Assembly: GCA_964367095.1 (NCBI GenBank)
Contig: CAYIXE010000001.1
Coordinates: forward strand, 2,803 to 66,802
DNA from: an uncultured Gammaproteobacteria bacterium
GTDB taxonomy: Bacteria; Patescibacteriota; Microgenomatia; UBA10105; UBA927
Length of the DNA stretch: 64,000 nt
Direction of reading: 5' to 3'
In this document: positions 1 to 64,000 of the stretch, in pieces
Layout: every line of letters starts with the position of its first letter
Position numbering within the stretch: position 1 is the stretch's first letter
Notes under the pieces: model-generated
Seen by the model: only the letters and a program-made list of their open reading frames with translations
What the model was told of the DNA's origin: nothing
Databases searched by the model: none
Program-made: the position numbers and the translations under genes

Positions 1-159
1 CTTGCGAAGAGACATTGATTGATTAATCTGCACAATAGAAAAACTCATATCACCAAAGTTCCGCTGACAATAAATTCTCGCAAAATACCCACGGTGGTCA
101 ACATGAGGCTCAGGGTCAATAAGTTTAACTTCATCAAATGCCGTTTTCGAAAAAATCAT
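1..159 (-). CDS. dTDP/CDP-4-keto-6-deoxyhexose 3,5-epimerase-like (RmlC cupin family), N-terminal fragment; the gene continues past the window start
   Basis: Reverse-complement translation from the ATG at 159-157 gives MIFSKTAFDEVKLIDPEPHVDHRGYFARIY..., which resembles RmlC N-termini (VKLIEPKVFGDERGFF). Its start forms an ATGA overlap with the stop of the 156..1115 gene. The six-frame track missed it; the plus-strand ORF 19..261 overlaps it and is likely spurious. Confidence 0.5.
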   Translation of the reverse strand, partial: MIFSKTAFDEVKLIDPEPHVDHRGYFARIYCQRNFGDMSFSIVQINQSMSLRK

Positions 160-1115
160 AACTTTGCCCTATACCATTCAATAATTGATTGTATCGTTGT
201 ATCAAAAGTAAATTTATTCTTCCATCCAAGAGCCCTAATCTTTGTATCATCTAAGTGTTGATATGGAATTTCATTATGTGCGATATTTTGAATATTATAT
301 TCAATTTTTTTCCCAAGCTTATTTTCTACTTTTTTTAGTACCTCTATAACATTCAAATGGTCAGATGAGGAAAAATTATATGCTTCACCAATTGTTTTAT
401 GCAACTTATCCAATAAAACCAGATACCCATCTACTACGTCTTTTACATACAAATAATCACGTTCATAAGTGCCATCGCTGCGCACTTCCAAAACTTCGTT
501 TTTGACAACTGACCTGCATATCCCAGGAATCAATCGGTTAAAATGAAAATCACCTTCTCCATATACATTTCCAAACCGAGTAACAACTACCGGAAGATTA
601 TACGTAACGTAATAGGCTCTCGAAATGATATCAGCACAAGCTTTTGAAGCATCATAGGGATGATCGCCAGCCAAGGGAGATAATTCAGTATAGTCAGACG
701 TAGTTTTGCCATACGCTTTATCAGAAGACGCCACAATCACTCCCTTGATTCCTTTACAAAATCTTAGCGCTTCCAGTACATTTATTGTTCCCATAATATT
801 TGTATCAAAGGCTGTACAAGGATCATCGAAACTGGATTCAACAATTGCCTCCGCTGCCAAATGATAAACATAGTCCGGCTTAATTTCCATTATTAAATTC
901 TTTACAGCATCCCGATGACGAATATCAAGGTTGATAACACGCACTTTTGAAGCAAGTTTTAATACTGTAAAATAGGATAACTCAGGGAATACATTATCAA
1001 TAACGACAACGTCCACTCCCTCAGCAACTAAACGCTCGGTTAAATGACTACCTATAAATCCAGCCCCACCCGTCACTATTATCTTTGCCTTATTTAATTT
1101 TTCCATACTTTCCAT
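156..1115 (-). CDS. NAD-dependent sugar epimerase/dehydratase (extended SDR), possibly a CDP-glucose 4,6-dehydratase-like enzyme
   Basis: Rossmann motif IIVTGGAGFIGSHL. Has SSDKAYG and YDASKACAD catalytic motifs that resemble the SDKCYD / YSNSKGCAE of CDP-glucose 4,6-dehydratases. Lies next to rfbF. Confidence 0.75.
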   Translation of the reverse strand: MESMEKLNKAKIIVTGGAGFIGSHLTERLVAEGVDVVVIDNVFPELSYFTVLKLASKVRVINLDIRHRDAVKNLIMEIKPDYVYHLAAEAIVESSFDDPCTAFDTNIMGTINVLEALRFCKGIKGVIVASSDKAYGKTTSDYTELSPLAGDHPYDASKACADIISRAYYVTYNLPVVVTRFGNVYGEGDFHFNRLIPGICRSVVKNEVLEVRSDGTYERDYLYVKDVVDGYLVLLDKLHKTIGEAYNFSSSDHLNVIEVLKKVENKLGKKIEYNIQNIAHNEIPYQHLDDTKIRALGWKNKFTFDTTIQSIIEWYRAKL

Positions 1116-1879
1116 TTCGGATCTTCTTCCCAGTATCGATTCAGACTTTCTACATCAGCATATGTATCCATGCAATGCCAAAATCCATCATGGAGGTAAA
1201 CAGATAGTTGACGTTCGGAAATTAAACGTTTTATTGCCGGATGTTCGAATTCACCCAGACGCAGGTAGTCAAAAAAACTTTGTTTAAACACCATAAAGCC
1301 ACCATTTACTCTTCCACTTAGAACTGGTTTCTCTACAAACTTAGTTGCTATATTCTGCTGATTAATCCGTAGTAACCCATACTTACTTCTTGGATATACT
1401 CCGCTTATAGATCCTATGGTTTTCTGTTTTTTATGAAAATCAACCAGATCCTTAATATTCACGTCACCCACGCCGTCCCCATACGTCACCATGAAATCCT
1501 CATCTTCGGAAGAAATATAATCTTTACACCGCAGTATTCTTTCACCTGGCAATGCTTCCTCTCCTGTGTCTACAAAAGTGATCTTAAAGTCATCAATAAG
1601 CCGACCATCCGTTTTATCACGGTGGATTCGAGTTGCGCTGGTCTTTAGATGGAGAGTAAAATCATGAAGAAAATATTTTTGATTCAAAAAATAATCCTTT
1701 ATATAATTTCCCTTATATCCAAGCGCAATAATAAATTCATTGAATCCATAATGGGCATATATCTTCATGATATGCCAAAGGATAGGCTTGCCACCGATAA
1801 GAACCATTGGCTTAGGCTTAAATTCCGTTTCCTCTTTAAGCCTGTATCCTAACCCACCACATAAAATTATTGTCTTCAT
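1094..1879 (-). CDS. rfbF: glucose-1-phosphate cytidylyltransferase
   Basis: N-terminus MKTIILCGGLGYRLKEETEFKPKPMVLIGGKPILWHIMKIYAHYGFNEFIIALGYKG closely matches RfbF/DdhA. Length 261 aa. Confidence 0.8.
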   Translation of the reverse strand: MKTIILCGGLGYRLKEETEFKPKPMVLIGGKPILWHIMKIYAHYGFNEFIIALGYKGNYIKDYFLNQKYFLHDFTLHLKTSATRIHRDKTDGRLIDDFKITFVDTGEEALPGERILRCKDYISSEDEDFMVTYGDGVGDVNIKDLVDFHKKQKTIGSISGVYPRSKYGLLRINQQNIATKFVEKPVLSGRVNGGFMVFKQSFFDYLRLGEFEHPAIKRLISERQLSVYLHDGFWHCMDTYADVESLNRYWEEDPKWKVWKN

Positions 1880-1884
1880 ATATA

Positions 1885-2877
1885 TTAATTATCTTCGTCA
1901 AAAATAAAGAAAGTTCTCACCATCCAGTATATTTCATAATAGATAAAAAAGATATTTAACACTGGAACACAGAGAATATAGGGATTCAATAATGTTGATC
2001 GAGTGATAAACATCTTCCAAGAATATACAATGGAATAAGTAAGCAATAATACTGCACCAACGACGTGAAGAAAAGGTAAAAACGGTAACAAACCCAATAC
2101 AGGCTTTATTAAAAAAACAATAATAGCCATAGGCGAAAGATCATTACTTCTAATTCTCAATACCCTACCGTAAGCTCGCGCAAACACCCATTTTCTCTTT
2201 ACTACATCTTTTATGGAAAAACTATCACCTTTGTAGTGCATGTGAATCACCTTTGCTTTGCTTTGTGCTATCTTACCAACCTTTTTGAGTCTAGCATGCA
2301 AATCAGCATCTTCACCGCCAACCGGTTTTTTACCACCAAAATTTTTTTCATCACTTCCTCCTACATCAAGAAATGTATCCTTTTTATAACAATCAAACTT
2401 TCCAGTAAGCGACGCTCTCTCTCTTCCAACTGAATTTGCAAATATATACTTTTGCCAAAAGCCATACTCATTCCAGATTTTCTCCGGTAGGAGCTCATAA
2501 GAACCACTCGCCACCACAGAAGAATCATTTAGAAAAGGTTGAATTAATTTATCTAATTCGAAAGCAGATGATAGACTCGAATCAGAGTGAAATGTCACTA
2601 AATAGTTACCTTTTGCTAACTTGGCTCCAAGATTATAACTTGCCGATACTCCGTACAATCTCTCACGCACGACGATAGTTATATTTAATTTTCTATTCTT
2701 CGTTTTAAATTCCTTAACAAGCCGCACGGAATCATCCGTTGAATGATTATCTATAACAATAATCTCCCTAACTCTGTATTTCTGTTTTTTTATACTCTCT
2801 AACGCCTCAAGTATCGTCGTTTCCGCGTTATAAACAAGAATAATTATCGATATATCAATTTTTCTAAATTTTTTCAT
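1885..2877 (-). CDS. GT2 glycosyltransferase with C-terminal transmembrane helices (ArnC/GtrB-like polyprenyl-phosphate glycosyltransferase architecture)
   Basis: IIILVYNAE...IIVIDNHSTDDS GT-A N-terminus. Hydrophobic C-terminal segment (IIVFLIKPVLGLLPFLPFLHVVGAVLLL...). About 330 aa. Confidence 0.65.
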   Translation of the reverse strand: MKKFRKIDISIIILVYNAETTILEALESIKKQKYRVREIIVIDNHSTDDSVRLVKEFKTKNRKLNITIVVRERLYGVSASYNLGAKLAKGNYLVTFHSDSSLSSAFELDKLIQPFLNDSSVVASGSYELLPEKIWNEYGFWQKYIFANSVGRERASLTGKFDCYKKDTFLDVGGSDEKNFGGKKPVGGEDADLHARLKKVGKIAQSKAKVIHMHYKGDSFSIKDVVKRKWVFARAYGRVLRIRSNDLSPMAIIVFLIKPVLGLLPFLPFLHVVGAVLLLTYSIVYSWKMFITRSTLLNPYILCVPVLNIFFIYYEIYWMVRTFFIFDEDN

Positions 2878-2925
2878 AATTCTTAGTGCTAAAGTGTATC
2901 ATATATACTATTACCTGTATGTTTA

Positions 2926-4035
2926 TCATTCGATTGATTCTAACAGTGTAAATGCTTCGTAATAATACTGCTCATATTCAAATTCTTCTGCAAAGAATTG
3001 CACGCCCTGTTGATATTGAGCGTATTGAGTTTGTATCTTTTTTAATGCAGTTGATAACTCTGATACACTCTCTATCACGAACCCTGCATGAAATTTACGT
3101 ATGAATGAAACGATGGCTGATGTATTCGTCATTATAACTGGCAGTCCCATTTCTATATATGTTTTTACCTTTCCAGGGTCAGTATAGTGTGTAGCAGTAT
3201 GTACGCCTTTTTCATACAGCGCGATTCCTACATGATGACGAATACTTAGTTTTTTGAGTTCTTCATCACTCACAAACGTGTTCGGGAACCAAACTCGATT
3301 TGAAATTTTATATTTCTTAATTAACAAAACATAGTTATCATATAGCGTCCTCTCGCATACACCAATAATTGATAACTCTACTTTCGAAGTATTTTTTATA
3401 AAAAGCAACAAATCCTCAATACCCTGAGAGGGACGGATCGCGCCTACAAATATTAATCTAAACGGAGATGTAATCGTTTTTGAAGGACCTGTATACGCTT
3501 TTACACCCCACATAACTGTTTTTTTATTCGGAAGACTAACGATCTTACCGTTATAAATACTATTTATTTTGTCACTTAAATAGTACGTAAAGGGTATTCG
3601 ATCATGGTAATATTTTTTCAGTTTTTCAAAAAGGATGAGTGACCAATGCACTGGAGGGTAATAATCTCCTATCCAGTATACATACTCCACTTTTCGCACG
3701 AGCTTGATAATACTCATGCCAAAGAATGCAATAGGATGGCCAGCCAAGATAAAAACATGTTCATTTCGAGAAAAATAGGTAAAGAGCGTCGTGGTATGGT
3801 GATAAAACCACAGAACATAATAGAGAAACAGGTTTGATGACGTCGAAATGATTCGTTTCTCTTGTACGTTTCCTTCTTTATACACCCAAAGCTCGTTTGA
3901 AATTCCACTCAACCTCGGCATAATGACATAAATGACCAGTTTTCTTGTGTGTTTGATAAAGTAATTCATCGTATTCCCGACGCTTTGCAGGCTTCCGTAC
4001 ATAAATATAGTGTCATAACGAAATATAGCTTTCAT
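2926..4035 (-). CDS. GT4 (GT-B fold) glycosyltransferase
   Basis: GT4-like C-terminal half (FVGAIRPSQGIEDLL...GLPVIMT). ATGA overlap with the gene at 4032. Confidence 0.65.
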   Translation of the reverse strand: MKAIFRYDTIFMYGSLQSVGNTMNYFIKHTRKLVIYVIMPRLSGISNELWVYKEGNVQEKRIISTSSNLFLYYVLWFYHHTTTLFTYFSRNEHVFILAGHPIAFFGMSIIKLVRKVEYVYWIGDYYPPVHWSLILFEKLKKYYHDRIPFTYYLSDKINSIYNGKIVSLPNKKTVMWGVKAYTGPSKTITSPFRLIFVGAIRPSQGIEDLLLFIKNTSKVELSIIGVCERTLYDNYVLLIKKYKISNRVWFPNTFVSDEELKKLSIRHHVGIALYEKGVHTATHYTDPGKVKTYIEMGLPVIMTNTSAIVSFIRKFHAGFVIESVSELSTALKKIQTQYAQYQQGVQFFAEEFEYEQYYYEAFTLLESIE

Positions 4036-4904
4036 TTCTTTTTAAGAATGCTGACAATATTGCTTGCTCCGTAAGAAAAACGACTAAAGTATTCATCTAC
4101 CTTTTCTCCCCTTTTGTCCCATCGCGAATCTTTCGTAAGCATTTTAAACGCTAAACAAACTATCTTTCCCAAACTCCCCGTATAATACGTCTTCATTTCT
4201 CTAAATCTACTGAAACCCACAAGAATTCGTTCCCTTGTATACCGGCGGAGATGACCAATCCTTCTATCGTGAATCATGTTTATCGGCCAAAGAAATGGCC
4301 AAACATATTTTAAATGAATGGGCATTGCAAGCATCAACAAAGCCTTATTCTTAAGCACACGCTCAATTTCTTTGATAGCTTTTTTTTCCTGCGGAAGGTG
4401 CTCTAATATTGCATTTGCCACCATCCCGTCAGCGCTTTTTGCTTTTATGGGTAACTCCTCGGAACTTGCACAGGTTAATAAAACATTTTTTTGTAATTTC
4501 AATTTTGCAATATTTACTCTAAGCTTGTGTAGTTCTGCAAACGTCAAGTCAGTTGCGATGACATGAAACCCACGTTTCGCTAACTCAATCGCCATATATC
4601 CACTTCCGGTCGCGTTATCTATGATAAGCCCCTTCGTCTGCACAGAGGAAGAAATAAAATTGTCTATATATCTTTTTTGCCATGGCTCCAATACGTATGA
4701 TTGTCGAGATAAATCTTCCTTTTCAAAATACTTCACCTGATTTTGTAAATGAGTAGGTAATGTGGAAAGATTAACAAGTATTGGTATTCCATTTACTATT
4801 GCATACTGCTTCTTACACTTTCGACAATATAAACTCTTTGATTCACTCACAAGCGAGTGTTTACATATTGGACAACAAAGGTATTTAAGCAAAAGATGAT
4901 TCAT
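4032..4904 (-). CDS. SAM-dependent methyltransferase with N-terminal Trm112-like zinc-ribbon
   Basis: N-terminus LKYLCCPICKHSL...YCRKCKKQYAIVNGIPILV (Trm112/DUF343-like CxxC...CxxC), followed by the class-I MTase motif IIDNATGSGYMAIELAKRGFHVIATDL. Confidence 0.7.
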   Translation of the reverse strand: MNHLLLKYLCCPICKHSLVSESKSLYCRKCKKQYAIVNGIPILVNLSTLPTHLQNQVKYFEKEDLSRQSYVLEPWQKRYIDNFISSSVQTKGLIIDNATGSGYMAIELAKRGFHVIATDLTFAELHKLRVNIAKLKLQKNVLLTCASSEELPIKAKSADGMVANAILEHLPQEKKAIKEIERVLKNKALLMLAMPIHLKYVWPFLWPINMIHDRRIGHLRRYTRERILVGFSRFREMKTYYTGSLGKIVCLAFKMLTKDSRWDKRGEKVDEYFSRFSYGASNIVSILKKK

Positions 4905-4937
4905 ACTCTAAAAAATGCGTGAGCTTTCGTACGTGCT

Positions 4938-4975
4938 CGTAGTATATCGTTTCTCTCATCGAATCGCCACACGAC
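4938..4975 (-). promoter_or_regulatory. conserved promoter-like motif upstream of the methyltransferase gene (copy 1 of 2)
   Basis: CGTAGTATATCGTTTCTCTCATCGAATCGCCA shares 18 identical nt plus the flanking ATCGAATCGCCA-like core with 9313-9350. On the transcribed strand it reads ...TGGCGATTCGATGAGAGAAACGATATACTAC, with TATACT as a -10 candidate about 36 nt upstream of the ATG at 4904. Confidence 0.4.
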
Positions 4976-5025
4976 TTCTAATCGCATGTTGTTCTTTGCG
5001 TATCATTATGATACGCTAAACACAT

Positions 5026-6078
5026 ATGAATGATACGCAGATAAATTCAAGACAGCATAAATTGCTCAATTATCTTCTCATTAATTCTTTTTCTTCAAGA
5101 GCAGAGCTAACAAAAGCTATTGCAGATGAAAAAGGCTCCCGTATAACTATTATACGTGATTTAAACCACCTGCTGAATCTTGGTTGGATTGAGCAATCGG
5201 GAGGTGGAAAACATATAAAGTATAGCCTTAAAATGGGTAAGGAATTGCTTATCCCAGTTGATATTGAGGAATATTTTTTAAAAACTACTGATGCTAGAAA
5301 TATCACGTATCAGCATTTCAATTTTTCAGTAATTGATAATCTGTCTGGACTATTTTCAAAAGAAGAACTTAATCTTTTTGAACTGGGAAGAATAAAATTA
5401 CAGTATAAATTTACATCGCTGGATAAAACGCTGCTTAAACGAGAGCTCGAACGATTCACCATCGAACTCAGTTGGAAATCTTCTCAAATTGAAGGAAATA
5501 CCTATTCATTATTAGAAACTGAAGAGTTAATAAAGAATAAGAAAGAAGCAAAAGGTCATGACAAAAGTGAGGCGATCATGATTCTCAACCATAAAAATAC
5601 ATTTGATACCATACTTGAAAAAAAAGATGGCTTCAAAGAAATTACTGTTTCTGGTATCAGATCAATACATTCTGAACTTATACAAGATCTCAATGTGACT
5701 TCTGGCATCCGTGAGTCAGGAGTTGGCATCACCGGCACTAAGTATCTTCCTCTTGATAACAAATGGCAAATTGAAGAAGCTTTAACAAAAATCGTCGTGT
5801 GTGCAAAAAGGACCGATGCCATAGCTGAAAAGGCGTTAACTTTCCTTGCGATGATCGCGTATTTACAACCATTTACCGATGGAAACAAGCGAACATCGCG
5901 AATGATTAGTAACGCCATTTTGTTGGCTAACGGCTACTTCCCTCTCTCATACAGAAGCGTTGATGAAGTGGAATATAAAAAGGCTTTAATTCTTTTCTAC
6001 GAACAGAATAATATGTTTCACTTAAAAAGAATATTTCTAGAGCAGCAACAATTCGCTATGGATAATTACTTCCTATAA
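5026..6078 (+). CDS. Fic/Doc family protein with N-terminal winged-HTH-like region and a non-canonical active-site motif
   Basis: Fic-fold core. The motif position reads YLQPFTDGNKRTSRMI instead of HPFx(D/E)GNGRxxR: His is replaced by Gln and GNGR by GNKR (Doc-like NKR). N-terminus KLLNYLLINSFSSRAELTKAIADEKGSRITIIRDLNHLLNLGWIEQ looks like a wHTH. Confidence 0.7.
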   Translation: MNDTQINSRQHKLLNYLLINSFSSRAELTKAIADEKGSRITIIRDLNHLLNLGWIEQSGGGKHIKYSLKMGKELLIPVDIEEYFLKTTDARNITYQHFNFSVIDNLSGLFSKEELNLFELGRIKLQYKFTSLDKTLLKRELERFTIELSWKSSQIEGNTYSLLETEELIKNKKEAKGHDKSEAIMILNHKNTFDTILEKKDGFKEITVSGIRSIHSELIQDLNVTSGIRESGVGITGTKYLPLDNKWQIEEALTKIVVCAKRTDAIAEKALTFLAMIAYLQPFTDGNKRTSRMISNAILLANGYFPLSYRSVDEVEYKKALILFYEQNNMFHLKRIFLEQQQFAMDNYFL

Positions 6079-7251
6079 TGGAGAGATGGAGCTTGTAACA
6101 ATCAATATCTTCTCAAATATCGTTTGCCACGTAAATGTACGCGCTTGTTTTCTCGCTGCCTGCTTAGCTCTTGAGAGGTTCTTTGTATCGGAAAGAATAG
6201 CGACTATCGCACGTGCGATATCTTGATTATTATACGATACTACAAACGCACATCCTACTTTCTCAAGTGTCTTTGCATTGTATGAAACATCGGTCATAAG
6301 AATCGGAACACCGCAAGAAAGATATGTTTTTATTTTTGTCGGATCTGCATAGTAACTAAAATTTGTTGTATCTCTCCCGCTTGGCATATACGTAGCCAAA
6401 GCTATATCTGATTTTATAATTTCTTTTTGTATGGCTGCTTGGTCAGATTGCCATCCCATAAACTGCACATGTTTTTCTAAAGATAGCGATTCCACAAGTT
6501 CCCGAAGCGGCTGTTCATACTCTCCGCCACCTATAATCGTCAACGAAACACGCGGCAATTTTTTTAGTATAGCGGGCATTGCGCGAATAACCTCCTGAAC
6601 CCCTTGTTTTTCAAGCAAATGCCCAACAAAAATAAGTCGGTAATCATTTTTGACTTTTATCTTCTTTACAATATCTTTTTCCCAAACGCCGATTGGTACG
6701 ACTATTTGTTTATCCTTCGTAGTTTTGAGTCCTAAAAACTTTTTTCTCCCTTCTTCTATTCGTGGCGATACATTCCAACATATATCAGAGTATCTAACCG
6801 CGAAACACTCCATACTATGATAGATGTAATTAATCAGCCAAATATTACTTCGCTTTGGACTAAAATCAATCGCATAAAACACCACTTTATCGACAATTCC
6901 AAAAACGTGAAGCAGTACCCCGACACAGGCATTTAATGGATTAACGCCTATATAAAGGTAAGACGCTTTTGTTAATTTCACACATTCAATAATTGTCGCA
7001 AGTGCATCACGGAAAAATGCTGTTACCGATCCGGCAGACACTCGCTTCACGCTTTTTGTATGGATATTTCTTCCTTTTCTATACACACGTTGTGTGTACG
7101 TTGAATTCTCTGCAAGCAATGGATGACCGATGTATATCAGTGACTGTATTTTTTGAGAAATAAGATAATCACTAAGCGCTTCTGACGCACCATAAAAAAG
7201 CGTATGCGTCACTATGATGACCTGTTCGGGAGTGTTTAGGCGACTTTGCAT
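6073..7251 (-). CDS. GT4 (GT-B fold) glycosyltransferase
   Basis: GT4-like C-terminal domain ([20 protein letters not shown]...GVPILMTD). 392 aa. Confidence 0.7.
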
Positions 7252-8282
7252 ATATCCTCCAGTATCCTATCGCCATTATAGGTATACTGCCAATTCGGAT
7301 AGTGTGATTGAAACTTCGACACATCAGAAATATACCAGATATGATCACCAATCCGCGGTGTATCGATATACGTCATTTTCGCCTTCTTGCCCACAATGGC
7401 TTCGATCTTTGCCACTGCCTCTAGAATAGAGGTATTAGAATGCCGTGATCCACCAATATTATATACTTCTCCAACTTTAGGTTTTTTGTACACTTCGTAA
7501 AATGCCGAGATCAAATCATGAGAGTGAATATTGTCCCGCACCTGCTTGCCTTTGTATCCAATGATCGAATATTGTCTTCCTTCTTTAATACACTTAATCA
7601 GATATGCCAAAAATCCATGGAGTTTGGCCGCGGAATGCGCAGGTCCTGTGAGGCACCCTCCGCGAAATATGACCGTATGGAGACCAAAGTATCTTCCGTA
7701 CTCCTGCACCATGAGGTCAGCTGCCGCTTTAGACACACCAAATACACTATGCGTGCATTGATCTATACTCATAGACTCGTCAATTCCTTTATAAAACTTG
7801 TGACTGGTCGGTAATTCGAATCGTGTCGATTTTTCCACCACTGGCAGTCGATTTGGCGTATCACCATACACTTTATTGGTCGACGTAAATATAAATGTAG
7901 CGTCTTTGGCATGTTTACGAAGATTTTCAAGAAGTAAAAGCGTCGCCTGTGCGTTTATAGAAAAATCCGTTAACGGCTCTTTGGCAGCCCAATCATGAGA
8001 TGGTTGAGCAGCAGTATGGATGATAAGATCAAATATATTTTTTTTGAAAATATCACCAATTTTTTTCTCGTCGCGTACATCTACCGCATGGTGCACATAT
8101 AAATGCTCTTCTTTGGACAGTTTTTTTCTCATCCAACTTGTGTCTCCATCAGCACCAAAAAAATACTTGCGCATATTATTATCTATTCCATGCACTTCAA
8201 ATCCTTTACCACAAAAAAATCGCACCGCTTCAGATCCGATAAGCCCCGCAGAACCCGTGATGAGAACTTTTTTCTTCTTCAT
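7236..8282 (-). CDS. CDP-paratose/tyvelose 2-epimerase-like SDR (RfbE-like)
   Basis: [12 protein letters not shown] Rossmann motif. [41 protein letters not shown] and [16 protein letters not shown] resemble CDP-tyvelose epimerase ([19 protein letters not shown]..., GNGKQVRDVLH). The track ORF start at 8333 is TTG; the ATG at 8282 ([10 protein letters not shown]) is preferred. Confidence 0.55.
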
Positions 8283-8304
8283 ATTACTTTTTACTTTCAA
8301 CTTT

Positions 8305-9279
8305 TTACTTTTTACTTTCGTTATACCACTCAATCGTTTTTTTGAGACCCTCTTCTAATTTCGTTTTCGCACGAAAACCAATTTTTTCAATAGCTTTTGT
8401 GTTATCACTATTTCTTCTCGGAGATCCGTCGGGCTTTGATGTATCAAATTCAATTTTTGTTTTCTTTCCTGACATGGACACAATCATTTCCACCAAGTCT
8501 TTTATCGATACTTCTTCATCAGTCCCAATATTGACAGGATCTGGCACAGGATATTTGTCTATGGCGTCAATGAGACCCTTGGCAAAGTCCTCCACATATA
8601 GAAACGCTCGAGTTTGTTTGCCACTTCCCCACACGCGCAAGGGATTCTCTCCATCAAACACTCGTTTGATAAGTGCCGGTATCACGTGAGATTTCTCAAT
8701 GTCGAAATGATCACGAGGTCCATATGCGTTATATGGCCTCACAATGCCCACCTTCATCCCATACTGCTGACTATAATACATTCCTAGCTTTTCTGCCATG
8801 CGCTTGGCCCATCCGTATCCGCCGTTGGTCGGCTCTGGCTCTCGTAAAAATCCTTCTGATTCGGCAGTTGGAATTTTGGCATCTGCGGGGTAAATACACG
8901 CTGACGATACAACTAAAAATCGCTCAACTTTTGTAAGTCTTGCCGCTTCAATCATAACGGAGGCAATTTTTAAATTATCAAAAAGCATGGTGGCCTGATG
9001 AGTTCGATTATATTCAATACCGCCCACTTTAGCTGCCAAATTCATCACCACCTGTTGCCCTTGACATGCTTTCAACGCATCCTGTTCACTCGCGCAGTCG
9101 CCTGAAATAAACTGAACTTTATCCTTAAGATATAGAATATTTTTGATTACTCCATCTCTCATGCGATCATATACCGTAACCTTTGCACCGAGAGACACAA
9201 GCTGTTCTACCACATGACTACCGATAAATCCAGTGCCCCCGGTCACTAACGCTTTTGTGTCCTGCCAAAAATTATTCAT
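8305..9279 (-). CDS. GDP-L-fucose synthase-like SDR (3,5-epimerase/4-reductase family; ColC/Fcl-like)
   Basis: [20 protein letters not shown] and [16 protein letters not shown] match Fcl-family signatures (SSCIYP ... VWGSG.P.REFLHVDD). The track start at 9351 is TTG and overlaps a conserved promoter motif, so the ATG at 9279 ([15 protein letters not shown]) is preferred. Confidence 0.6.
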
Positions 9280-9312
9280 AGTTCCACCAATTTCATAGTC
9301 GCTTCCTGATAG

Positions 9313-9350
9313 ATTGTAGTATATCGTTTCTCTGATTGAATCGCCATCCA
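9313..9350 (-). promoter_or_regulatory. conserved promoter-like motif (copy 2 of 2) upstream of the Fcl-like SDR gene
   Basis: TTGTAGTATATCGTTTCTCTGATTGAATCGCCA is near-identical to 4938-4975. Its distance to the downstream ATG (9279) is about 37 nt, the same as copy 1. Confidence 0.4.
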
Positions 9351-9420
9351 AACGTTACTATCGTGCTACTAGCAATACATTTTGCCTTTTAACCTAAATT
9401 TTACCAACATACTCCCTCTA

Positions 9421-9448
9421 CACTTTCATTTATCGATAAATGAAAGTG
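9421..9448. promoter_or_regulatory. 28-bp perfect palindrome CACTTTCATTTATCGATAAATGAAAGTG (copy A), directly abutting the stop codon of the TrpR-like gene; candidate operator
   Basis: Exact 14+14 palindrome read from the sequence, identical to 9840-9867. It sits about 70 bp upstream of the conserved promoter motif of the downstream sugar operon. Confidence 0.6.
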
Positions 9449-9832
9449 TTACTTGTGATACCGCCGAAGATTGTACGCGAGTGTCTTTACTACCTTTTTC
9501 CAAAAATCTTCCATCTCCTCGCTATACATGCGTTTTTGAAGAAGCTTTTTTGTACTTTCTCCACCCTTATCCAACCATTCTGACACACGATTAATAGTAG
9601 AGGTGCTTACATGTAAAATATATACAATATCTTCGTAGTTAAATTGCTTATGAAGCATCATTGCAACCGCGAGACGTTTGGCAAACATAACACGTTCTGT
9701 CTTTGTAAAAAAATCATAGTAAAACGCTTTGACATCTTGCGGATTACGAATAGATTGAAGAACCCAAAGAAAATCATCCCTAATTGAATAATATACATCT
9801 TTATCAACCGGTCTTTTTGAAAGCTGTGTCAT
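9449..9832 (-). CDS. TrpR-like (YerC/YecD family) transcriptional regulator
   Basis: 127 aa. MFAKRLAVAMMLHKQFNYEDIVYILHVSTSTINRVSEWL fits the Trp-repressor-like YerC/YecD family. Flanked on both sides by identical palindromes. Confidence 0.6.
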   Translation of the reverse strand: MTQLSKRPVDKDVYYSIRDDFLWVLQSIRNPQDVKAFYYDFFTKTERVMFAKRLAVAMMLHKQFNYEDIVYILHVSTSTINRVSEWLDKGGESTKKLLQKRMYSEEMEDFWKKVVKTLAYNLRRYHK

Positions 9833-9839
9833 ATATCCT

Positions 9840-9876
9840 CACTTTCATTTATCGATAAATGAAAGTGAAATGTCAA
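9840..9876 (-). promoter_or_regulatory. autoregulatory promoter/operator: consensus -35 TTGACA (rc of 9871-9876) followed by the 28-bp palindrome (copy B, 9840-9867), which overlaps the -10 position; GAGGA SD and ATG at 9832
   Basis: Transcribed strand reads TTGACA-TTT-CACTTTCATTTATCGATAAATGAAAGTG-AGGATAT-ATG. ATAAAT/GATAAA lie 17-18 nt after the -35, inside the palindrome. Confidence 0.55.
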
Positions 9877-9925
9877 GAGAGTATTTATAGTATTGGAGGG
9901 ATAATTATTTTCTCTAGGCTACTAT

Positions 9926-11113
9926 TCACACGTTTATCTTCGTAAATATTTTGACTATTGTATTCATTTCCTTTTTCGTCAATTCTGGATTGTTACCAAA
10001 ATAGAGCCCTTGCGTATGCACGAGCTCAGCATTTCGCGTATTCATTTTTGCGGCCTTGCCTTGATAGCGACGGAAAAAAGGCTGTTTGGTCATATCGCCA
10101 CCCACCACTGGTCGTATTTCTACTTTTCCATCACACGCTTCTACCAGCGCGTCACGAATTTTCTGCGATCTACAAATCACCGGTACAGCAAAATTAGAAA
10201 CCCTATCGATATGATTGTATCTTATGGGATAAAATAAATCTGTTCTGGCATAAATTTGTTTTGCCATATATAAAAAATTCTTTTCTCGCTTTCGTATAAT
10301 TTCAGGAAGATACTGCATTTGATTATTACCCAAAAATCCCTGAATTTCTGTCGTTCTCAAGTTATACCCCAAATCATAAAATGTGTATCGGGAATAAAAG
10401 GTAGAATTCACATCGTGTTTTACTCTCAAAAATAATTGTTTATCTTCCGTCAAATTACGATCCCACCCATGTGCACGTACTAGATGAAGCATGGTCATAA
10501 GTTCTTCGTCATCCGTCACGACTGCACCGCCCTCAACGGTCGACATATGATGACCAACATAGAATGAAAATGTACTCGCCAGTCCCCAATTACCAAGCTT
10601 TATGCCTTTATATACTGTGCCCAATGACTCACAATTGTCTTCAATAAATATAATTTTTTGTTGTTTACACAATCGGGCTATGGCATCTATATCATCACAA
10701 AACCCCAAAAGATTTGTAAGAAATAACATTTTGATCTTGTTTTTTTTGAGGACCTCTTCTAGCGTGCGTGTAGAAATATTGAGCGTGTCAAGCTCTATAT
10801 CGATGGCGATAGGATTTAGACCTAATTGTATAAGCGGCATGACGTTTGTCGACCACGTTAATGCAGAAAAACCGACTGCATCTCCTTTTTTGATCCTCCC
10901 CAAATTAAGAAGTGCTTGAATGAGAGCTAAATTTGCTGAACTCCCACTGTTTACGAAGAGACAATATTTACGATCTTGATAGTTCGAAAATTTCTGTTCG
11001 AATTTACGACATTGTTCACCAATACTTAATTTTTCTGCTTTCAAGATAAACGTGCACAACAGTTTTTTTGTATTCTTTTCGTTGTAAAACGTCGATTTAA
11101 TCAGTGGAATCAT
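9926..11113 (-). CDS. PMP/PLP-dependent sugar 3-dehydratase of the DegT family with a ColD/RfbH-type His-His active site (GDP-4-keto-6-deoxymannose 3-dehydratase-like)
   Basis: VNSGSSANLALIQALL...IKKGDAVGFSALTWSTNVMPLIQLGLNPIAIDI...IEDNCESLGTVYKG...SFYVGHHMSTVEGGAVVTDDEELMTMLHLVRAHGWDRNL parallels ColD (LEDNCESMGAT...SFYSHHIATMEGGCIVTDDEE...IRAHGWTRNL). The usual PLP lysine is replaced by His. No CxC...CxxC Fe-S motif as in RfbH/E1. Start taken at the ATG at 11113 (MIPLIKSTF...). Confidence 0.7.
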   Translation of the reverse strand: MIPLIKSTFYNEKNTKKLLCTFILKAEKLSIGEQCRKFEQKFSNYQDRKYCLFVNSGSSANLALIQALLNLGRIKKGDAVGFSALTWSTNVMPLIQLGLNPIAIDIELDTLNISTRTLEEVLKKNKIKMLFLTNLLGFCDDIDAIARLCKQQKIIFIEDNCESLGTVYKGIKLGNWGLASTFSFYVGHHMSTVEGGAVVTDDEELMTMLHLVRAHGWDRNLTEDKQLFLRVKHDVNSTFYSRYTFYDLGYNLRTTEIQGFLGNNQMQYLPEIIRKREKNFLYMAKQIYARTDLFYPIRYNHIDRVSNFAVPVICRSQKIRDALVEACDGKVEIRPVVGGDMTKQPFFRRYQGKAAKMNTRNAELVHTQGLYFGNNPELTKKEMNTIVKIFTKINV

Positions 11114-11114
11114 A

Positions 11115-12050
11115 CTATTCTCCCTGTTCTCTTTTATACCATTCATACGTTTTCAACAAGCCTCTATCAAGATTAGTTTTTGGTGTCCAGTTCATTGCGC
11201 GTTTTATCTTTTCCCACGAAACGACTTGACTTAATAATTCTTCCTCTCTTCCATCCTCAGTCTTATCTATGCGTAATTCTTTTGAGCTCATGCCAATAAT
11301 TTTGGTCATTAAGTCTCTGACGGATATTGGCTTCCCTGTTCCCACGTTATAAATTCTGTTTTTCTCAAGCTGTGCATCAGTTATTTGCCCGAGCATGCCG
11401 TACGCTCGTATCGCATCATCTATATACAAATATTCTCGTTTCGCACTTCCTCCCCACATAGTGGGATTTTTGCCACTCACGACACTTTGCATGGTCTTGG
11501 GGATCACGCGTGAAAAATTAAGATCGCCCGGACCATAAATATTTACAAATCGTGGAATTAAAACCGGTAGATTAAAACTATCTGCATAAGACTGCGCGAT
11601 AAGGTCTACACACGTCTTTGATGTTTCGTAAGGCCTTGACGGTCGTGGCGGCTCATCTTCCCGATACGGTACTGACGCTCTCCCATAGACATGTGACGTA
11701 GACGCAATAATAATCCGCTGTATATTATAGCTTCGCGAAACCTCAAGGACATTTAACGCACTCGTAATATTATTATTAAATGTCCCGTATGGCTCTTTAG
11801 AACCGGACTCGACGAGTGCTTCACTGGCTAAATGAAAACACGCATCAGGTTTAAATTGTTTGAATACTTTCAATAATTCAGCTTTATTGGCGACATCAAC
11901 TTTTTTTTCTATCGTCGAATTATACGGGTGTCTTGATAGACCAAGCACCTTTGCTTTTTTTCCCAAAAGATAGGAAACCAGATGTCTCCCGATAAATCCG
12001 CTTGATCCGGTAATAAGTACACGACTATTTTCCCAAGATTTTATTTGCAT
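11115..12050 (-). CDS. NAD(P)-dependent sugar epimerase/reductase (SDR)
   Basis: VLITGSSGFIGRHL Rossmann motif. STSHVYG and YETSKTCVD catalytic motifs. 311 aa. Confidence 0.7.
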   Translation of the reverse strand: MQIKSWENSRVLITGSSGFIGRHLVSYLLGKKAKVLGLSRHPYNSTIEKKVDVANKAELLKVFKQFKPDACFHLASEALVESGSKEPYGTFNNNITSALNVLEVSRSYNIQRIIIASTSHVYGRASVPYREDEPPRPSRPYETSKTCVDLIAQSYADSFNLPVLIPRFVNIYGPGDLNFSRVIPKTMQSVVSGKNPTMWGGSAKREYLYIDDAIRAYGMLGQITDAQLEKNRIYNVGTGKPISVRDLMTKIIGMSSKELRIDKTEDGREEELLSQVVSWEKIKRAMNWTPKTNLDRGLLKTYEWYKREQGE

Positions 12051-13071
12051 TGTAATATATTTGGTGTCTTATTATAACCCAACTATAGATAAAAACGAAT
12101 CCCACACCCATCAGAGGATGCAAAAACCATGCTCTGTCTCGAATTTTTAGAAATCCTCTACAGCTATCATAGAAAGGAACAACAAGTGTGACACAGTAAA
12201 AAATCGCCAGTACCAGACGCCAGAGTTCTTTCTTTGTAAATATTTCGTATCGTCGAACACGCTTTCGTTCAAGTGATTTCTCACCCATGTGATACTGATT
12301 CATAAACAGCATTCTTCGTTTTAGATAAGACCATATATTTCCATATCCAGTTAAATGAAGAATTGCATCATCAACAAACGCATAGGTATCAAATCCTTTG
12401 GTGATAAGATCCACATTTACATCCATGTCAAAATACTTTCCCGGTGTCGCTTGGGCATTGTTCATAAGAGTCTCACGACGCACAATGAACCCATTGGCGC
12501 CTATCGTTGGAATTCTATTTTCTGAAAATTTCACAATATAATATCCATTATCAGAAATAACCTCCCCCGCCAAATTGTAACTATCAAACATATAGGAAAG
12601 CCTATCTGATCTGCCTAAATACCATACAAAGGGATCTCCCGTGCCAAAAAGCGCAAAATATCGATCAAGTAGACCTTCTTTCTTGTCATACTGGTATCTA
12701 AGTGTCTCAACACCTATGATTTTTTTATTTTCCACAAATGGACGTACCATTTTTGATAGCCACTGCGGATGAGGCAATATATTGTCATGATCGATCATCG
12801 CCAAAAGTTCATTTTTTGCATTTTTAATACCAATACTTTTGTTATATTCTGCATTTTGTTTCTTGGGATCTATACTGATTACTTTTGCACCGAAACGCTT
12901 GGCTATTTCTATCGTCTTATCAGTTGATCCGCCATCGGCAACGATAATTTCTATTTTGTGTTTAGGATACAGTTGCGCTTGTATACTTTTCAAACAACGC
13001 TCAATCGTTCGTGTGGAGTTATATGTAGCAATGACAATAGAGATACTTGGAATTTTAGAGATTGTATTCAT
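12025..13071 (-). CDS. GT2 glycosyltransferase with C-terminal transmembrane segment
   Basis: ISIVIATYNSTRTIERCL...IIVADGGSTDKT GT-A N-terminus. Hydrophobic C-terminus (LVLAIFYCVTLVVPF...GVGFVFIYSWVII). Confidence 0.7.
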   Translation of the reverse strand: MNTISKIPSISIVIATYNSTRTIERCLKSIQAQLYPKHKIEIIVADGGSTDKTIEIAKRFGAKVISIDPKKQNAEYNKSIGIKNAKNELLAMIDHDNILPHPQWLSKMVRPFVENKKIIGVETLRYQYDKKEGLLDRYFALFGTGDPFVWYLGRSDRLSYMFDSYNLAGEVISDNGYYIVKFSENRIPTIGANGFIVRRETLMNNAQATPGKYFDMDVNVDLITKGFDTYAFVDDAILHLTGYGNIWSYLKRRMLFMNQYHMGEKSLERKRVRRYEIFTKKELWRLVLAIFYCVTLVVPFYDSCRGFLKIRDRAWFLHPLMGVGFVFIYSWVIIRHQIYYNANKILGK

Positions 13072-13904
13072 ATCTTTTGTGCAAGAATTGCGATTCCTAA
13101 TCCGCGCTTATTTTTTGTCCACCCATCCAAGAGTGATATGCCGTAAAGAAGAGGATATACAAGTGCTGTAAGAAACTGACTTTTGGCCAAAGCCATATGA
13201 TTCAGTTCCCAAGCCAAAGAGCCAAAAAAACCAAACGTGTGTGTGCTTTTTATAACACGAAAGCCAACTTTTAGAAGCTCATTAGTAAGCGTTTTGAGTT
13301 CAAATCCTTCTCGCACATGGTCGACATGTTCCCATGTTGCAAATTCACGAAAATGTCGGACTTGATGTACCTGTGGTACATGAATGTACACATAAGCTTT
13401 TGCCTTAAGTAAATGATGCATATTTTTCAGTACTCTTTTGTACTCATGTATATGCTCCAGCACGTCAATGATAATCATACAATCGTATATATTACGACCT
13501 TCATGACTTTTTACAATATCTCCAAAGACAAACTTCGTATTGGTAGCACCAAATTCTTTCTGCACCTCTCGGGCAAACGCTAATTTGCTCCTATCAATCT
13601 CCCAGCCAACTATTTTTGCGTTTGGATATTTTTTGGCCATAAAAAATGAGTAGCATCCTATCCCGCTTCCTATATCTAAAATTGTTTTTGGACTAAACGC
13701 ACCCAAAGAACGTAGCGCCTGACGAAAATACATTCCCCGTACCTGAAACCCAATTTCAGGAATTCCAAATAGCCAAACATATGCACTCGCAAACCACGAT
13801 CGTATTAGTGAAGATATCTGAATTTTTTCCTTATATACGCCATTCATCTCATGAAGCGATTGCAAAAGTATTTCAGGATGCTTGTAATAGTCAGATCCAA
13901 ACAT
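13068..13904 (-). CDS. class I SAM-dependent methyltransferase
   Basis: ILDIGSGIGCYSFFMAKKYPNAKIVGWEID motif I. Start trimmed to the ATG at 13904 to avoid overlap with the upstream gene; the track start is at 13967. Confidence 0.6.
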   Translation of the reverse strand: MFGSDYYKHPEILLQSLHEMNGVYKEKIQISSLIRSWFASAYVWLFGIPEIGFQVRGMYFRQALRSLGAFSPKTILDIGSGIGCYSFFMAKKYPNAKIVGWEIDRSKLAFAREVQKEFGATNTKFVFGDIVKSHEGRNIYDCMIIIDVLEHIHEYKRVLKNMHHLLKAKAYVYIHVPQVHQVRHFREFATWEHVDHVREGFELKTLTNELLKVGFRVIKSTHTFGFFGSLAWELNHMALAKSQFLTALVYPLLYGISLLDGWTKNKRGLGIAILAQKI

Positions 13905-13917
13905 AGGCACTACTCTA

Positions 13918-15021
13918 TCACGCTTCAACAGCGGTGTGAAGCAATGAAAGGCTTTGGTTTGCGGCATCGTTCCATGTAAATGACGTACTCCAAAAAAGAC
14001 CTCTTTTTTGCATCTTACTATATGTTATTTTATCGTTATAAAGGGTAAAGGCGCGCATAGCTAGATCCTCTGGTGTAGATAGAACGGTAAGTATCCCTGT
14101 TTGCCCATCTACGATGGTATCGCACAATGCTCCTGAAGGGTAAGCCACAGTCGGTGTGCCCTGACTTGCCGCTTCTAATACAACCAATCCCCATCCTTCC
14201 TTCACTGACGCATGAAGAAGCACATGCGATTTTGCCATAAGGTGTAATTTCTTTTTTTCAGAAACATTACCCCACCAAATGACGCGCTTCTCTATTCCCA
14301 TCTCTTTCACTTTCTCCTGAAGAACTTTGATATATCGTAAATCGCCATCACCCACTATCCACAACACAGCAGTCGGCAATGAAGAGAGAAGTATGGTAAA
14401 TGCCTTCAACACATCCTCAACACCCTTCATACGGACAACTCGTCCAACAAAAAGAAACGTAGGCACAGTATTTTTTATCGGTAGCTTGGCTATTGCAGTA
14501 TTACCTATCGGACATGGTATAGCGATGCATCGATCGCGAGAAACTCCTAAAGAAATAAGCTCATTTCTCGTAGACGGGGCATCAGTCCAAAAATAATGTG
14601 CTCTATAGACCCAGATATAGAATCGTTCAAGCATTTTTCCGATCCATGAAATCGGGAATGGATACATGACATCCCAAATAACTGAAGCGACTTCATGAAC
14701 AAACACAATGATAGGAATGCGTGCATAAAACTTTGCAAAAAACGGAATACCATGCACCTCGTCCACTATAACGTCTATATCTTTTCCATGGAAAAAATAG
14801 TACACCATGGCATAAAAAAATACACTGACACTGCTTCCCTGCCGTACAACACGTATTCCTTCTATAACTTCTTCATTTAAGGCGCCGCTATACATGGAAG
14901 TAAACCACGTTACTCTTTCGCCATTTTTCACCCAGCCTTTTGCGTGTTGTAAGGTGACGTATTCAGCGCCTCCAGAGTTGGGATTTTTAGGATCTCTCCA
15001 GTTGAGAATCAAAATATTCAT
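13918..15021 (-). CDS. GT4 (GT-B fold) glycosyltransferase
   Basis: FLFVGRVVRMKGVEDVLKAF...GWGLVVLEAASQGTPTVA, a typical GT4 C-terminal domain. Confidence 0.7.
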   Translation of the reverse strand: MNILILNWRDPKNPNSGGAEYVTLQHAKGWVKNGERVTWFTSMYSGALNEEVIEGIRVVRQGSSVSVFFYAMVYYFFHGKDIDVIVDEVHGIPFFAKFYARIPIIVFVHEVASVIWDVMYPFPISWIGKMLERFYIWVYRAHYFWTDAPSTRNELISLGVSRDRCIAIPCPIGNTAIAKLPIKNTVPTFLFVGRVVRMKGVEDVLKAFTILLSSLPTAVLWIVGDGDLRYIKVLQEKVKEMGIEKRVIWWGNVSEKKKLHLMAKSHVLLHASVKEGWGLVVLEAASQGTPTVAYPSGALCDTIVDGQTGILTVLSTPEDLAMRAFTLYNDKITYSKMQKRGLFWSTSFTWNDAANQSLSLLHTAVEA

Positions 15022-15035
15022 ACTCTATTGAACAA

Positions 15036-15839
15036 TTATGGCAATGCGATTTTGAAGTTTAATTCAGGATCAAACATCCAGTTGTGTTTGTTAATGTTGT
15101 CATAGTAATGAAGAATTTTTAAACGGTAAAAAACTGCACACGTGTCCCAAAGCATACGATACACTACTTTCCATACAGAATACGATGTAATGCTTGATAC
15201 TCCCGTAAAGTCTAATTCGATTGGCGCTTCAAATATTCGCGTATACCCTAAATGATTGGCAACAGCCAAAATTTCTATATCAAATGCAAATTGCTTCACT
15301 AATAACCTCGGCAACACATCCTCTAATACGTTCCTTCTATAAAGCTTTATCCCGACCTGCGTATCTTTCAAATTCAGACCAAATAGAACGCGAGTAAGCT
15401 GTTGATACCCAAAGGATAATATTTTTCTCTCGAGTGGGTAACGTACCTTTGACACAGGGTGACGCTTGCTCCCAACGATTATATCCGCGTTATACCAATA
15501 AAAATGCTCAAGCATCATGGAGAGTCCTAACTCACTTACATCTCCTCCGGAATCGATAAAGCCAATAATGTCCCCACGACTTTTTGCCATACCAAAACGC
15601 ACGGCATACCCTTTGCCATGATTTGTGTTATATCCTGTCACCATCAACTTATTAGAATGAACTTTATTTGCTTCTCTTTCACTGTTATCGACTTTTCCAT
15701 CTATGACGACTATTACTTCATAGGGAATAGATAACAGGGTGAGCTCGCCTAATATAGACTGGAGCTGTTTTTGAATCGATTTTTCCTGTTTATAAACTGG
15801 AATAATCAATGATAATAATTTCGGTTTATTCTTTCCCAT
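15036..15839 (-). CDS. GT2 polyprenyl-phosphate sugar synthase-like (DPM1-like)
   Basis: LSLIIPVYKQEKSI...VIVVIDGKVDNS...GKGYAVRFGMAKSRGDIIGFIDSGGD, a GT-A DPM1-like pattern. 267 aa. Confidence 0.6.
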   Translation of the reverse strand: MGKNKPKLLSLIIPVYKQEKSIQKQLQSILGELTLLSIPYEVIVVIDGKVDNSEREANKVHSNKLMVTGYNTNHGKGYAVRFGMAKSRGDIIGFIDSGGDVSELGLSMMLEHFYWYNADIIVGSKRHPVSKVRYPLERKILSFGYQQLTRVLFGLNLKDTQVGIKLYRRNVLEDVLPRLLVKQFAFDIEILAVANHLGYTRIFEAPIELDFTGVSSITSYSVWKVVYRMLWDTCAVFYRLKILHYYDNINKHNWMFDPELNFKIALP

Positions 15840-17076
15840 AGCGGTAGTATATCAAAAGAATCACACAGGTAATAAACGTAACGCCAATATTTATATATAT
15901 CACCTGATTGAGGGATGAGTGAAAAAACCATAATCCAATGCTTTGTGATACCGTGGCTCCCAAGGTAATCACCCATACGCGCGTTCTGCCGATAGCAAGA
16001 AAAATAGTGGTAAGCAAATTAACCAACGTAAAAAATGTGATAAATATACCAAATAAGCCCATAAAAGGAATAGCACCATCAAATGCAGTTCCATACATAA
16101 TCCGAACGATAAAGGCTGGTGCAATAAAATATCCAAGTGTCAGTATGCTAGAGAGTGCCGCCACGGCACCGAGAGCGCTTAGCACCATACCATGGTAGGA
16201 TTCTTTACGCTCTTTTTTCTCAACTATCATCGGAAATATCACAAACCCTAATGCAGATGATGCGTAAAATATTACCTTTCCAAGCACTGCAAGAGATGCG
16301 TAAATCCCCGCTTCATAGGGAGAGAAAAAATGCTTTACCAATAAAACGTCTTGACTATAGAGTGCAATGGTGCCTAGGGTAGCCAATAACATCGGGAGAC
16401 TATAGACCGCCGCATCGGCCTTTGTGATTGATAATGGTTTTGACTTTACCCGTATTAGACCCCAAATCGGCACAAAATTTATAACGTATGAAATCACGTT
16501 GGATATGATATTTCCTATAAGTACTCCTATGAGCCCAAATGGCGCTCCTAATACCCCAAATACTAATCGCAAAAGCATTCCGATATTGGTCACCACACTG
16601 GATGCCAAAAATAGTTGAAATGATTGCAAGATACTTATGTTTATGACAGAAAATATGAAACTCACAAATATGAAATAGAGCCAAATAAAGTAGCTTGAAG
16701 ATATATGCAAAAATTCAGCCAATGCGTTCGCTGAAACTACCGCGACCAAAAACCCAATCAATGAGACTAGAGAGATATATCGAAACGCTGCCCAAAAAAG
16801 ACTGGGAACTTCCTCTAAAAGTTTTCTTGCACGAAGTTGTGAAAAAAACTTCGCAAGGATCGTTTGGACTACGCCGGATCCTATGTTGATTATGTAAAAT
16901 AACGACAAGAGTGCAGAAAATTCTCCATAAATAACCGGGCCTAATAACCGTCCAACAAGTACGTGATAGGCATATGCACCGACGTTGGCTACCATCGAGC
17001 CCACCAAAATTATGAAACTTCCTTTCGCTAGAGGATGTGCTATAAACGCATGAAGTTTGAGAATTATTTTTTTCAT
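15826..17076 (-). CDS. Wzx-type oligosaccharide flippase (MOP/PST family)
   Basis: About 12 predicted TM segments. N-terminus KGSFIILVGSMVANVGAYAYHVLVGRLLGPVIYGEF is typical of PST flippases. The track start at 17085 is TTG; the ATG at 17076 forms an ATGA overlap with the upstream gene. Confidence 0.65.
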   Translation of the reverse strand: MKKIILKLHAFIAHPLAKGSFIILVGSMVANVGAYAYHVLVGRLLGPVIYGEFSALLSLFYIINIGSGVVQTILAKFFSQLRARKLLEEVPSLFWAAFRYISLVSLIGFLVAVVSANALAEFLHISSSYFIWLYFIFVSFIFSVINISILQSFQLFLASSVVTNIGMLLRLVFGVLGAPFGLIGVLIGNIISNVISYVINFVPIWGLIRVKSKPLSITKADAAVYSLPMLLATLGTIALYSQDVLLVKHFFSPYEAGIYASLAVLGKVIFYASSALGFVIFPMIVEKKERKESYHGMVLSALGAVAALSSILTLGYFIAPAFIVRIMYGTAFDGAIPFMGLFGIFITFFTLVNLLTTIFLAIGRTRVWVITLGATVSQSIGLWFFHSSLNQVIYINIGVTFITCVILLIYYRYGKE

Positions 17077-17762
17077 GGCGACCAAAATCGTAATCGCAAG
17101 AGAGTAAAGAGAGCGACAATACCATCACGCCATGTCAGCTTTTTTCCCTCAGAAAATTTTCTGCCAAAGTATGAAATAGGCACTTCATATATTTGATACC
17201 CGCTTCGAAGTATCTTCGCCGTAATCTCCGGTTCAAAGTCAAATCGTTTTGCTTTGATCGTAATGCCTTTCAGTACTACGGCATCAAATACTTTGCATCC
17301 TGTTTCCATATCCGTAATATTGGTGTTGTAGAGAATGTTGGTGACGAGTGTTACAAATTTATTACCTAACTCATAAATAAACATCGTCGAAAGATGTCCG
17401 CCCAAAAATCGTGATCCGTATACGACATGAACCCGATCATTTTCAAAAGGGGCTAACAGTACTGGATAGTCAGAAGGGCTGTATTCTAAATCCGCGTCTT
17501 GAATAAGGATGATATCTCCTGTGGCCTTTGCAATTCCAATCGTTACTGCCGATCCTTTGCCCTCATTTTTCTTCTTAAAAATGACCTTTACCCTCTTCAC
17601 CCATTTTTTGAGTAGATCTTCTGTACCGTCGGTCGATCCGTCATCTATGATAATAATTTCTTTCTCCCACCCTAAAACTTTCGTTTGGGAAACGAGATTG
17701 AGTACTTCTTCTACCGTCTTCTTTTCGTTGTATACAGGAATGATTATAGAAAGTTTTTTCAT
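17073..17762 (-). CDS. GT2 polyprenyl-phosphate sugar synthase (DPM1-like, soluble form)
   Basis: LSIIIPVYNEKKTVEEVL...IIIIDDGSTDGTEDLL...GKGSAVTIGIAKATGDIILIQDADLEY, a DPM1/GtrB-like GT-A core. 229 aa. Confidence 0.7.
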   Translation of the reverse strand: MKKLSIIIPVYNEKKTVEEVLNLVSQTKVLGWEKEIIIIDDGSTDGTEDLLKKWVKRVKVIFKKKNEGKGSAVTIGIAKATGDIILIQDADLEYSPSDYPVLLAPFENDRVHVVYGSRFLGGHLSTMFIYELGNKFVTLVTNILYNTNITDMETGCKVFDAVVLKGITIKAKRFDFEPEITAKILRSGYQIYEVPISYFGRKFSEGKKLTWRDGIVALFTLLRLRFWSP

Positions 17763-19120
17763 GCGTTGAAAAATGCCTTACCATGGAAGACTAACCACGC
17801 CCAGAGCGGAATAAATTCCAATGTTTTTCCCTCTATCTTTTGTATAGCCGAATAGTTTTTCGTCAATACGTATCCTTTTTCCTTATTAAACTCCTGCAAT
17901 CCTTCTACCATGCCCTGTGTTTCTCTCTCATGCGGCTGATCAGTATATGAAACATTATAAAAAGCCAACGCAGGATCCATAGTCACAAAATCTATCTCTT
18001 TCTTACCTTTCCAATAGTAAATCGCCTGCGATTGTTTTTTTAACTCCATGTATACTACATTTTCCGCACATTGCCCGATATCAGGTCGTAAAAGCGGCAC
18101 GTTAAAATTTCGCAGTCCATTATCGACTACGTACATCTTTCGGGCTCTTTGCACATCCTGCGTCTCCTTCGTTTTATACGAATAATGCTTACTCTCAAAG
18201 AGTAAATATGCCCGCTGAAAATACTCTATGTAGGATTTGGTAGTCTCTAAAGAGAGTTTCTGCGGTCGAGATAAACTACTGTATGTATGCGTTTTCGTAA
18301 AATCAGACATAATCTGAAGTCCTAATACTTCTACTTCCTGCTGATTTCGAACACCATTGGGCACCACAACGTCTCTTGAAACCGTATCTCTAAAATAATT
18401 TGATGCCAATGTCCGTTTGACATCTTCATCTTCGGTAAGCACTATCTCAGGATATCCGCCTTCTTTCATATAATTCCCCAAGTGATGCAGAATTTTCGTT
18501 TGTTGGAAAAAATTAGCCTTGAGAATCGATGATATATTCGCTTGCCCTTCTATAGTAATTCCTTTTATGCGCAAATATTCATAAAAATTAAAGGGGTAGA
18601 CGTCTACTTGAACGTTTCTGCCGGTCAAAACTGTCGCCGACTCTGACTCAACCAACGATCGGCGTGATCCGGAAAGTATAAACTTAACAGGATCTTTCCG
18701 CTCATACTTACTGCTTATCCAACGATTGAAGTCTTTAATTCCTTGAATTTCATCCAAAAATATATAAACTTTCCCTTGCGGGTTGTAAGTCTCCATATAA
18801 TAGATAAAAATATCTTCCAAGAGTTTCCAGCCTTGTGTCAAATACTGCTGCACCAATATATCCTCCAAAAACAAATACACCACGTTTTTGGCCGGTATGC
18901 CTTTCTCAACGATAAGATGCTCCATAAGCTGATGCATCAGCGTTGATTTCCCTGCACGACGAACACCAGTAAGGATTAACACATGACGAATATCCAGAAG
19001 TTTTTTGAGGCGCTCAAGATACTTTTCTCGAGGCACAGTATGTATCCATTTACCTTTCAAAGGATCAGTAAAGTGAGGGTTCCATGTCGAAATTAACGTT
19101 TGACACACTTCTCTATCCAT
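17759..19120 (-). CDS. AAA-family ATPase (AAA_14 + DUF4143 architecture)
   Basis: Walker A LTGVRRAGKSTLM. Walker B-like IFLDEIQ. About 450 aa, typical for this widespread orphan ATPase family. Unrelated to glycan synthesis. Confidence 0.65.
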   Translation of the reverse strand: MDREVCQTLISTWNPHFTDPLKGKWIHTVPREKYLERLKKLLDIRHVLILTGVRRAGKSTLMHQLMEHLIVEKGIPAKNVVYLFLEDILVQQYLTQGWKLLEDIFIYYMETYNPQGKVYIFLDEIQGIKDFNRWISSKYERKDPVKFILSGSRRSLVESESATVLTGRNVQVDVYPFNFYEYLRIKGITIEGQANISSILKANFFQQTKILHHLGNYMKEGGYPEIVLTEDEDVKRTLASNYFRDTVSRDVVVPNGVRNQQEVEVLGLQIMSDFTKTHTYSSLSRPQKLSLETTKSYIEYFQRAYLLFESKHYSYKTKETQDVQRARKMYVVDNGLRNFNVPLLRPDIGQCAENVVYMELKKQSQAIYYWKGKKEIDFVTMDPALAFYNVSYTDQPHERETQGMVEGLQEFNKEKGYVLTKNYSAIQKIEGKTLEFIPLWAWLVFHGKAFFNA

Positions 19121-19188
19121 AGTTGCAGTATATACTCGTATTGCCTACCTGTCAAGTATAATCTAAGGTTTATATGTCAAACCCTACG

Positions 19189-20250
19189 TTATATCGAAGG
19201 GTTAATAACAGTATTATACACAGCTATTGTTTCGCGAGCTACACGATCCCAACTAAATTTGTTAGCCCACGTATGACCCTCACGTATCAATTCTTCCCGT
19301 TTTGATTGCGGAAATGAAAATGCTTCTTCTATCTTTTGTACAATACTTTCTCTATCATTTGGATCACAAATGAGTGATGGGCCAGCAATTTCTTTCAAAC
19401 TCCCACCATGCGTCGCAATCACCACCGTACCTGCAGACATCGCCTCAAGAACCGGCAATCCAAACCCTTCATAATACGAAGGAAGTACGCACATACTCGC
19501 TTGAGAAAGAAACGCGGGCAAATCATCATCCGATACTCGATCTACTCTCTCTACAGAAGATTCGAGATGAAATTTTTTAATATAGGTATCAATCGTTTTC
19601 GCTTCCATTGAATCACCCAAAAATGCTTGTCCCACTAGAAACAGCTTCTCTCCGGATCGCATCATACCTTTCGTAATCAGAATTTGCCACGCGTTGAGAA
19701 GTCCAAGAATATTTTTGTTCCAATTGATGTCCCCTACATACACTGCAAATCGTTTGGGGAGTGCATACTTTTTTGCCACACGCTTCACGACATCGGTGCT
19801 AATAGATTTTGTAAACGCACTGCTTGGGGCTAACGGCACTACATCAATTGTATCTGCAGGTCTACGCAATATGTTTACGACATCATTTTTTGAACTGATA
19901 CTATCAGTAATAATCCTTCTGGCTCGCGACAAATTCCACTTTTGTATTTGCCATTTAAGCTCCCCCCGCATGCCTCTTGGGAAATGCTCCGGAAACACGA
20001 GCGGCGTAAGGTCGTGCACCGTCACTACAAATGGTTTCTTAATAAATAACGGCAATGTAATAAAAAATGGATCAAAATTTGTGAAGTGAACAATATCTAC
20101 TTCTTTTGAAATATCACGAAAACTAGAAAATTCGTGGATGGAAACGCTGTTATTTTTTTTGAGTGCGTTGATGAGTTCTCGGGTGTACACGCCCACTCCC
20201 CGTGTTTTGTGGCCGCTTGAGAGAGGTGACGTGCTTATGGCTATATTCAT
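19189..20250 (-). CDS. GT4 (GT-B fold) glycosyltransferase
   Basis: MNIAISTSPLSSGHKTRGVGVYTRELI N-terminus. C-terminal GFGLPVLEAMSAGTVVIAT. Start at the ATG at 20250 preferred over 20355, which would overlap the Bro-N ORF. Confidence 0.7.
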   Translation of the reverse strand: MNIAISTSPLSSGHKTRGVGVYTRELINALKKNNSVSIHEFSSFRDISKEVDIVHFTNFDPFFITLPLFIKKPFVVTVHDLTPLVFPEHFPRGMRGELKWQIQKWNLSRARRIITDSISSKNDVVNILRRPADTIDVVPLAPSSAFTKSISTDVVKRVAKKYALPKRFAVYVGDINWNKNILGLLNAWQILITKGMMRSGEKLFLVGQAFLGDSMEAKTIDTYIKKFHLESSVERVDRVSDDDLPAFLSQASMCVLPSYYEGFGLPVLEAMSAGTVVIATHGGSLKEIAGPSLICDPNDRESIVQKIEEAFSFPQSKREELIREGHTWANKFSWDRVARETIAVYNTVINPSI

Positions 20251-20326
20251 AAAGTATGTTATTTTTTCTTTCCCCTGGATAATTTCTTTACAAAAATATC
20301 CTTTCCTGCTCGCAAACTTTTTTGCA

Positions 20327-20578
20327 TTAGCAGAGGTGATAACGTTTTTTTCCATCAGTAGAAATCATTTTCAACTGTACGATTCTTTCGTACACTTCAC
20401 TCCCTTCACCCTGAAGTTTACTTTTTAAATCTGTCCAATAACGTCTGGGGATTGTGGAGTCAGTCAACACCTCTATAACATCAATAACAGAAAAATACCA
20501 GATTTCTTTATCACCATTCCAATGTCTTCGAACAGTCTTTTGATTAAAAAATGCAATACTTTGGTCTTTTTTTTTCAT
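20327..20578 (-). CDS. short Bro-N-like ORF (83 aa), probably a truncated remnant of a longer phage-associated Bro-N/KilA-N-type gene
   Basis: IAFFNQKTVRRHWNGDKEIWYFSVIDVIEVLTDS...RYWTDLKSKL...VQLKMISTDGKK. Full-length relatives continue past ...TDGKK; here the ORF stops (…RYHLC). Confidence 0.35.
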   Translation of the reverse strand: MKKKDQSIAFFNQKTVRRHWNGDKEIWYFSVIDVIEVLTDSTIPRRYWTDLKSKLQGEGSEVYERIVQLKMISTDGKKRYHLC

Positions 20579-20684
20579 AGGATCATTACCTAAGATTTTA
20601 TCAACATTTAAACCTTCTGAAAGGGAGTACTTTCAAGTATACCAAAATGTCAGAAGCGAGACACAAATTGAGAGATAAGAGCGG

Positions 20685-20903
20685 TTACGCATCTTCAAGT
20701 TCCTGCTTAGTTACATTCGCTTGCTTTAATAGCGAAGCAAGCGTACCCAACGCAATTTCTTTATGATTCGGAACAATAGTTGTTTGAAGCTTGCCACCTC
20801 GAACGCCTCGCATTTTTATATGACTTCCTTTTTGGGATACAATCATAAAACCTAATCGCTTCAGACGTGTAATTATATCTCTTCCTGAATACAATTTAGG
20901 CAT
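20685..20903 (-). CDS. hicA: HicA toxin (type II TA, mRNA interferase)
   Basis: 72 aa. RLKRLGFMIVSQKGSHIKM...TTIVPNHKEIALGTLASLLKQANV matches the HicA consensus. Confidence 0.75.
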   Translation of the reverse strand: MPKLYSGRDIITRLKRLGFMIVSQKGSHIKMRGVRGGKLQTTIVPNHKEIALGTLASLLKQANVTKQELEDA

Positions 20904-21156
20904 ACTGAAACTTTGGGAATAATTTCTCCAATCGAAGATCAGGCAATATCTTCAAAGAATCTGCCGAAACTTTTTCATCTTCAAAATAAAGCTCAATGGC
21001 TTCATTTAAATTTATAAGTGCCTCACTCATAGATTTTCCTTGGCTGGCTATATCAATTTCCACGGCTTTGGCTACAAACCATGCACCTTCACGCCAAACG
21101 AGGGCATTCATTCCATAAGAGGCTATTTTTTGTTTTTTCTCTAATCGTTTCATCAT
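20896..21156 (-). CDS. hicB: HicB antitoxin (UPF0150 family)
   Basis: ALVWREGAWFVAKAVEIDIASQGKSMSEALINLNEAIELYFE, the HicB N-domain pattern. Overlaps hicA by 8 nt. The track start is TTG; the ATG at 21156 is preferred. Confidence 0.6.
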   Translation of the reverse strand: MMKRLEKKQKIASYGMNALVWREGAWFVAKAVEIDIASQGKSMSEALINLNEAIELYFEDEKVSADSLKILPDLRLEKLFPKFQYA

Positions 21157-21170
21157 ATAATCGTAGTATA

Positions 21171-22760
21171 TCACATCAAACAAGTCATTCTTCTTGCATA
21201 TTTACGATGAGCATAACGTACTTTGCGTATACCGAAAGCTAACAAAGAGAACAAACTGAGTAGTGATATCCCGTCGGCCAATAGCCGCAAGGGAGTCTCT
21301 TCAAATCTAACGATTAGTTGATGCTCTCCACTGGGCATATTCACATGGATAATACCGTCAGATTTATAGATGATAGTAGTTTCTTTACCGTCAACATACG
21401 CTTTCCACCCGGGAAAATAGAGTATATTCGCTGAGACAGTGCTTTCTGTTTTAGCATTGATAGTCATCTCATAGGAAAGTGGGGTCTCTTTGTACACATT
21501 TATAGCGGCATCCCCAGTGCTCGCTTGAAACCTTGTAGAAAACCGCTCTTTTTTCCATCCTGTCCATATTGTCGAGAAGCTATTACCTAAAGATGATGTG
21601 CCATCTGTAAATTCACGCCGAGAAAGGTAATGTGCATCATCCCGCTTTTCATACGTCACAGGCTTCATATATGAAAAACTTGCTATAAAAGCCAGAACGG
21701 TGAGCCCCACCATAATCCATCGTGGTGTCACAGTGGTAAGAAGCGCTCCAAGATACCCAGTGGCAATGGTGGTAACCACCAATAATCTCCATGGATACTG
21801 AATATTGCCCATAAGCGGCACGTATCGCCATAATGACAACGAGTACTCTGTCATACCAAAGATTGCAACCCCTACCACACAAAGAACGGGGAAAATTATC
21901 GCTCGTAATGCTTTCTTTCTCACTGCCGCAAAAAAACTGATACATACGATAAGAAGCGACACGATGCCAATTTGATACGACATCTCATCAGCGGTAATCC
22001 CTACACCCGAAAATCCCGTTCCCCACGATGGGAAGAGCAGCTGAAAAAGATCCGGAAAATGATCAGCATACGAAACACTATTTAAACCCACCATAAAACG
22101 GCTCTCAACGAGTGCCGGCAGCCAAAAATACGTTGCTAACCCAATTCCCGTAACAATTACTAAGATGTTGCCTCGTTTGCGATACCATGTATACAAAAAA
22201 ATAATTGGAATAAATATGAGCGCTGTAATATTGTGACTTACTATAATACCGGCTATCCCTATTGCTACACCAAAGGAAACACCATATTCTAACGCTGCAA
22301 GGGTTAACAACACAAAAGAAAGCGCCCACACCTCTCCTACTGATCCCCGTACATAAATATCCACAAACCAATACGGCACCATCGAACATATAATCGTACC
22401 TATAAGTGCTGGCTTTTTTCCAAACACTTTACGTAACCACAAAAAACACCAAAGTATAGCCGTAAGATACCCTGTAGCCAAGGTCAGCTTCACGCTGTCG
22501 ACAAACGTCGCGCCCAATGCATGGAATAAACTTCCTATATAGTTAGGGAATGGATAATGAAAAAGAAAAAGCGGTAAGCCGTATCCACTATTTAAATCAG
22601 GCGCCCATCGAGGAAATACATACCCTTGAGACAACATCTTATAAAACTGCCAGAAACGAATAATATGATACTCTCCGTCATGCGTCGGGATAAATCGAGC
22701 ACCAAAAAGCCATTGCGATGCAAATATTGCCGGAATAAGCGCGAGCAATAAAAATTTCAT
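21171..22760 (-). CDS. GT-C fold membrane glycosyltransferase, short YfhO-like paralog (1 of 5)
   Basis: About 12 TM. First-loop motif THDGEYHIIRFWQF...FPRWAPDLNSGYGLPLFLFHYP. C-terminal soluble domain with YFPGWKAYVDGKE...PSGEHQL. Confidence 0.5.
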   Translation of the reverse strand: MKFLLLALIPAIFASQWLFGARFIPTHDGEYHIIRFWQFYKMLSQGYVFPRWAPDLNSGYGLPLFLFHYPFPNYIGSLFHALGATFVDSVKLTLATGYLTAILWCFLWLRKVFGKKPALIGTIICSMVPYWFVDIYVRGSVGEVWALSFVLLTLAALEYGVSFGVAIGIAGIIVSHNITALIFIPIIFLYTWYRKRGNILVIVTGIGLATYFWLPALVESRFMVGLNSVSYADHFPDLFQLLFPSWGTGFSGVGITADEMSYQIGIVSLLIVCISFFAAVRKKALRAIIFPVLCVVGVAIFGMTEYSLSLWRYVPLMGNIQYPWRLLVVTTIATGYLGALLTTVTPRWIMVGLTVLAFIASFSYMKPVTYEKRDDAHYLSRREFTDGTSSLGNSFSTIWTGWKKERFSTRFQASTGDAAINVYKETPLSYEMTINAKTESTVSANILYFPGWKAYVDGKETTIIYKSDGIIHVNMPSGEHQLIVRFEETPLRLLADGISLLSLFSLLAFGIRKVRYAHRKYARRMTCLM

Positions 22761-23881
22761 CGTTTGTTCACAAAAATTTTATACCAAAAACTATAACAAG
22801 CCAACGGCATCCATGTCACAAAAAGCCGTATCATGGGTCCTGTGCCTCCATATTCTCTCGTCGCTATCCACGGCAAATACCGCAGCATTAATCCAAAGCT
22901 TAACATATACGCGGCTCCATGAATAAAGGATCTTTTGCCCATAGGCAACAGTGATACAAATACAAGAAACCATATGGCGTACCACGGATACATTTCTTCC
23001 CGAAGGGGGGTTAATAAAAAAACGCCAAACATACAAATTCCTACAAACAAAGCACGCTTTTCGTCTGATAAGTGACGAAAAAAAATAAAAAGCGGCAACA
23101 CCACTATAGTTGCTCCTTTCACCAATACCGAGGAGAGCATAAAACCCAATCCCATAATCCATACTGCTAACTGCGTATTACGCCAAAGATAAATTCCATA
23201 AAGAAGGAGAGCCATCATAAATGTATCATTATGGCCAGATACAAATGTCTCAATAATCACAAGCGGATTAAACGCAAAAAATAAGACGTTTCGCACGTTC
23301 TTTGTCATCCGATAAATAAGAACTCCTATCGCTACATACGAGCTGATTACCAACAATTTAAATGTGTACAACGCGACCAATACATTACCAAAAGAAAGTA
23401 CGTACGGAATCCACGTGGCAAGTATCCATATTGGCCCGTACAGTGCGAGTTTATTGGCGGCTCTGGTAAACCCAAGCATCGGCTCACCGAGAAATTCAGT
23501 CGGCATCACAAGATAGGGATTTTCGTGATAAAAAAATGCAACCTTTGCCGTAAGAATGTAGTTAAAAATGTCATGAGACAATGCAGGGTATGATAAGAAA
23601 AAGATACAACCTATCAATAACAAAAATTTCCAATATGTTTTTAGCGTTGGTAGCGTCTGTATCCTAATAATCAATGCATACAAGATAAACAAAATGAAAA
23701 CAAAAATTATATATATAATCGCGGCAACAATCGGCGTTTTATACACGATGTGAGTCAACGAATTGAGGACTGATAATGCCCACGGATGCGTCGAGATACT
23801 AAAATTTGGATCAACGAACCCAAATGAAAAAAGTGAAAATAAGAATCCGACTACTGCAAACCAAACAAGTATTGCTTTCAT
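22757..23881 (-). CDS. polytopic membrane protein, DUF2029/GT87-like putative GT-C glycosyltransferase
   Basis: SYPALSHDIFNYILTAKVAFFYHENPY motif, shared with the genes at 58659 and 31756. About 10 TM. ATGA overlap with the downstream gene. Confidence 0.4.
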   Translation of the reverse strand: MKAILVWFAVVGFLFSLFSFGFVDPNFSISTHPWALSVLNSLTHIVYKTPIVAAIIYIIFVFILFILYALIIRIQTLPTLKTYWKFLLLIGCIFFLSYPALSHDIFNYILTAKVAFFYHENPYLVMPTEFLGEPMLGFTRAANKLALYGPIWILATWIPYVLSFGNVLVALYTFKLLVISSYVAIGVLIYRMTKNVRNVLFFAFNPLVIIETFVSGHNDTFMMALLLYGIYLWRNTQLAVWIMGLGFMLSSVLVKGATIVVLPLFIFFRHLSDEKRALFVGICMFGVFLLTPLREEMYPWYAIWFLVFVSLLPMGKRSFIHGAAYMLSFGLMLRYLPWIATREYGGTGPMIRLFVTWMPLACYSFWYKIFVNKR

Positions 23882-23882
23882 A

Positions 23883-24416
23883 TTATGGATTCATACTATT
23901 CTCCCGTATATTTTGACGAAGCTTTATAGAAGCAGTCAACCGCTCATGAATGGATAACACCGTTGAGGAAATTTTTTCCGGTGTCCATATAAATTCTGGA
24001 GGCAATTCTCTATATAACTTTGTAAGTAACTTCTCGTGAGTGCTCATCTGTTCTTTTAATGATGCAACAACCAATGACATATTTTTCTTTTCCGCTTTTC
24101 CCGATTGAATACGTTCTGGTAGCTGAATAATTTCATTGTCAGAATGATTCAAGGCATCAAATGCCAATAAATATTGTTTGTACTCAAATAATATTTTCGC
24201 TTCAACCAGATATTTATCTGCCATGTTCATGATATGTTTTGCCTGCGCGATACTCCCAAAACTCCAATATCGTTTCACATGATCCAAGACGCGTGATACT
24301 CTATACATTTTATTTCCGGGCATAGCTGATGGATATGGGAGCACATATTCAGAAAATACAAGCGAAGGTGTGGAAAAAATTAAAGTCAAAAGAAAAAATG
24401 AAAGGAAATACTTCAT
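23883..24416 (-). CDS. secreted hypothetical protein with N-terminal signal peptide
   Basis: From the ATG at 24416: MKYFLSFFLLTLIFSTPSLVFSEY..., a signal-peptide-like N-terminus. No recognizable domain. The N-terminal extension in the track is probably untranslated. Confidence 0.45.
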   Translation of the reverse strand: MKYFLSFFLLTLIFSTPSLVFSEYVLPYPSAMPGNKMYRVSRVLDHVKRYWSFGSIAQAKHIMNMADKYLVEAKILFEYKQYLLAFDALNHSDNEIIQLPERIQSGKAEKKNMSLVVASLKEQMSTHEKLLTKLYRELPPEFIWTPEKISSTVLSIHERLTASIKLRQNIRENSMNP

Positions 24417-24417
24417 A

Positions 24418-25188
24418 TCACGATGCAGACATAAACTTTTTGTATGCCATAGGAAAATGGATGCTCGAGAATAGCGCAAACTGAAACCCCTGCCATCCGT
24501 CTACAAACCCCTTATGGCGAAGATAGATCGAAAAAAACGTACCAATCGGTTTGACCAAACAATACGATAAAAATAAATTAAACGTGGGTGTTTTATATAT
24601 CTTTCGCAAATCTAGAGCTGTAAGCGAGGTATACGTGTCTGCCTTTGCCCAGTATTCCTCAAGAGTATTGTTGGTGTAATGCAAAAGCGGTTCTTTAAGC
24701 GTTCCGATCTCTCCATCTATGACAATCTGTTCATGTACTGACTTGCAAGGTAACATGCCTTTACCCCTTTTAAACAATCGAACAAGATAGTCAGGATACT
24801 GTCCGCCTTTGGAAAGCCATTTGCCAATGAAGAAATTTTTGCGCGGCATTTGATACCCGGCATTTGTATTCTTTTTCTTTATTACTGACAGAATTTCGGC
24901 GCGAAGCTTTGGGCTTATGACTTCATCAGCGTCCAACTGCAATATCCAATCGCTCTTGCATGCATCTATGGCATACTGCTTATTGATATGAAACATCGCT
25001 GGATTATCTCGTTTAGAAATGTTCGCACCATACTTCTTTGCAATTTCAAGAGTTCCGTCAGTTGATCCGCCATCGACCAAGACTATTTCATCAACCCACG
25101 AAACTACAGAGGCTAAACATGCTTCTAATTTAATAACTTCGTTATATGTAGCAATTGCCACTGATAATGTTACCTTCTTTTTTGCCAT
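24418..25188 (-). CDS. GT2 glycosyltransferase (WaaE/KdtX-like)
   Basis: LSVAIATYNEVIKLEACL...IVLVDGGSTDGTLEIAKKYGA...LQLDADE. Confidence 0.7.
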   Translation of the reverse strand: MAKKKVTLSVAIATYNEVIKLEACLASVVSWVDEIVLVDGGSTDGTLEIAKKYGANISKRDNPAMFHINKQYAIDACKSDWILQLDADEVISPKLRAEILSVIKKKNTNAGYQMPRKNFFIGKWLSKGGQYPDYLVRLFKRGKGMLPCKSVHEQIVIDGEIGTLKEPLLHYTNNTLEEYWAKADTYTSLTALDLRKIYKTPTFNLFLSYCLVKPIGTFFSIYLRHKGFVDGWQGFQFALFSSIHFPMAYKKFMSAS

Positions 25189-26852
25189 AACCGCATTGTA
25201 ACAAGAAACCCCAAGAGTACAAAAATACCACCTATAGAAATCCAGTTAGAGAGTTTTCGAAACTTTGTATCGGAAAATATAATTTCAACATCATGCACTC
25301 CCTCGGGAACATCAAATGTTAACAGTCCTCGATAATTAGGGTTTTGAAATTCAATAGGAACGCGCGTTTTATCGACAAATACTTCCCAATTGGGAAAATA
25401 AAGCGTATTTTCGACAAATTTCATGGATGTTGATGAAGAAACAGCATATGAATGATATGTGCTATTTCTACGTCCGACTTCAATAGTCACATCCTTTCCA
25501 CTGATTAGCTCAATCGGCGCTTTGGCTCTCGTTTCCATAAAACGAATAGACCAAATCGGTGAACTTTCTCCTGTATCCGTAGTGCCGTTATAGACGCTGG
25601 TGAAATTACTGTCAGGCATCGATACATACTCTTTTGCGTGCCACATGGGAATGGTTCCGACAATTGCGATAGTACACAATAATCCCATCATCCATATCTT
25701 CTCTTTTTTAGAAACTATACTTATCCCAATAGCACCAACAATCGACGTTGCAAATACTGCAACACTCATCAGCCGCCAAGGAAATTGAAACTTTTGCAGA
25801 AGCGATATCGATTGCCAAACAGGCAACGCTGCATTGGTCATAAGGAAAAGTGAGAAAATAAATATGGCGACTGCCGCTATAGTGAATATCTGCATTTTTC
25901 GATTCGCTTTGGAAAACTTCACCAAGACCAATACCAACCCCAGAAGCTGTGCCACACCAAGGCTCTTACTAAACTCATTTCCACCCCCATAGTTCCACGC
26001 TGACCACAGAAACCACCGCAGCGGCACAAATCGAGTCTGAAAATCTCCGACGGTCACGATATCTCGAAGCGTATATTTCCCCTCAACAAATGCAGGTATC
26101 CAAAAAAATGCTGATAATATGAACCCAAGTGTAATACAGATAACGCTTGTGATGAAAAACCGACGTTTATCTTTTGACTCATAGACAAAAAGGTATAAAG
26201 CGTAGACACCTGCTATAGGCAAAAACATAATACTCAATGCATTATGTGAAAGAATTAATCCCGCCACACCCAACGCAACTATAACCTCCGCCTTTATTAT
26301 TCTCATATATCGATATATGAGAATTTTGGGAGTATCAAAAGATTGCTTAGCTAACATATAAAGTCCAAACATCACAAACGGTAAAAAAATAAAAGCCATA
26401 TGTTCCCCAATCGCCCCGCGAATATAGATATCGACAAACCGATAGGGAGCAAATCCATAAAGGATAGCCGCTGTAATCCCCGCTTCCATGCCCCATGCGG
26501 CATTAACCCACAGAAACATGGCAAACATGCTTGCAATAAACCCAAATGCAAAAACGAGCTTGACACTTTCTACCAATGAAAATCCAATCGTATGAAACGC
26601 TGACGCGATGTAGGATGGCAGCGGATACAAAAACATCATCACCGGATGCCCGTATCCCCAATTAAGGTTGCCAGCCCATCGCGGAACAAGGTTGCCTTCA
26701 GAAAGTGATTGATAGAAGTTGGCAATCCTTGCCACATGATCCTTACCATCATGCGTTATGGGCAATCCTGAGTTAAACAAGTCAAAAAGGGGCAAGATGG
26801 AAACAATAAGAAGTACGAACCAGATAACCAAGAGTGGAAGTAATCGCTTCAT
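25170..26852 (-). CDS. GT-C fold membrane glycosyltransferase, short YfhO-like paralog (2 of 5)
   Basis: ITHDGKDHVARIANFYQSL...VPRWAGNLNWGYGHPVMMFLYP. C-terminal YFPNWEVFVDKTRVPIEF...VPEGVHDVEIIF. Confidence 0.5.
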   Translation of the reverse strand: MKRLLPLLVIWFVLLIVSILPLFDLFNSGLPITHDGKDHVARIANFYQSLSEGNLVPRWAGNLNWGYGHPVMMFLYPLPSYIASAFHTIGFSLVESVKLVFAFGFIASMFAMFLWVNAAWGMEAGITAAILYGFAPYRFVDIYIRGAIGEHMAFIFLPFVMFGLYMLAKQSFDTPKILIYRYMRIIKAEVIVALGVAGLILSHNALSIMFLPIAGVYALYLFVYESKDKRRFFITSVICITLGFILSAFFWIPAFVEGKYTLRDIVTVGDFQTRFVPLRWFLWSAWNYGGGNEFSKSLGVAQLLGLVLVLVKFSKANRKMQIFTIAAVAIFIFSLFLMTNAALPVWQSISLLQKFQFPWRLMSVAVFATSIVGAIGISIVSKKEKIWMMGLLCTIAIVGTIPMWHAKEYVSMPDSNFTSVYNGTTDTGESSPIWSIRFMETRAKAPIELISGKDVTIEVGRRNSTYHSYAVSSSTSMKFVENTLYFPNWEVFVDKTRVPIEFQNPNYRGLLTFDVPEGVHDVEIIFSDTKFRKLSNWISIGGIFVLLGFLVTMRLWQKRR

Positions 26853-28492
26853 AACGTAAATGCAATAATTGCTTCTTTCCCGTCAAGATTCTTAAATATA
26901 TTTACCACGCGTTTTTGCGTAGGCGCATCTTTACTATCAGCAATATACAGCGTATCAGCTTTGAGCACTTCTGTAGACCAGTTTATTGAGCGAAATTCCA
27001 CATTCCCAAATCTATGCGGCTTGTCATATCCGCCTGACACACTGCCGCCGAGTGTTTGATAGAGGTTAGGATCAAACGATGAATAAAAAAGGTAAAACAT
27101 ATACGACTGGTACAAATTGCCGTTATTTGAAAAGACGATTTGTTTATATTCATTTTTCGTTCCCTGTACAAAAGCCATCGTATCTTCCATGGCATACTGA
27201 AACGAATCTGATTGTGTACGAGGAAACGTTATAAAATACCCTTTTCCAAACTGCATGAGGCTTAATAAAATAATTCCTCCTACGATAATCCATCGCGTCC
27301 ACGTAAATTTTCTTGCGACATACCATAATTCCAACACGCCGACCCCGCTTAATAACGCCAATGGAGGAAGCCATGTAAAGCTGCGCATTGCGTGTGGCGC
27401 TTGGGTTGTAATCGCGGCGGGCAATGGGCCTGAAAGTCCCCACACCAATAAAAAAAGCAGTACACGAAAATCTATATTACTAAAAACAATAAGATAAATA
27501 AGCCCCACAAGTATACTTACCAATTCCCATGAATACAAAAGGCCCATATTCGGTACTTTGTGTGCTTCCCGTTCGCTTCCCATAAATAACCATGATGGGA
27601 CAAAGTGAGAAAAGTAATTACTGGCAAAAACTCGTGCCATAACTACTTTACGATTATGTATTATCTTTCCTATAACGTCGTTAGAACTTTTTGCAATTTG
27701 TAAGGCTTGAAACGCTTGTGTATACACTGGGGCATCGACAGAGAATGCACTCGTACCTTTAAGCCTGCTCAATCCCTCACCGGTAACCGTTACATACACA
27801 GCAGGAAGTACAATAAGAAGAAATACACCTGCTGATATACACACCACTTTTATATGTTTTACGCATTCTTTCCAATACATTGCGCCAAATGCTATAAGAA
27901 GAATTGGAGTGATGAGTTTTTGGCTTTGATACCCATGAAGTGAGACGCCAAACAATATTGATGCCCACAAAAGATACCATTGTTTTTTTTCTATAATAAA
28001 CACACACAGTGCGTACACTCCCGCAAGCGTTAACGTAAATCCTAAATTCGCTTCATGTCCTAAACGGGAAATGTAAATATGCCACGGCGATATTGCCATA
28101 AGAAACGATACTGCCTCACCTAAATATCGTAATCGGCTGTTATACCGCGAAAAAAGCTTACCGAGACAAAACATCAGATACACAGCAAAAAGCGACAAAA
28201 TTATAGATGGAAATCGAACAGCTAAAGATGAAAGACCCATAAATTTTACAAACGGGATGACAATGTATACGTACATCGAAGGACGCCAATCATCATACGC
28301 GCGAAGAAGAAGCGGCAATCTATACCCGTATTCATCTTTGCCCGTCGTAAGTATGGAATATGCGTTATAGCCGATGGAAACTTCGTCAAGAGAAGGTGAA
28401 GGCGGCACAATAGCCAATGCATATAGCCGCAAAAATGCTGAAAGAAGTAAAATGAACGTGAAACCTAAATATGTACGATTAAACATAGACAT
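26849..28492 (-). CDS. PMT_2 / GT39-GT83-like (ArnT/PMT family) GT-C glycosyltransferase (1 of 5)
   Basis: PSLDEVSIGYNAYSILTTGKDEYGYRLPLLLRAYDDWRP...VRFPS, with the first-loop DE motif and a DDW/DDY second motif. About 11 TM plus a C-terminal soluble domain. Confidence 0.65.
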   Translation of the reverse strand: MSMFNRTYLGFTFILLLSAFLRLYALAIVPPSPSLDEVSIGYNAYSILTTGKDEYGYRLPLLLRAYDDWRPSMYVYIVIPFVKFMGLSSLAVRFPSIILSLFAVYLMFCLGKLFSRYNSRLRYLGEAVSFLMAISPWHIYISRLGHEANLGFTLTLAGVYALCVFIIEKKQWYLLWASILFGVSLHGYQSQKLITPILLIAFGAMYWKECVKHIKVVCISAGVFLLIVLPAVYVTVTGEGLSRLKGTSAFSVDAPVYTQAFQALQIAKSSNDVIGKIIHNRKVVMARVFASNYFSHFVPSWLFMGSEREAHKVPNMGLLYSWELVSILVGLIYLIVFSNIDFRVLLFLLVWGLSGPLPAAITTQAPHAMRSFTWLPPLALLSGVGVLELWYVARKFTWTRWIIVGGIILLSLMQFGKGYFITFPRTQSDSFQYAMEDTMAFVQGTKNEYKQIVFSNNGNLYQSYMFYLFYSSFDPNLYQTLGGSVSGGYDKPHRFGNVEFRSINWSTEVLKADTLYIADSKDAPTQKRVVNIFKNLDGKEAIIAFTL

Positions 28493-28497
28493 GCCTT

Positions 28498-30159
28498 TTA
28501 CTCTGCAATTCGTATCGCCTCAAATCCATTAAGAAATGAAATTCTGTATATGGGATCTGTACTAATTTCCCGCGGTGTTCCTACATACAAAATTGAACCG
28601 TCGTGCAATTCATTAGGCCAGTTAATAGGCCGAAATTCATACACATCAAATTTATTTCTCACCTCAGCAAATCCACCCGACGCTGTACCGCCTCCAGCTA
28701 GATATAATCTGGGATCATATTTCATAAAAAATAAATAGAACATGTGCGGTTGTTCTAATTTCGTAGACACAACTATCTTCTTATACTTTGATTTATGCGC
28801 CTCTGTATACTCGACTGCTTGTTTGTATCCATATTGCCAAAATTGTGAATACTCAATATTCATGTGCGAATAGTACATATGAAAGTAATAGCCGATGTTA
28901 CATATTGCAGCAACAAAACTAGAAACGATAATGACGAACACAACGAGTCTCATTTGTTTTGTGACATGCTTAATCGTTTCTTTTCCATACATATACGCGC
29001 TGTATAAACCAAAGGCAGTAAAAACCTGAAGTAGCGGCAATGTGACAAGAGTTCTTATCGCGTGAGGAGTTTCAGACGTGGGAGATGCAGCGATGGGGGC
29101 TAAAAGAAGCCAGCCAAAAAGCAAATTTCGTATAACCCCTCCGCGCTTTATCACCACTACCATGCCCCACAATAAAAATGGCAGCTCCCAAAGGTACAAA
29201 AGTCCCGTATCAGGCGCATGATGTCTATCGTTGTCCCCGCTTAAAAACAACCATTTGAGAGAAAAGTGCGACAAATATCCTTCTGCAATTGTTTTTATAT
29301 AGACGATTCTTCTGTTCTCCCAAATTAATCCCATCAGATTTCCGTTTTGTAGATCATCCTCTAACTTTGATACGCTTTTAGCGAGTAACCCCGTCTGATC
29401 AGAGAGACTGCTAGTGCCTTTGAGCCGCGTAAGTCCGTCTTTTCCAAAAACGACGGGTAATAATGGACCGACGATAATAATTCCTATAAATATCGATACC
29501 AATACATATTTCCACTTTGAAAGAAATTTCTTAAAAAACACTATGAATGCCAAAAGTATAAGAAGTGGTATAAATACGCGCTGACTATGATACGCGTAAA
29601 ATCCTAAGCCCAAAATAAGCGCCGATACCGGCATATATTTTCCGTTTGTCAAAGACTTCAGAAGAAAATAAAGACCCCAAATATTCAGCGTTACCCCAAT
29701 ATTAGCTTCAAATGCAATGCGCGAAAATTGCAAATGCCACGGGGAAATTGCCAACAAAAACATAACCATAAACGGCAAAACGGCAGTAATATCTGTGTAT
29801 TTTCTTTTTTGTGTCTCAATAAGACTTAAAAGTGCGACCGTAAGAAAATATGCGCCTATAACACCCAACACGCCATTTATAGCTGCCGGTAGACGAACAC
29901 TATACGTAGACAATCCCAAATACTTCACCGTTGGGATCGCAAGATATGCATAAAGCGGCGGTTTATAATCATCAAATGATCGAAGTGCCAGGGGCCACCG
30001 CGTCCCGTACTCATCTTTGCCAGTTTTAAGCAACGAATATGCGTTGTATCCTAACGCCGCTTCATCCCAATCAGGGCTTGGCGGCACGACGCCTAACTGC
30101 CAAAACCGTAGTATTGCGGCAAGTATGACAATTGATATAAGTATTAATGTTTTTTTCAT
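28498..30159 (-). CDS. PMT_2 / GT39-like GT-C glycosyltransferase (2 of 5)
   Basis: PSPDWDEAALGYNAYSLLKTGKDEYGTRWPLALRSFDDYKP...VRLPAA. Confidence 0.65.
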   Translation of the reverse strand: MKKTLILISIVILAAILRFWQLGVVPPSPDWDEAALGYNAYSLLKTGKDEYGTRWPLALRSFDDYKPPLYAYLAIPTVKYLGLSTYSVRLPAAINGVLGVIGAYFLTVALLSLIETQKRKYTDITAVLPFMVMFLLAISPWHLQFSRIAFEANIGVTLNIWGLYFLLKSLTNGKYMPVSALILGLGFYAYHSQRVFIPLLILLAFIVFFKKFLSKWKYVLVSIFIGIIIVGPLLPVVFGKDGLTRLKGTSSLSDQTGLLAKSVSKLEDDLQNGNLMGLIWENRRIVYIKTIAEGYLSHFSLKWLFLSGDNDRHHAPDTGLLYLWELPFLLWGMVVVIKRGGVIRNLLFGWLLLAPIAASPTSETPHAIRTLVTLPLLQVFTAFGLYSAYMYGKETIKHVTKQMRLVVFVIIVSSFVAAICNIGYYFHMYYSHMNIEYSQFWQYGYKQAVEYTEAHKSKYKKIVVSTKLEQPHMFYLFFMKYDPRLYLAGGGTASGGFAEVRNKFDVYEFRPINWPNELHDGSILYVGTPREISTDPIYRISFLNGFEAIRIAE

Positions 30160-30161
30160 GG

Positions 30162-31787
30162 TTACAACTCAAATATCACAAGCCCGATAAAGCCATTTAA
30201 TAGCGGAATGTTTTTTAAAACCTTTGCGTTCTGCGGGACTTCGTTTACCGGAAGTATATAGAGCACGCGACCCTCATACTTCTCATTGACGTGTCGCACA
30301 AATCGATATTTGCCAAACCGATAAACATTATAAAATCCCTCTTTATCAAACGAGGCATTTTTGGTCGTTTGAAAAAATGAAAGATCATACTTTCCATAAA
30401 ACAAAGTATAAATATATGGTCTCCCGATACTCTCAGTTAGAACAATAACGTCGTAATCATCCTTCACACTCTCGGCATATTGAATTGCCTCACGGTATCC
30501 ATACTGCCATTCGCCAGAATATTCTTTTTTATAATGTGTCGTATACGTATGCCAAAAATAACCAAAGTTTCCAAGCACTAAAAGAACCATGACAATACCA
30601 ACCAATAACCGCAGTTTTTTGCCAACAAACACACCCAAAAACTGTACGCATCCATATGCCGTGACGATGATCCATACCGGTAAACCGTTTTCCACCCGAA
30701 GCGCATGAGGCGTCTCACGAGCAACCGCTGCGGGCGCTATGGAGGCTAAAAGCCAAAATAGAAGCAATCCCGCTATTTTCGTCTGTCGCGAAAATAGTGT
30801 TAACCATCCGATAAAAACAAACGGAGCTGTGACAAGGAGTAACTGTCCTATATCCTGGGTAGAAAATTTCGGATTCCCGTCGCCCTTTATAAAAAGAAAC
30901 CGCGGCTCGAGATTATCAAAAAAATGCAGCAAATATTCCCTTCCGTATCCAATTCTACGATTATGAACAATTTTGGACCACCAGGCGTTGCTGTCTGCCA
31001 AGCTTCTGACATTTGAAATTAATACCGTTTCAAGATTTGTAAATATACTCACCTCCTGGAACCGAAGTCTGGCTTCTTTCGAAACAAGGTGAGGCATAAG
31101 CGGCAGTAAAGCAATTACAGCGATAATCAATCCTTTATAAAAAGAAGTTTTCGCTTTCGAAATTGCATTCCACGAAAAAACCAACACTCCAAAAGCGATA
31201 AGAGGTCCTGCATATCGTGCTGAATTAAACGTATACATGCCTAAGACAAATGGTAAAAATGCGAAGGGCAATACGCTTGAATTCTTTCGTGAAACTAATA
31301 GAAGATACACGCCAAGTGAAATAAAAAATGTAGCAATATTTGCTTCAAATCCAGCTCGAGAGAGCATAATGTGCCACGGAGAGATAGCCAAAAATAAGGC
31401 GCTTGTCAGCGCAAGTCTTTGATTGGAAAACAACTCCTTCACAAGAAAATAGATAAGTAACACCGTCAGTATTCCAAAAATAGCCGATGGCAACCGAACT
31501 GCCAAATCAGATAAACCAAAAATTGCGATAAAAGGTATAGTAAGATAAATAGGAAGTGATGGTTTGTAATCACCAAATGCGGCAAAGGCACCCAAGGGAA
31601 ACCGTACACCATGCTCATCAGTGCCACTTGTTAAAATAGTATACGCGTTGTAGCCTATAGATACTTCATCCCACGAAAGCGCTGGCGGATTAGAGGTAAG
31701 ATTTGTAAGTCTAAACCATACTGCAAAAACAACAATAATTCCCAATAGAATAGAGCTAACTTTCATATTTTTCCAAAATTTTTTCAT
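30162..31787 (-). CDS. PMT_2 / GT39-like GT-C glycosyltransferase (3 of 5)
   Basis: PPALSWDEVSIGYNAYTILTSGTDEHGVRFPL...FGDYKP...VRLPSA. Confidence 0.65.
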   Translation of the reverse strand: MKKFWKNMKVSSILLGIIVVFAVWFRLTNLTSNPPALSWDEVSIGYNAYTILTSGTDEHGVRFPLGAFAAFGDYKPSLPIYLTIPFIAIFGLSDLAVRLPSAIFGILTVLLIYFLVKELFSNQRLALTSALFLAISPWHIMLSRAGFEANIATFFISLGVYLLLVSRKNSSVLPFAFLPFVLGMYTFNSARYAGPLIAFGVLVFSWNAISKAKTSFYKGLIIAVIALLPLMPHLVSKEARLRFQEVSIFTNLETVLISNVRSLADSNAWWSKIVHNRRIGYGREYLLHFFDNLEPRFLFIKGDGNPKFSTQDIGQLLLVTAPFVFIGWLTLFSRQTKIAGLLLFWLLASIAPAAVARETPHALRVENGLPVWIIVTAYGCVQFLGVFVGKKLRLLVGIVMVLLVLGNFGYFWHTYTTHYKKEYSGEWQYGYREAIQYAESVKDDYDVIVLTESIGRPYIYTLFYGKYDLSFFQTTKNASFDKEGFYNVYRFGKYRFVRHVNEKYEGRVLYILPVNEVPQNAKVLKNIPLLNGFIGLVIFEL

Positions 31788-33030
31788 TCATAAATAATAT
31801 TCCTGCTGTCAAAAAAATAAGTGATATATATCCTATATGACTATTATTAAAATATCGACTCATATACCAAAACAATGTAAGAAATGTTCCGTAGGTGAAT
31901 AACACAGTAGATAACAAAGGTCTTTTTATAATCCACCGAAGAAGAATTACCATAAGAGGCAATCCAAATAGAAGTTGATACAGATAAAAAAGATAGAACT
32001 CATGTATATTTTTAATAACTCCGGCGCTTAAAAGCACCATGCTTAATCCGTATCCTGATATAGGATAGCTTGCCGCAGTACCTCCGGTAAGATACAAGAA
32101 TACGCTATCGATATACGCCTTTGAATCCCACAAAAGAAATGGAAGCGTTAGGCCCAAACAAACAAGGAAGGTAATGATTACTGACCACCACATGCGACTT
32201 TTGCGTTTGACCTCTGTGACAAAAAGATACATAAAATAAAACGGCACAGCTATCCAAATCGTTTGCTTGCTCATGACGGCCAAACCAAAAATAAATCCAG
32301 CAATCAAAGGCTTTTTTAGTGATAACAGATAGAGAGAAAGGATCAACCAGAAAAATGCAAACACATCGCTTCTTCCCTCAATAAAATAATCAAATACTGA
32401 CGGTGAAAGAGAAACGAGTACTACTGCCAATCGCCGTAAATTCTGGTCCTTTATCCACTTCCAAAGTATAAACAAAATTCCTGCCATACTAAATAAAAGT
32501 GCCATGCGGGCATCAAAAAATCCAAACACTTTCACTCCTACTACATAAAATCCAAAGGGAAACAAAAGATACCAAGGAGGCATCACAAAGTGATAGAGCG
32601 CAGGATTGACGGCGTCAGGATTATCAGGCTCATCGTAATTAAATGATTCAACTGGTGTGCCAAAATACGTCTCTTTGTACGGATTTTTTCCGTTTATCAA
32701 ATACCGCATGGCAGCTTCTTGTTGCAAGATAATATCATGTACTCCCCACACAGGCGCTACGCTTTTGCGATCAACCATGGAAGTTATCAAAGTTAAGAAC
32801 ACAACGACAAAAATCACAAACCATGTCAAAATATCACGCCATCGTTCGACTAAAAGACTTACTTTTGTAAGAATCATTGATCGGTACGCGAGTAAAACAT
32901 TGAGGACCAACGAAAGAAACACTAATCCAAACAACCAATATGGTGTTCCCTCAATCGGAAGGATACGATACTTCATGACCACGGGAATGGAAAGCAGGAA
33001 AAGAAGCACGCTGTCAATAATTGGCGACAT
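31756..33030 (-). CDS. polytopic membrane protein, DUF2029/GT87-like putative GT-C glycosyltransferase
   Basis: VHDIILQQEAAMRYLINGKNPY motif (D...A...G.NPY class, shared with 22757 and 58659). Start trimmed to the ATG at 33030. Confidence 0.4.
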   Translation of the reverse strand: MSPIIDSVLLFLLSIPVVMKYRILPIEGTPYWLFGLVFLSLVLNVLLAYRSMILTKVSLLVERWRDILTWFVIFVVVFLTLITSMVDRKSVAPVWGVHDIILQQEAAMRYLINGKNPYKETYFGTPVESFNYDEPDNPDAVNPALYHFVMPPWYLLFPFGFYVVGVKVFGFFDARMALLFSMAGILFILWKWIKDQNLRRLAVVLVSLSPSVFDYFIEGRSDVFAFFWLILSLYLLSLKKPLIAGFIFGLAVMSKQTIWIAVPFYFMYLFVTEVKRKSRMWWSVIITFLVCLGLTLPFLLWDSKAYIDSVFLYLTGGTAASYPISGYGLSMVLLSAGVIKNIHEFYLFYLYQLLFGLPLMVILLRWIIKRPLLSTVLFTYGTFLTLFWYMSRYFNNSHIGYISLIFLTAGILFMNEKILEKYES

Positions 33031-33037
33031 AATAGGT

Positions 33038-34531
33038 CTATTGTACCCCAAACAACACGATAACATCATCAGTTTTTACTATGCGCGTCATATACTGGTC
33101 CAAATCAACTATAGGATATGTGCCTTTGCAATGATCTTCATAACAAAGTGTTTGTATCTTGCCTCCATGATCAACAAAGGGACAGACTCGATTCTCGCAT
33201 ACAAGCACAATTTGATTATCATTGCCTGTTATTTTCCCGGCAGTCGTTCCGCGTAAAGAGAAGCCTGCACGATAGTGAAGATCCGAAAACGACGGCGAGG
33301 AAACCAACCCAAAGCTAAACACGTTACTTCCCAATTCTTTTTTCACTATATCAATAACTTTCTCCACTTTTAAAATATCATTGCGAACAGGCGTTCTAGA
33401 AACCAATAAAACACTTTGATAAAAAGCGAGGGCAAGAAAAATCCCAAGTATGATAAAGACAATCGGTTTGATCCTTCGTATACGTACTACTTCCTCAATC
33501 CAAGTCCCAAACACTACATACGCCGCCGGAATGAGAAAATACAGGTAATGATCATACACAACCCCCCTATACAAAGACATCGCTCCCACTCCCCCAACTA
33601 TCCAAATAAGCAGAAGAAAAGAAAGATCGTTCTTTGAGACTATAAACCACAGCATCGTAAAGAAAATAATAATCCCGGCACCTAAAGGAAGCCCAAGTGA
33701 GAAAGGGAGCGTCTTTCCTGTAACCCGGCCTGCATAGTCAATGAAGTTGGCAAGTATTTGCCTTTTTCTGATTGGTGCAAGAGTGGGATATATAAATTGT
33801 GAAATAACACTTCCGATATTCTCAAAACCATGAGTGAATTCATACACAAGAAATGGAGACAGAACAAAAAGAAATATAATGATCCACGCGGCGGCAAGCT
33901 TTACCCATACTTCCCGACTTTCCTTGTCCTTGTAAAACAAAATAATAAATACTAATCCGGAGAGAGGAATAAATAATAAATTTGGATAATGAAGCTGTAC
34001 GAGTATTCCTGTAGACAGACCCATGAGAAGACTCCCGAGAAATTTTCTTTCTGTACGAAGGATCAAAGCTGCGGCATACACAAAAAGCATGACAAAAGAA
34101 GGAACGATATTTGGCTCCCAAAGAAATCGATCTTTAGCCACACCAAACGGGCTTAGTGCCCACAAGGCAGTAAGAAATACGGCAACTGGTGGAGTAAATA
34201 ATAGACGAAACGCCAACGCACTAAATAGTATTCCTAAACATCCGTAAAAAATTACGGCATATGCTCCCCAAACAAGTTGAAATCCTGACATAATAAGAAA
34301 TGGAGCGATCAAAAAATAATATGCTGGGCCTAAATGTTGACCGCTAAGAACTGTAGGTCCTAAAAGCGGCACTGTTTTTGATTCCCACGCGGTCAATACA
34401 TGAAGAAATGTTCTTCCTTGATCTCCTAAAAACTCTGTGCCTGCTGTAAGATTCCATAATCGCAGTGCCATAACGATGATAAAAAGTATTATAATAAAGA
34501 TAGTTTGTCCGCTCATCTGTCTTATGCGCAT
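33038..34531 (-). CDS. ArnT-like GT-C glycosyltransferase
   Basis: FLGDQGRTFLHVLTAWESKTVPLLGPTVLSGQHLGPAYYFLIAPF parallels FLGDEGRDML...LLGPTASVGGFFLGPIYYYFMLPF of the gene at 60574. D-E/Q first-loop motif. Polytopic. Confidence 0.45.
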   Translation of the reverse strand: MRIRQMSGQTIFIIILFIIVMALRLWNLTAGTEFLGDQGRTFLHVLTAWESKTVPLLGPTVLSGQHLGPAYYFLIAPFLIMSGFQLVWGAYAVIFYGCLGILFSALAFRLLFTPPVAVFLTALWALSPFGVAKDRFLWEPNIVPSFVMLFVYAAALILRTERKFLGSLLMGLSTGILVQLHYPNLLFIPLSGLVFIILFYKDKESREVWVKLAAAWIIIFLFVLSPFLVYEFTHGFENIGSVISQFIYPTLAPIRKRQILANFIDYAGRVTGKTLPFSLGLPLGAGIIIFFTMLWFIVSKNDLSFLLLIWIVGGVGAMSLYRGVVYDHYLYFLIPAAYVVFGTWIEEVVRIRRIKPIVFIILGIFLALAFYQSVLLVSRTPVRNDILKVEKVIDIVKKELGSNVFSFGLVSSPSFSDLHYRAGFSLRGTTAGKITGNDNQIVLVCENRVCPFVDHGGKIQTLCYEDHCKGTYPIVDLDQYMTRIVKTDDVIVLFGVQ

Positions 34532-36161
34532 GCACTCATTTAAGCACTATTTGGCTATACTGACAATCTCGACTCTTCCGTTTATATCCATGTTTCTCAC
34601 ATCCTCCATGCCGCACACGCATGACGGACCGGTACACCTTGCCAGACTCGCTTCCTATTATAAGGAGCTTTCTTACGGTCAAATTCCACCGCGTTGGGCA
34701 AGCGAATTAAATTTTGGAGTGGGTATGCCTCTTTTTAATTTCATATATCATCTTCCGTATCTTGTCGCCTCCATTCCCCTCTTTTTTTCATTTGGCCTTG
34801 TCGCATCGTTTAAGATATCGCTTCTTATAAGTTTTCTCCTCTCAGGAATTGGTATGTTTCTTTTCAGTCGTAAACTCTTTGGCGACATACCACGCGCATA
34901 CTTGGTGACTATTCTTTATCAATTTGCGCCATTTCATCTCGTCGAACTGGTCGTTCGTGGAAGTGTGGGTGAAGCATATACCTACTCGTTTCTACCATTC
35001 GTGCTTTATGGAATATTGTTAGTATCAGAAAATCCAAAACCACTCTATCTGCTAAACACAAGTATCGCTGTTTCGTTCTTAGTGCTTTCCCATAATGCAA
35101 TTAGTTTAGTAAGTTTCTCTGTCGCATTTCTTTTTGCTCTCTACTTTACACCGAAAACAAAAAATCGTCTCATCACACTTTTGCCGCTTATCATCGGACT
35201 GGGATTAACAACTTTCTACTGGTTACCAGCAGTTTTGGAGCGAAAATATACGTACGGCGATTTGTTTATGAAAGATATGTATCTATCACACTTTGCACCA
35301 ATTCAGAATTTTTTTATTCCTAATTTCACCAATTCCGCTAGGCTTCAAACCGGAGGCATTACCGTATATCTTGGACTCATTCAAAGCATCCTTCTCATTT
35401 CTTCTTTCTATCTTTTATTGGTCAAAAAAATCAAAAGTTCCAGTCTTTTATCAATAACATTTTTTAGTCTCATTCTTATCATGATGAGCTTTTTTTTCAT
35501 GCAGCCGATTTCCTCTCCTATTTGGGAACGGGTAAAAACCTTACGCATGTTTCAGTTTCCGTGGAGACTTCTCTCCATTGTAGGATTAGGTACAGCACTT
35601 CTTGGCGCCATAATAGTTTTCAAAAATAAAAAGCTCAACTTGATAATTGTTTCTTTCTTTTCCGTCGTTTCAGTCATTTCAACAATTGTATTTTGGAATC
35701 CGCCATTAGGCTACGACAAAATAATAGAAACTGATTATTGGAACTATCCTTTAAACACAACGTATTTTGGTGAGACCGATCTTATATGGTCTGACGGACC
35801 GGCGTCATCATACCCGATTGCCCCATTTGAAATCATCGAGGGTGAGGGTGAGATCACCAATCCATACAAAAAAAGCATCAAACACTCATTTACCATAAAC
35901 GCACAGACGCCGGTACGTATGATAGACAACACGCAATACTTCCCGGGTTGGCGTGTCTTTGTAGATTCTGTAAAAACACCTATTGAATTTCAAGACCAAA
36001 ACCATAGAGGCAGGATCACATTTAACGTCCCTGAAGGATTACACAAAGTCGAGGTTATTTTTGGCAATTCTCCAATAAGAACGATTGGCAATACGGCAAG
36101 CATCCTTACTCTCCTCTCGTCGACAATTGTATATATAATTTTTCAACGTAAACGATTATGA
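34530..36161 (+). CDS. GT-C fold membrane glycosyltransferase, short YfhO-like paralog (3 of 5)
   Basis: MPHTHDGPVHLARLASYYKEL...PPRWASELNFGVGMPLFNFIYHLP. C-terminal YFPGWRVFVDSVKTPIEF...VPEGLHKVEVIF. Start taken at an internal ATG (34524 or 34530); the track start at 34437 overlaps the divergent gene. Confidence 0.5.
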   Translation: MHSFKHYLAILTISTLPFISMFLTSSMPHTHDGPVHLARLASYYKELSYGQIPPRWASELNFGVGMPLFNFIYHLPYLVASIPLFFSFGLVASFKISLLISFLLSGIGMFLFSRKLFGDIPRAYLVTILYQFAPFHLVELVVRGSVGEAYTYSFLPFVLYGILLVSENPKPLYLLNTSIAVSFLVLSHNAISLVSFSVAFLFALYFTPKTKNRLITLLPLIIGLGLTTFYWLPAVLERKYTYGDLFMKDMYLSHFAPIQNFFIPNFTNSARLQTGGITVYLGLIQSILLISSFYLLLVKKIKSSSLLSITFFSLILIMMSFFFMQPISSPIWERVKTLRMFQFPWRLLSIVGLGTALLGAIIVFKNKKLNLIIVSFFSVVSVISTIVFWNPPLGYDKIIETDYWNYPLNTTYFGETDLIWSDGPASSYPIAPFEIIEGEGEITNPYKKSIKHSFTINAQTPVRMIDNTQYFPGWRVFVDSVKTPIEFQDQNHRGRITFNVPEGLHKVEVIFGNSPIRTIGNTASILTLLSSTIVYIIFQRKRL

Positions 36162-38488
36162 AATTCAAAGACATATTCATTGGGGCAGGAATAAGCATAA
36201 TTCTTGTTTGTTTTCTTTTTTACAAATCTATTTTTTATGGGGCAATCCCGTTTCCCGGAGATTCTCTTCTTTCTCACTTCAAACCGTGGCAAGTTACTTC
36301 CTATGATGGCTATGGCGCTGGCGGCATACCAAATAAAGCACAATACCCAGATGTAATACGACAAATGTATCCTTGGCGAATAGAGGCTATACGCCAATGG
36401 AAAGAAGGAAATGTTCCACTTTGGAATCCCTATAGTTTTTCAGGCACTCCGCTTCTTGCCAATTTTCAATCAGCAAGTTTATACCCTTTCAATACCCTTT
36501 TTCTTTTCTTACGCGAGACAACTGCATGGACCGTACTTATAGCATTGCAGCCCTTACTCGCAATCTTTTTTACATTCCTCTATTTACGTATCATGAAGCT
36601 AAGCATTCTCGCTTCTCTATTTGGTGGGATATCGTACGGCATAAGCGGATTTATGACCGTATGGCTGGAGTACAACACGGTCGGACACATTATGGCGTGG
36701 TTTCCGTTAGCACTTTATGCAATTGAACATTTTAACCCCACATTGCTCACTATTTCAATCACTCTTTCATTACTATCAGGTCATCCGCAAGTCGCACTCT
36801 ATGCTATTTTATTTACCTCCATATACGCAGCTTTTCGATTACAAGGAAAGAATAAACTCTATGCACTTCTCTCACTTTTTGTAGGATTTGGCATTTCAGC
36901 CGTCCAACTTGTCCCCGGTATTGAGCTTTTAAGTGTCGCCGCGCGAGCTAATCACTCTTATGAACAAATGATGAAAACCATACTCATCCAGCCATGGCAA
37001 ATACTCATGGCTTTTTTTCCAAATCTTTATGGCAATCCTGTTTCTCGCACGTATTGGCCGTTAGACACTTATGTAGGAAAAGTAACGTCCATAGGTCTTA
37101 TTCCATTATTTTTTCTTCTTTCTTCGATACGACTCTATAAAGAGTCTCTCATACGTTTTTATGCTCTTTCAATACTTTTTCTTGGCATATACATTACAGC
37201 AAATCCTATCACAGCCCTCCTCTACTCATTCTCAATTCCTATCATATCGTCAAGCAGCCCGACGCTTTCAATATTTATATTTTCATTTTGCTTATCAGTA
37301 CTTGCAGCTTTCGGCGTCGATTTGTGGATACAAGAAACACATAGTGTCAAAAAGCTTATCATTCGGGCAATTGAAGTATGTGCAGGAATACTTATCATCG
37401 CAAGCATCTTTATGCTTCTTCCGTCGCTTAAAACCCATGCGTCGGTCGCTCTCCGTGCACTTTTTTATGGCGGCGCTATTTCCGCATTAACCGTATGTAT
37501 CTTTTACATTGCCATTCGTTATAAAAAATGGATGATCCCAATACTGTGGATTCTTTTGGCAATTCATTTTTTTGATCTCTCGTACGCATTTTTCAAGTTT
37601 AACCCGTTTGTCCCAACGTCATATATGTATCCTGACCATACCGTGAGCGATTACCTCAAAAGTCAAAAAAAACCGATGCGGTTTTGGGGGTATGGCACTG
37701 CGGCGATTGACGCAAATATTCCGACACTCTGGCGAGTTTACTCTCCCAATGGCTATGATCCACTGTATCCTAAATGGTACGGCGAATTTATAGGCGCGTC
37801 CAAAGACGGCAAGCTTCTTCGTTTATTTGGAAATAATAATCGCTCTGATGCGACCATTGCATCCGGATTTGGTGAGGCTGACTTTCAAGACAATACCTAC
37901 CGAAAACAAATTCTTCGCTCACTTGGTGTTTCCCTTATCATTGATAGACAAGAAAACGGCACGAGTGAAAAAACATTCCCGCCAAAAAATTATTCACTCA
38001 CCACCGTTTCAGATTGGCGTGTATTTACCGATATTGACGCACCACTAATTGTTAGGATAGCAACTAGATCAAGCGTTGCCAACACAAAAGAAGATTTTGA
38101 ACGGATATTTTTTCATCCATCCTTTAACCCAAAAGCAGATGTCATTGTTTCTGATCCCGCCATACCAACTCTTAGCGGAAATGGGAGTGTAGAAATGAAT
38201 ATCTATTCTCCAAATTTCATACAAGCAACAACAAAAACGAAAGGGATTACCATGCTTGTAATCGCAGACACCTACTACAAAGGATGGAACGCGTATATTG
38301 ATAAAAACCCTGCTCCCTTATATCGCGTGAACTGGACTATGAATGGGATATTGCTTCCCGAAGGCGACCATACGATCGACTTTTTGTATGAACCTATCTC
38401 TTTCACCATAGGATTATGGGCATCAGCCTTGTCATTGGGGTTATTAGTTGGTATCGTCGTATTCACACACCAAAAAAGGAAGCAATGA
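36158..38488 (+). CDS. YfhO-family GT-C glycosyltransferase (long form, 776 aa)
   Basis: PFPGDSLLSHFKPWQV...YPWRIEAIRQWKEGNVPLWNPYSFSGTPLLANFQSASLYPFN. C-terminal YYKGWNAYIDKNP...LPEGDHTIDFLYEP. Confidence 0.55.
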   Translation: MKFKDIFIGAGISIILVCFLFYKSIFYGAIPFPGDSLLSHFKPWQVTSYDGYGAGGIPNKAQYPDVIRQMYPWRIEAIRQWKEGNVPLWNPYSFSGTPLLANFQSASLYPFNTLFLFLRETTAWTVLIALQPLLAIFFTFLYLRIMKLSILASLFGGISYGISGFMTVWLEYNTVGHIMAWFPLALYAIEHFNPTLLTISITLSLLSGHPQVALYAILFTSIYAAFRLQGKNKLYALLSLFVGFGISAVQLVPGIELLSVAARANHSYEQMMKTILIQPWQILMAFFPNLYGNPVSRTYWPLDTYVGKVTSIGLIPLFFLLSSIRLYKESLIRFYALSILFLGIYITANPITALLYSFSIPIISSSSPTLSIFIFSFCLSVLAAFGVDLWIQETHSVKKLIIRAIEVCAGILIIASIFMLLPSLKTHASVALRALFYGGAISALTVCIFYIAIRYKKWMIPILWILLAIHFFDLSYAFFKFNPFVPTSYMYPDHTVSDYLKSQKKPMRFWGYGTAAIDANIPTLWRVYSPNGYDPLYPKWYGEFIGASKDGKLLRLFGNNNRSDATIASGFGEADFQDNTYRKQILRSLGVSLIIDRQENGTSEKTFPPKNYSLTTVSDWRVFTDIDAPLIVRIATRSSVANTKEDFERIFFHPSFNPKADVIVSDPAIPTLSGNGSVEMNIYSPNFIQATTKTKGITMLVIADTYYKGWNAYIDKNPAPLYRVNWTMNGILLPEGDHTIDFLYEPISFTIGLWASALSLGLLVGIVVFTHQKRKQ

Positions 38489-40122
38489 AATCCATCCATA
38501 AAATACTCTTTACCCTCATCATCCTCTTTGCTTCTTTTTTACGACTGTATGATCTCTCAAGTATTCCGGCGGGCGTTAATAGGGATGAAGCAAGTATAGG
38601 ATATACCGCGTACTCAATCCTTCAAACTGGAAAAGATGAATATGGAAAGCGGTTGCCCCTCTCGTTTGAATCATTTGGAGATTGGAAGCTTCCATTATAT
38701 ATATATACAACTATCCCTTTTGTGAAGGTTTTAGGCCTTACAGAGTTGAGCGTCAGGCTTCCCTCCGCACTCGCCGGCATATTCACCATTGGCGCATTAT
38801 TTGCACTGGTGCGCGTCTTGTTTGCAAACATCCCGCTTGCTCTTCTTTCTTCATTTATCTTAAGCATCATGCCATGGCATATACATATATCGCGGGTTGA
38901 AAGTGAATCAAACATCGCAATACTTTTCGTGACCCTTGCAACAATCTTGTTTTTAAAAGCTCTTACGTACAAACGTACGATATTTCTTACAATATCAGGC
39001 GTTCTTTTTGCACTTACCTACTACACCTATCATGGAAATCATATATTTACGACACTCTTTGCTTTAGGGCTTATTTTCCTGTACCGAGATGAAGTATTTC
39101 GCATTCCAAAATGGTTTGTGAGCGCGGGGGTATCTTTAGCACTTGTCGCGATAATCTTATCGTTTACACTCTTTAGTGCTAATAAAACAAAAATATCCGG
39201 TATAGGAATATTTGGCGATCCGACAATTGTTCATACAAAAATTGAACTTGTTCGCCTATCCCACGCCAACCCGTCCGCATTATTTTCGAGGCTGTTGCAT
39301 AACAAGCCCATATACGCACTTTCTACCATAACGCAAAATTATCTCAAATCATATTCACCTGAATTTCTTTTTATCACGGGCGGCAAAAATCATGCTCACA
39401 ACATACAAGGGTATGGAAATATGCATCCTATAGAAAGCATCTTTCTTCTCTTGGGTCTATGCTTTGTCCTGACCCAAATAAAAAAGAAAAAATATTTACT
39501 CATCCTTTGGTGGCTACTTGCAGCTGGAGTCGCTCCAGCAATTACCAAAGACGCGCCACACTCCAATCGCATGTTTGCCGTGGTTCCCGCACTATCTATT
39601 CTTGTGGCCCTCGGTATCCAGCAAGCGCAAACTTTCATTCAAGGAAATAAGAAATTGCTTTTCTCTGTCATCGTTGGTTTTCTCTACGCTTGGTCGCTTT
39701 TAGTGTATAAAGACGCATACTTTATTCACTTTCCCTACGAAGAAGCTCAATATTGGGGCTCAAGCTACAAACAACTCTCTGTCATCGTGAATAAACCTGA
39801 GTACAAAGATAAAAATATTATTATTTCTACTCCTCAAGAGTCTCCCTATATTTATATGCTCTTTTATGGAAACTATGTTCCAGCGCTTTATCAAAAACAG
39901 GCGATACGATATCCAATCTCTTCCGACGGATTTACCGATGTGAAAGCGTTTGGAAGATTCACATTTCGCGCTATTGATTGGGGCAGCGATATCAATTTAC
40001 CAAACACACTTTTGATCACAAAAGCCAACGAAGCACCATCATCTTTATCGTCTAAAATAGTCAATACTATCTCTCTACCAAATGGGCAAGCTCACTTTGT
40101 TGTCATTGATACCAATAAATAA
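38485..40122 (+). CDS. PMT_2 / GT39-like GT-C glycosyltransferase (4 of 5)
   Basis: NRDEASIGYTAYSILQTGKDEYGKRLPLSFESFGDWKLP...VRLPSALAG. ATG at 38485 is preceded by an AAGGAAG SD and overlaps the upstream stop (ATGA). Confidence 0.65.
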   Translation: MKSIHKILFTLIILFASFLRLYDLSSIPAGVNRDEASIGYTAYSILQTGKDEYGKRLPLSFESFGDWKLPLYIYTTIPFVKVLGLTELSVRLPSALAGIFTIGALFALVRVLFANIPLALLSSFILSIMPWHIHISRVESESNIAILFVTLATILFLKALTYKRTIFLTISGVLFALTYYTYHGNHIFTTLFALGLIFLYRDEVFRIPKWFVSAGVSLALVAIILSFTLFSANKTKISGIGIFGDPTIVHTKIELVRLSHANPSALFSRLLHNKPIYALSTITQNYLKSYSPEFLFITGGKNHAHNIQGYGNMHPIESIFLLLGLCFVLTQIKKKKYLLILWWLLAAGVAPAITKDAPHSNRMFAVVPALSILVALGIQQAQTFIQGNKKLLFSVIVGFLYAWSLLVYKDAYFIHFPYEEAQYWGSSYKQLSVIVNKPEYKDKNIIISTPQESPYIYMLFYGNYVPALYQKQAIRYPISSDGFTDVKAFGRFTFRAIDWGSDINLPNTLLITKANEAPSSLSSKIVNTISLPNGQAHFVVIDTNK

Positions 40123-40125
40123 TTA

Positions 40126-41796
40126 ATGAACCGAACGAAACAAACATTTTTTGCACTTTTTGCAGTCTTAGTACTCGGATCTTTTTTACGTTTCTTTCAC
40201 CTCACGACAGTCCCTCCTTCACTCTCACACGACGAAGTAGCAATCGCGTATAACGCATACTCAATACTTAAAACCGGCAAGGATGAATACGGCAAGCCGT
40301 ACCCATTACTTTTCCGATCTTTTGATGATTACAAATTATCAGGTATGGTGTATGCAAGCATCCCTGCAGTAGCACTCTTTGGTAAAACCGCTATGGGCGC
40401 GCGCTTTACTTCAGCTTTTTTGGGGTCACTTACCATACTCTTCGTCTATCTATTAGTCGTTGAGCTGATGGCAAATAATCAGTCGCGCTCGGGCTATCGG
40501 CAGATCCATAATCCGCATCTTTATGCCTTAACATCCGCTTTTTTCTTTGTTATATCCCCATGGCACATAAACTTTTCCCGACAATTATTTGAATCAAATG
40601 GTGCACTCTTTTTCATCACACTCGCAACATATTTATTACTAAAGTCACAAAAAACTATTTACTTTCTCATGCTCTCATCATTCCTTTTTGGAATATCCGT
40701 TTACTTTTATTATTCTGTCCGACTTGTAATCCCATTTATCATCCTTGCATATTTTCTCGTTAATAAAAAACAACTACTCTTAAACAAAACCATAGTAATC
40801 ATATCGGCAATCATATTTCTTATAAGCGTCTTCCCTGTGGCAAGACTCATGTTTTCCAAAGAAGGACTTGAACGAGTAAACATAGTAAGTCTTGTGAACG
40901 ACCCAAATTATTATAAATGGAAGGATATATTCATACAGCGGTATGCAAAAAATCAAAACATACTCAATAAAATATTTTTTAACCAAAAAACAGCGCTTGT
41001 TATGACCGCTTTTGATAATTACTGGAAAAATATGTCACCGCTTCATGTTTTTTCTAATGGCACAACAACGTACGGATTACAGCACCCGTTTGAAATCCCC
41101 TTTATTTTTATCGGCATTCTCTTTTTGGTAACGTATCCTAATCCTTTTAAATGGGTATTGATCGCTTGGTTTGCTGCGGCATTTTTGCCGGGAGCCCTGA
41201 GTACCAATCAACCCAATGCGCTTAGAACACTTCTGGGGAGTCCATTTCTCTCGATATGCTCAGGAATAGGAGCTGTTGAGCTATTTTTTTCAGTGAAAAA
41301 AAGCAAACGTTTTCGATTCGGCATCGTACCATTTGGTCTGCTTTTCATCTTTTTCTTCTACGCGTTTTATCAGTCTTATTTCATCGTCAATCCTACACGC
41401 AATTCTCTCGCATTTGCCGACGGCTACGAACAGATGATCAGCTACGTCAAATCCCATGAGACACAATATGATCGAGTCGTCATCTCCGGCTACTATTGGC
41501 GACCCTATATTTTTATGCTTTATTGGGGAGACACCGATTCTACGCTCTTTCAACGTGAAGGCACAAGAAGCGGATGGGGCAAATATGTATTTACCGGAGC
41601 CGAGTGGGATAAAAACGAAATCTTTCTTAAAGACCCTTTATACGACCCCAAACAACTCATGGGTAAAGCATCTGATAAAACGCTGTTTATACTTGCCTCT
41701 CCTGAATATGAAAATAATCTCCAACGCTACAAACTTATCGAAAAAATATCCGGAAGACACGCTCCGTCAGTATTTGTGGCAGTTTTAGCAACGTAA
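40126..41796 (+). CDS. PMT_2 / GT39-like GT-C glycosyltransferase (5 of 5)
   Basis: SHDEVAIAYNAYSILKTGKDEYGKPYPLLFRSFDDYKLS. Confidence 0.65.
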   Translation: MNRTKQTFFALFAVLVLGSFLRFFHLTTVPPSLSHDEVAIAYNAYSILKTGKDEYGKPYPLLFRSFDDYKLSGMVYASIPAVALFGKTAMGARFTSAFLGSLTILFVYLLVVELMANNQSRSGYRQIHNPHLYALTSAFFFVISPWHINFSRQLFESNGALFFITLATYLLLKSQKTIYFLMLSSFLFGISVYFYYSVRLVIPFIILAYFLVNKKQLLLNKTIVIISAIIFLISVFPVARLMFSKEGLERVNIVSLVNDPNYYKWKDIFIQRYAKNQNILNKIFFNQKTALVMTAFDNYWKNMSPLHVFSNGTTTYGLQHPFEIPFIFIGILFLVTYPNPFKWVLIAWFAAAFLPGALSTNQPNALRTLLGSPFLSICSGIGAVELFFSVKKSKRFRFGIVPFGLLFIFFFYAFYQSYFIVNPTRNSLAFADGYEQMISYVKSHETQYDRVVISGYYWRPYIFMLYWGDTDSTLFQREGTRSGWGKYVFTGAEWDKNEIFLKDPLYDPKQLMGKASDKTLFILASPEYENNLQRYKLIEKISGRHAPSVFVAVLAT

Positions 41797-41810
41797 ATTA
41801 CGTTTCACGA

Positions 41811-42680
41811 TTACCCACGTCTTTTTTGAGCAATAACGACCATATTATCCATCATAGGAATATACACAGGCAGCCGGGCAAGGAAAGTGTTACCAATCAA
41901 CGTATAAAGAAATGCTGCCAGCTTACTCTCCCCCGTAGTTCTACCAAGATGCAACACATATCCTAAACTTAACCACTTGCCGATCCTATACCATTTCATG
42001 GGCTTTAAACCTGCCTTGTGAAGGGCAACAGTCATATTTTCGCGATTAAAAAAGAACAAATGCTGGGGAGGGATAAAAAATGTCCATCGACGCCCAAAAA
42101 TCTTTGCGGCAAAACTTTTCGCATCTCCTGTGGCGATAATCATGACCCCATCATCCGCAAGATAATTTGTAAGTTGTTTCATATCGCCAATTGGATCGGA
42201 TAAATGTTCAAATACATCAAATAGGCTAATCACATCAAATGATTTCGCCTTGTATAAAACCTCTGTAATCAACCCTTGTTTAATTCGTTTGTCTCCAACA
42301 AGTTTTTTTGCTTCCGAAACGGCGTGTTCTGACGCGTCAAATCCATAAGCCTCATATCCATTCTGTACAGCAAGCTCTACCGCATACCCATACGCACATC
42401 CCACATCAAGAAACATGCCTGTTGATTTTTGTGATTTGATGAATCGCAAAAATTTCAAAAGATTTTTTGTGATGTACGCTTTATCTCTCCCATAATCAGC
42501 ATACGCACTTCTTGTAGGGTCACCGGTAAAGTAACCTCGAGAATAATGTTTGTGAACAAATGATTGGTATTTTTCGAGAAGATCAGTCCGAATTAACCCG
42601 CAGTGCGTACACTTATACAAGTCGTACCCATTTTTATGAAGATACATATCTGTCGGTGAACCGCAAAGATAGCACTTCAT
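41811..42680 (-). CDS. SAM-dependent methyltransferase with N-terminal zinc-ribbon (CxxC...CxxC)
   Basis: MKCYLCGSP...YKCTHCGLIRTD N-terminus. FLDVGCAYGYAVELAVQNGYEAYGFD motif I. ISLFDVFEHL. Confidence 0.65.
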   Translation of the reverse strand: MKCYLCGSPTDMYLHKNGYDLYKCTHCGLIRTDLLEKYQSFVHKHYSRGYFTGDPTRSAYADYGRDKAYITKNLLKFLRFIKSQKSTGMFLDVGCAYGYAVELAVQNGYEAYGFDASEHAVSEAKKLVGDKRIKQGLITEVLYKAKSFDVISLFDVFEHLSDPIGDMKQLTNYLADDGVMIIATGDAKSFAAKIFGRRWTFFIPPQHLFFFNRENMTVALHKAGLKPMKWYRIGKWLSLGYVLHLGRTTGESKLAAFLYTLIGNTFLARLPVYIPMMDNMVVIAQKRRG

Positions 42681-43600
42681 ATGCGTAGAGAGAGCTCACC
42701 ATCAGTACGAGTCCATAGCTGCATCGCCTTTTTACGCGACGAAAGAACATGCGGCAATTGAAATACCGCGTCAATAAATCCCACAATCATCATAAAATCT
42801 CCTCGAAATAAAGACTGAAATAATCGGATTGGCGTCCAAACCATATAAGAAAATAGTATACGCGAATCAGAGAGATTCTTCCATATAAAGAAAAACTGAT
42901 TACGATATGCTATCCGATTCACATCAAAAGTTGAATAACTTGTTTTTATCTTTCCCTCATCATGAAAATGTCCGACAATACTTTTCGGTTCAAATAACGT
43001 TTGAAACCCAGCCTTTCTTGCTGTATACGAAAGATCTATATCTTCCCAATAAAAGGGATTGTACAACGTGTCCATGCCGCCAATTTCATCCCACATCGAC
43101 TTTCTGTACGCCCCACTCCCGCCGGACACCCATGCCGTCTTTCCCTTAGTCACATTGGCTTTACTGTGAATGAAATATCCTTTTTCCCACCATGCCAGCC
43201 CCCTCCCGCGTTCTACAATGCCCTCTTTCTCATGACTTCTCTCTAAGCATCCTACTGCAAATACGCTCGGGTCATCAAAATGCGGCAAGAGTGCATCCAA
43301 AAAATTCTTCGTCGGCCGCACATCAGTATTTAATAAAACTACAATATCGCCTGCAGCGCGTGCCACACAACTATTGACGTTTCCGGAAAATCCTTGCTGT
43401 TTTCTGTTTATAACAACATTCACATCAGGAAATTTTTCCTTTAGCATCAAAACTGAGCCATCAGTCGATGCATCATCAGCGACTATAATCTCAGCACCAT
43501 GGGACGCAAGAATAACTTCGTCAAGATTCTTTAGAAGTAATGCCTCCCCATTCCAGTTAGGCAAGACGATACTGACACTATATTTTCCTATTTTTTTCAT
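42677..43600 (-). CDS. GT2 glycosyltransferase
   Basis: VSIVLPNWNGEALL...IIVADDASTDGS...GFSGNVNSCVARAAGDIVVLLNTDVRP. Confidence 0.7.
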   Translation of the reverse strand: MKKIGKYSVSIVLPNWNGEALLLKNLDEVILASHGAEIIVADDASTDGSVLMLKEKFPDVNVVINRKQQGFSGNVNSCVARAAGDIVVLLNTDVRPTKNFLDALLPHFDDPSVFAVGCLERSHEKEGIVERGRGLAWWEKGYFIHSKANVTKGKTAWVSGGSGAYRKSMWDEIGGMDTLYNPFYWEDIDLSYTARKAGFQTLFEPKSIVGHFHDEGKIKTSYSTFDVNRIAYRNQFFFIWKNLSDSRILFSYMVWTPIRLFQSLFRGDFMMIVGFIDAVFQLPHVLSSRKKAMQLWTRTDGELSLRI

Positions 43601-43609
43601 AAACGTATA

Positions 43610-45775
43610 TTACAACGGTCTAAACGATAATTTTACCGTATGCTCTCCTTTTGGCACCTCTATTGCTTGAAATAAAGTGTTGGTTCTTTTAACTGGCGTA
43701 CTTTTGCCGTCAACCAATGCATGCCAACCCGTATCGTATCTATTAAGGATTACCAAAAGTCGCGTGGTATATGAAACTGTGTTTATTATTAACGCATTAT
43801 CAGAGTAGTACTCAATAGAGGCAAACTCACTTTTTAATGCTATTGGCTCTGTCACATCCTCAATGGGGGCAAGATATACTCGATTCAAGCCTTTATTGTA
43901 TTGATACACTTTTGTTTCACCTTCTTCAAACACTTTCACAAAATCAGGATTATTTATCTCAACGAATGACAATACGTATCGGATATTTAAATATGGAAGT
44001 TTTGGATTAGTAAGATCATGAAGGGTGAATATCCGCTGAAGTGCTGTTGTTTGAGAATTATCTCCATAGAGAAATGATCGATAATCATTAGGATATAGCG
44101 GATCATATCCTTCAATACTCTCTATCCCAAAGTAGCCGCTGGTGTTTGGCGGCAGAATCCTATCATCCATGCTCATGACGCGAAATGGCTTTTTCTGCGC
44201 TTGTAAAAATGAAATTGTTTTCGTCAGCGGAAAAAAATATTCTCTTGGATTAAATGGTGTAAATTTCCAACCAAATCGAAACAAATCAAGAATAGAAAGC
44301 AAAATAATTATTGCGATAAACACACGCCCATCCAACCTCTTGACCAACCTTTTAATCCAAAGTAACCCTCCAAAACCAATCAATAATACAAGAGGGACCA
44401 TAAGATTGCGCTTTGCAACCGCAAGATTTGTAAGCATTAAAGTATCATTTGTGGTGCTTCTGATAACCAATACACCTATAAGGATAATTAAAAATACTAT
44501 TGAAATAATGCTATACGATCTCATCAATCTTGAAAGCTTCTTTGTAAACAACGCCTCAAGACCAAACGCCGCCAAGATGGAAAGCGACAAATCAACGAGT
44601 ACCAATAACCTTGTCGGTTGTAATGACGAAAAAATTGGGATACTCATACTGTAGATCGCATGAGTCACTGGACTCTCAATCATCAAGATGAGGGAAGCGA
44701 TCAAAACGACGCTCCAAAATGTCGCTACCCCTCCCAAAAAAATGGAAGAGACTGCCAAGACAAGCGGAACAATTCCTATATATCCTATGAATTCACCATA
44801 ATTCCATACGCCCCAATAATTAAGTGTCGCCGGATTTCCAAAAAAATCAGGTGCAATAAACTGCACTAAATGTTGCACAGGCAACAACCAGCCAGGTATG
44901 TTTGACAGATCAACAGGTATTGATCGTGCAGTCTCAAGATAAAATCGTGCGAAAGGCACCCATACGACTGACGATGTAAGAAATGCTACTGCAAGCGATA
45001 CGATGATATGTGTTATGAGACGTGTTCGCCCTGCTATACCCCAAAAGCGATACATTCCATACAAAAGTGCTACAAAAAATCCATAGAGCGCAATCTGCAC
45101 ATGCCCTGAAACAATCAATAATGCACCCGATAATCCGAGCCATACAGAAGAAACAATGATGCGAAACCATGACGTTTTTTTATCCTCAAGAAGTATTTTC
45201 GACTTATCAATCCTATAAAGAAGCAGAGGAATAAGACCTGCTGTCCATACAATAGTTCCCCATGTAAGCCACGCTATTGAGAATCCGCAAAATGTCCATA
45301 CGACCGCACCAAAATATGCACTCGTTTGCGACAGTTTCAAATTACCAAGATACAGATATAAAAATAATGCCCCAAAAAATGACTGCACTATAATAACGAG
45401 AATCCACGCGACGGGAAAGTCAAAAAATCTAAAAAGAACATTTGCAGGTTGATACGCGCCAGCTTGAATGTTTGCCGCAAGTGGTGTTCCCAAAAATGAA
45501 TACGGATTCCATCCCGGCATCTCGCCTTTATTCCATTGGTCCATTGCTATTTTTCGCCATGGAATTTGCTGACGCACAGGATCAGTGATAAGAAAGTTTT
45601 TAAACGGTACGCCTCTTGGGTTTTTTGTAGCATACAAATCGCGCCATGGATGAAAGAGACCGACAAGCGTATCTGTAGGGCTGGGAATAAATCCATAAAA
45701 AACACTTTTATAAAAAAATCCTACCACCGTCAGAATAATAATGCTTATTGGAAGTAAGAATAAAAGTCGTTTCAT
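43610..45775 (-). CDS. YfhO-family GT-C glycosyltransferase (long form, 721 aa)
   Basis: PSPTDTLVGLFHPWRD...IPWRKIAMDQWNKGEMPGWNPYSFLGTPLAANIQAGAYQP. C-terminal YDTGWHALVDGKSTPVKR...VPKGEHTVKLSFRP. Confidence 0.55.
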   Translation of the reverse strand: MKRLLFLLPISIIILTVVGFFYKSVFYGFIPSPTDTLVGLFHPWRDLYATKNPRGVPFKNFLITDPVRQQIPWRKIAMDQWNKGEMPGWNPYSFLGTPLAANIQAGAYQPANVLFRFFDFPVAWILVIIVQSFFGALFLYLYLGNLKLSQTSAYFGAVVWTFCGFSIAWLTWGTIVWTAGLIPLLLYRIDKSKILLEDKKTSWFRIIVSSVWLGLSGALLIVSGHVQIALYGFFVALLYGMYRFWGIAGRTRLITHIIVSLAVAFLTSSVVWVPFARFYLETARSIPVDLSNIPGWLLPVQHLVQFIAPDFFGNPATLNYWGVWNYGEFIGYIGIVPLVLAVSSIFLGGVATFWSVVLIASLILMIESPVTHAIYSMSIPIFSSLQPTRLLVLVDLSLSILAAFGLEALFTKKLSRLMRSYSIISIVFLIILIGVLVIRSTTNDTLMLTNLAVAKRNLMVPLVLLIGFGGLLWIKRLVKRLDGRVFIAIIILLSILDLFRFGWKFTPFNPREYFFPLTKTISFLQAQKKPFRVMSMDDRILPPNTSGYFGIESIEGYDPLYPNDYRSFLYGDNSQTTALQRIFTLHDLTNPKLPYLNIRYVLSFVEINNPDFVKVFEEGETKVYQYNKGLNRVYLAPIEDVTEPIALKSEFASIEYYSDNALIINTVSYTTRLLVILNRYDTGWHALVDGKSTPVKRTNTLFQAIEVPKGEHTVKLSFRPL

Positions 45776-46827
45776 ATAGTTTTATAACAAATCCTATCAA
45801 GAAGTTTGTCAAAAGCTATGGTAAACACATCTCTTCCATATGCATGACTTGAATTGAGGGCCTCACTCGATAATCGTGTAAATAATGCCGAATCTTCAAT
45901 TATCCGGAGCGTCTTGTCACAAAGCTCCCCCAACGTATTCCACAACATCCCGTTTTCATTATCCCGTACAATCTCAACTTGCCCGCCGCCTTGATACACG
46001 ATAGGAATAATTCCAGCGCTCATGGCTTCAACAGTCGAAATGCCAAAGTGTTCCATAAATTGCGGATCATTCTCTCCAAAACCAGCCGCGTGCCAATAAA
46101 GAGAAGCTTTTTTATATAACAAAAGAATTTCTGCATGAGAAATATTTGGCAGTAAAGAAATAGCATGACCTACAATCTTCTTCTGCAGGCTATCAAAATA
46201 CTCTTGATCACTCTTAAGAAGCCCTCCCGCCAACACAAGTCGCCACCCGTTAAGTTTTGACTCTATAGCAATAAATGCATCGATGAGTTCTGCCTGTTTT
46301 TTTGCCGTATGAACACTCGTAAATCGTCCGATGGAAAGAATTATCTTTGATTTCTTTGTACTTGAAGTCTTTAATATCCTATCTACCGGCGGATAGATTA
46401 CCGTGACCTTCGAGCGCAATTTCGCATCGAGATTATTTTTCGTAAAGAGCGAATTACATACGATTGCGTTCATACGAGACATATGGAGTTTCGTCGTAGC
46501 AACGACGCTAAATGGTACTTGAAAATGTAAAATATTATATTTTGCAAGTGAGAAAGGAATACTGCCATCACTCAGGAAAAAAATAAGATCATACTCTTTC
46601 GTTTTTATGGCTTTTAAAAGTGCGTTTTTGCCAGAAAAAATATTAGGTACGACCGAAATGCGCGATAAATCAAGTCCAAATCTATCCTCACTTTTTTTCA
46701 CTATCGAAAAATCATCCCAAAAAATAGACACGTCGTTATTTTTTGACCAATGACTGGCAAGTGTTAACGTGTAGCGTTCCCCACCACCAAAACCATCAAG
46801 GTATGGATTATAAAAGCCTATTTTCAT
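45772..46827 (-). CDS. GT4 (GT-B fold) glycosyltransferase
   Basis: KIGFYNPYLDGFGGGERY N-terminus. FGISTVEAMSAGIIPIV C-terminal E-x7-E-like region. Confidence 0.65.
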   Translation of the reverse strand: MKIGFYNPYLDGFGGGERYTLTLASHWSKNNDVSIFWDDFSIVKKSEDRFGLDLSRISVVPNIFSGKNALLKAIKTKEYDLIFFLSDGSIPFSLAKYNILHFQVPFSVVATTKLHMSRMNAIVCNSLFTKNNLDAKLRSKVTVIYPPVDRILKTSSTKKSKIILSIGRFTSVHTAKKQAELIDAFIAIESKLNGWRLVLAGGLLKSDQEYFDSLQKKIVGHAISLLPNISHAEILLLYKKASLYWHAAGFGENDPQFMEHFGISTVEAMSAGIIPIVYQGGGQVEIVRDNENGMLWNTLGELCDKTLRIIEDSALFTRLSSEALNSSHAYGRDVFTIAFDKLLDRICYKTI

Positions 46828-49129
46828 ATTTTTTTACAAACAACGATCCTAATGCTATCGTCAATAATGACACAAAGCCCACGATAATTCCCCATCGAAA
46901 ACTTTTCGGTTGATACCGAAAGATGACCGTGTGTTCGCCTGAAGGGACTGCGACTGCCCGAAACGTATAGTCAGCACGTTGAATCGGTGTACTTTTGCCA
47001 TCAACCGTTGCTTTCCACCCGGTGTCATACGTATCAGACAAAAATAAAAGCTTTGCGCCATCGCTTTTTGTCTTTATGACTACCTCTTCGGGATCATACG
47101 ATATGATTGTTGCCTCACCTGTGCCAATCTCTGGCTCGATAATGGGTTTGTCTTCCAGTAATATAGTATCGCGTCCGTCTATAGTATCTGAAAACATCAT
47201 CTGCAATAATTCCAATTTATCGCGTACTATCTTATAGCTTGAAGCTAAGAACGTCCTAGGATACGCTTTTTTATTTTCAAATAACTCGTAGGTCTCATCT
47301 TTAAAGATAGACTGATATTGCGGATACTCCCAAAACGGATACGCCCATGCAAACCTGCCGTCACTGAATTTATGAAGATAGAATCGTACACCCAGTAACT
47401 CAAGAGTGCTTTGCGTATAGGGCCCGTGTTTATCGAGGATAACTACCGACCGCGAAGGTACATTCATTTTGCCATTTGAGAGAAACGATACGAATTCCCC
47501 GTATCGTCTTTTATACATGGCATCATATCCTTCCAAAGAAGGAACGTGATACATGCCGCCTAGCTCATTGCCATAATTACCAACGACTCTTGAGGCCGAA
47601 GTTTTAAGCATTTCATCAAGCTTTTTGGTGATTGCCATAGATGGATACAAAAATTCTTTCTCTTCAAACGGCATCCATTTAGCGGCAAATCTGACCACAT
47701 CAAACATCGTTATACATAAAAGAATCCATAAAAGCCATACTCTTTTTCTTTTATCGATAACCCGACCGATTAAAAATACTGCGCTCGAGATCAAAAGGAT
47801 AACGCTTGGTAGTAGTGAATTTCGTACCGCTATAGTAAGTTTATCGGTGAGTAGCGGATGAAAAAAATAAAGAATAATCCAAAACGATGTTAAAAATACC
47901 CCAAAACCCAATACAAAGAATACGACCGTACGCTTCTTTTTTTCTTCCCACAAAAACGATAACGCGTCTGCGCCATATGCTGATAGGACTGCTAATGCAA
48001 AGCTCACCAAAAGAATAATCCGTGAAGCGGAACTAGTCGATAATACAGGTATATGAGCTCTATACATAAGGTCGGTAAGTAATGTGGGGGTTGCCAACAA
48101 TAACGAAAACGAAAAAAGACCGGTAAAAAACCATTTACTGGACTTTTTTACGGTCAATGCGATACATGAGAGCAAAAGAGGCACAACACCTATAAATCCC
48201 GCCCACTCTGCGTAATGCCCGAACCAATCATTACGGGTGACCGGATTACCATAAAAATCAGGTGCAAAAAAAGTAATCAAGTAGGACCACGGAATAATTT
48301 CCCCTTTAGAAAACGTTGTACTTCGAACTGATTGAATATATGCGTCATAGGTGATAAAAAGCTGAGGACTTGCCAAAAGTACTCCGAGGACCACAAATAC
48401 TGCAAGATAGAAAGCACGTGCATACCTTCTTGTCACGATGCCGCGATAAAGAAGGTAAAAAATAGTACCCATCAAGACATATATGCTCGTTTGGAAATGT
48501 CCGGAGACCAAAGAAAACCAAATAGCCAAAGACATGAGGGGAAACGCCCACCATTTTTTATCGTTTATCACTTTATTGACACTATAAAAACAAAGCGGGA
48601 GAAAAATGGCAGCAAAGCCGAGTGTTTGATATGCCATCCATGTGACGAGAAATCCGCAAAACATAAACGCCAATGATCCGATGATCCGTCCCTCCCTGGA
48701 TATCTTCTCGCTTGTTAAAAACAAATACATAAATAATCCAGCCAGAAGCGGCTGAAGCAGTACGCTGATACTCCATGCTATGGGCTGCGAAAGAATAAAA
48801 TATAATAAGTTTATCGGAGAAAACACCGCGGTTTGATAGTTTGCGGCATGTACAGTACCTGAAAAACTATACGGGTTCCATAAAGGAACCTTGCCTCGCT
48901 TCCAACTCTCAATAGTAATATTTTTCCATGGATAAATTTGGGTAATCACATCGGGCATTGAGCCGCTTTTGACCGGCATACCATATTGAGTACTCCACGG
49001 AGCAAATGTCGTCACAAGGTAACGAGTCGGAAACGGAAGTAGCCCTTTCACAAAAAAGGGCGATGAAAATATACCCCATGCCGCGATGATAATCAGTACT
49101 CCCCAATGTCTGATAAACATTTTTTTCAT
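46808..49129 (-). CDS. YfhO-family GT-C glycosyltransferase (long form, 773 aa)
   Basis: LPFPTRYLVTTFAPWSTQ...YPWKNITIESWKRGKVPLWNPYSFSGTVHAANYQTAVFSP. C-terminal YDTGWKATVDGKSTPIQR...VPSGEHTVIFRYQP. Confidence 0.55.
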   Translation of the reverse strand: MKKMFIRHWGVLIIIAAWGIFSSPFFVKGLLPFPTRYLVTTFAPWSTQYGMPVKSGSMPDVITQIYPWKNITIESWKRGKVPLWNPYSFSGTVHAANYQTAVFSPINLLYFILSQPIAWSISVLLQPLLAGLFMYLFLTSEKISREGRIIGSLAFMFCGFLVTWMAYQTLGFAAIFLPLCFYSVNKVINDKKWWAFPLMSLAIWFSLVSGHFQTSIYVLMGTIFYLLYRGIVTRRYARAFYLAVFVVLGVLLASPQLFITYDAYIQSVRSTTFSKGEIIPWSYLITFFAPDFYGNPVTRNDWFGHYAEWAGFIGVVPLLLSCIALTVKKSSKWFFTGLFSFSLLLATPTLLTDLMYRAHIPVLSTSSASRIILLVSFALAVLSAYGADALSFLWEEKKKRTVVFFVLGFGVFLTSFWIILYFFHPLLTDKLTIAVRNSLLPSVILLISSAVFLIGRVIDKRKRVWLLWILLCITMFDVVRFAAKWMPFEEKEFLYPSMAITKKLDEMLKTSASRVVGNYGNELGGMYHVPSLEGYDAMYKRRYGEFVSFLSNGKMNVPSRSVVILDKHGPYTQSTLELLGVRFYLHKFSDGRFAWAYPFWEYPQYQSIFKDETYELFENKKAYPRTFLASSYKIVRDKLELLQMMFSDTIDGRDTILLEDKPIIEPEIGTGEATIISYDPEEVVIKTKSDGAKLLFLSDTYDTGWKATVDGKSTPIQRADYTFRAVAVPSGEHTVIFRYQPKSFRWGIIVGFVSLLTIALGSLFVKKYENRLL

Positions 49130-49134
49130 ATTTG

Positions 49135-49932
49135 CTATTCGCCTGCCCCGCGTATCCCGCCAACGGCGGGAGAAGTGGGGTTTTTTTGTTGCCGCTCATA
49201 GAGCTTTGCGTAAGTGATAAACATGCTAAACGCTTGATACATGCTCTCTATAACTCCGGCCGTCCCGACTCTCCATCCGCCTCTTTTTATATAGGAATCA
49301 TAAAATCCTGTTAACATAACACGAAATATGCGCCACCATACGATAGGTGGATGATTGGCTTTCAAACGAAGCCCTGCTTCAATTATTGACCACTTGTTTG
49401 TCTTTTCTACCATAGAGGTAAGTGTTCGATGCGTATCGTGTCGCAAGACTCCAACAAGATCACCTACTGTCCCTCGTATCAGTGGTGTTTCATGCACTTC
49501 CCCCACCCAACAATCGAGATCTGATCTTTTCATCAAACGAACCATATACTCAGAGTCGTAAAACTCAACTCCAAGGTATGTATTTACACGTTGAATCCTA
49601 TATGCGCTGTATTGGCGCTTCGCGCCTTTTACTGCTTCTAAAATACTCAATTGCAGCTTCTCAGAGACGAGTTCATCAGCATCAATATATAAAAGCCATT
49701 CTGCTTTCGATTCTTGGTATGCCTGATTTCTTAAATCTGCAAATGATGAAAGATCGAGTGAAATAACGCGGGCATTTGCTTTTGCTGCTACGACTTTTGT
49801 AGCATCAGTAGATTTATTATCTATGACGATAATTTCATCACAAAAAGACACCGATTGGATACATTCATCTATCCTTTCCTGCTCATCTTTAGCAAGAATT
49901 ATAGCAGAGATTCCTGATAATTTATCACTCAT
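49135..49932 (-). CDS. GT2 glycosyltransferase (WaaE/KdtX-like)
   Basis: ISAIILAKDEQERIDECIQSV...IIVIDNKSTDAT...YIDADE. Start at the ATG at 49932 (MSDKLSG...). Confidence 0.65.
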   Translation of the reverse strand: MSDKLSGISAIILAKDEQERIDECIQSVSFCDEIIVIDNKSTDATKVVAAKANARVISLDLSSFADLRNQAYQESKAEWLLYIDADELVSEKLQLSILEAVKGAKRQYSAYRIQRVNTYLGVEFYDSEYMVRLMKRSDLDCWVGEVHETPLIRGTVGDLVGVLRHDTHRTLTSMVEKTNKWSIIEAGLRLKANHPPIVWWRIFRVMLTGFYDSYIKRGGWRVGTAGVIESMYQAFSMFITYAKLYERQQKNPTSPAVGGIRGAGE

Positions 49933-50827
49933 ATCTTTTTCCCCATTTACCAAAAAGCGCATCCAAAACCGCGCGTTTTTTTATAGCACTGCCAGATGCC
50001 AAAAATCGTACTGCCTCACGAATAAGCGCAAATTTGGTTTTAAAAGGCGCGAAACGCATGCCTACCAATAATCTGTTTCTGGTCATGTAATACTCGTGAA
50101 GCTTGCTTCCAGACCCGCCCGATGACCCTGCGTTTACATGCCAAATAATAGACGATGGGAAATAACGCAAATTAAATCCGAATCGCTTTACTGCCAAACA
50201 ATAATCCAAATCCTCAAGGTATAAATAATACTTCTCGTCCAGTAATCCTACTTTCTTTATCACTTCTTTAGAAATCATAAATGAACATCCTGTCACAAAG
50301 GGCGTATCACCCGCTTTATCGTATTGTCCGTGATCCACCTCATCTACACCATTGTGTGATGCGTACATATTATCCCAATCCACAATTCCCCCGGCATACC
50401 AAAATACTCTTCCTTGCTCTTTTTTAGTATAGCGCTCTTTGTGATATTCATGCCCTGCTTGAAAATATATCTTTGAACCTACGACACCTACTGATTCGTC
50501 CTCAAAAGCGTTAAGAATGGTCAATGCATTTAGGTCGACAATTGTATCGTTATTAAGAAGCCATACATAATCAGCACCTCTCAACAGTGCTTCGCGTATA
50601 CCAACATTATTTCCACCGGTAAAACCTAGATTATCGGATAATTTAATAATTCTAGCCCAAGGATGTGCAGTTTTAATAGCGAAAACTGAATCATTCGTCG
50701 ATCCATTGTCAACCACGATAGTGTCAACTACCGCGTCTGTTTTTCTCATCGCTTTAATCGACGCCAAGCACGCAATCGTGTCTTTTTTCCCATTCCAATT
50801 GACGATAACTATAAAAACATGCTTCAT
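49925..50827 (-). CDS. GT2 glycosyltransferase (rhamnosyltransferase-like)
   Basis: MKHVFIVIVNWNGKKDTIACL...IVVDNGSTNDS...LSDNLGFTGGNNVGI. ATGA overlap with the downstream gene. Confidence 0.7.
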   Translation of the reverse strand: MKHVFIVIVNWNGKKDTIACLASIKAMRKTDAVVDTIVVDNGSTNDSVFAIKTAHPWARIIKLSDNLGFTGGNNVGIREALLRGADYVWLLNNDTIVDLNALTILNAFEDESVGVVGSKIYFQAGHEYHKERYTKKEQGRVFWYAGGIVDWDNMYASHNGVDEVDHGQYDKAGDTPFVTGCSFMISKEVIKKVGLLDEKYYLYLEDLDYCLAVKRFGFNLRYFPSSIIWHVNAGSSGGSGSKLHEYYMTRNRLLVGMRFAPFKTKFALIREAVRFLASGSAIKKRAVLDALFGKWGKRYE

Positions 50828-51744
50828 AGAGGACATATGCGAATAAACCGACGCTTAATTTGATACCACAAAGAACGAATAGGATTTGAAGCATCGCGCA
50901 TTTTTGAGGTTAACATCCAGTACGATACATCCTTTCCCTGACGTGATAGTTCATCAGTCACGTCAAAAAGTTTAATTTCCTTTTCTCTAAACCCTTCTCT
51001 TTCCCACAGTTTTACAAATACTATAAACATATAAAATCCCTGAAGCATGGAAAGTACAAGTCCATGAAGTCCGTCTTTATATCCTCTCTGGGCAAAATAA
51101 ATTTTCACAAAATCCCGCAAAGGAAAACGCAGTGCGTCGTACCATACGACGTTGTAGCCTGAGGCAATAAACTTTTCGACCTCGCTTACCGTATAAATAT
51201 GTTCCATTTTATATAAAAACTGCTCAATGGAGTGATAATTATGATGAATAAATGGCTCATCGAGTGTTTCTGTTTGGCCATCTACATGAAGATATTCATG
51301 GACATGTTTTTCTGGGAACTTTCCTTTTCCTTTTCGAAATAACCGAAGCTGCGGGTCAGGCCACCATACACCATGACGTATCCATGTACCAAAAATAATA
51401 TTTTTGCGAGGTATCCAATACCCCGAAATAGCCGGATTATTTTCATGAAGGACTTTACCAATTGCCAAAACGAGATCTTTCGTCAGTTCTTCATCGTCAT
51501 CTAAATTAAGTATCCAATCAGTCGTCACTTTGGTAAATCCATAGTTTTTATTACTATTTAACATGAGGCTATTCTCTCGATCTATATGCGTTGCATTATA
51601 TTTTTGGGAAATAAGAAGTGTTTCCATGTCTTTCGCACTGGAAACGACAATAATCTTTGCATGGAGGGGCGCGACGGACTTTAAGCATCGGTCCAACTGA
51701 AACGGTCTTTTGTATGTAGAAACGACCACGGTACAATTTGTCAT
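50824..51744 (-). CDS. GT2 glycosyltransferase
   Basis: CTVVVSTYKRPFQLDRCL...NLDDDEE...RLFRKGKGKF. Confidence 0.65.
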   Translation of the reverse strand: MTNCTVVVSTYKRPFQLDRCLKSVAPLHAKIIVVSSAKDMETLLISQKYNATHIDRENSLMLNSNKNYGFTKVTTDWILNLDDDEELTKDLVLAIGKVLHENNPAISGYWIPRKNIIFGTWIRHGVWWPDPQLRLFRKGKGKFPEKHVHEYLHVDGQTETLDEPFIHHNYHSIEQFLYKMEHIYTVSEVEKFIASGYNVVWYDALRFPLRDFVKIYFAQRGYKDGLHGLVLSMLQGFYMFIVFVKLWEREGFREKEIKLFDVTDELSRQGKDVSYWMLTSKMRDASNPIRSLWYQIKRRFIRICPL

Positions 51745-51745
51745 A

Positions 51746-53188
51746 TTAGCTTCTCAATGATTTTATAAAGCCTAGAACGCGACTTTTATCTGTAAGATAT
51801 ATACACCCCGTGTAAAGTATAACACCCGAAAGTCCGACAAAAAAAAGTGTTACGTATGTACTCGGAACAATTTTTAGAATGGTCACATACCACAGCGCTT
51901 GTATCAAAGATGATACGACTGCACTAGAGATATTTCTTATAAATGTAAACGGCACGATCTTTTGCATCTCTTTTACAACAATCCCTATTGTAAATGTGAT
52001 AAGAAAAATAGAAAATGCGACGCCTTGGAATCCAAAAAAGTGAATAAATATCACCGTAACGACCCATGTAAGGGTAGTCCACATCACCATCAAAAGAAGT
52101 GTTGTTTTAATCTTTCCTATTGCATTGAGTGCATTGGTAAGAGGCGTTGTCAGTCCTGCAATCGCCGCGGCTCCGACGAAAAAATAAAATGACAAAAGTG
52201 CTGGTTCCCATTTCGTATACTTAGGTATCAAATGCACAAGCGGTCGGACGAAAAATAGAAGTGCTATCGAGATAGGAAAAATGGTGAGAGATAATCCGTA
52301 AATAGTTTTCTCAAGTGCTTTCCCCAAAAGTATTTTGTCATGCTGGATACGGGAAAATGCCGGAAAGGTGACGCGTATGACGCTATCCATGATAAGGCGC
52401 AAAGGAACCTCTGCCCACTTTTTCGCCCACCCCAAATATCCGACTTCAGAAAAAGGGAGCGCCTTCCCCAAAAAGATAATCAATAAATCATCTTTCACCA
52501 CAGCTAAAAATGAATTCATCTGAAACGGTATACCGAACTTTAAAAGTTTATGCGCCACACTTCTTGATATCCCAAAGCTAGGCATCCAAGGCCAAACGAT
52601 ATATGCCGTTATCACACCTAATATACCCCGACATAATACGGCCCATGAAAAGCTTGCCACACCAAGCCCCTTCCATGCCAAAAATACTGCAACGACATAA
52701 AATCCAAGTGTCTCGACAATCGTGGGGATCACGAGCCGATTAAAAGCCAAGGACCGCTCCATAAGTATTGATGGAATAGTTTTTAACGATGATAAGAAAA
52801 ATGACACGACGAGAGCGCGAAACAGCCACACGCCTGATGCATCCAGCATATAAAAATCGCCTATCTTATATGAAAAAAATAAGGCAATGGTTACAGCAGA
52901 ACCTACCAGAAGCTGCTGGATGGTAAAGGTCGTCTGAAGATCTTCTGTAGTAAGATCATCCTTTTTTTGCACGAGGGCGGCGGCCAATCCTATATCTGAA
53001 AAGTATCCCAAAAACGAAATAACAGCAGACACGACATAGTACACACCAAATATCGAAGGAGTCAAAAGAAGTGTCAAAAGAAACGTCGCAACAAATCCTA
53101 CAATCTGCAACGTAAAAGTTCTTGCGGTAAGAGCCACCATCCCTTTTACTGACTTTGATTTAATGTCTTTTATATCAGTGTCTGTCAT
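51746..53188 (-). CDS. Wzx-type oligosaccharide flippase (MOP/PST family)
   Basis: 480 aa, about 12-14 TM. N-terminus SVKGMVALTARTFTLQIVGFVATFLLTLLLTPSIFGVYYVVSAVISFLGYFSDIGLAAALVQ. Confidence 0.7.
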   Translation of the reverse strand: MTDTDIKDIKSKSVKGMVALTARTFTLQIVGFVATFLLTLLLTPSIFGVYYVVSAVISFLGYFSDIGLAAALVQKKDDLTTEDLQTTFTIQQLLVGSAVTIALFFSYKIGDFYMLDASGVWLFRALVVSFFLSSLKTIPSILMERSLAFNRLVIPTIVETLGFYVVAVFLAWKGLGVASFSWAVLCRGILGVITAYIVWPWMPSFGISRSVAHKLLKFGIPFQMNSFLAVVKDDLLIIFLGKALPFSEVGYLGWAKKWAEVPLRLIMDSVIRVTFPAFSRIQHDKILLGKALEKTIYGLSLTIFPISIALLFFVRPLVHLIPKYTKWEPALLSFYFFVGAAAIAGLTTPLTNALNAIGKIKTTLLLMVMWTTLTWVVTVIFIHFFGFQGVAFSIFLITFTIGIVVKEMQKIVPFTFIRNISSAVVSSLIQALWYVTILKIVPSTYVTLFFVGLSGVILYTGCIYLTDKSRVLGFIKSLRS

Positions 53189-53915
53189 ACTGTAAATTTT
53201 TCCAGGGACGCGTCATAAACAGACGGTACAAACCCTTAAGATCGCCGAATGCAGTTTTTAGAACTCGTACTGTGGACCCAGGATTATCTACCCACCGAAC
53301 CGGTTCTTCATAAATGCGTATCCCGCTTTTTTCGGCAAGAACAAGTAATTCTGTATCAAAAAACCACTCGTTATCTCTAATTCTTGGAAGAATTGTGCGG
53401 GCAATCGTCGAGGACATGGCTTTAAATCCACACTGTGCATCCGAAAAATTAACAAAAAAGAATAGTTTAATGAGGATAATATACATTTTTGATGTAATAG
53501 TTCGAAGCGCTGATCTGCCGTACACAAGTGATCCAGCCGCATTTCGCGTCCCGATTGAGATGTCGTATCCTCGGGAAAGCGAATGAATCAGAGCTGGTAA
53601 ATGCCTAAGATCGCTTGATAAATCAATATCCATATAACAAACAAATCGTGCCGTGCTTTGAAGCCAGGCTTTTTTCACTGCTCGGCCTCTTCCTTTTTCT
53701 TTAAGGTGAATGCTTGAGACGATGGCGTATTTTTTTGTCATCGCATTGGCTATTTCATACGTTTTATCGGTTGATGCATTATCAGCAATTACGATTGTTG
53801 TTTTATACTCTTTAAGATGTGTGGTAACAAAAAAGACAAGCGTCTCCACACTTGAAGAAAGATCCTCTTCTTCGTTGTACACCGGCAATATTATGTCAAG
53901 CGTTATTTTTTTCAT
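53175..53915 (-). CDS. GT2 polyprenyl-phosphate sugar synthase-like (DPM1-like)
   Basis: LDIILPVYNEEEDL...IVIADNASTDKTYEIA...KGRGRAVKKAW. Confidence 0.65.
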   Translation of the reverse strand: MKKITLDIILPVYNEEEDLSSSVETLVFFVTTHLKEYKTTIVIADNASTDKTYEIANAMTKKYAIVSSIHLKEKGRGRAVKKAWLQSTARFVCYMDIDLSSDLRHLPALIHSLSRGYDISIGTRNAAGSLVYGRSALRTITSKMYIILIKLFFFVNFSDAQCGFKAMSSTIARTILPRIRDNEWFFDTELLVLAEKSGIRIYEEPVRWVDNPGSTVRVLKTAFGDLKGLYRLFMTRPWKNLQYDRH

Positions 53916-55560
53916 ATCGAATATAAAAAACTATACAAAACACGCCGGTTAAAAAGCTTAGTATATTTGCTGCCCGCCGCACAGGCGTATCAGATAGACG
54001 TAATTCTACTACACTCTCGCCTTCTAATACTTGAAGGATTGGAAATCCATCCGCAATCGTTGCCTTTATTTCTTTTCCATTGACACTATAATGCCATCCC
54101 GGAAACCACGCCTTCAATATGCGCACAGGCTGAGCAGAAGAAGAAACGATTCTTGCTTTCAAATAGTTTGATTTTTGGACAATGCTTACACTCTTAATCA
54201 AACCCTCAGATTCAAAAATAGAATCATTCTTAAGTGAAGAACTCTTAGGGCGGATAAGATCATAAGGCAAATACTCATCAGATATTTTGGAGACGCGCAC
54301 CTTTAATTCGTTGACTGATTCATAATCGTCAATCGGTCTATACGTTTTTTGCTGCGGCCGAAATTCCTGCTGGTTTACGATGAGAACAAGTATGATAATA
54401 CTGACGGCAAAGACTCGCCTCATCAAAGATCTACTTTGTGTAAATGCCGTCGCAGCAACTACCGACAGAGCAAACGAAGCACTGCTTAAAAACCGCCACG
54501 GATATTGAATATACGAAAAACCCGGAATATACTCCCAAACACTAGCTGATATTGGAAGCATAAAAAATACACTAAGAAAAAATATAATAAACCCAAAAAG
54601 AAGAATCCGACGGGTATTTGATAGAGTAAATCGATGCACAAAGAAAAGAAACATAGCATAGAGAAACAGTGCCAAATGAATAGTTCCAAGCTTAAATGAC
54701 ATGCCGTCAATACATCCTGAAGTGGAACCCCCAAAGCCCCATGGGGAATTGATAAATTGTGATACACACACAAAATGCGATCGAAAATCAGCAGAGCCGC
54801 CTGCCTGGGCTGCAACATTTGTATACCCCATCTCAAAAAGTGCCGGCAGCCAAAAAAACGCACTGAGTAATAATCCAATACCAACCTCTAAAAGATAAAT
54901 AGAAAGCACTGAATCAACGTTCTTCTTTCGAAATTTTGAAACACCCGCATACACTCCAATCCATAACACATAAAATATCACCCAAACATATCCTGATATC
55001 GTGTGGGATAAAATAGTAAGTGCGATGCCAAGAGAACCGACAAACACAGTCTTAGGCTTCACCTTTGACAATAAAGGTGCCGCAATACCATAAAAAAGAA
55101 GAGGCAAAAATGCCGTCGCGTAGAGCTCTCCTACGGCCCCTCGTACATACAATTGCACCGCATGGTACGGCGCGTACATAAAAAGAATCGCGGAGACAGC
55201 CGCCGCCATAACACCAAGAAACTGTTCAAGTACTAAAAATGCCAATAAAGGAGCCAAAATCATGCCAAGTCCCATCATGATCTTTGTAGCAAACATCGCA
55301 GGAATCCCTAAATTTGTTAACGCACCGCCTATATAGTATGGAAGCGGTCCATAAAAATTAAATATCGGATATCCATAGCCGTATCCTAAATCACTCACCC
55401 AACGCACGGGAAACTGTCCATCAGAAAGTGATCGTGCCATAGATACAACTCTGCCAACTTGGGTGTCATCATGCATCGGGAAATACGATGGCCCCAAAAG
55501 AGACAAGATGCCAAATGTAGAAAGGAGAATAACTGCAAGAAGGACAATTATTTTTTTCAT
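53896..55560 (-). CDS. GT-C fold membrane glycosyltransferase, short YfhO-like paralog (4 of 5)
   Basis: FPMHDDTQVGRVVSMARSL...FPVRWVSDLGYGYGYPIFNFYGPLPYY. C-terminal WFPGWHYSVNGKEI...LEGESVVELR. Confidence 0.5.
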   Translation of the reverse strand: MKKIIVLLAVILLSTFGILSLLGPSYFPMHDDTQVGRVVSMARSLSDGQFPVRWVSDLGYGYGYPIFNFYGPLPYYIGGALTNLGIPAMFATKIMMGLGMILAPLLAFLVLEQFLGVMAAAVSAILFMYAPYHAVQLYVRGAVGELYATAFLPLLFYGIAAPLLSKVKPKTVFVGSLGIALTILSHTISGYVWVIFYVLWIGVYAGVSKFRKKNVDSVLSIYLLEVGIGLLLSAFFWLPALFEMGYTNVAAQAGGSADFRSHFVCVSQFINSPWGFGGSTSGCIDGMSFKLGTIHLALFLYAMFLFFVHRFTLSNTRRILLFGFIIFFLSVFFMLPISASVWEYIPGFSYIQYPWRFLSSASFALSVVAATAFTQSRSLMRRVFAVSIIILVLIVNQQEFRPQQKTYRPIDDYESVNELKVRVSKISDEYLPYDLIRPKSSSLKNDSIFESEGLIKSVSIVQKSNYLKARIVSSSAQPVRILKAWFPGWHYSVNGKEIKATIADGFPILQVLEGESVVELRLSDTPVRRAANILSFLTGVFCIVFYIRYEKNNA

Positions 55561-57095
55561 GGTTTAAATTTCATTCGTATCATCCACTCGATATATAAAA
55601 TAATAAACCCCAATGAAATGATATCTGCCACCAACCGGAATCCCGTCTCACGAAATGATGCCTCCAACCTGTGTTTGCCTTTAGGGACTGTAATATGCAT
55701 TACTCCGTATGGATTTTTATACTCGATAGGGGTAAGTACGCCATTTAATGCAACTCCCCATCCTGGATAATAAATTGTATTTATAGAAATCAGACTTTCA
55801 GCCTTGGCATCTATAATGCCGTCTATCCGTTGTACAGTATCCTGACTGGAAAAAAATTCTGCATCTCCTGACAGGACTTCTACTTTTTGGGCAGCACGGA
55901 TGGTTTGTATCGTTTGTACCCACCGAGGCATATATTCATTCTTCACGGTAGTCGTCGCTTCGTTTGTACTGTAATACCCTTCACCATGATCGACATAAAC
56001 GATTGCACTCTGCGAAACTAAAACAATATATACGAGTGAACACGTCAGAATAAATACAACGATACCTTTTATTTTGTTGGGTACAAATGACAGCATGGAA
56101 GACACCGTAAATGCACCAATAAAAGACGCCAATGATAAGAATCGATAGGGAAATTGGACATAAAAGCTAAGTTGTGGAATCAATTTCCAGACAAACATAC
56201 TTATGGGTAACGCCAGCGCCGCACTGCAAAGTGTTACTACAGCAGATGTTTTTTCAAAAACAGTAATTTTATGCTTTGCAAAAAATAATAGAACAAGTGA
56301 TGAGATAAAACCTATTCCTAAAAGCGGCCACTGATCAAGCCGTATGAAATACGATAACGAATCAGCGACACGTATGCTGTCAAACAACACAAATCGTCTT
56401 TCGTAAAGCGCCGGCAGCCAAAAAAATGTCGCCATCCCTATACCAATACCTATACTTTTTATATAAAGAAAACGCTTGCTTTGCATGAATGAAAACAAAA
56501 GAAAAACACCCAAAAATAAAAGTGCTAACGAATTATGACTGACGAGCAAAACAGCAGTTGCGACAGGGATAACCCATAAAACATTTGAAACAATACCGTA
56601 AAACAGAATACTTGCCGGAAGAAACGCAAACAGCTCTCCCACCGACCCTCTTTTAAATAAATCAAATACGACATACGGACTTAATACAAACGATATGGCG
56701 CCTACTGTTGCTTCAAGCAAATGATATTTTTTCCTAAGCGTCAAATATAATACTACTGCCGACCCGACGACAGATATCGAAAGCACGATCTTTATAACAT
56801 CGACATACGAAAATCCAAAAAGTCGAACGAATGATCCAACATACAAAAATCCAGGATATAAAAAATTTGCGACCGGATACCCGTAATTATGGTATAAACG
56901 GCCCAAGAATCGTACAGGAAATTGACCCTCTGCCAAACTTTGATAAAACGCCGAGAGACGAATGATCATCCAGTCTCCATCATCCGTGACAAAAAATCCG
57001 CGGTAAAACAACGGCCACAATAAAAGTATCGATGCTAATAATATGGCGCCAATTCCAAGCCATTCGTATGGAGTCTTGTGTGGTTTTATGGTCAT
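55557..57095 (-). CDS. GT-C fold membrane glycosyltransferase, short YfhO-like paralog (5 of 5)
   Basis: FFVTDDGDWMIIRLSAFYQSL...FPVRFLGRLYHNYGYPVANFLYP. C-terminal YYPGWGVALNGVLTPIEY...VPKGKHRLEASF. Confidence 0.5.
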   Translation of the reverse strand: MTIKPHKTPYEWLGIGAILLASILLLWPLFYRGFFVTDDGDWMIIRLSAFYQSLAEGQFPVRFLGRLYHNYGYPVANFLYPGFLYVGSFVRLFGFSYVDVIKIVLSISVVGSAVVLYLTLRKKYHLLEATVGAISFVLSPYVVFDLFKRGSVGELFAFLPASILFYGIVSNVLWVIPVATAVLLVSHNSLALLFLGVFLLFSFMQSKRFLYIKSIGIGIGMATFFWLPALYERRFVLFDSIRVADSLSYFIRLDQWPLLGIGFISSLVLLFFAKHKITVFEKTSAVVTLCSAALALPISMFVWKLIPQLSFYVQFPYRFLSLASFIGAFTVSSMLSFVPNKIKGIVVFILTCSLVYIVLVSQSAIVYVDHGEGYYSTNEATTTVKNEYMPRWVQTIQTIRAAQKVEVLSGDAEFFSSQDTVQRIDGIIDAKAESLISINTIYYPGWGVALNGVLTPIEYKNPYGVMHITVPKGKHRLEASFRETGFRLVADIISLGFIILYIEWMIRMKFKP

Positions 57096-58621
57096 TGTTT
57101 TGATGGTGGCGTAGGGAGAGGAAGTGCCACTTTATAAAGTCGCATATATTTGCCTTCCCGCTTGCCTTTTTGATATTCCCCTAAAAGAGTCAAAGCCCAT
57201 CCTATTGGAGGTGTTTGTTTTGCATTGAGCACAAGATACGTTGATCCCTTTTTGACAGCCGTAAATACCTCGGCTGGAGTCTCTTCCGGTATAGGCCAAA
57301 TGCCTTTGATCGTGACATTGGGGTTTGATACCAAATATATCTCAAGTGCATATGGGAGTAACCCGAATGTCCCATCGGTAAAAACACTAATAGGAGAAAC
57401 AGACGCTTCATTTCGTAAAAATGAAACCACCTGCGGCACTCCCCATCCTGATGGCCAATCTTCTAAATACTGCGACCTATCAGAAACGGGAAGTGATGCA
57501 TTCCATGGATCAGAAATTACCGAATAACTTATCACCATGCTTGGCAAAATAAGAATTAACACAAACACTATTTTTATAATAGGACGTGTTATTCTATCCC
57601 AAATTCTAACAATCGCATCAGCCCCAACGATAAGAAGCGGAATGGTCATAAAAAGTATAAATCTGGGATACAACACTTTCCCGAAGTTAGAAAGGGCCAC
57701 AAACGGCAACCCCCACCAAAGATAGAGAAGAATCCGTTCTCGCCACTTAGGAGTCATAAATAATAATGGTGCAAAAACAGCTACAAATATTGGGAGTGTC
57801 AAATATGAACGCAGCCAATCAAACATGCCTCTTAGATTTCCTGTCAAATACCGGAAAGGCTCAAGCATCCACTCTGAAAAAGTAAACAAAAACACACCGT
57901 TTTTTTGACCTACCATGTGAAAAAATGGTGAGAGACGTAAAATACTATATACCACTTGCGACAATACGGCTGCTATAAAAACAAACCCGACAAATTGCAA
58001 TAATCTTTTTATCAATTGATCTTTCCGCCAATCAAATAAAATCAAGCTAAATGGTACTAAATAGAGGCTTAAAAATCCTGAACTTTTATTGAGCATTCCC
58101 GCTCCCAATAAAAGCCCCAATAGAAGCGCCGTATCAAGTCGCGGCTTGGACACCAGAAGTATAGCAAGGTATAAATTCCATATAGAAAACGCACTCACCA
58201 TCGAATCATAGAGTGCCATCCGGTCATACAGCATGGTAAACGGAGATAACAAATATATAATTGATGCAACCCACGCTACCCTGACACTTAAAAATAACCT
58301 GTATGCCACTGCCCATACTCCAAGAAGCGTTAAAGCGCCGGCCAATACAGAGGTGAGCCTTCCGACAAACAGTGGGTCAAAAGGCACGAGGCGCAGCAAA
58401 ATCATCATGATCCATGTAAACATCGGCTGCTTCCCGTCGGTTAACGATATGAATCGCCAATTAGCGTCTTGTGCGCCAATTTGAGACCATCGTATATATA
58501 TTGCTTCATCCGTGAATATAGGAAGAGCAGTCAAGTTGGCAAGCCTCGTCCACGCGTAGACTGCTAAGATAAGTACAGCGCCTAAAACAAATCCAAAGAG
58601 GCTCTTTTTATTCCACCGCAT
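57092..58621 (-). CDS. ArnT-like GT-C glycosyltransferase
   Basis: LPIFTDEAIYIRWSQ first-loop DE motif. Polytopic. The track start at 58687 is TTG; the ATG at 58621 (MRWNKKSLFGF...) is preferred. Confidence 0.45.
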   Translation of the reverse strand: MRWNKKSLFGFVLGAVLILAVYAWTRLANLTALPIFTDEAIYIRWSQIGAQDANWRFISLTDGKQPMFTWIMMILLRLVPFDPLFVGRLTSVLAGALTLLGVWAVAYRLFLSVRVAWVASIIYLLSPFTMLYDRMALYDSMVSAFSIWNLYLAILLVSKPRLDTALLLGLLLGAGMLNKSSGFLSLYLVPFSLILFDWRKDQLIKRLLQFVGFVFIAAVLSQVVYSILRLSPFFHMVGQKNGVFLFTFSEWMLEPFRYLTGNLRGMFDWLRSYLTLPIFVAVFAPLLFMTPKWRERILLYLWWGLPFVALSNFGKVLYPRFILFMTIPLLIVGADAIVRIWDRITRPIIKIVFVLILILPSMVISYSVISDPWNASLPVSDRSQYLEDWPSGWGVPQVVSFLRNEASVSPISVFTDGTFGLLPYALEIYLVSNPNVTIKGIWPIPEETPAEVFTAVKKGSTYLVLNAKQTPPIGWALTLLGEYQKGKREGKYMRLYKVALPLPTPPSKQ

Positions 58622-58658
58622 AGCCTCATTATATAAAATAAGAGACAACACAAGCAAA

Positions 58659-59807
58659 TCAGCGAAAACGACCGCTTCTTCTCTCAAAAACGAAAAATGA
58701 AATAATGGAGCTAATGATGGAGACGATAATTATCGTTGTTTTTACCTGTTGACCGTAAGGCGTAAAGCTTCCTATATACAAATATGGCACGTATGAAAGC
58801 AATAAACCACATGAAAGTATAGAAAAGGCAATGTACATGCCTTTTTGTGACGGCTCTAAAGCAACAAATGGCATCACCCAGACAAGATACCACGGTAGAA
58901 ACTCGCGCTTTAGTATAACGATTACCAGTCCAACTATCATTGCTACTAGCATCCAGCTCGTACGCTTTTTAAGCATATACAAAGGAACCAGCATTATAGT
59001 CATCAGCTTTGATGCTATCGACATCGAAAGCCAAAACAATGCCGATATCATATCCCTTTTCTGTAGATACCAAAGACTCACGAGTACAAATGCTGAAAGC
59101 ACGATATCATTGTGAGAACTCACCAGCGTTTCAACGATTATCAAGGGGTTTAAAGCAAACAACGCCAAGCCAAATGCCGCTTCTGTTGGTTTTTCTCTTG
59201 AAAGAATTTTTTCAATCATTTTACATGCGAGAAGATAAAATAATGCGACCAATAGTTTCATGTTTACCATAATGAGGATAAAGTATCCGAATCCCAAAAG
59301 ATATGGAATAAGTGAGAAAAATATCCATAATGGAGCGTATGCTGTGGATAAATGTGTCCATCGCATAAAATTTAGCCATGGATCTATACCTGCAAACATA
59401 AGGGGAATAATCTCATATGGGTTTTTGTGATACACAAGTATTGTTTTAGCAGTGAACATATAATTGAAAAAATCATACGAAAGAAAAGCGGGATAAGAAA
59501 AAATAAGAACTACTACCAGTATATAAATTATCTTCCATATTTTATTGCGATTTATACTCTTATTCTTGACAAGTGACAAAACCTGAAAATACAACAAATA
59601 AAACAGAGAAACAATACCAATGTACGCAAACGTTGAAAGAGGCCGATTATAAAACCCAATATATTGAAAGGATTTTTGCAGGGACTGGACGATACTTGCC
59701 CGAGAAAGCGTTAAGTTCAAATCAACTTGTGTATACGAGTATAAAAACAACGCGATAACAGAAATGATGTACCCTATGATAACAAAATGTGACGGTTTGT
59801 TTTTCAC
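58659..59807 (-). CDS. polytopic membrane protein, DUF2029/GT87-like putative GT-C glycosyltransferase (GTG start)
   Basis: SYPAFLSYDFFNYMFTAKTILVYHKNPY, paralogous to 22757 (SYPALSHDIFNYILTAKVAFFYHENPY). The start codon reads GTG at 59805-59807, with no in-frame ATG nearby. Confidence 0.4.
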   Translation of the reverse strand: MKNKPSHFVIIGYIISVIALFLYSYTQVDLNLTLSRASIVQSLQKSFQYIGFYNRPLSTFAYIGIVSLFYLLYFQVLSLVKNKSINRNKIWKIIYILVVVLIFSYPAFLSYDFFNYMFTAKTILVYHKNPYEIIPLMFAGIDPWLNFMRWTHLSTAYAPLWIFFSLIPYLLGFGYFILIMVNMKLLVALFYLLACKMIEKILSREKPTEAAFGLALFALNPLIIVETLVSSHNDIVLSAFVLVSLWYLQKRDMISALFWLSMSIASKLMTIMLVPLYMLKKRTSWMLVAMIVGLVIVILKREFLPWYLVWVMPFVALEPSQKGMYIAFSILSCGLLLSYVPYLYIGSFTPYGQQVKTTIIIVSIISSIISFFVFERRSGRFR

Positions 59808-59824
59808 AATTTTATAATTTGGGC

Positions 59825-60577
59825 CTACGTATACAGACCGCGTAACGCATGTATGCGAATACGAATAATATCAATAAATCCTCGCAAAGAGTCCTTTAGG
59901 GGATTGACGCGGCGTGTTTCTACATAATGCCATTCGACAGGAACTTCTTTGATCTTATACCCAAATTTCTTTCCTAAAAACAACACTTCTATATCAAACC
60001 CGGCTGTCACCATAGGGCCGTCAACTTTTGAAATACTCGTATACAACGCTAATTTTTGAAATATTTTACTTGAAACTTCACGTTTGAAGGCTTTAAATCC
60101 GCACTGTGTGTCGGTGATTCCCTTTAAACCTAAAATAAGGGATCTTAGAAACATAAATCCTCGGGCCATGATGACCCTAGACACTGGCGCCCCCTGTCTA
60201 TCGCGATTTCTTGATCCTATAACTATGTCATATCCTTTATCAAAAAACGGCAATAATTTTTCTAACTCTTCAATCGGTGTTGCCTGATCAAGGTCTGAAA
60301 ACAAAACAATATCGCCTTTGGCCGAAAGCATCCCTGCTATCACCGTACCCGCTTTTCCAACATGTCTGTTATGAAGGATTGTAAATCCTCTATTGGCTTT
60401 GCCGAAAATATCAAGAAGCTTTGGGGACTGATCCATTGATCCATCATCGACAATGATTACCTCCCATAAAAATGATTGTCGGTCAAGATACCGCGCCACT
60501 TTATCCAGTGACCCTAATCGAATATTGGTCTCTTCATTAAAACACGGTATGACAACCGACAAATATGGCTTTATCAT
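59825..60577 (-). CDS. GT2 polyprenyl-phosphate sugar synthase-like (DPM1-like)
   Basis: LSVVIPCFNEETNI...VIIVDDGSMDQSPKLL...GKAGTVIAGMLSAKGDIVLFSDLDQATPIEE. ATGA overlap with the upstream gene. Confidence 0.7.
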   Translation of the reverse strand: MIKPYLSVVIPCFNEETNIRLGSLDKVARYLDRQSFLWEVIIVDDGSMDQSPKLLDIFGKANRGFTILHNRHVGKAGTVIAGMLSAKGDIVLFSDLDQATPIEELEKLLPFFDKGYDIVIGSRNRDRQGAPVSRVIMARGFMFLRSLILGLKGITDTQCGFKAFKREVSSKIFQKLALYTSISKVDGPMVTAGFDIEVLFLGKKFGYKIKEVPVEWHYVETRRVNPLKDSLRGFIDIIRIRIHALRGLYT

Positions 60578-62148
60578 TTATTAATCTCCTTTATTGGATC
60601 GTAGTGTACGAGTTTCATGATGCGAACAAACGAGCTTGGCCACTCACCGACCACTTCTGCTCGACCAAAACCAGCTATTTCCCACAAAGGATGTCCTAAG
60701 GGTTTACACTCTGGCAGGTCACATATTACGATGAGCTGATCAGTGACAGTGGTCCGCAAAGGATCTACATCGTTGCGTTCAATGGTCACAGGCGGAGATC
60801 CCCAAATTTCAAAAAAATACCGATACACATGATCAGAATTAAAATTTGCAAGAAGTGCAAAATTAAATGGCTTTCCCTCGGCTTTTTCATACGCTTCTTT
60901 TGCAATCATGCGCGCTTGAGCTAATTGATTGTTTGGTAGAAATTTAAAAGGTCTTCCTTCCCAATTAAAGATCACCAGAATACTTAAAAAAATTCCGGCA
61001 AACACTATTCCCATCCGAGAGCTCCCCAAGACCCGCAACAGCATAGCAACAAATAAAAACGGCAAAGGGAAGAAAATACCAAAATAATAATCATAAATAC
61101 CCTTTTTATAGAAGCCAAACAATACAAGAGGGATAATAAACCATACTGCAAAAAGTACCATCGTACGATACCATGAAGTATCACCTTTTTTTATCCATGC
61201 AGGTTTGAGAAATCCTACAAGGAAACTTATGACCATCGCTATTGAGGCCCACAGGGAAAATTTTATAACACTCTCCCATAACAGACGACCGACAAGCGAC
61301 ACATTCACAAACTGCTCAGGAGGCGGCAGTCGAAACACGAGACGCCCGAATAATCGATAGGAAACATCCGTAATAATTGATATAAATTGAGCGGAATTAA
61401 ATCCTGTATCACTTCCCGAAAGTAAAAAGCGGGTGATAGAAATCGTGTTGGGAAAGCCGTGTCGCAATTCAAACGCTAAAAACGGCGCATACCCCACAAG
61501 AAAACCAAATACGCCAATACCATAAAGCTTCAAGTATTTTATATTTCTCCCATAAAAAAGAAACCACACGCCGACAACGGGAAAGAGAAAAAGAAACAAA
61601 TAATGAAGCTGCATCCCAATGCCCAACGCTACACCAATCAAAAATAATGAAAGCCGCGACATTTCTCTGCCAGCGCGCCATAAAAGATAGATAAGAGACA
61701 ATGCAAAAAAGGGAACAACATTTGGATTCCATGAGGATCGGGAGTACGCGATGACAAGAGGAGACACACTGTAAAGAAGTGCTGCTATAAGTCCGGTCCA
61801 CACATCAATAAAATCTTTTCCGACTTTATAGAGAAGTACCACTGTAGCAATGCCAAACAATCCAACCATCGCTGCAGCTCCAGCTGGATTCATCCCGGAC
61901 GCCCACACAAACGGCAGCATAAAATAATAATAAATAGGACCCAAAAAAAATCCGCCTACAGATGCAGTCGGACCCAAAAGTGTGAACTTGTGGTCAACAA
62001 TCATACGTTTGACCACCAGCATATCCCGGCCTTCATCTCCCAAAAATGTCATGTACTCTGAAATCTTATACAGTCGAAGGTATCCGGCCAAAAGAACAAT
62101 ACATAAAAGAAGAACATGATGCCAATGATGGGAAAAAAAGCGCTTCAT
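60574..62148 (-). CDS. ArnT-like GT-C glycosyltransferase
   Basis: From the ATG at 62148: MKRFFSHHWHHVLLLCIVLLAGYLRLYKISEYMTFLGDEGRDMLVVKRM..., paralogous to 33038. Polytopic. The track N-terminal extension starts at a TTG. Confidence 0.45.
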   Translation of the reverse strand: MKRFFSHHWHHVLLLCIVLLAGYLRLYKISEYMTFLGDEGRDMLVVKRMIVDHKFTLLGPTASVGGFFLGPIYYYFMLPFVWASGMNPAGAAAMVGLFGIATVVLLYKVGKDFIDVWTGLIAALLYSVSPLVIAYSRSSWNPNVVPFFALSLIYLLWRAGREMSRLSLFLIGVALGIGMQLHYLFLFLFPVVGVWFLFYGRNIKYLKLYGIGVFGFLVGYAPFLAFELRHGFPNTISITRFLLSGSDTGFNSAQFISIITDVSYRLFGRLVFRLPPPEQFVNVSLVGRLLWESVIKFSLWASIAMVISFLVGFLKPAWIKKGDTSWYRTMVLFAVWFIIPLVLFGFYKKGIYDYYFGIFFPLPFLFVAMLLRVLGSSRMGIVFAGIFLSILVIFNWEGRPFKFLPNNQLAQARMIAKEAYEKAEGKPFNFALLANFNSDHVYRYFFEIWGSPPVTIERNDVDPLRTTVTDQLIVICDLPECKPLGHPLWEIAGFGRAEVVGEWPSSFVRIMKLVHYDPIKEINK

Positions 62149-62156
62149 GAAAAATA

Positions 62157-63269
62157 TTACTTTGACTTCCAAATTACTCTGGAATACATAATGTAATTCC
62201 AAATAAGACCTATACTGACGCCAATAATATACCAAGGAAAATATGAATCTCTTCCCGTAATGTTTGTCCCAAATAACACAGTTCCTGATTGGATTAAAAG
62301 CCCGCCAAGGGCTGCTAAGTTAAACTGGATAAACTTCGGTAGCAGGGCAACTCCGGAAATCTTACGTGCATGAAATGTCCACGTGTTGTTTAATATAAAA
62401 TTAGAAATGATTGCAAACTCAGCACCACTGGCACTCCCCATGGCTGGATGAAACCCAAAAAACACAAATATCTCAAGAATGGCTGTATTTATCAAAAATC
62501 CGATACTGCCAACGATTGCAAATCTTGGGAATGTTCCTTTCATAATCGCTTTATACCGGGATGAAAAAACAAACATAATAATGCTCATAATGTATTCAAG
62601 TGGTGCTATTTTAGAGCGTCCGAACCTTCTATCAGTAAAGATAATCGGCACTTCCCCCACATGTGCGCCATTTTGTATCGATGTATAAAGAAATGCGATC
62701 TGAAAAACATATCCGCTATACGGCGAAACGATAGTTTTCGCTTTTTGAAAATAATTTGCATTAAAAGCACGATATCCGCCAGTCCAATCATGAACTTGAG
62801 TCTTTCCTAAACCGAAACGGACAAATGTGTTTCCGATCACGCTGTAAATTTTTCGATGAAGTCCCCAATTAGCAGGTATTGAACCGCCGGGGATATATCT
62901 GCTTCCCACGACGAAATCATTTCCTTTTTTAAGTTTTTGTATAAATTGAGGCAGTACCTTAGGATCATGCGACATATCCGCATCCATCTGAATAATAATA
63001 TCGGCCTTCAGATGTAAAACCGCGTACGTCATGCCGGCAAGAAGCGCTTTGCCTAAGCCCTCTTTTTTTCTCGACAGAATATGAATATTTTTATGCGATT
63101 TTTGAAAGGCCGCTGCTAGATCTTTGGTGCCATCCGGCGACATATCATCAACGACTAAGATATGAAATGTCATATCAGGAATCGTTTTAAGTACGGCTGA
63201 TACGGATTCCAACATGGTAGTAATGTTTTCCCGCTCGTTGTACGTCGGTAAAATTATGACCGTGTTCAT
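62157..63269 (-). CDS. GT2 polyprenyl-phosphate sugar synthase with C-terminal GtrA-like membrane domain (Ppm1/dolichol-phosphate-mannose synthase architecture)
   Basis: VIILPTYNERENI...ILVVDDMSPDGTKDLA...GLGKALLAGM...IQMDADMSHDP. C-terminus FAIVGSIGFLINTAILEIFVFFGF...NNTWTF is GtrA-like. Confidence 0.7.
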   Translation of the reverse strand: MNTVIILPTYNERENITTMLESVSAVLKTIPDMTFHILVVDDMSPDGTKDLAAAFQKSHKNIHILSRKKEGLGKALLAGMTYAVLHLKADIIIQMDADMSHDPKVLPQFIQKLKKGNDFVVGSRYIPGGSIPANWGLHRKIYSVIGNTFVRFGLGKTQVHDWTGGYRAFNANYFQKAKTIVSPYSGYVFQIAFLYTSIQNGAHVGEVPIIFTDRRFGRSKIAPLEYIMSIIMFVFSSRYKAIMKGTFPRFAIVGSIGFLINTAILEIFVFFGFHPAMGSASGAEFAIISNFILNNTWTFHARKISGVALLPKFIQFNLAALGGLLIQSGTVLFGTNITGRDSYFPWYIIGVSIGLIWNYIMYSRVIWKSK

Positions 63270-63281
63270 ATAGTTGAGGCG

Positions 63282-64000
63282 CTAAACGCGAGCTCTCCAA
63301 TAATCAAGAAGATCTTTAAGCGTCTTCTCAAAGGGGATTTCCGGCTTCCAGCCGGTTTTTGCAACAAATTTGGAATTATCTCCAATAAGAATTGGAACGT
63401 CAGACGGACGCATTCTCGCGGGATCCTGTTTTATCTGTACTTTCACATTGGAAAACGACAACAACATGTCAAGCACCGCTTTCATCTGAAACGCTTTCCC
63501 TGTGCAAATGTTATATACCTCACCCGGATCACATTTTTCTACAGCTAAAGTATACGCTCGCACCATGTCCCGCACGTCTGTATAATCACGCTCTGCTTCC
63601 AAGTTCCCTACAAAAATAATCGGCTCTTGCTTACCCTTTTCTATAAGTGCAATTTGCTTTGCAAATGTTGATTCTGCAAACGTCTCGCCTCTTCGCGGCC
63701 CCGTGTGATTAAATCCTCGGGTTCTCACTATCCTTAGCTTATACGACTCAAAATACTGATACCCCAAATAATCCATAGCAACTTTAGATACAGCATATGG
63801 CGAAAGAGGTCGCAATGGATTGGTTTCACGAATTGGAACTTCATTTGGAAATACCATGCCGTATTCTTCAGATGAACACGCAATTTGAATCACCGGATCA
63901 ATACCCGATCGTCTGACTGCTTCAAAAAGATTTGCTGATCCGACGATGTTTACTTCAAGCGTGATGGCAGGAGATCCCCATGACGTCGGCACAAAAGATT
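63282..64000 (-). CDS. gmd: GDP-mannose 4,6-dehydratase, C-terminal part; the N-terminus lies beyond the window end
   Basis: RPLSPYAVSKVAMDYLGYQYFESYKLRIVRTRGFNHTGPRRGETFAESTFAKQIALI matches Gmd ([22 protein letters not shown]...[20 protein letters not shown]). The ORF runs open to position 64000. Confidence 0.65.
   Translation of the reverse strand, partial: SFVPTSWGSPAITLEVNIVGSANLFEAVRRSGIDPVIQIACSSEEYGMVFPNEVPIRETNPLRPLSPYAVSKVAMDYLGYQYFESYKLRIVRTRGFNHTGPRRGETFAESTFAKQIALIEKGKQEPIIFVGNLEAERDYTDVRDMVRAYTLAVEKCDPGEVYNICTGKAFQMKAVLDMLLSFSNVKVQIKQDPARMRPSDVPILIGDNSKFVAKTGWKPEIPFEKTLKDLLDYWRARV

Follow-up and report, generated by a model that had tools for sequence, protein, structure and literature searches.

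A widespread Fic family with glutamine in place of the catalytic histidine, an N-terminal winged helix and a candidate operator at its own start

The 64-kb window (the whole stretch of DNA that was analysed, 64,000 nucleotides) carries on its plus strand a gene for a Fic-family protein in which a glutamine occupies the position of the catalytic histidine. The features of this locus are listed below.

4989..4994, plus strand: weak, putative -35-like hexamer TTGTTC from reading the sequence, with the -10-like element 17 nt further downstream
4998..5016, no strand: perfect palindrome of the form 9-1-9, GCGTATCAT-T-ATGATACGC; candidate operator to which the winged helix of the protein itself would bind
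5009..5017, plus strand: putative extended -10-like element TGATACGCT within the right arm of the palindrome, from reading the sequence
5026..6078, plus strand: open reading frame of the Gln-type Fic protein, 350 aa, ATG start; winged helix, helical linker, inhibitory motif and Fic domain
5026..5250, plus strand: winged-helix DNA-binding domain, residues 1-75
5030..5038, plus strand: ATGATACGC again, in the same orientation as the right arm and 22 bp further on; third half-site, covering codons 2-5 (N-D-T-Q)
5140..5178, plus strand: predicted recognition helix RITIIRDLNHLLN (residues 39-51), in which residues 39 and 40 vary together with the half-site sequence
5479..5499, plus strand: inhibitory-helix motif S-S-Q-I-E-G-N, residues 152-158, of the class II (S/T)xxxE(G/N) type
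5710..5751, plus strand: flap, the target-docking hairpin R229-P242, RESGVGITGTKYLP, aligned to the G-x-F-R flap region of FICD
5866..5901, plus strand: Fic signature Q281-P-F-T-D-G-N-K-R-T-S-R292, Gln standing at the His position and Lys at that of the second Gly
6073..6078, convergent: tail-to-tail overlap of 6 nt between the stop regions of the Fic and glycosyltransferase genes

The stop codon of the Fic gene (TAA, 6076-6078) faces that of a group 1 glycosyltransferase gene (Pfam Glycos_transf_1) on the minus strand (6073..7251, stop at 6073-6075). These positions bear out what the earlier note on this DNA had described, namely a Fic gene convergent to the GT4 gene and overlapping its 3' end. 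The same note had called it the only plus-strand gene in the first 34 kb. Indeed, among plus-strand frames of at least 150 aa located before ~34.4 kb it is the sole credible one, the other (32657-33256) being embedded within minus-strand frames. The base composition of the gene gave no sign of a foreign origin (GC 34.9% versus 34-40% in the flanks), and our terminator scan returned a single terminator-like site, at 6205-6220, beyond the convergent overlap. A functional link to the glycan operon is unsupported, the surroundings of the gene being different at other homologous loci. At one of these (L001), the homologue likewise lies antisense between a methyltransferase and a glycosyltransferase gene.

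Residues 206-299 match the Pfam Fic domain PF02661 (E = 1.2e-11, 45.8 bits versus a cutoff of 24), and the 350-residue protein has the fold of the Fic/Fido superfamily. A phmmer comparison with PDB chains gave human FICD as the top match (E = 1e-9), at an identity of only ~20%. In the resulting alignment QPFTDGNKRTSR faces HPFIDGNGRTSR and YLQPFTDGNKRTSRM is paired with YIHPFIDGNGRTSRL, which places Q281 (codon CAA, 5866-5868) on the catalytic His363 of FICD. An error of register is thereby ruled out, so that both the assignment to the Fic family and the replacement of the catalytic His, as first read from the DNA, hold. The superfamily signature HxFx(D/E)GN(G/K)RxxR is otherwise complete, with F, D, G, N, K, R and R all present, and the conserved H189 and H215 match residues that are generally conserved in Fic domains.

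Mechanistic understanding of Fic/Doc enzymes is built on the motif His acting as general base or acid and, to our knowledge, this residue is required in every characterised member. Because it is missing here, canonical AMPylation by the protein is unlikely, and a non-catalytic role becomes a serious alternative.

Class II Fic proteins have an inhibitory Glu that engages the second Arg of the motif and prevents ATP from binding productively. The protein contains such a motif in the same chain and N-terminal to the Fic core: SSQIEGN aligns with the inhibitory TVAIEGN of FICD, E156 being the counterpart of E234. Both E156 and the second motif Arg, R292, are present; around the inhibitory motif the structural model has a pLDDT <50. 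The class II category reportedly goes back to the classification of Engel et al. in 2012. The NKR variant of the motif had been taken as Doc-like; while the Lys of GN(K)R is indeed of Doc type, fold and sequence are those of class II, and the score against the Doc model TIGR01550 (DOC_P1) falls below its cutoff.

Among homologues, Gln stands at the catalytic position in 119 of the 120 closest ones. It is also invariant at the 87 homologous loci that were fetched and in 86 out of 86 diverse representatives, whose identities go down to ~33%. At the 87 loci the residue is encoded by CAA (51) or CAG (36), and in no case by a His codon. Among the 86 representatives Q281, D285, N287, K288, R289, R292, H215, R229 and P242 are 100% conserved, followed by E156 (99%), Y240 (97%) and V233 (95%). 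The Gln-type family forms 194 clusters at E < 1e-30 and occurs in at least 595 species-representative genomes. Its hosts include Patescibacteria with small genomes and gut Bacteroidota, and members are also found on plasmids, as in Bacteroides finegoldii (locus L004), and in prophages. More distant relatives include the [G/V] variant motif QAFADVNKR.

One could wonder whether the substitution simply marks a functionless Fic gene that is turning into a pseudogene, since metagenomes contain some copies with truncations or internal deletions. The conservation data refute this idea, to which we give almost no credence. Gln and all other active-site elements are strictly conserved, which argues against simple decay; the Gln codons turn over synonymously and His, a single base change away, is never seen; and the full-length 350-aa architecture is kept from 89% down to ~33% identity across several phyla. 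A one-off degenerate copy is ruled out by the same data. On these comparisons, the change from His to Gln is a trait of a large and old clade and not a chance event.

The N-terminus, which had been described as wHTH-like, is a true winged helix, a point that is new with respect to earlier descriptions. Its secondary structure in the model follows the order H-H-H-strand-strand and profile searches matched it to BlaI (E = 1.9e-4) as well as to ArgR and MarR. Penicillinase_R or HTH_DeoR was matched in 22 of 42 family members. The phage and prophage members of the family appear to have no DNA-binding domain.

Just upstream of the gene lies the perfect palindrome, and the right arm is repeated within the first codons. 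Of the 87 homologous loci, 49 have this layout of palindrome plus third half-site, whereas shuffled sequences give 3.8; the half-sites are spaced by 22 bp in ~40 loci. The half-sites themselves are clade-specific (GATACGC, GAGACGAT, GATACAAT, GCTACAAT, GTCCCGAT and TGAGCC) and, between subclades, their sequence tracks residues 39-40 of the recognition helix. Thus, residue 40 is I or V at 17 of 19 loci with GATAC only, as compared with 1 of 15 loci containing GAGAC (Fisher p = 1.6e-6, phylogeny ignored). Codon 3 changes from GAT to GAG in step with the upstream arms. The layout and its covariation with the helix are a new observation, which the first reading of this DNA had not made.

On this basis, the palindrome appears to be an operator for the protein's own winged helix. 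The extended -10-like element lies inside its right arm, from which we infer an mRNA that would be leaderless or near-leaderless, with the ATG at 5026. In other subclades the equivalent half-site is TGATACAAT, 9-10 nt before the ATG. A scan for consensus sigma-70 promoters found none upstream of the Fic ATG. In the 64-kb window the exact half-site is clustered at the start of the Fic gene, with one more, non-palindromic copy at 29587-29595. In metagenomes, 40 of 51 exact palindromes adjoin an intact or decayed copy of the Fic gene: 32 precede an intact gene at a fixed distance of 9 nt and 8 more precede decayed remnants. The exact palindrome was absent from viral contigs. The possibility that the repeats are the ends of a mobile element was ruled out, as the 3' side of the gene has no copy. 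The earlier note had proposed a pseudo-enzyme, an altered chemistry or a regulatory role. The operator-like palindrome lends support to the regulatory part of this proposal; on the other hand, the Gln is not a peculiarity of this gene, since it defines the whole clade.

The repeats could also act at the RNA level, the left arm having two possible pairing partners, the right arm and the third copy, so that alternative hairpins would control translation initiation. A hairpin between 4995-5006 and 5030-5041 is predicted (-15 kcal/mol, z = -1.97) and the complementarity of the arms is kept across homologues. However, mismatches between arms are not wobble-compatible, G:T occurring in just 4 of 51, which fits a DNA site rather than an RNA stem. 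Moreover, the constant spacing of 22 bp is about two helical turns, half-site identity follows the residues of the recognition helix, and the likely -10 element is inside the palindrome, so that the left arm would not be transcribed. We thus consider a role as RNA element improbable.

What surrounds the gene at the other loci was analysed by all-against-all clustering of three genes per side at the 87 loci, frames of at least 70 aa being scored. No neighbour cluster occurred in more than 5 of the 87 loci, and thus no conserved partner, antitoxin or operon was detected among them. Since the median upstream gap is 149 bp, there is little room for a small upstream partner of less than 70 aa. The neighbourhoods are variable and partly resemble mobile elements. 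An antitoxin-like role, which had been suggested for the protein, consequently finds little support. In its most explicit form, a Fic protein deprived of its His would neutralise a toxin of the canonical Fic type, either by Fic-Fic contact or by offering its inhibitory Glu in trans, as published for Fic1 versus Fic2 of Campylobacter fetus (PMC5651007). A canonical His-type Fic gene is indeed present within 5 kb at 5 of the 87 loci, and is the divergent neighbour at one of them (L011). The remaining 82 loci, among them that of the 64-kb window, have no second Fic gene nearby (nor does the window hold one elsewhere), a conserved partner of any kind is absent, and the inhibitory motif is in the same chain, beside its own active site. 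Such a decoy seems very unlikely to us.

Altogether, we lean, with modest confidence, towards a stand-alone Fic effector that represses its own synthesis, inhibits itself and has a non-canonical chemistry. The winged helix, probably as a dimer, would bind the palindrome at 4998-5016 and the phased third half-site at 5030-5038. Bound there, the protein would sit on the -10 region, the transcription start and the first codons of its own gene and thereby limit its own production. Within the chain, the inhibitory helix carrying E156 could hold the active site closed in class II fashion. This site is that of a class II Fic protein and is conserved except at two positions: Gln invariably replaces the general-base His, and a Lys of Doc type invariably replaces the second Gly in GNGR. 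The Fic domain would then be the payload, a regulated toxin or defence-like effector able to bind a nucleotide or phosphate donor and to dock its target on the flap. This reading is suggested by the lack of a conserved neighbour at the 87 loci, the variable and partly mobile surroundings, the plasmid and prophage members and the matches to defence profiles (PADLOC SoFic, 2e-16; PDC-S04, 2e-14; phrog_11900, 1.7e-31). As to the chemistry that could take place without a His base, transfer to an already deprotonated acceptor, hydrolysis assisted by Glu156 or tight non-covalent binding of the target may be envisaged.

The main rival of the self-repressing effector is a transcription factor whose Fic domain is a pseudoenzyme: without catalysing anything, it would bind a nucleotide or another ligand, or dimerise, and thereby tune DNA binding by the winged helix. 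We regard this as a real but less probable possibility. A site that lacks its catalytic base but still has its phosphate-binding residues, its inhibitory Glu and its second Arg fits nucleotide binding without turnover, and the winged helix and the operator-like site are themselves well supported. However, in the window as in metagenomes this site is essentially confined to the start of the gene itself, and a sensor that regulates itself alone has no output. The target-docking flap is conserved as strongly as the nucleotide site, and the gene is patchily distributed and accessory, with copies on plasmids and in prophages and others that have decayed. Likewise, the phage and prophage members seemingly devoid of a DNA-binding domain suggest that the Fic part works alone.

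A bolder proposal, which we put forward only tentatively and with some doubt, is that Fic domains of the Gln type do work as enzymes, by a chemistry so far unseen in the superfamily, and that one polypeptide unites a repressor, a toxin and, in the form of the inhibitory helix, a built-in antitoxin. The domains could perform a base-independent nucleotidyl or phosphoryl transfer to an anionic acceptor such as a phosphate, a carboxylate or a nucleic-acid end, or else be hydrolases dedicated to Glu-driven de-modification. If true, a single gene, widespread in Patescibacteria and Bacteroidota, would by itself make up a toxin-antitoxin or defence module.

Whatever the answer, the family, with its hundreds of species, directly raises the question of what a Fic site does without His. 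Should the protein turn out to be an enzyme, the superfamily would gain a further reaction; should it be a pseudoenzyme, it would clearly illustrate how the fold of a toxin can be taken over for sensing. For annotation, such genes should be labelled neither 'protein adenylyltransferase' nor 'Doc toxin'. Experimental handles are offered by the predicted operator region 4998-5038 and by natural specificity variants with their matching recognition-helix residues, and E156G, Q281H/A and K288G form an obvious set of mutations.

A comparison can be made with several known systems. Human FICD (HYPE) is the nearest protein of solved structure by sequence, and its TVAIEGN and Fic motifs align residue by residue with those of the Gln-type protein. 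Unlike the latter, it has TPR repeats and a membrane anchor, and its His363 serves both AMPylation and deAMPylation. Doc of phage P1 (phd-doc) shares the Lys in place of the second Gly of the anion-binding loop (NKR). Doc is a small single-domain protein that keeps the catalytic His, has neither the last Arg nor an intramolecular inhibitory helix, and is neutralised by a separate antitoxin, Phd. Membership in the Doc family is ruled out by the low TIGR01550 score, the Gln in place of His and the lack of a conserved Phd-like neighbour at the 87 loci. Judged by fold and sequence, the family belongs to the class II Fic proteins, like SoFic, FICD and CccR, and is not Doc-like, which is a new point.

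A clade of the Fic/Doc family with the consensus Qx[FY]x[DE][GV]NKR, termed D2, has been described in silico (Khater & Mohanty 2015, Sci Rep 5:10804; PMC4454073). As published, it comprises 45 uncharacterised bacterial sequences, 'usually single-domain', which were assigned to the Doc clade and for which selection was argued. QPFTDGNKR conforms to this motif, as do the sequences throughout the family, and from this together with the bacterial distribution we infer that the protein probably belongs to D2. In contrast with the published clade, the family is far larger, and its members have a winged helix at the N-terminus and the inhibitory motif within the same chain. Beyond this description of 2015, the literature searched reported no function or biochemical activity for a Gln-type Fic protein.

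SoFic of Shewanella oneidensis (PDB 3eqx/3zcn), a PADLOC single-gene defence system, binds its own promoter and autorepression has been suggested (bioRxiv 10.64898/2026.07.09.737422), and the activity of CbFic2 from Coxiella is regulated by DNA binding (PMC10628234). Both differ from the Gln-type protein in having the canonical HPFxDGNGR motif and a wHTH at the C-terminus, and for both AMPylation as well as deAMPylation have been demonstrated. The match to the PADLOC SoFic model is limited to the Fic core (residues 145-305 versus model positions 57-218 of 361), and the C-terminal wHTH of SoFic is absent. Finally, CccR of Yersinia pseudotuberculosis (PDB 7xux) has been shown experimentally to repress itself via inverted repeats at its -35 and -10 boxes (PMC9755527). 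CccR has the canonical His and GNGR, AMPylates FtsZ and is a T6SS effector, whereas the active site here contains Gln and Lys. Its HTH is C-terminal and its half-sites are 26 bp apart, as opposed to an N-terminal winged helix and a compact 9-1-9 palindrome with a third half-site. The Gln-type protein nevertheless shares with CccR the fusion of a Fic domain to a DNA-binding domain, in an order reversed with respect to CccR and SoFic. The palindrome at its putative promoter, which is conserved together with the third half-site and covaries with the recognition helix, may serve it in the same way as the repeats serve CccR.

The open reading frame of the gene under study is real, and its immediate surroundings in the window are as follows.

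4032-4904, minus strand: divergent upstream neighbour, a methyltransferase of the class I SAM type whose N-terminus has a Trm112p-like zinc-ribbon segment (Pfam PF03966, E = 3e-7)
5026-6078, plus strand: Gln-type Fic open reading frame, ATG start, 350 aa, TAA at 6076-6078
6073-7251, minus strand: group 1 glycosyltransferase open reading frame (Pfam Glycos_transf_1), its stop being the reverse complement of 6073-6075

The Fic and glycosyltransferase frames are convergent and their coding regions share six bases (6073-6078), in agreement with the 3' overlap described in the earlier note. That note had also presented the Fic gene as the sole plus-strand gene of the first 34 kb; indeed, no other credible plus-strand frame of at least 150 aa was found before about 34.4 kb. 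A 199-aa GTG frame at 32657-33256 on this strand lies wholly within two overlapping minus-strand frames and is probably spurious. The minus-strand neighbours encode sugar-nucleotide epimerases/dehydratases, glycosyltransferases, a methyltransferase and an aminotransferase, and form a glycan biosynthesis cluster. In the related locus L001, a methyltransferase likewise occupies the position equivalent to 4032-4904. Two long co-oriented minus-strand runs (21171-34531 and 51746-62235) contain frames of about 480-560 aa that resemble tandem paralogues; comparable runs in L001 include PMT_2-type glycosyltransferases. No anomaly in GC content was seen for the Fic gene relative to its flanks.

The assignment of a glutamine to the catalytic-histidine position proved correct, with no error of register. 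The Pfam Fic domain matches residues 206-299 above its gathering score (E = 1.2e-11), and the best phmmer match among all PDB chains is human FICD (E = 1e-9). The latter alignment pairs YLQPFTDGNKRTSRM of the window protein with YIHPFIDGNGRTSRL of FICD and therefore puts Q281 on the catalytic His363; it also aligns K288 with the second glycine of the anion-binding loop, and SSQIEGN (152-158) with the FICD auto-inhibitory TVAIEGN, home of E234. An AlphaFold2 model built from 36 homologues has a mean pLDDT of 84.7. Its least confident part is the invariant inhibitory motif (residues 152-160, window 5479-5505), which is non-helical there with a pLDDT below 50; possible reasons are the mobility of a regulatory element or a shallow alignment. 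The likeness to Doc proposed earlier holds for the lysine of NKR, which is the only Doc-like trait: unlike Doc, the window protein possesses the last motif arginine (R292) and an intramolecular inhibitory glutamate. We thus reassign the clade to class II, a placement that is new here.

The N-terminus had been proposed to be winged-helix-like, and this is supported. Residues 1-75 of the model are arranged as helix-helix-helix-strand-strand, a profile of 42 such N-terminal domains matches BlaI (E = 1.9e-4), ArgR, AspA, MarR-type and Fur proteins, and 22 of the 42 individually match Pfam Penicillinase_R or HTH_DeoR.

The His-to-Gln clade had been reported before. In the work of Khater & Mohanty (Sci Rep 2015, PMC4454073) it is clade D2 (45 sequences, all bacterial), whose members were called single-domain and grouped with Doc; these authors argued from selection on D2 that its function is not canonical AMPylation. 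Because the [G/V] variation of the D2 motif is also seen here, for example as QAFADVNKR in Sulfitobacter, we treat the window protein as a D2 member. Our literature search found no paper characterising a Gln-type Fic protein. The earlier observation of a His-to-Gln Fic protein with a winged helix is upheld, and its interpretation is partly supported. The window protein is a further member of a known, uncharacterised clade, for which the present data revise both the single-domain label and the Doc placement.

The 120 database proteins nearest to the window protein share 59-89% identity with it, are almost all 350 aa long and come mainly from Patescibacteria; the motif residue is Gln in 119 of them and Leu in one. 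Gln, Lys and the inhibitory motif are present in all of the 87 homologous loci that we compared. Among 1.84 billion cluster representatives, searched exhaustively, 194 clusters matched at E < 1e-30 and 1027 did so at E < 1e-10, and nearly every full-length protein of the best 150 displays Q[PA]FxDGNKRT[SAG]R together with SSxIEGN, down to about 33% identity. When one genome per species was scanned, at least 595 genomes were found to encode a Gln-type Fic protein, including many Patescibacteria classes, Bacteroidota (Alistipes, Bacteroidaceae and others), Gastranaerophilales and a Lachnospiraceae. Other members are carried by plasmids of Bacteroides, Rhodobacterales, Rhizobium and others, by a human-gut phage contig and by a Helicobacter prophage, the Fic part annotated or detected in the last two being apparently without a winged helix. 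Both Gln codons are used at the 87 loci, CAA by 51 and CAG by 36, and none has a His codon at this position, though one is a single transversion away. Across 86 diverse representatives, conservation is 100% at Q281, D285, N287, K288, R289, R292, H215, R229 and P242, and 99% at E156, G157, F283 and E326. A decaying gene is excluded by this family-wide pattern of conservation (Gln, both of its codons and the motif residues). Gln is a family character under selection, and the window gene is almost certainly a genuine, functional member of the Gln-type clade.

Clustering three neighbours on each side at the 87 loci revealed no neighbour conserved in more than five of them; the gene thus forms a module by itself, without a separate antitoxin. 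Glycan clusters surround it in the window and in L001, a radical-SAM/methyltransferase region in L002, and PadR, GIY-YIG and HNH genes in L009 and L010. In L008 (3466-8203), it is flanked by a replication-relaxation-like frame and an 864-aa frame with a Walker A motif, by eye a TraG/VirD4-like coupling protein, which on inspection suggests mobile-element carriage. A canonical His-type Fic gene lies within 5 kb in five of the 87 loci (L011, L035, L075, L077, L081); that of L011 (3929-4801), with HPFNDGNGR and its own inhibitory motif, is the divergent neighbour of the Gln-type gene.

The start of the gene carries an operator-like element.

4998-5016: perfect 9-1-9 palindrome GCGTATCAT-T-ATGATACGC, directly upstream of the ATG
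5030-5038: third half-site, an exact copy of the right arm, 22 bp further downstream, over codons 2-5

In the 64-kb window, the exact 9-mer is found only in this cluster and in one copy of ATGATACGC at 29587-29595, isolated, non-palindromic and probably due to chance. The inverted repeat with a direct third half-site recurs in 49 of the 87 loci, versus a shuffled mean of 3.8 and maximum of 6, and the 22-bp spacing, about two helical turns, is exact in about 40 of the 49. Across loci the layout is kept while the sequence varies by subclade (TGATACGC, TGATACGA, GAGACGAT, GATACAAT, GCTACAAT, GTCCCGAT (Bacteroidota) and TGAGCC(A/G)T) and covaries with the predicted recognition helix. At the start of this helix, residues 39-40 are R/K-I/V with GATAC, K-A with GAGAC and K-P with mixed sites; I/V at residue 40 is observed in 17 of 19 GATAC-only loci versus 1 of 15 GAGAC-containing ones (Fisher p = 1.6e-6, ignoring phylogeny). 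The change of the arm from GATACG to GAGACG is accompanied by that of codon 3 from GAT (Asp) to GAG (Glu), so that constraint at the DNA level explains at least part of the near-invariance of N2-D3-T4. The footprinted half-site of CccR, ATGATAATCT, has ATGATA in common with the window half-site at 5008-5016 (ATGATACGC or ATGATACAAT).

The left arm could also pair with the third copy as an RNA hairpin, which is energetically possible (-15 kcal/mol, z about -2), but arm mismatches are almost never G:T (4 of 51), a rarity that argues against selection on an RNA stem. We consider it likely that the window protein autoregulates through the palindrome as its predicted operator.

Metagenomes contain 51 stretches with the exact 19-bp palindrome, viral contigs none. 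An intact Gln-type Fic frame follows it in 32, at 9 nt from the ATG in 31 and at 3 nt in one. In eight (L094, L096, L108, L111, L113, L126, L129, L135), what follows is a remnant of the gene, either truncated, frameshifted or with an internal deletion, which shows that this accessory gene has decayed repeatedly; in L111 and L135, N-terminal codons are fused almost directly to the C-terminal ...EQQ(Q/R)FAI(D/E)NYFL. The remaining 11 palindromes are unrelated, a number that by our estimate seems consistent with chance occurrence of 18 fixed bases in a very large collection.

The right arm holds TGATACGCT, which is extended -10-like, the equivalent in other subclades being TGATACAAT, 9-10 nt before the ATG; a promoter consensus scan called no promoter at this site. 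With the -10-like sequence so close to the ATG, the transcript probably has little or no leader, and the operator-like element would overlap both promoter and start. An ATG within the right arm opens a mini-frame at 5008-5019, ATG ATA CGC TAA (M-I-R-stop). In L020, L022, L031, L035, L044 and L050 this ATG is in frame with the main one and may explain 356-aa database variants. The operator-like element and the protein-DNA covariation are new and make the system directly testable; the fused winged helix and the scale of the family are further additions to the description of the clade.

The predicted operator is confined to the start of its own gene, no other gene accompanies this one, and relatives in prophages apparently lack the winged helix. 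The Fic domain is therefore most plausibly the output of the module, with the winged helix and the inhibitory helix as two layers of self-control over it. In canonical Fic enzymes, the motif Asp and Asn serve metal and phosphate binding. The window protein retains the Asp, the Asn, the Lys-Arg pair, the second Arg, the inhibitory Glu and the flap, features suggestive of a site that binds a phosphate-containing donor under regulation and docks a target strand. Without the base, three options come to mind: an acceptor for which deprotonation is unnecessary, hydrolysis assisted by Glu, or an action that is non-covalent. In our opinion, there is slightly less than an even chance that the Fic domain has catalytic activity and is more than a binding module.

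Experiments on other Fic proteins that double as DNA-binding autoregulators offer precedents. CccR, which AMPylates FtsZ, represses its own promoter via inverted repeats located at the -35 and -10 boxes (PMC9755527), SoFic binds the 100-bp stretch just before its own start codon and both AMPylates and deAMPylates EF-Tu (bioRxiv 10.64898/2026.07.09.737422), and CbFic2 is switched by DNA binding (PMC10628234). Our 42-member N-terminal profile gives a weak match to the C-terminal winged helix of CbFic2 (E = 0.019). The DNA-binding domains of the window protein and of CccR/CbFic2-type Fic proteins may be homologous despite their swapped position, and the window protein would follow the same logic as CccR, SoFic and CbFic2 with the domain order reversed.

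What the first reader, a model, noticed from the sequence alone, without database searches (positions are those of the whole stretch)
9421..9876. TrpR-like regulator gene bracketed by two identical 28-bp perfect palindromes, one overlapping its own near-consensus promoter
CACTTTCATTTATCGATAAATGAAAGTG occurs at 9421-9448 and again at 9840-9867, 28/28 identical with no spacer. The 127-aa YerC/YecD (TrpR-like) gene sits exactly between the copies. The upstream copy lies between a perfect -35 TTGACA (9871-9876 rc) and the GAGGA-ATG, overlapping the -10 position; this is the classic autorepression geometry. The downstream copy abuts the stop codon and sits about 70 bp upstream of the conserved promoter motif of the downstream sugar-nucleotide/GT4 operon (8305..9279 onward). 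So this small regulator probably gates part of the glycan locus. An alternative reading is a palindrome-bounded mobile cassette carrying the regulator.
Basis: seen in the sequence. Interest (0 to 1): 0.7.

Follow-up and report, generated by a model that had tools for sequence, protein, structure and literature searches.

The report
Repressor gene bracketed by its operators
A small TrpR-type DNA-binding protein gene in an uncultured ultra-small (CPR) bacterium sits between two identical 28-bp palindromes, and the same arrangement, each time with a lineage-specific palindrome, surrounds its relatives across CPR bacteria, so the palindromes are most likely the protein's own binding sites for self-control.

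Summary
CACTTTCATTTATCGATAAATGAAAGTG occurs only at 9421-9448 and 9840-9867, flanking a 127-aa TrpR-fold gene (9449..9832, minus strand).

It is a family-wide architecture, not a local oddity. I examined 61 distinct homologues from CPR/Patescibacteria. A palindrome of 26-30 bp lies 0-9 nt before the ATG in 41 of 61. One lies -3 to +7 nt after the stop in 38 of 56. That is about 40 times the background rate.

Within a locus the two copies are about 96% alike; between loci they are about 50% alike. Palindrome type tracks the recognition helix. Two paralogues in one genome each carry their own pair.

The upstream copy overlaps the gene's promoter or transcription start. The downstream copy is not associated with any promoter.

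Best reading: these are the protein's own operators. The upstream one gives autorepression; the downstream one acts as an auxiliary bridging or roadblock site. No binding data exist.

REP-like repeat, transposon, intrinsic terminator and known-RNA readings are rejected. The ancestral position of the gene is after proS. The window's lineage moved the cassette into a glycan locus, beside a repeated promoter. A role in gating the glycan genes remains unproven. A third related palindrome lies at 26299-26324.

The parts
9839..9868 (.). Upstream palindrome (O-up). The 28-nt perfect core is 9840-9867 and it extends to 30 nt. It ends 7 nt before the ATG and lies between the -35-like TTGACA and the start codon.
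   Evidence: Identical 28-mers sit upstream of homologues L001, L010, L019 and L026.
9871..9876 (-). -35-like hexamer TTGACA, 3 nt upstream of O-up. It is conserved in the near relatives L001, L010, L087 and L088. The hexamer 17 nt downstream is GATAAA, a weak -10.
9836..9840 (-). Shine-Dalgarno-like GAGGA. Its first G is the last base of the palindrome, and only 3 nt separate it from the ATG.
   Evidence: Read from the sequence.
9449..9832 (-). TrpR-fold regulator gene, 127 aa. It is a long-form CPR subfamily member with two extra C-terminal helices (residues 92-126).
9420..9449 (.). Downstream palindrome (O-dn). The 28-nt core is 9421-9448, and the 30-nt form overlaps the last base of the TAA stop. 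No promoter and no T-run are associated with it.
9318..9346 (-). Promoter-like motif of the next sub-operon, read by eye: TGGCGA, 17 nt, TATACT. It is repeated at 4939-4969. It is the junction at which the cassette's position differs in L010.
26299..26324 (.). Third long perfect palindrome, ATTCTCATATATCGATATATGAGAAT. It matches the bracketing palindrome at 10 of 13 arm positions and equals the downstream site of homologue L009. It lies inside a membrane-protein ORF. It is a possible extra operator, or the target of a paralogue encoded outside the window.

Best explanation
The two palindromes are the cognate operators of the TrpR-fold protein encoded between them. This is the local copy of an architecture shared by a large CPR/Patescibacteria subfamily of long-form TrpR-like proteins, about 125-155 aa.

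In that subfamily the gene is bracketed by two copies of a lineage-specific palindrome. The conserved core is 26 bp, often with ACT...GAT | ATC...AGT arms, and the palindrome extends to about 30 bp.

**Inferred mechanism**
- Symmetric protein oligomers bind the upstream site. A 26-bp site exceeds the 18-20 bp TrpR/HisR operators, so two dimers or a tetramer are likely.
- The upstream site overlaps the gene's own sigma-70-type promoter or transcription start and ends 0-9 nt before the ATG. Binding there shuts off the gene's own transcription.
- The downstream site abuts the stop codon and is not part of any promoter. It most likely acts as an auxiliary operator.
- It could bridge to the upstream site, closing a 0.40-0.49 kb gene-sized loop, possibly through the extra C-terminal helices. 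It could also block transcription running out of or into the gene.

**Shown:** the sequence architecture, its conservation, the within-locus match of the two copies, their divergence between loci, and the TrpR fold.

**Inferred:** binding itself, repression, the stoichiometry, and the loop or roadblock role.

In the window's lineage the whole cassette moved from its ancestral place after proS to just upstream of a repeated promoter of a sugar-nucleotide/glycosyltransferase sub-operon.
For: **Frequency of the bracket**
- Only these two copies occur in 64 kb.
- Among 61 distinct homologues, 41 of 61 upstream flanks and 38 of 56 downstream flanks (73 nt each) hold a palindrome with arms of at least 10 bp. 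Background from 276 kb of the same loci predicts 0.017 per flank.

**Conservation of the sites**
- Copies within a locus have a median identity of 96% over 24 nt, against 50% between loci.
- Symmetry holds to 13 nt either side of the dyad. All pairs change on both sides across lineages: 84.6% paired against 33-43% when the pairing is slid.
- The palindromes are 55/56 identical between the window and L001, where surrounding DNA is about 78% identical.
- The upstream sites of L019 and L026 equal the window 28-mer although the proteins are only 61-67% identical.

**Link to the encoded protein**
- Palindrome type follows the recognition-helix type.
- L017 has two paralogues 1.5 kb apart, each bracketed by its own, different palindrome.
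- The protein has the TrpR fold. It matches PF01371, and Foldseek gives target-normalised TM-scores of 0.70-0.84 to 3frw, 3g1c, 3kor and E. coli TrpR.
- YerC/HisR relatives bind 20-bp palindromes with consensus cacTTTAn6TAAAgtg, and about half are autoregulated (PMC9413887). The window site has the same outer half-site, CACTTT...AAAGTG.

**Promoter geometry**
- A TTGAC-type -35 lies within 40 nt of the upstream site in 16 of 40 loci, against 15% in controls. Distances fall into two classes: 1-13 nt (operator over the spacer and -10, as in the window) and 28-38 nt (operator over the start site).
- Downstream sites show no such -35.
- In L025 a third copy sits 14 nt after a TATAAT, ahead of an inserted Nudix gene.

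**C-terminal extension**
- Long forms carry the bracket: 28 of 46 have both sites and 43 of 46 have at least one. Of short forms lacking the C-terminal helix, 1 of 10 has both.
Against: - There are no binding or expression data.
- The palindromes are 26-30 bp, longer than TrpR/HisR operators. Their half-site spacing does not fit the HisR geometry.
- The arms covary more perfectly than recognition by a symmetric protein strictly requires. In L007 the two copies share an 18-bp core but have different outer arms, each self-complementary. In several Gottesmanbacteria loci the upstream site is CTTTCAT/ATGAAAG and the downstream site is CTTCGAT/ATCGAAG. This suggests hairpin or cruciform selection, or template-switch homogenisation of palindromes.
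- As RNA the sites would fold stably, at -14 to -15 kcal/mol.
- Centre-to-centre distances of 403-488 bp show no helical phasing (Rayleigh p about 0.5-0.7), so looping has no positive support.
- The window's -10 element is weak.
- Correlations with the recognition helix and with protein length are confounded by phylogeny.
- Sites were picked because they are palindromes, so the pair statistics are partly circular.
Confidence: 0.66

Rival explanations
1. The palindromes act as RNA, not as protein-binding DNA. A 5' hairpin would control translation or stability and occlude the ribosome-binding region. A 3' hairpin would terminate or stabilise the transcript.
For: - Both copies fold as 13-14-bp hairpins at -14 to -15 kcal/mol, z-score -4 to -5.
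- In class II loci the upstream copy starts at or just after the predicted start site, so it would be transcribed.
- Self-complementarity is kept even where the two copies of a locus differ.
Against: - A structural hairpin does not need the same sequence at both ends, nor a paralogue-specific sequence.
- The 61 mismatches in the core show no G-U preference: GT 13, AC 14, other 34.
- There is no T-run and no terminator call. The same CPR loci hold ordinary GC-rich hairpin-plus-T-run terminators elsewhere.
- Downstream copies abut or overlap the stop codon, where a terminating ribosome would hinder folding.
- In the window and other class I loci the -35 lies 1-13 nt from the site, so the start site would fall inside or after it.
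- No Rfam family matches.
Confidence: 0.12
2. The downstream copy is mainly the operator through which this regulator controls the adjacent sugar-nucleotide/glycosyltransferase operon.
For: - In both the window and L010 the cassette, with its roughly 130-nt leader, sits directly upstream of a copy of the same promoter motif, although in front of different genes.
- A third related palindrome lies inside the same locus at 26299-26324.
- L025 shows that such regulators can have a site at a neighbour's promoter.
Against: - The downstream copy is a family-wide feature fixed to the regulator's stop codon whatever gene follows. That includes housekeeping neighbours and a gene called on the opposite strand in L007.
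- No -35 accompanies it.
- By my reading of the sequence, its centre lies about 118 nt upstream of the next start site in the window, too far for promoter occlusion.
Confidence: 0.15
3. The unit is a mobile cassette bounded by palindromes, or a repeat family of the REP/MITE kind that happens to flank this gene.
For: - The cassette occupies different positions in the window, L010 and L087, and lies after proS in L086.
- Contexts are not conserved among distant CPR clades.
- The two copies are both direct and inverted repeats of each other.
Against: - Only the HTH protein is encoded; there is no transposase or recombinase. PHROG and PADLOC give no hit, and no viral contig holds the 22-mer.
- Synteny proS -> regulator -> ChrB_C-like -> HIT -> S21 -> YqeY -> YbeY -> DnaX is conserved in more than 20 loci.
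- The gene diverges along with its flanks: 92% in the cassette against 76-94% in neighbouring blocks for the window versus L010.
- Only two copies occur in 64 kb, and extra copies are rare in 276 kb of related loci.
- The position change in L010 is explained by recombination at the repeated promoter motif.
Confidence: 0.04
4. The palindromes are recognised by some other factor, such as a different DNA-binding protein, a restriction-modification enzyme or a cruciform-binding protein. Their linkage to this gene would then be indirect.
For: - Dyad centres are classic enzyme sites (TCGA, ATCGAT, TTCGAA).
- The perfection of long palindromes is unusual for operators.
Against: - The palindrome sequence changes with the recognition helix of the enclosed protein and differs between paralogues in one genome.
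- No other gene is consistently linked across clades.
Confidence: 0.03

Closest known systems
HisR (YerC/YecD), the histidine repressor of the TrpR family in Firmicutes and others (PMC9413887)
   Same: - TrpR fold and PF01371 membership.
- The recognition helix is close: STSTINRV here, STATISRV in S. aureus 3kor.
- Palindromic operators whose outer half-site cacTTT/AAAgtg matches the window's CACTTT/AAAGTG.
- Frequent autoregulation through a site upstream of its own gene.
   Different: - The window protein scores below the TIGR02531 cutoff.
- It is 127 aa against under 100 aa, with two extra C-terminal helices.
- The site is 26-30 bp, not 20 bp.
- No his genes are nearby.
- A second copy after the stop codon was not among the passages on HisR sites that I retrieved from that paper.
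E. coli TrpR and its trp/aroH/trpR operators, including tandem dimer binding (PDB 1tro, 1trr)
   Same: - Same fold, with target-normalised TM-scores of 0.70-0.80.
- Autoregulated.
- Symmetric operators containing ACT/AGT half-sites.
- Several dimers can occupy one extended operator. From my own knowledge of TrpR, the 8-bp TCGA periodicity seen in several CPR sites resembles the 8-bp CTAG periodicity of trp operators.
   Different: - About 15% sequence identity.
- TrpR has a single operator at its own promoter, with no site after the gene.
- The ligand here is unknown.
Auxiliary-operator and looping repressors: lac O1-O2 (401 bp apart), gal OE-OI, and lambda CI OR-OL, which enclose the cI-rex genes (from my own knowledge)
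   Same: - Two like operators a few hundred bp apart, one at the promoter and one promoter-less.
- In lambda the repressor gene itself lies between the operator sets.
   Different: - Looping is not shown here and there is no helical phasing.
- The proteins are unrelated.
- Here the second site is fixed to the stop codon of the repressor gene in many lineages.
REP/BIME and other extragenic palindromic repeats
   Same: Short palindromes in intergenic DNA next to stop codons.
   Different: - Not dispersed: two copies in 64 kb.
- The sequence is specific to the gene, and even to the paralogue.

Membership tests
TrpR family (Pfam PF01371) | Sequence match above the curated cutoff | tested here: met
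   49.5 bits against a cutoff of 27, residues 20-100. All 57 homologues carry PF01371.
TrpR family (Pfam PF01371) | All-helical TrpR fold with a helix-turn-helix | tested here: met
   AF2 model with pLDDT 81.6 and seven helices. Foldseek top hits are 3frw, 3kor, 3g1c and E. coli TrpR, with target-normalised TM-scores of 0.70-0.84. The profile hits the same PDB entries at E 1e-13 to 1e-15.
TrpR family (Pfam PF01371) | Binds a palindromic operator as a dimer, dependent on a corepressor | not testable with these tools
   Only in-silico support: conserved cognate-looking palindromes. No binding assay and no ligand prediction.
YerC/YecD = HisR (NCBIfam TIGR02531) | Score above the family cutoff | tested here: not met
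   37.3 bits against a cutoff of 42.2.
YerC/YecD = HisR (NCBIfam TIGR02531) | 20-bp operator cacTTTAn6TAAAgtg upstream of his or histidine-transport genes | tested here: not met
   The outer half-site is shared, but the site is 28 bp. Neighbours are glycan genes, or proS and housekeeping genes in relatives. No his genes appear in any locus examined.
REP-like dispersed palindromic repeats | Many copies per genome, independent of any one gene | tested here: not met
   Two copies in 64 kb, none further with up to 3 mismatches. Extra family-type copies are rare in 276 kb of related loci. Whole genomes could not be scanned.
Insertion sequence / MITE | Transposase, terminal inverted repeats, and variable insertion sites with empty sites | tested here: not met
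   No catalytic domain. Conserved synteny in more than 20 loci. One relocation is explained by recombination at a repeated promoter motif.
Intrinsic (rho-independent) terminator | GC-rich stem-loop followed by a T-run | tested here: not met
   No terminator-like site in 9200-10000. The stems are AT-rich with no separate loop (the dyad centre is itself palindromic) and no T-run, whereas canonical terminators occur elsewhere in CPR loci.
Dual-operator looping repressor systems | Two operators of like sequence, one of them promoter-less | tested here: met
   Upstream and downstream copies are 96% alike. A -35 is enriched only at the upstream copy.
Dual-operator looping repressor systems | Helical phasing of the operators, or a demonstrated bridging oligomer | tested here: inconclusive
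   No phasing over 29 loci, but loops over 400 bp need little phasing. The extra C-terminal helices correlate with the bracket. The oligomeric state was not testable.

The most novel reading that the evidence does not exclude
A CPR-wide family of long-form TrpR-like proteins forms self-contained, self-insulating regulatory cassettes. The family holds up to about 1,800 clusters at 50% identity, though that count may include other TrpR relatives.

In this reading the protein clamps both ends of its own gene through two cognate palindromes. Tetramerisation through a CPR-specific C-terminal extension would close a gene-sized loop. The whole module, with promoter-operator, gene and operator, can be transplanted as a unit in front of other operons. 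The window would show this in a glycan locus, wiring that operon to the regulator.

This would be one of the few conserved transcription-factor systems of Patescibacteria, and a previously undescribed operator geometry for the TrpR superfamily.
Probability: 0.25. Interest if true: 0.7.

Novelty: new variant of a known kind. Interest (0 to 1): 0.55.

Why it matters
Gene regulation in CPR/Patescibacteria is almost unexplored, and these organisms have very few recognisable transcription factors.

- **A ready set of predictions.** A widespread regulator family comes with its predicted operators, since each gene carries two copies of its own site. These give dozens of natural helix-to-operator pairs for decoding TrpR-family specificity.
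- **A testable model.** The arrangement suggests auxiliary-operator control at gene scale, which can be tested directly.
- **A local question.** For the window, a cell-surface glycan locus may have been wired to this regulator.

If it proves to be only an autoregulated orphan repressor, it remains a tidy but modest comparative-genomics result.

Tried and rejected
- **REP-like repeat.** Rejected on copy number and on gene- and paralogue-specific sequence.
- **Transposon, MITE or phage origin.** No catalytic domain, no PHROG or PADLOC hit, and no viral contig holds the 22-mer. Synteny is conserved.
- **Intrinsic terminator or known RNA.** No terminator call and no Rfam match.
- **RNA-specific pairing.** Looked for G-U enrichment among stem mismatches and found none.
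- **DNA-loop phasing.** Rayleigh tests at periods of 10.0-11.3 bp were flat.
- **Downstream copy as the promoter-operator of the next gene or of an antisense promoter.** No -35 on either side.
- **A second TrpR-like gene in the window that would own the third palindrome.** None found in a six-frame HMM search.
- **HisR geometry.** I tried by hand to fit the 28-mer to the 20-bp HisR site, or to two HisR-type dimers offset by 8 bp. The inner half-sites do not line up.
- **MAFFT alignment of the sites (A3).** It shifted some rows, so I redid the alignment with artificial GC anchors (A4) before counting pairs.
- **Literature.** Full-text searches for TrpR/YecD together with Patescibacteria/CPR, and for regulators with sites on both sides of their own gene, gave nothing relevant beyond HisR.
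Full report
**Observation**

The 28-mer CACTTTCATTTATCGATAAATGAAAGTG occurs exactly twice in the 64-kb window, at 9421-9448 and 9840-9867. There is no further match with up to three mismatches, and none is expected by chance. Each copy is a spacerless perfect palindrome that extends to 30 nt.

Only three perfect palindromes with arms of 13 bp or more exist in the window: these two and one at 26299-26324.

The ORF 9449..9832 on the minus strand (127 aa) fills the space between the two copies. Read on the minus strand, the order is:
- TTGACA at 9876..9871
- 3 nt
- the upstream palindrome
- AGGATAT
- ATG

The downstream palindrome starts directly after the TAA stop.

The -35 is perfect, but the hexamer 17 nt downstream is GATAAA, and the consensus scan does not call a promoter there.

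**The protein**

It matches Pfam Trp_repressor at 49.5 bits against a cutoff of 27. It falls below the cutoff of the YerC/YecD model TIGR02531, at 37.3 against 42.2 bits.

A profile of the family finds the crystal structures 3kor, 3frw and 3g1c. An AF2 model (pLDDT 81.6) has seven helices. Its best structural matches are those three proteins and E. coli TrpR, with target-normalised TM-scores of 0.70-0.84.

Residues 92-126 form two helices that TrpR and HisR (about 100 aa) lack.

Homologues come from Candidatus Gottesmanbacteria and other Patescibacteria. A profile search of 1.84 billion cluster representatives finds 1,821 clusters at E ≤ 1e-10; the 150 best-scoring are mostly 125-155 aa. That count may also include other TrpR-family proteins.

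**The bracket is a family trait**

I retrieved loci for homologues through exact-protein look-ups, a scan of species-representative genomes and a metagenome scan. These gave 61 distinct proteins.

- A palindrome with arms of at least 10 bp and at most one mismatch lies in the 73 nt before the start in 41 of 61.
- One lies in the 73 nt after the stop in 38 of 56.
- Background in 276 kb of the same loci is 0.23 per kb, or 0.017 per flank.
- The upstream copy typically ends 0-9 nt before the ATG. The downstream copy starts between -3 and +7 nt of the stop, and a few lie 14-32 nt away.

Each lineage has its own sequence. Examples:
- CTTCGATGTTTCGAAACATCGAAG in L006
- TTTTCATATATTAATATATGAAAA in L014
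- ACAACATACGATATATCGTATGTTGT in a Nomurabacteria genome, L018

Within a locus the two copies have a median identity of 96% over 24 nt, against 50% between loci.

Symmetry is kept to 13 nt either side of the dyad and decays to background by about 17 nt. On a dyad-centred alignment, 84.6% of cells pair, against 56.5% in shuffles and 33-43% when the pairing is slid. Every pair shows changes on both sides. That statistic is partly circular, because the sites were chosen as palindromes. The enrichment and the within-locus match are the independent evidence.

- Palindrome type tracks the sequence of the recognition helix: STSTINR with ..CATTTATCGATAAATG.., STATVYR with ..CATATATTAATATATG.., SPSTIAR with ..ATACGATATATCGTAT...
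- Locus L017 holds two paralogues 1.5 kb apart. Each is bracketed by its own, different palindrome. This removes 'genome-specific structural element' as an explanation.
- The sites are under stronger constraint than the surrounding DNA. Between the window and L001 they are 55/56 identical, against about 78% around them. L019 and L026 carry the window's exact 28-mer upstream of proteins only 61-67% identical.
- The characterised relatives behave this way. YerC is HisR, a histidine-dependent repressor that binds 20-bp palindromes of consensus cacTTTAnnnnnnTAAAgtg. About half of hisR genes have such a site upstream (PMC9413887). The window palindrome begins CACTTT and ends AAAGTG, and the recognition helix (STSTINRV) resembles that of S. 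aureus 3kor (STATISRV).

**Promoter geometry**

A TTGAC-type -35 lies within 40 nt upstream of the 26-bp core in 16 of 40 loci, against 15% of control windows. The distances fall into two classes.
- At 1-13 nt the operator covers the spacer, the -10 and the start site. The window, L042, L084 and L054 belong here.
- At 28-38 nt the -35, spacer and -10 fit in front, and the operator begins at about -1 to +9. L007, L063, L067 and L048 belong here.

Both are classic repressor positions.

Downstream copies have no such -35 on either strand: 4 of 37 and 1 of 37 weak matches, none of them TTGAC. The downstream copy is therefore not the operator of a promoter of its own. It is fixed to the regulator's stop codon whatever follows.

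**Role of the downstream copy (inference)**

The most economical reading is an auxiliary operator. It could raise occupancy of the promoter site by bridging, which would close a loop of 403-488 bp. It could also act as a roadblock at the gene's end.

Support is indirect. The bracket goes with the long-form proteins that have the extra C-terminal helices: 28 of 46 have both sites and 43 of 46 have at least one. Among short forms, 1 of 10 has both. This comparison is confounded by phylogeny.

There is no helical phasing. For loops over 400 bp that neither supports nor excludes looping.

**The RNA-hairpin rival**

In its favour:
- The sites would fold at -14 to -15 kcal/mol.
- Self-complementarity is kept even where the two copies of a locus differ. 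In L007 the outer arms differ between copies, and in several Gottesmanbacteria loci CTTTCAT contrasts with CTTCGAT.

Against it:
- Sequence identity between the two ends, and specificity to each paralogue, are not needed for a hairpin.
- Tolerated mismatches show no G-U bias: GT 13, AC 14, other 34.
- There is no T-run or terminator call, while the same loci contain ordinary GC-rich terminators elsewhere.
- Downstream copies touch or overlap the stop codon.
- No Rfam family matches.

The excess symmetry may instead reflect binding by two dimers, or template-switch homogenisation of near-palindromes. That second idea comes from my own knowledge and was not tested.

**Context and history**

In all Gottesmanbacteria-type loci the gene lies in the order proS -> regulator -> ChrB_C-like -> HIT -> S21 -> YqeY -> YbeY -> DnaX. 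L086, whose protein is 86% identical to the window's, is also proS-linked and has both palindromes of the window type.

The window, L001, L010, L087 and L088 form a sublineage in which the cassette sits in a glycan locus.
- In the window it lies between a DegT-type aminotransferase and two epimerase/dehydratase genes followed by a GT1-family glycosyltransferase.
- In L010 it lies between that three-gene block and a methyltransferase gene.
- The junction is a repeated promoter-like motif, read by eye as TGGCGA, 17 nt, TATACT. It is present at 9316-9346 and 4939-4969.

So the unit of promoter-operator, gene, operator and leader has moved, apparently by recombination at that motif. The gene diverges in step with its neighbours. 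There is no transposase and no phage or defence signature. It is not a mobile element in the usual sense.

In distant CPR clades the neighbours are not conserved.

**Does it gate the glycan locus?**

This is not shown. The bracket itself says nothing about glycan genes. By my reading of the sequence, the downstream copy's centre is about 118 nt upstream of the next start site.

Two hints remain.
- The cassette sits just upstream of the same promoter motif in two different arrangements.
- The third palindrome at 26299-26324 (ATTCTCATATATCGATATATGAGAAT) matches the bracketing site at 10 of 13 arm positions and equals the downstream site of L009. It lies inside a membrane-protein ORF whose window paralogues look like a glycosyltransferase-type family. 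It may be a weak extra site, or the target of a second paralogue encoded outside the window; none is present inside it.

L025 shows that family members can have an extra site at a neighbour's promoter, 14 nt after a TATAAT and ahead of a Nudix gene.

**Verdict**

The operator and autorepression reading is well supported by comparative evidence, but no binding has been shown.

The glycan-gating claim is open, and the mobile-cassette and REP readings are rejected.

This is a new variant of a known kind: a TrpR/HisR-family repressor with an apparently undescribed, conserved two-operator bracket in a CPR-specific long-form subfamily. Full-text searches found no prior description.

Noticed in passing
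window 26299-26324: Third long perfect palindrome, ATTCTCATATATCGATATATGAGAAT, inside ORF 25170..26852 (minus strand, 560 aa membrane protein), where it encodes ..ILIYRYMRI... It matches the bracketing palindrome at 10 of 13 arm positions and is identical to the downstream site of homologue L009. No second TrpR-like gene is present in the window.
   Followed up: partly
window 9316-9346 and 4939-4969: Repeated promoter-like motif, read by eye as TGGCGA, 17 nt, TATACT, ahead of two sub-operons: the epimerase gene 8305..9279 and the methyltransferase gene 4032..4904. It is also present in L001, L010 and L088, and it is the junction where the cassette's position differs between the window and L010.
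   Followed up: partly
window 9371-9386 (minus strand); matching stretches in L001 and L010: Small hairpin about 35 nt after the downstream palindrome, in the roughly 130-nt leader. The pairing seems kept through different sequences, as judged by eye: GCAA/TTGC in the window, AGACAA/TTGTCT in L001, CAAATA/TATTTG in L010. Function unknown.
   Followed up: no
window 5026-6078 (plus strand) and 4998-5016: The only plus-strand gene in this stretch of the locus encodes a Fic-domain protein. It matches the PADLOC models SoFic and PDC-S04, which are candidate defence proteins. It is absent from the corresponding place in L010. A 19-nt palindrome, GCGTATCATTATGATACGC, lies just before its start.
   Followed up: partly
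L017 6542-6567 and 7037-7080: A second TrpR-like paralogue (6572-7003, 143 aa) lies 1.5 kb from the first. It is bracketed by its own palindrome, core TTTATCTTATAAGATAAA. The downstream site is doubled.
   Followed up: yes
L025 1944-1971: An extra family-type palindrome, CACTTTCATCTATTGATACATGAAAGTG, lies 14 nt after a TATAAT and about 100 nt before a Nudix-hydrolase-like gene (Nudix box recognised by eye). That gene is inserted between proS and the regulator.
   Followed up: partly
L082 1830-1880 and 5556-5608 (also L083): Two copies of a GC-rich palindrome of about 50 nt, GTCCCCCATGTCGGACTTAGGGGATTTTCCCCTAAGTCCGACATGGGGGAC, in a Nomurabacteria-type locus. They look like a dispersed hairpin repeat and are unrelated to the TrpR-like sites.
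   Followed up: no
L010 (CAYHQC010000002.1) and L013 (CAYVAR010000005.1): Public records titled 'uncultured Gammaproteobacteria bacterium' carry these genes. The L013 contig, read as L007, has the Gottesmanbacteria-type proS synteny, and L010 encodes a protein 100% identical to the window's. The organism labels look wrong.
   Followed up: no
window about 25-42 kb: An array of six paralogous genes for membrane proteins of about 550 aa. Four lie on the minus strand (25170..31787) and two on the plus strand (38416..41796). They are 15-20% identical to one another and account for the long imperfect inverted repeats reported by the repeat finder. They look like GT-C/PMT-type glycosyltransferases, but only the first was scanned against Pfam, and it gave no hit.
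   Followed up: partly

Follow-up and report, generated by a model that had tools for sequence, protein, structure and literature searches.

The locus described here raises the question of whether a member of the Patescibacteria encodes the dehydration step that leads to 3,6-dideoxyhexoses and, if so, which nucleotide carries the sugar on which the enzyme acts. These dideoxyhexoses are rare, strongly antigenic surface sugars, known mainly in Gram-negative pathogens. Patescibacteria are ultra-small episymbionts, and their surface glycans probably mediate attachment to the host. The window, which is the whole stretch of 64,000 nucleotides that was analyzed, contains the following candidate gene:

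9926..11113, minus strand: predicted ColD-type (His188-His189, Cys-less), PMP/PLP-dependent sugar 3-dehydratase of 395 aa, 'Gly-His-His' subclade

The longest mechanical ORF of this gene extends to 11146 (406 aa). Because homologs measure 391-396 aa and a Shine-Dalgarno sequence (GGGAG) is located 8 nt 5' of the ATG at 11113, the start is placed at 11113, which agrees with the bounds given in a preliminary description of this DNA. The minus-strand translation reads ...ASTFSFYVGHHMSTVEGGAVVTDDEE...RAHGWDRNL... with IFIEDNCESLG upstream, and contains all four motifs that had been quoted there.

The DegT/DnrJ/EryC1 (aspartate-aminotransferase type) fold of the protein is indicated by Pfam (DegT, PF01041, 214 bits), an AF2 model and Foldseek. 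The top PDB match is E. coli ColD (2gms; E 5e-61, 210 bits) rather than an ordinary aminotransferase, and E1 is second with 153 bits; identity is 36% to full-length E. coli O55 ColD and 30-31% to E1. The best NCBIfam model is RfbH (NF011936), although its score of 227.3 bits is below the equivalog cutoff of 423. When the protein is aligned with PDB chains 2gms, 3b8x and 2r0t using HMMER, the first His of its His188-His189 pair falls on ColD His188, the residue altered in mutants H188N (3b8x) and H188K (2r0t). The proposal that a His-His pair replaces the PLP lysine is thereby borne out, and true Lys-type DegT genes in related loci (L047, 362 aa; L049, 369 aa) carry Lys in this same column. The motif is not a chance occurrence, since His188 is invariant in 47 close homologs and throughout a broad alignment of 156 sequences. 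Among the close homologs the cofactor-region motifs NSGSSAN and EDNCES are also invariant and the mean column identity is 78%. Position 187 is Gly, as in 96 of the 156 relatives, where ColD has Ser187 and E1 has Ala; Ser187 is not known to be essential for dehydration.

The iron-sulfur motif of E1 is absent. In the HMMER alignment, the E1 cluster RDCYCAPGCDNTCKKR faces the Cys-free stretch DRNLTEDKQLFLRVKHD of the dehydratase, no Cys of the protein is aligned with the cysteine cluster of E1, RDCYCAPGCDNTC, as had been reported for the [2Fe-2S] centre, and no sequence among the 156 other than E1 has an E1-type cluster. The AF2 model (pTM 0.81) has ColD chains as its top Foldseek matches (TM 0.77-0.81, scores that barely separate ColD, E1 and aminotransferases), and sequence, alignment and Foldseek agree in placing the protein with ColD rather than E1. 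Since the model also has low confidence in two loops, 186-193 at the active site and 216-252 at the dimer interface, the predicted fold leaves nucleotide specificity undecided. From its sequence, the protein is thus placed in the class of ColD-type sugar 3-dehydratases, as a His-type, Cys-less member of the DegT family.

It is highly improbable that the gene instead encodes a divergent DegT protein that is no dehydratase, such as an aminotransferase with another base or a non-catalytic paralog. The sub-cutoff RfbH score, a database annotation that reads just 'DegT family aminotransferase', the change from Ser187 to Gly and the uncharacterised branch would fit such a protein. However, ordinary DegT transamination requires the Schiff-base Lys (PMC8987622), which is gone here, with His invariant in 156 diverse sequences, and ColD becomes an aminotransferase only when two mutations, S187N and H188K, are combined (PDB 3gr9 title). 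The strong conservation noted above also argues against such a protein, and fusions of homologs to Gmd and 4-reductase-type SDRs (described below) fit an enzyme that performs the intermediate step.

By homology to ColD, the dehydratase would bind PMP, and the C4 carbonyl of an NDP-4-keto-6-deoxyhexose would react with this PMP to give a ketimine. His188 would then take the C4' proton and the 3-OH would leave, after which hydrolysis of the enamine would yield an NDP-4-keto-3,6-dideoxyhexose and ammonia. L-Glutamate would turn PLP back into PMP, so that no iron-sulfur cluster or E3 reductase would be needed. The ORFs scanned span ~1-54 kb and 58.7-64 kb of the window, and four large ORFs at 53896-58687 and 60574-62235 lie outside the scan; no E3-like (DdhD/AscD) reductase is found among the scanned ORFs, in line with the preliminary description.

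The neighboring genes suggest what may happen to the product. The dehydratase gene is located in an island of GT2/GT4/GT-C genes together with the following features:

11115..12050, minus strand: SDR-B, an extended SDR with the motif STSHVYG and without a dehydratase acid; its TAG stop is 1 nt before the dehydratase ATG
9449..9832, minus strand: YerC/TrpR-like small regulator gene, between the dehydratase and SDR-C
8305..9279, minus strand: SDR-C, Fcl/ColC-like NDP-4-keto-sugar epimerase/4-reductase of 324 aa, as judged from PDB, NCBIfam and motifs
7236..8333, minus strand: SDR-D, CDP-tyvelose-2-epimerase-like SDR with Thr and Lys kept and Tyr164 replaced by Phe

SDR-C lies 646 nt downstream of the dehydratase (9279 to 9926). 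The only gene in between is the YerC-like gene, which is flanked by two identical 28-bp palindromes (9421-9448 and 9840-9867); in six other loci (L006, L007, L027, L029, L044 and L049) the dehydratase and the Fcl-like SDR are directly adjacent with no insert. The GDP-fucose-synthase-like SDR previously noted at this position is indeed present and keeps the full Fcl/ColC set, with equivalents of Ser107, Cys109, Tyr136, Lys140 and His179 and the motifs SSACIYP and SHVIP. Its best PDB matches are GDP-fucose synthases (164-174 bits) and GDP-mannose 3,5-epimerase (158 bits), and it aligns to E. coli O55 ColC with an E of 1e-40. SDR-C orthologs are found in 13 of the 40 clade-1 loci, often directly downstream of the dehydratase.

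SDR-B is probably a 4-ketoreductase or epimerase of the same branch. Its STSHVYG motif, without the Asp/Glu acid, rules it out as the 4,6-dehydratase of the cassette. An SDR-B ortholog (at least 45% identity) occurs within 10 kb in seven clade-1 loci, window included, and is directly upstream of the dehydratase in the window, L004, L005, L011, L044 and L049. The complete SDR-B/dehydratase/SDR-C/SDR-D cassette is present in the window, L004, L005, L044 and L049. The true start of SDR-D is probably near 8282, its PDB match is 1orr (129 bits, with the next family at 76 bits), and the replacement of its catalytic Tyr164 by Phe is conserved in four orthologs. The idea that SDR-D makes CDP-mannose for a manno-specific ColD-type enzyme was set aside, as the catalytic Tyr is Phe in all orthologs.

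In the reading preferred here, to which a probability of about 0.55 is assigned, the dehydratase acts on GDP-4-keto-6-deoxy-D-mannose or a close GDP-sugar, and its product passes to SDR-C and SDR-B. The substrate would be supplied by a Gmd-family SDR encoded elsewhere. SDR-C would then catalyze C5 epimerisation and C4 reduction to give a 3,6-dideoxy-L-hexose that may be colitose-like, and the translationally coupled SDR-B might yield a D-series isomer. The glycosyltransferase island would move the dideoxy sugars onto a surface glycan. The dehydratase and its fucose-synthase-like reductase probably allow this ultra-small groundwater member of the Patescibacteria to make a rare 3,6-dideoxy surface sugar.

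The preliminary description had left the nucleotide specificity of the dehydratase open, and this assessment is shared, with the comparative gene context now tipping the balance somewhat towards GDP. First, the characterised ColD-type enzymes of E. coli, Yersinia and C. jejuni HS:5/HS:11 all use GDP-sugars (PMC8987622, PMC10440746), as do the closest characterised SDR-C relatives found (Fcl, GDP-mannose 3,5-epimerase and ColC), and both facts favor GDP.

Second, the contexts of the homologs point the same way. Within Patescibacteria (Microgenomatia, Saccharimonadia and Paceibacteria) the dehydratase is conserved at 52-93%, and its sequence assigns it to a large separate 'Gly-His-His' branch of Cys-less 3-dehydratases, in which no characterised member is apparent; among enzymes with a solved structure or a characterised activity, E. 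coli ColD and E1 are the nearest that were found. Saccharibacteria homologs with 64-69% identity cluster with a bona fide Gmd (440 bits, cutoff 415) and an RMD-like SDR, without RfbF. In L033 and L036, where the dehydratase homologs are 53% identical, gmd (592 bits), colD and fcl (429 bits) form cassettes of overlapping genes. In L023, the dehydratase homolog (66%) directly adjoins an ortholog (54-56% identity) of the GDP-sugar SDR described next. P0201 is a Gmd::ColD-like fusion, and P0125 joins an N-terminal RMD-like SDR to a dehydratase 54% identical to that of the window. These clusters, cassettes and fusions all favor GDP, as does the NJ tree, where the window subclade is nested among Gmd-context homologs. 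A specificity-determining-position comparison finds that RfbF-context and Gmd-context sequences differ at one otherwise-invariant position only (254, Pro to Thr), a negative result that is informative and counts for GDP without being decisive.

Third, the window itself contains a GDP-sugar SDR with dehydratase-type motifs, which also favors GDP:

63282..64000, minus strand: 'gmd-short', GDP-sugar SDR of the RMD/GDP-heptose-4,6-dehydratase family, C-terminal 238 aa, with CSSEEYG (S-x-E) and GPRRGE motifs

The gene had been described as gmd. A truncated GDP-sugar SDR is present as stated, but the assignment to canonical Gmd does not hold, since RMD (288 bits) and the C. jejuni GDP-manno-heptose 4,6-dehydratase 7us5 (257 bits) match better than true GMDs (~157 bits). 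Against the gmd model the fragment scores 125 bits and a 56% identical ortholog 168 bits, with a cutoff of 415. The gene is located 52 kb from the dehydratase, in a separate operon beside an ArnC-like GT2, and its family is near-universal in CPR with 80-95% conservation; for both of these reasons it provides no specific link to the dehydratase. It is a possible supplier of a GDP-4-keto-6-deoxy sugar, compatible with a GDP branch without being specific evidence for one.

The same gene bears on another explanation, in which the dehydratase serves a different GDP-sugar, such as the GDP-6-deoxy-4-keto-heptose of Campylobacter jejuni 3,6-dideoxyheptose pathways, or has a loose nucleotide specificity that serves both sugar modules of the island. 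The similarity of gmd-short to 7us5 is consistent with the heptose version, and the window has parts analogous to the C3-dehydratase, RmlC-like C5-epimerase and C4-reductase of C. jejuni (PMC10440746). However, the heptose-activation genes gmhA, hddA and hddC are absent from the scanned window ORFs, and the only nucleotidyltransferase is clearly RfbF-like. Loose specificity would account for the occurrence of highly identical sequences in both Gmd and RfbF contexts, but it has no known precedent for ColD and E1 (PMC8987622). Both versions are considered improbable.

The most serious competitor of a GDP-linked substrate is a CDP-linked one, which is brought up by the genes at the start of the window:

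1094..1879, minus strand: RfbF-like glucose-1-phosphate cytidylyltransferase, NCBIfam TIGR02623 270 bits (cutoff 300), next family 78 bits
156..1115, minus strand: SDR-A, CDP-glucose 4,6-dehydratase-type SDR that overlaps rfbF, with an SSDKAYG motif
1..159, minus strand: RmlC-like (dTDP_sugar_isom) epimerase that follows SDR-A, first 53 codons, the rest beyond the window; identical to L041 6264-6788

SDR-A scores 213 bits against the NCBIfam model CDP_4_6_dhtase (cutoff 278) and 129-134 bits against PDB 1rkx and 1wvg, and JGI labels its homologs CDP-glucose 4,6-dehydratase. Its Asp-Lys (SDK) motif is that of CDP-glucose 4,6-dehydratases. The CDP branch proposed earlier is therefore present in its parts, with rfbF, SDR-A, the 53 RmlC-like codons and the RfbE/TyvE-like SDR-D all found, although in the last of these the catalytic Tyr164 is a Phe.

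According to this explanation, ColD-type chemistry without E1/E3 would be applied to CDP-4-keto-6-deoxy-D-glucose from RfbF and SDR-A. From the resulting CDP-4-keto-3,6-dideoxyhexose, SDR-C or the RmlC-like epimerase would make an ascarylose-like L-sugar, and SDR-B, alone or together with the TyvE-like SDR-D, would make paratose- or tyvelose-like D-sugars. ThDP enzymes of relatives would lead to yersiniose-like branched sugars, so that the pathway would be an iron-sulfur-independent substitute for the classical E1/E3 system. RfbF and SDR-A occur within 10 kb in 9 of the 40 clade-1 loci, every close relative of the window included, and these loci show no canonical Gmd. In the window subclade (the window, L001-L005, L044 and L049) they are the only nucleotidyltransferase and unambiguous 4,6-dehydratase nearby, with no canonical Gmd within 10 kb of the dehydratase, and this counts against GDP. 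So does the minimal set of RfbF, SDR-A, dehydratase and SDR-C in L001-L003, as these four genes alone would complete a CDP-3,6-dideoxy-L-hexose pathway. All seven sampled SDR-A contexts hold a His-type DegT or SDR-C partner, which is a further point against GDP. L048 was dropped as an example of a CDP module without a dehydratase, because its SDR-C ortholog (74%) is cut by the edge of the locus and a ColD-like gene may lie just beyond. YerE-like ThDP enzymes or split transketolases adjoin the CDP module in L002, L003, L044, L045, L047 and L048-L050, and the YerE-like enzyme of L044 again weighs against GDP. The YerE-type ThDP enzyme of Yersinia uses CDP-4-keto-3,6-dideoxyglucose in the yersiniose pathway. 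A second Cys-less His-type clade, E1-like 'SFFGSHIITAGGNGG', directly adjoins RfbF in CPR loci, and this shows a link of E3-independent dehydratases to CDP modules across CPR. The only clear relative of SDR-D is a CDP-sugar enzyme, the CDP-tyvelose 2-epimerase, and neither manC (mannose-1-phosphate guanylyltransferase) nor manB is found in the scanned window ORFs. Also to be set against a ColD-like GDP enzyme are the 36% identity to ColD, the Gly at position 187 and the uncharacterised 'Gly-His-His' branch.

Several observations nevertheless make a CDP-linked substrate doubtful. The dehydratase and the Fcl-like SDR would both have had to abandon GDP, for which their closest characterised relatives are specific. 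The dehydratase retains 64-69% identity to Gmd-context homologs with the one fixed difference at position 254. L049 holds a window-type dehydratase and a second, E1-like His-type dehydratase with one RfbF-SDR-A module only; the two would be redundant on a single CDP module, and it is argued that the two clades use different substrates, which favors GDP for the window type. In L036, the self-contained gmd-colD-fcl cassette coexists with RfbF::SDR-A and SDR-D, so the two kinds of module can occur together independently. In SDR-D, both the catalytic Tyr and the Trp residues that stack on cytidine are missing (residues per PMC7851689), and the TyvE family also accepts GDP-glucose (PMC12188384). 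The CDP module also carries an RmlC-like gene of its own and, a few kb further along, an RmlD-like SDR, which favors GDP for the dehydratase. If the dehydratase uses GDP, the RfbF, SDR-A and RmlC-like genes of the island would be a module of their own for a CDP-6-deoxyhexose. It is rather unlikely that Patescibacteria make CDP-linked 3,6-dideoxyhexoses of an ascarylose-, tyvelose- or yersiniose-like kind by replacing the iron-sulfur E1/E3 pair with Cys-less ColD-type dehydratases that recycle through glutamate and receive their substrate from RfbF and a CDP-glucose 4,6-dehydratase. If they did, two CPR lineages would follow this route independently, that of the window enzyme and the E1-like clade beside RfbF.

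The ColD-type dehydratase and Fcl-like reductase form a conserved pair that is widespread in Patescibacteria and indicates an unexplored class of CPR cell-surface sugars; no paper linking colitose with CPR bacteria was found. The analysis also delimits the Gly-His-His branch of 3-dehydratases, which is large and uncharacterised, and identifies loci suited to enzymology, namely the gmd-colD-fcl cassettes, the Gmd::ColD and SDR::ColD fusions and the RfbF-linked cassettes. Should the substrate be CDP-linked, such enzymes would provide an oxygen-tolerant, cofactor-light alternative to the hard-to-handle E1/E3 for enzymatic synthesis of CDP-dideoxysugars.

Among known systems, E1/RfbH/DdhC/AscC (CDP-6-deoxy-L-threo-D-glycero-4-hexulose 3-dehydrase, PDB 3bcx) shares with the window dehydratase the His at the Lys position and the predicted first half-reaction. 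The co-located RfbF and CDP-glucose 4,6-dehydratase-type genes and the RfbH model as best NCBIfam match are further likenesses, but the window enzyme is without all four cluster cysteines and no E3 gene is in view. The C3-dehydratases of C. jejuni HS:5/HS:11 combine ColD-type, glutamate-dependent chemistry with an RmlC-like epimerase and separate C4-reductases, and are 62-67% identical to E. coli ColD (PMC10440746), which places them in the Ser-His-His branch. The window has comparable accessory genes and its gmd-short resembles the C. jejuni heptose dehydratase, whereas heptose-activation genes are missing from its scanned ORFs. SDR-C has the same length, fold family and Ser/Cys/Tyr/Lys/His equivalents as Fcl, but scores 222 bits against the NCBIfam Fcl model (cutoff 500) and reaches just 28% identity with E. 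coli O55 ColC.

The closest counterpart is ColD/WbdK, the GDP-4-keto-6-deoxy-D-mannose 3-dehydratase of E. coli O55 (PDB 2gms, 3b8x) and Yersinia pseudotuberculosis. The window dehydratase differs from it in its low identity, its Gly for Ser187, its separate branch and its Patescibacterium host, and the activation genes found nearby in the window subclade are those of RfbF and an SDR of the CDP-glucose-dehydratase type, in place of ManC and Gmd. The two nevertheless share the DegT fold, His188 followed by a second His, the absence of Fe-S cysteines and the motifs EDNCES, TDDEE and RAHGW.RNL. Both also have a tightly linked Fcl-family partner: in E. coli O55, colC overlaps colD, and gmd is located elsewhere in the cluster there as well.

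The protein encoded by the minus-strand ORF at 9926..11113 can be classified from its sequence as a ColD-type sugar 3-dehydratase, because it carries histidine in place of the catalytic lysine and lacks an iron-sulfur cluster motif. Sugar 3-dehydratases exchange the catalytic Lys for His; E1 (RfbH) and SpnQ contain a [2Fe-2S] motif and require a reductase, while ColD has no cluster, its intermediate being hydrolysed and PMP regenerated by glutamate (PMC8987622). All four motifs reported in the preliminary description (SFYVGHHMSTVEGG, IEDNCESLG, TDDEE and AHGWDRNL) are present in the ORF. The mechanical ORF start is 11146, and the 395-aa coordinates proposed in that description are correct, since homologs are 391-396 aa long and the ATG at 11113 is preceded by a GGGAG Shine-Dalgarno sequence. 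The protein matches DegT_DnrJ_EryC1 (Pfam, 214 bits). In the ColD versus RfbH comparison proposed earlier as a check, the top solved-structure matches are the four entries for E. coli O55 ColD (E 5e-61, ~210 bits), ranked before E1 (~150 bits), 9wvy, a putative NDP-4-keto-6-deoxyglucose 3-dehydratase (127 bits), and Lys-type aminotransferases (<=100 bits). In agreement with the enzyme class first suggested, these alignments place His188 on ColD His188, the site of the substitution in the mutant structures (H188N and H188K), and the E1 cysteine cluster RDCYCAPGCDNTCKKR on a Cys-free stretch. Full-length O55 ColD, retrieved with a back-translated probe, is 36% identical. A structure search with the AF2 model (pLDDT 79, pTM 0.81) ranks ColD chains first and E1 next, although TM-scores are alike across the whole family. 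The best NCBIfam model is RfbH, at 227 bits under a cutoff of 423.

Close homologs with a source name are Patescibacteria (CPR), the gene is 70-93% identical in >120 clusters, and the window sequence matches Hainich groundwater assemblies. An exhaustive HMMER scan yields 734 clusters (50% identity) with E <1e-30. The catalytic column is His in every one of 156 aligned sequences, among which the cysteine cluster occurs in E1 alone. A neighbour-joining tree separates a Ser-His-His branch, which includes E. coli ColD, from a larger Gly-His-His branch, which includes the window protein (with identities, in this comparison, of 35% to ColD and 30% to E1). Among the relatives retrieved, no characterised member of the Gly-His-His branch was found and the closest characterised proteins are E. 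coli ColD and E1; the dehydratase is a new, distant relative within the ColD-type class. Inteins interrupt four ColD-like proteins (P0124, P0164, P0167 and P0171), near the catalytic His-His motif in three (query residues ~192-195), and three of the four inteins have LAGLIDADG homing-endonuclease domains.

The genes considered alongside the dehydratase are the following.

11115..12050, minus strand: SDR-B, upstream of the dehydratase and translationally coupled to it
9449..9832: small YerC/TrpR-like gene, between the dehydratase and SDR-C
8305..9279, minus strand: SDR-C, Fcl/ColC-like, downstream of the dehydratase beyond the YerC/TrpR-like gene
7236..8333, minus strand: SDR-D, with sole resemblance to CDP-tyvelose 2-epimerase
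156..1115, minus strand: SDR-A, with an SDK motif, in a CDP module farther down the window with RfbF (270 bits) and the first part of an RmlC-like gene
63282..64000, minus strand: gmd-short, a truncated Gmd/Rmd-like SDR gene

The SDR-B stop codon lies 1 nt upstream of the dehydratase ATG; its motif, STSHVYG, lacks the dehydratase acid, and its likeliest role is that of a reductase or epimerase. The Fcl-like partner described previously is borne out by SDR-C, which among solved structures comes closest to GDP-fucose synthases and GDP-mannose 3,5-epimerase, retains the equivalents of Fcl Ser107, Cys109, Tyr136, Lys140 and His179, and shares 28% identity with E. coli ColC. The YerC/TrpR-like gene is flanked exactly by two copies of a 28-bp perfect palindrome, CACTTTCATTTATCGATAAATGAAAGTG, at 9421-9448 and 9840-9867 (0 expected by chance), the upstream copy being preceded by TTGACA. 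This gene separates a dehydratase/Fcl-like pair that adjoins directly in several relatives, and with its palindromes it resembles a regulator cassette that has been inserted together with putative operator sites and may control the SDR-C operon downstream. In SDR-D, catalytic Tyr164 is replaced by Phe in all four orthologs (HSVFGVSK; window 7236-8333, L004 12431-13477, L005 13041-14087, L036 5668-6717), a change kept down to 63% identity. Thr124 and Lys168 are retained, and the positions of the cytidine-stacking residues Trp207, Trp210 and Phe211 hold Phe, Tyr and Leu (for Trp207 and Trp210, PMC7851689).

An RmlD-like SDR follows the CDP module a few kb past the window edge. The SDK motif of SDR-A is typical of CDP-glucose 4,6-dehydratases; at L036 18137-19984, RfbF and an SDR of this type are apparently fused in a single 615-aa ORF. 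No manC, manB or E3-like gene occurs among the scanned window ORFs (about 1-54 kb and 58.7-64 kb, less four large ones located at 53896-58687 and 60574-62235), and the earlier statement that an E3 reductase is absent holds for this set. The rest of the window forms an island of glycosylation genes (GT-C, YfhO, GT2 and GT4, with a flippase and methyltransferases), unusually large for a small-genome organism: at 21171-62235, >40 kb hold ~15 tandem membrane glycosyltransferase-like genes (PMT_2/GT39-like, YfhO, GT87, PTPS_related; 440-780 aa) interspersed with GT2, GT4 and methyltransferase genes and a Wzx-like flippase (51746-53188). A Fic-domain gene (5026-6078, the sole plus-strand gene in the 1-22 kb sugar cluster) and an AAA_14/DUF4143 ATPase gene set among glycosyltransferases (17759-19120, minus strand) look like insertions.

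The 238 window-encoded residues of gmd-short are identical to part of a 320-aa protein that scores 288 bits against RMD structures, 257 bits against GDP-manno-heptose 4,6-dehydratase and ~157 bits against true GMDs. It retains the dehydratase motifs S-x-E and GPRRGE, where RMD has GPGQS. The family (318 aa; P0271-P0390), named Gmd or Rmd depending on the source, is 80-95% identical across >120 CPR clusters and far more conserved than the dehydratase. The gene is a plausible supplier of GDP-4-keto-6-deoxy sugar; it lies 52 kb from the dehydratase and is not specifically tied to it in this window. The support drawn from it as "gmd" in the preliminary description is weakened by its RMD-like best matches and distance. 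It adjoins an ArnC-like polyprenyl-phosphate glycosyltransferase (GT2) and GT-C genes; this setting and the high conservation suggest that Microgenomatia have a core system of lipid-linked 6-deoxyhexose glycosylation.

Gene context was sampled at 36 genome loci plus another 7 that surround SDR-A homologs, 40 of them with a dehydratase of the same clade (clade-1). A bona fide Gmd lies within 10 kb at 10 of the 40 (NCBIfam 440-592 bits), RfbF with SDR-A occurs at 9, SDR-C at 13 and gmd-short at 2 (directly adjacent to the dehydratase at L023), while 21 have none of the activation genes. Across these contexts, mixed between Gmd and RfbF/SDR-A, the evidence on the nucleotide of the substrate, a question left open previously, leans towards GDP (probability roughly 0.55-0.6). 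GDP is favoured by overlapping gmd-colD-fcl cassettes in L033 and L036, by saccharibacterial clusters that combine Gmd, an RMD-like SDR and Wzm/Wzt with the dehydratase and lack RfbF, and by the fusions P0201 (Gmd::dehydratase) and P0125 (RMD-like-SDR::dehydratase). The window's subclade is nested in the tree among Gmd-linked homologs, and a single otherwise-invariant position, 254 (Pro to Thr), separates RfbF-context from Gmd-context proteins. Characterised ColD-type enzymes are all GDP-specific (PMC8987622, PMC10440746).

Use of CDP by the dehydratase appears less likely on balance, yet within that subclade (window, L001-L005, L044, L049) RfbF and SDR-A are always near with no canonical Gmd in view, and L001-L003 hold exactly the four genes needed for CDP-3,6-dideoxy-L-hexose. 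Every SDR-A context sampled contains a His-type dehydratase or SDR-C partner, and YerE-like ThDP enzymes or split transketolases stand beside several RfbF/SDR-A clusters. An E3-independent CDP route, if true, would raise the interest of the enzyme. L049 has, in addition to clade-1, a second His-type, Cys-less, E1-like clade and just one RfbF-SDR-A module, which argues that the two clades use different substrates, a point for GDP. Both patterns would be coherently explained if Microgenomatia rely on housekeeping gmd-short and Saccharibacteria need a cluster-borne Gmd.

The second CPR clade comprises DegT proteins of ~400 aa with the motif SFFGSHIITAGGNGG (L045 6930-8144, L046 7972-9186, L047 7957-9186, L049 15474-16679, L050 14501-15697). 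They are nearest E1 (35-37% identity), their genes lie beside or divergent from RfbF and a CDP-glucose-dehydratase-type SDR, and they are candidate E3-independent CDP-sugar 3-dehydratases. ThDP-dependent enzymes, each followed by an SDR, adjoin dehydratase and CDP modules (L023 12162-14136, L002 20005-21179, L044 15477-18160, L045 16657-20957, L047 12460-15154, L048-L050). Some are PDH-E1 alpha/beta-like pairs, others split transketolases, and a third kind comprises YerE-like TPP_enzyme_N/M/C proteins; together they suggest branched-chain (yersiniose-like) dideoxysugars in CPR.

By homology to ColD, and given the catalytic residues and gene linkage observed, PMP would form a ketimine with C4 of an NDP-4-keto-6-deoxyhexose, His188 would take the C4' proton with expulsion of the 3-OH, and hydrolysis would release the 4-keto-3,6-dideoxy sugar and ammonia, with PMP restored by glutamate. 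SDR-C would then perform C5 epimerisation and C4 reduction to a colitose-like L-sugar, SDR-B might instead reduce C4 directly to a D-isomer, and the island's glycosyltransferases would use the products. In E. coli O55, colC overlaps colD and gmd lies elsewhere in the cluster; the pairing of dehydratase and SDR-C in the window is this canonical one.
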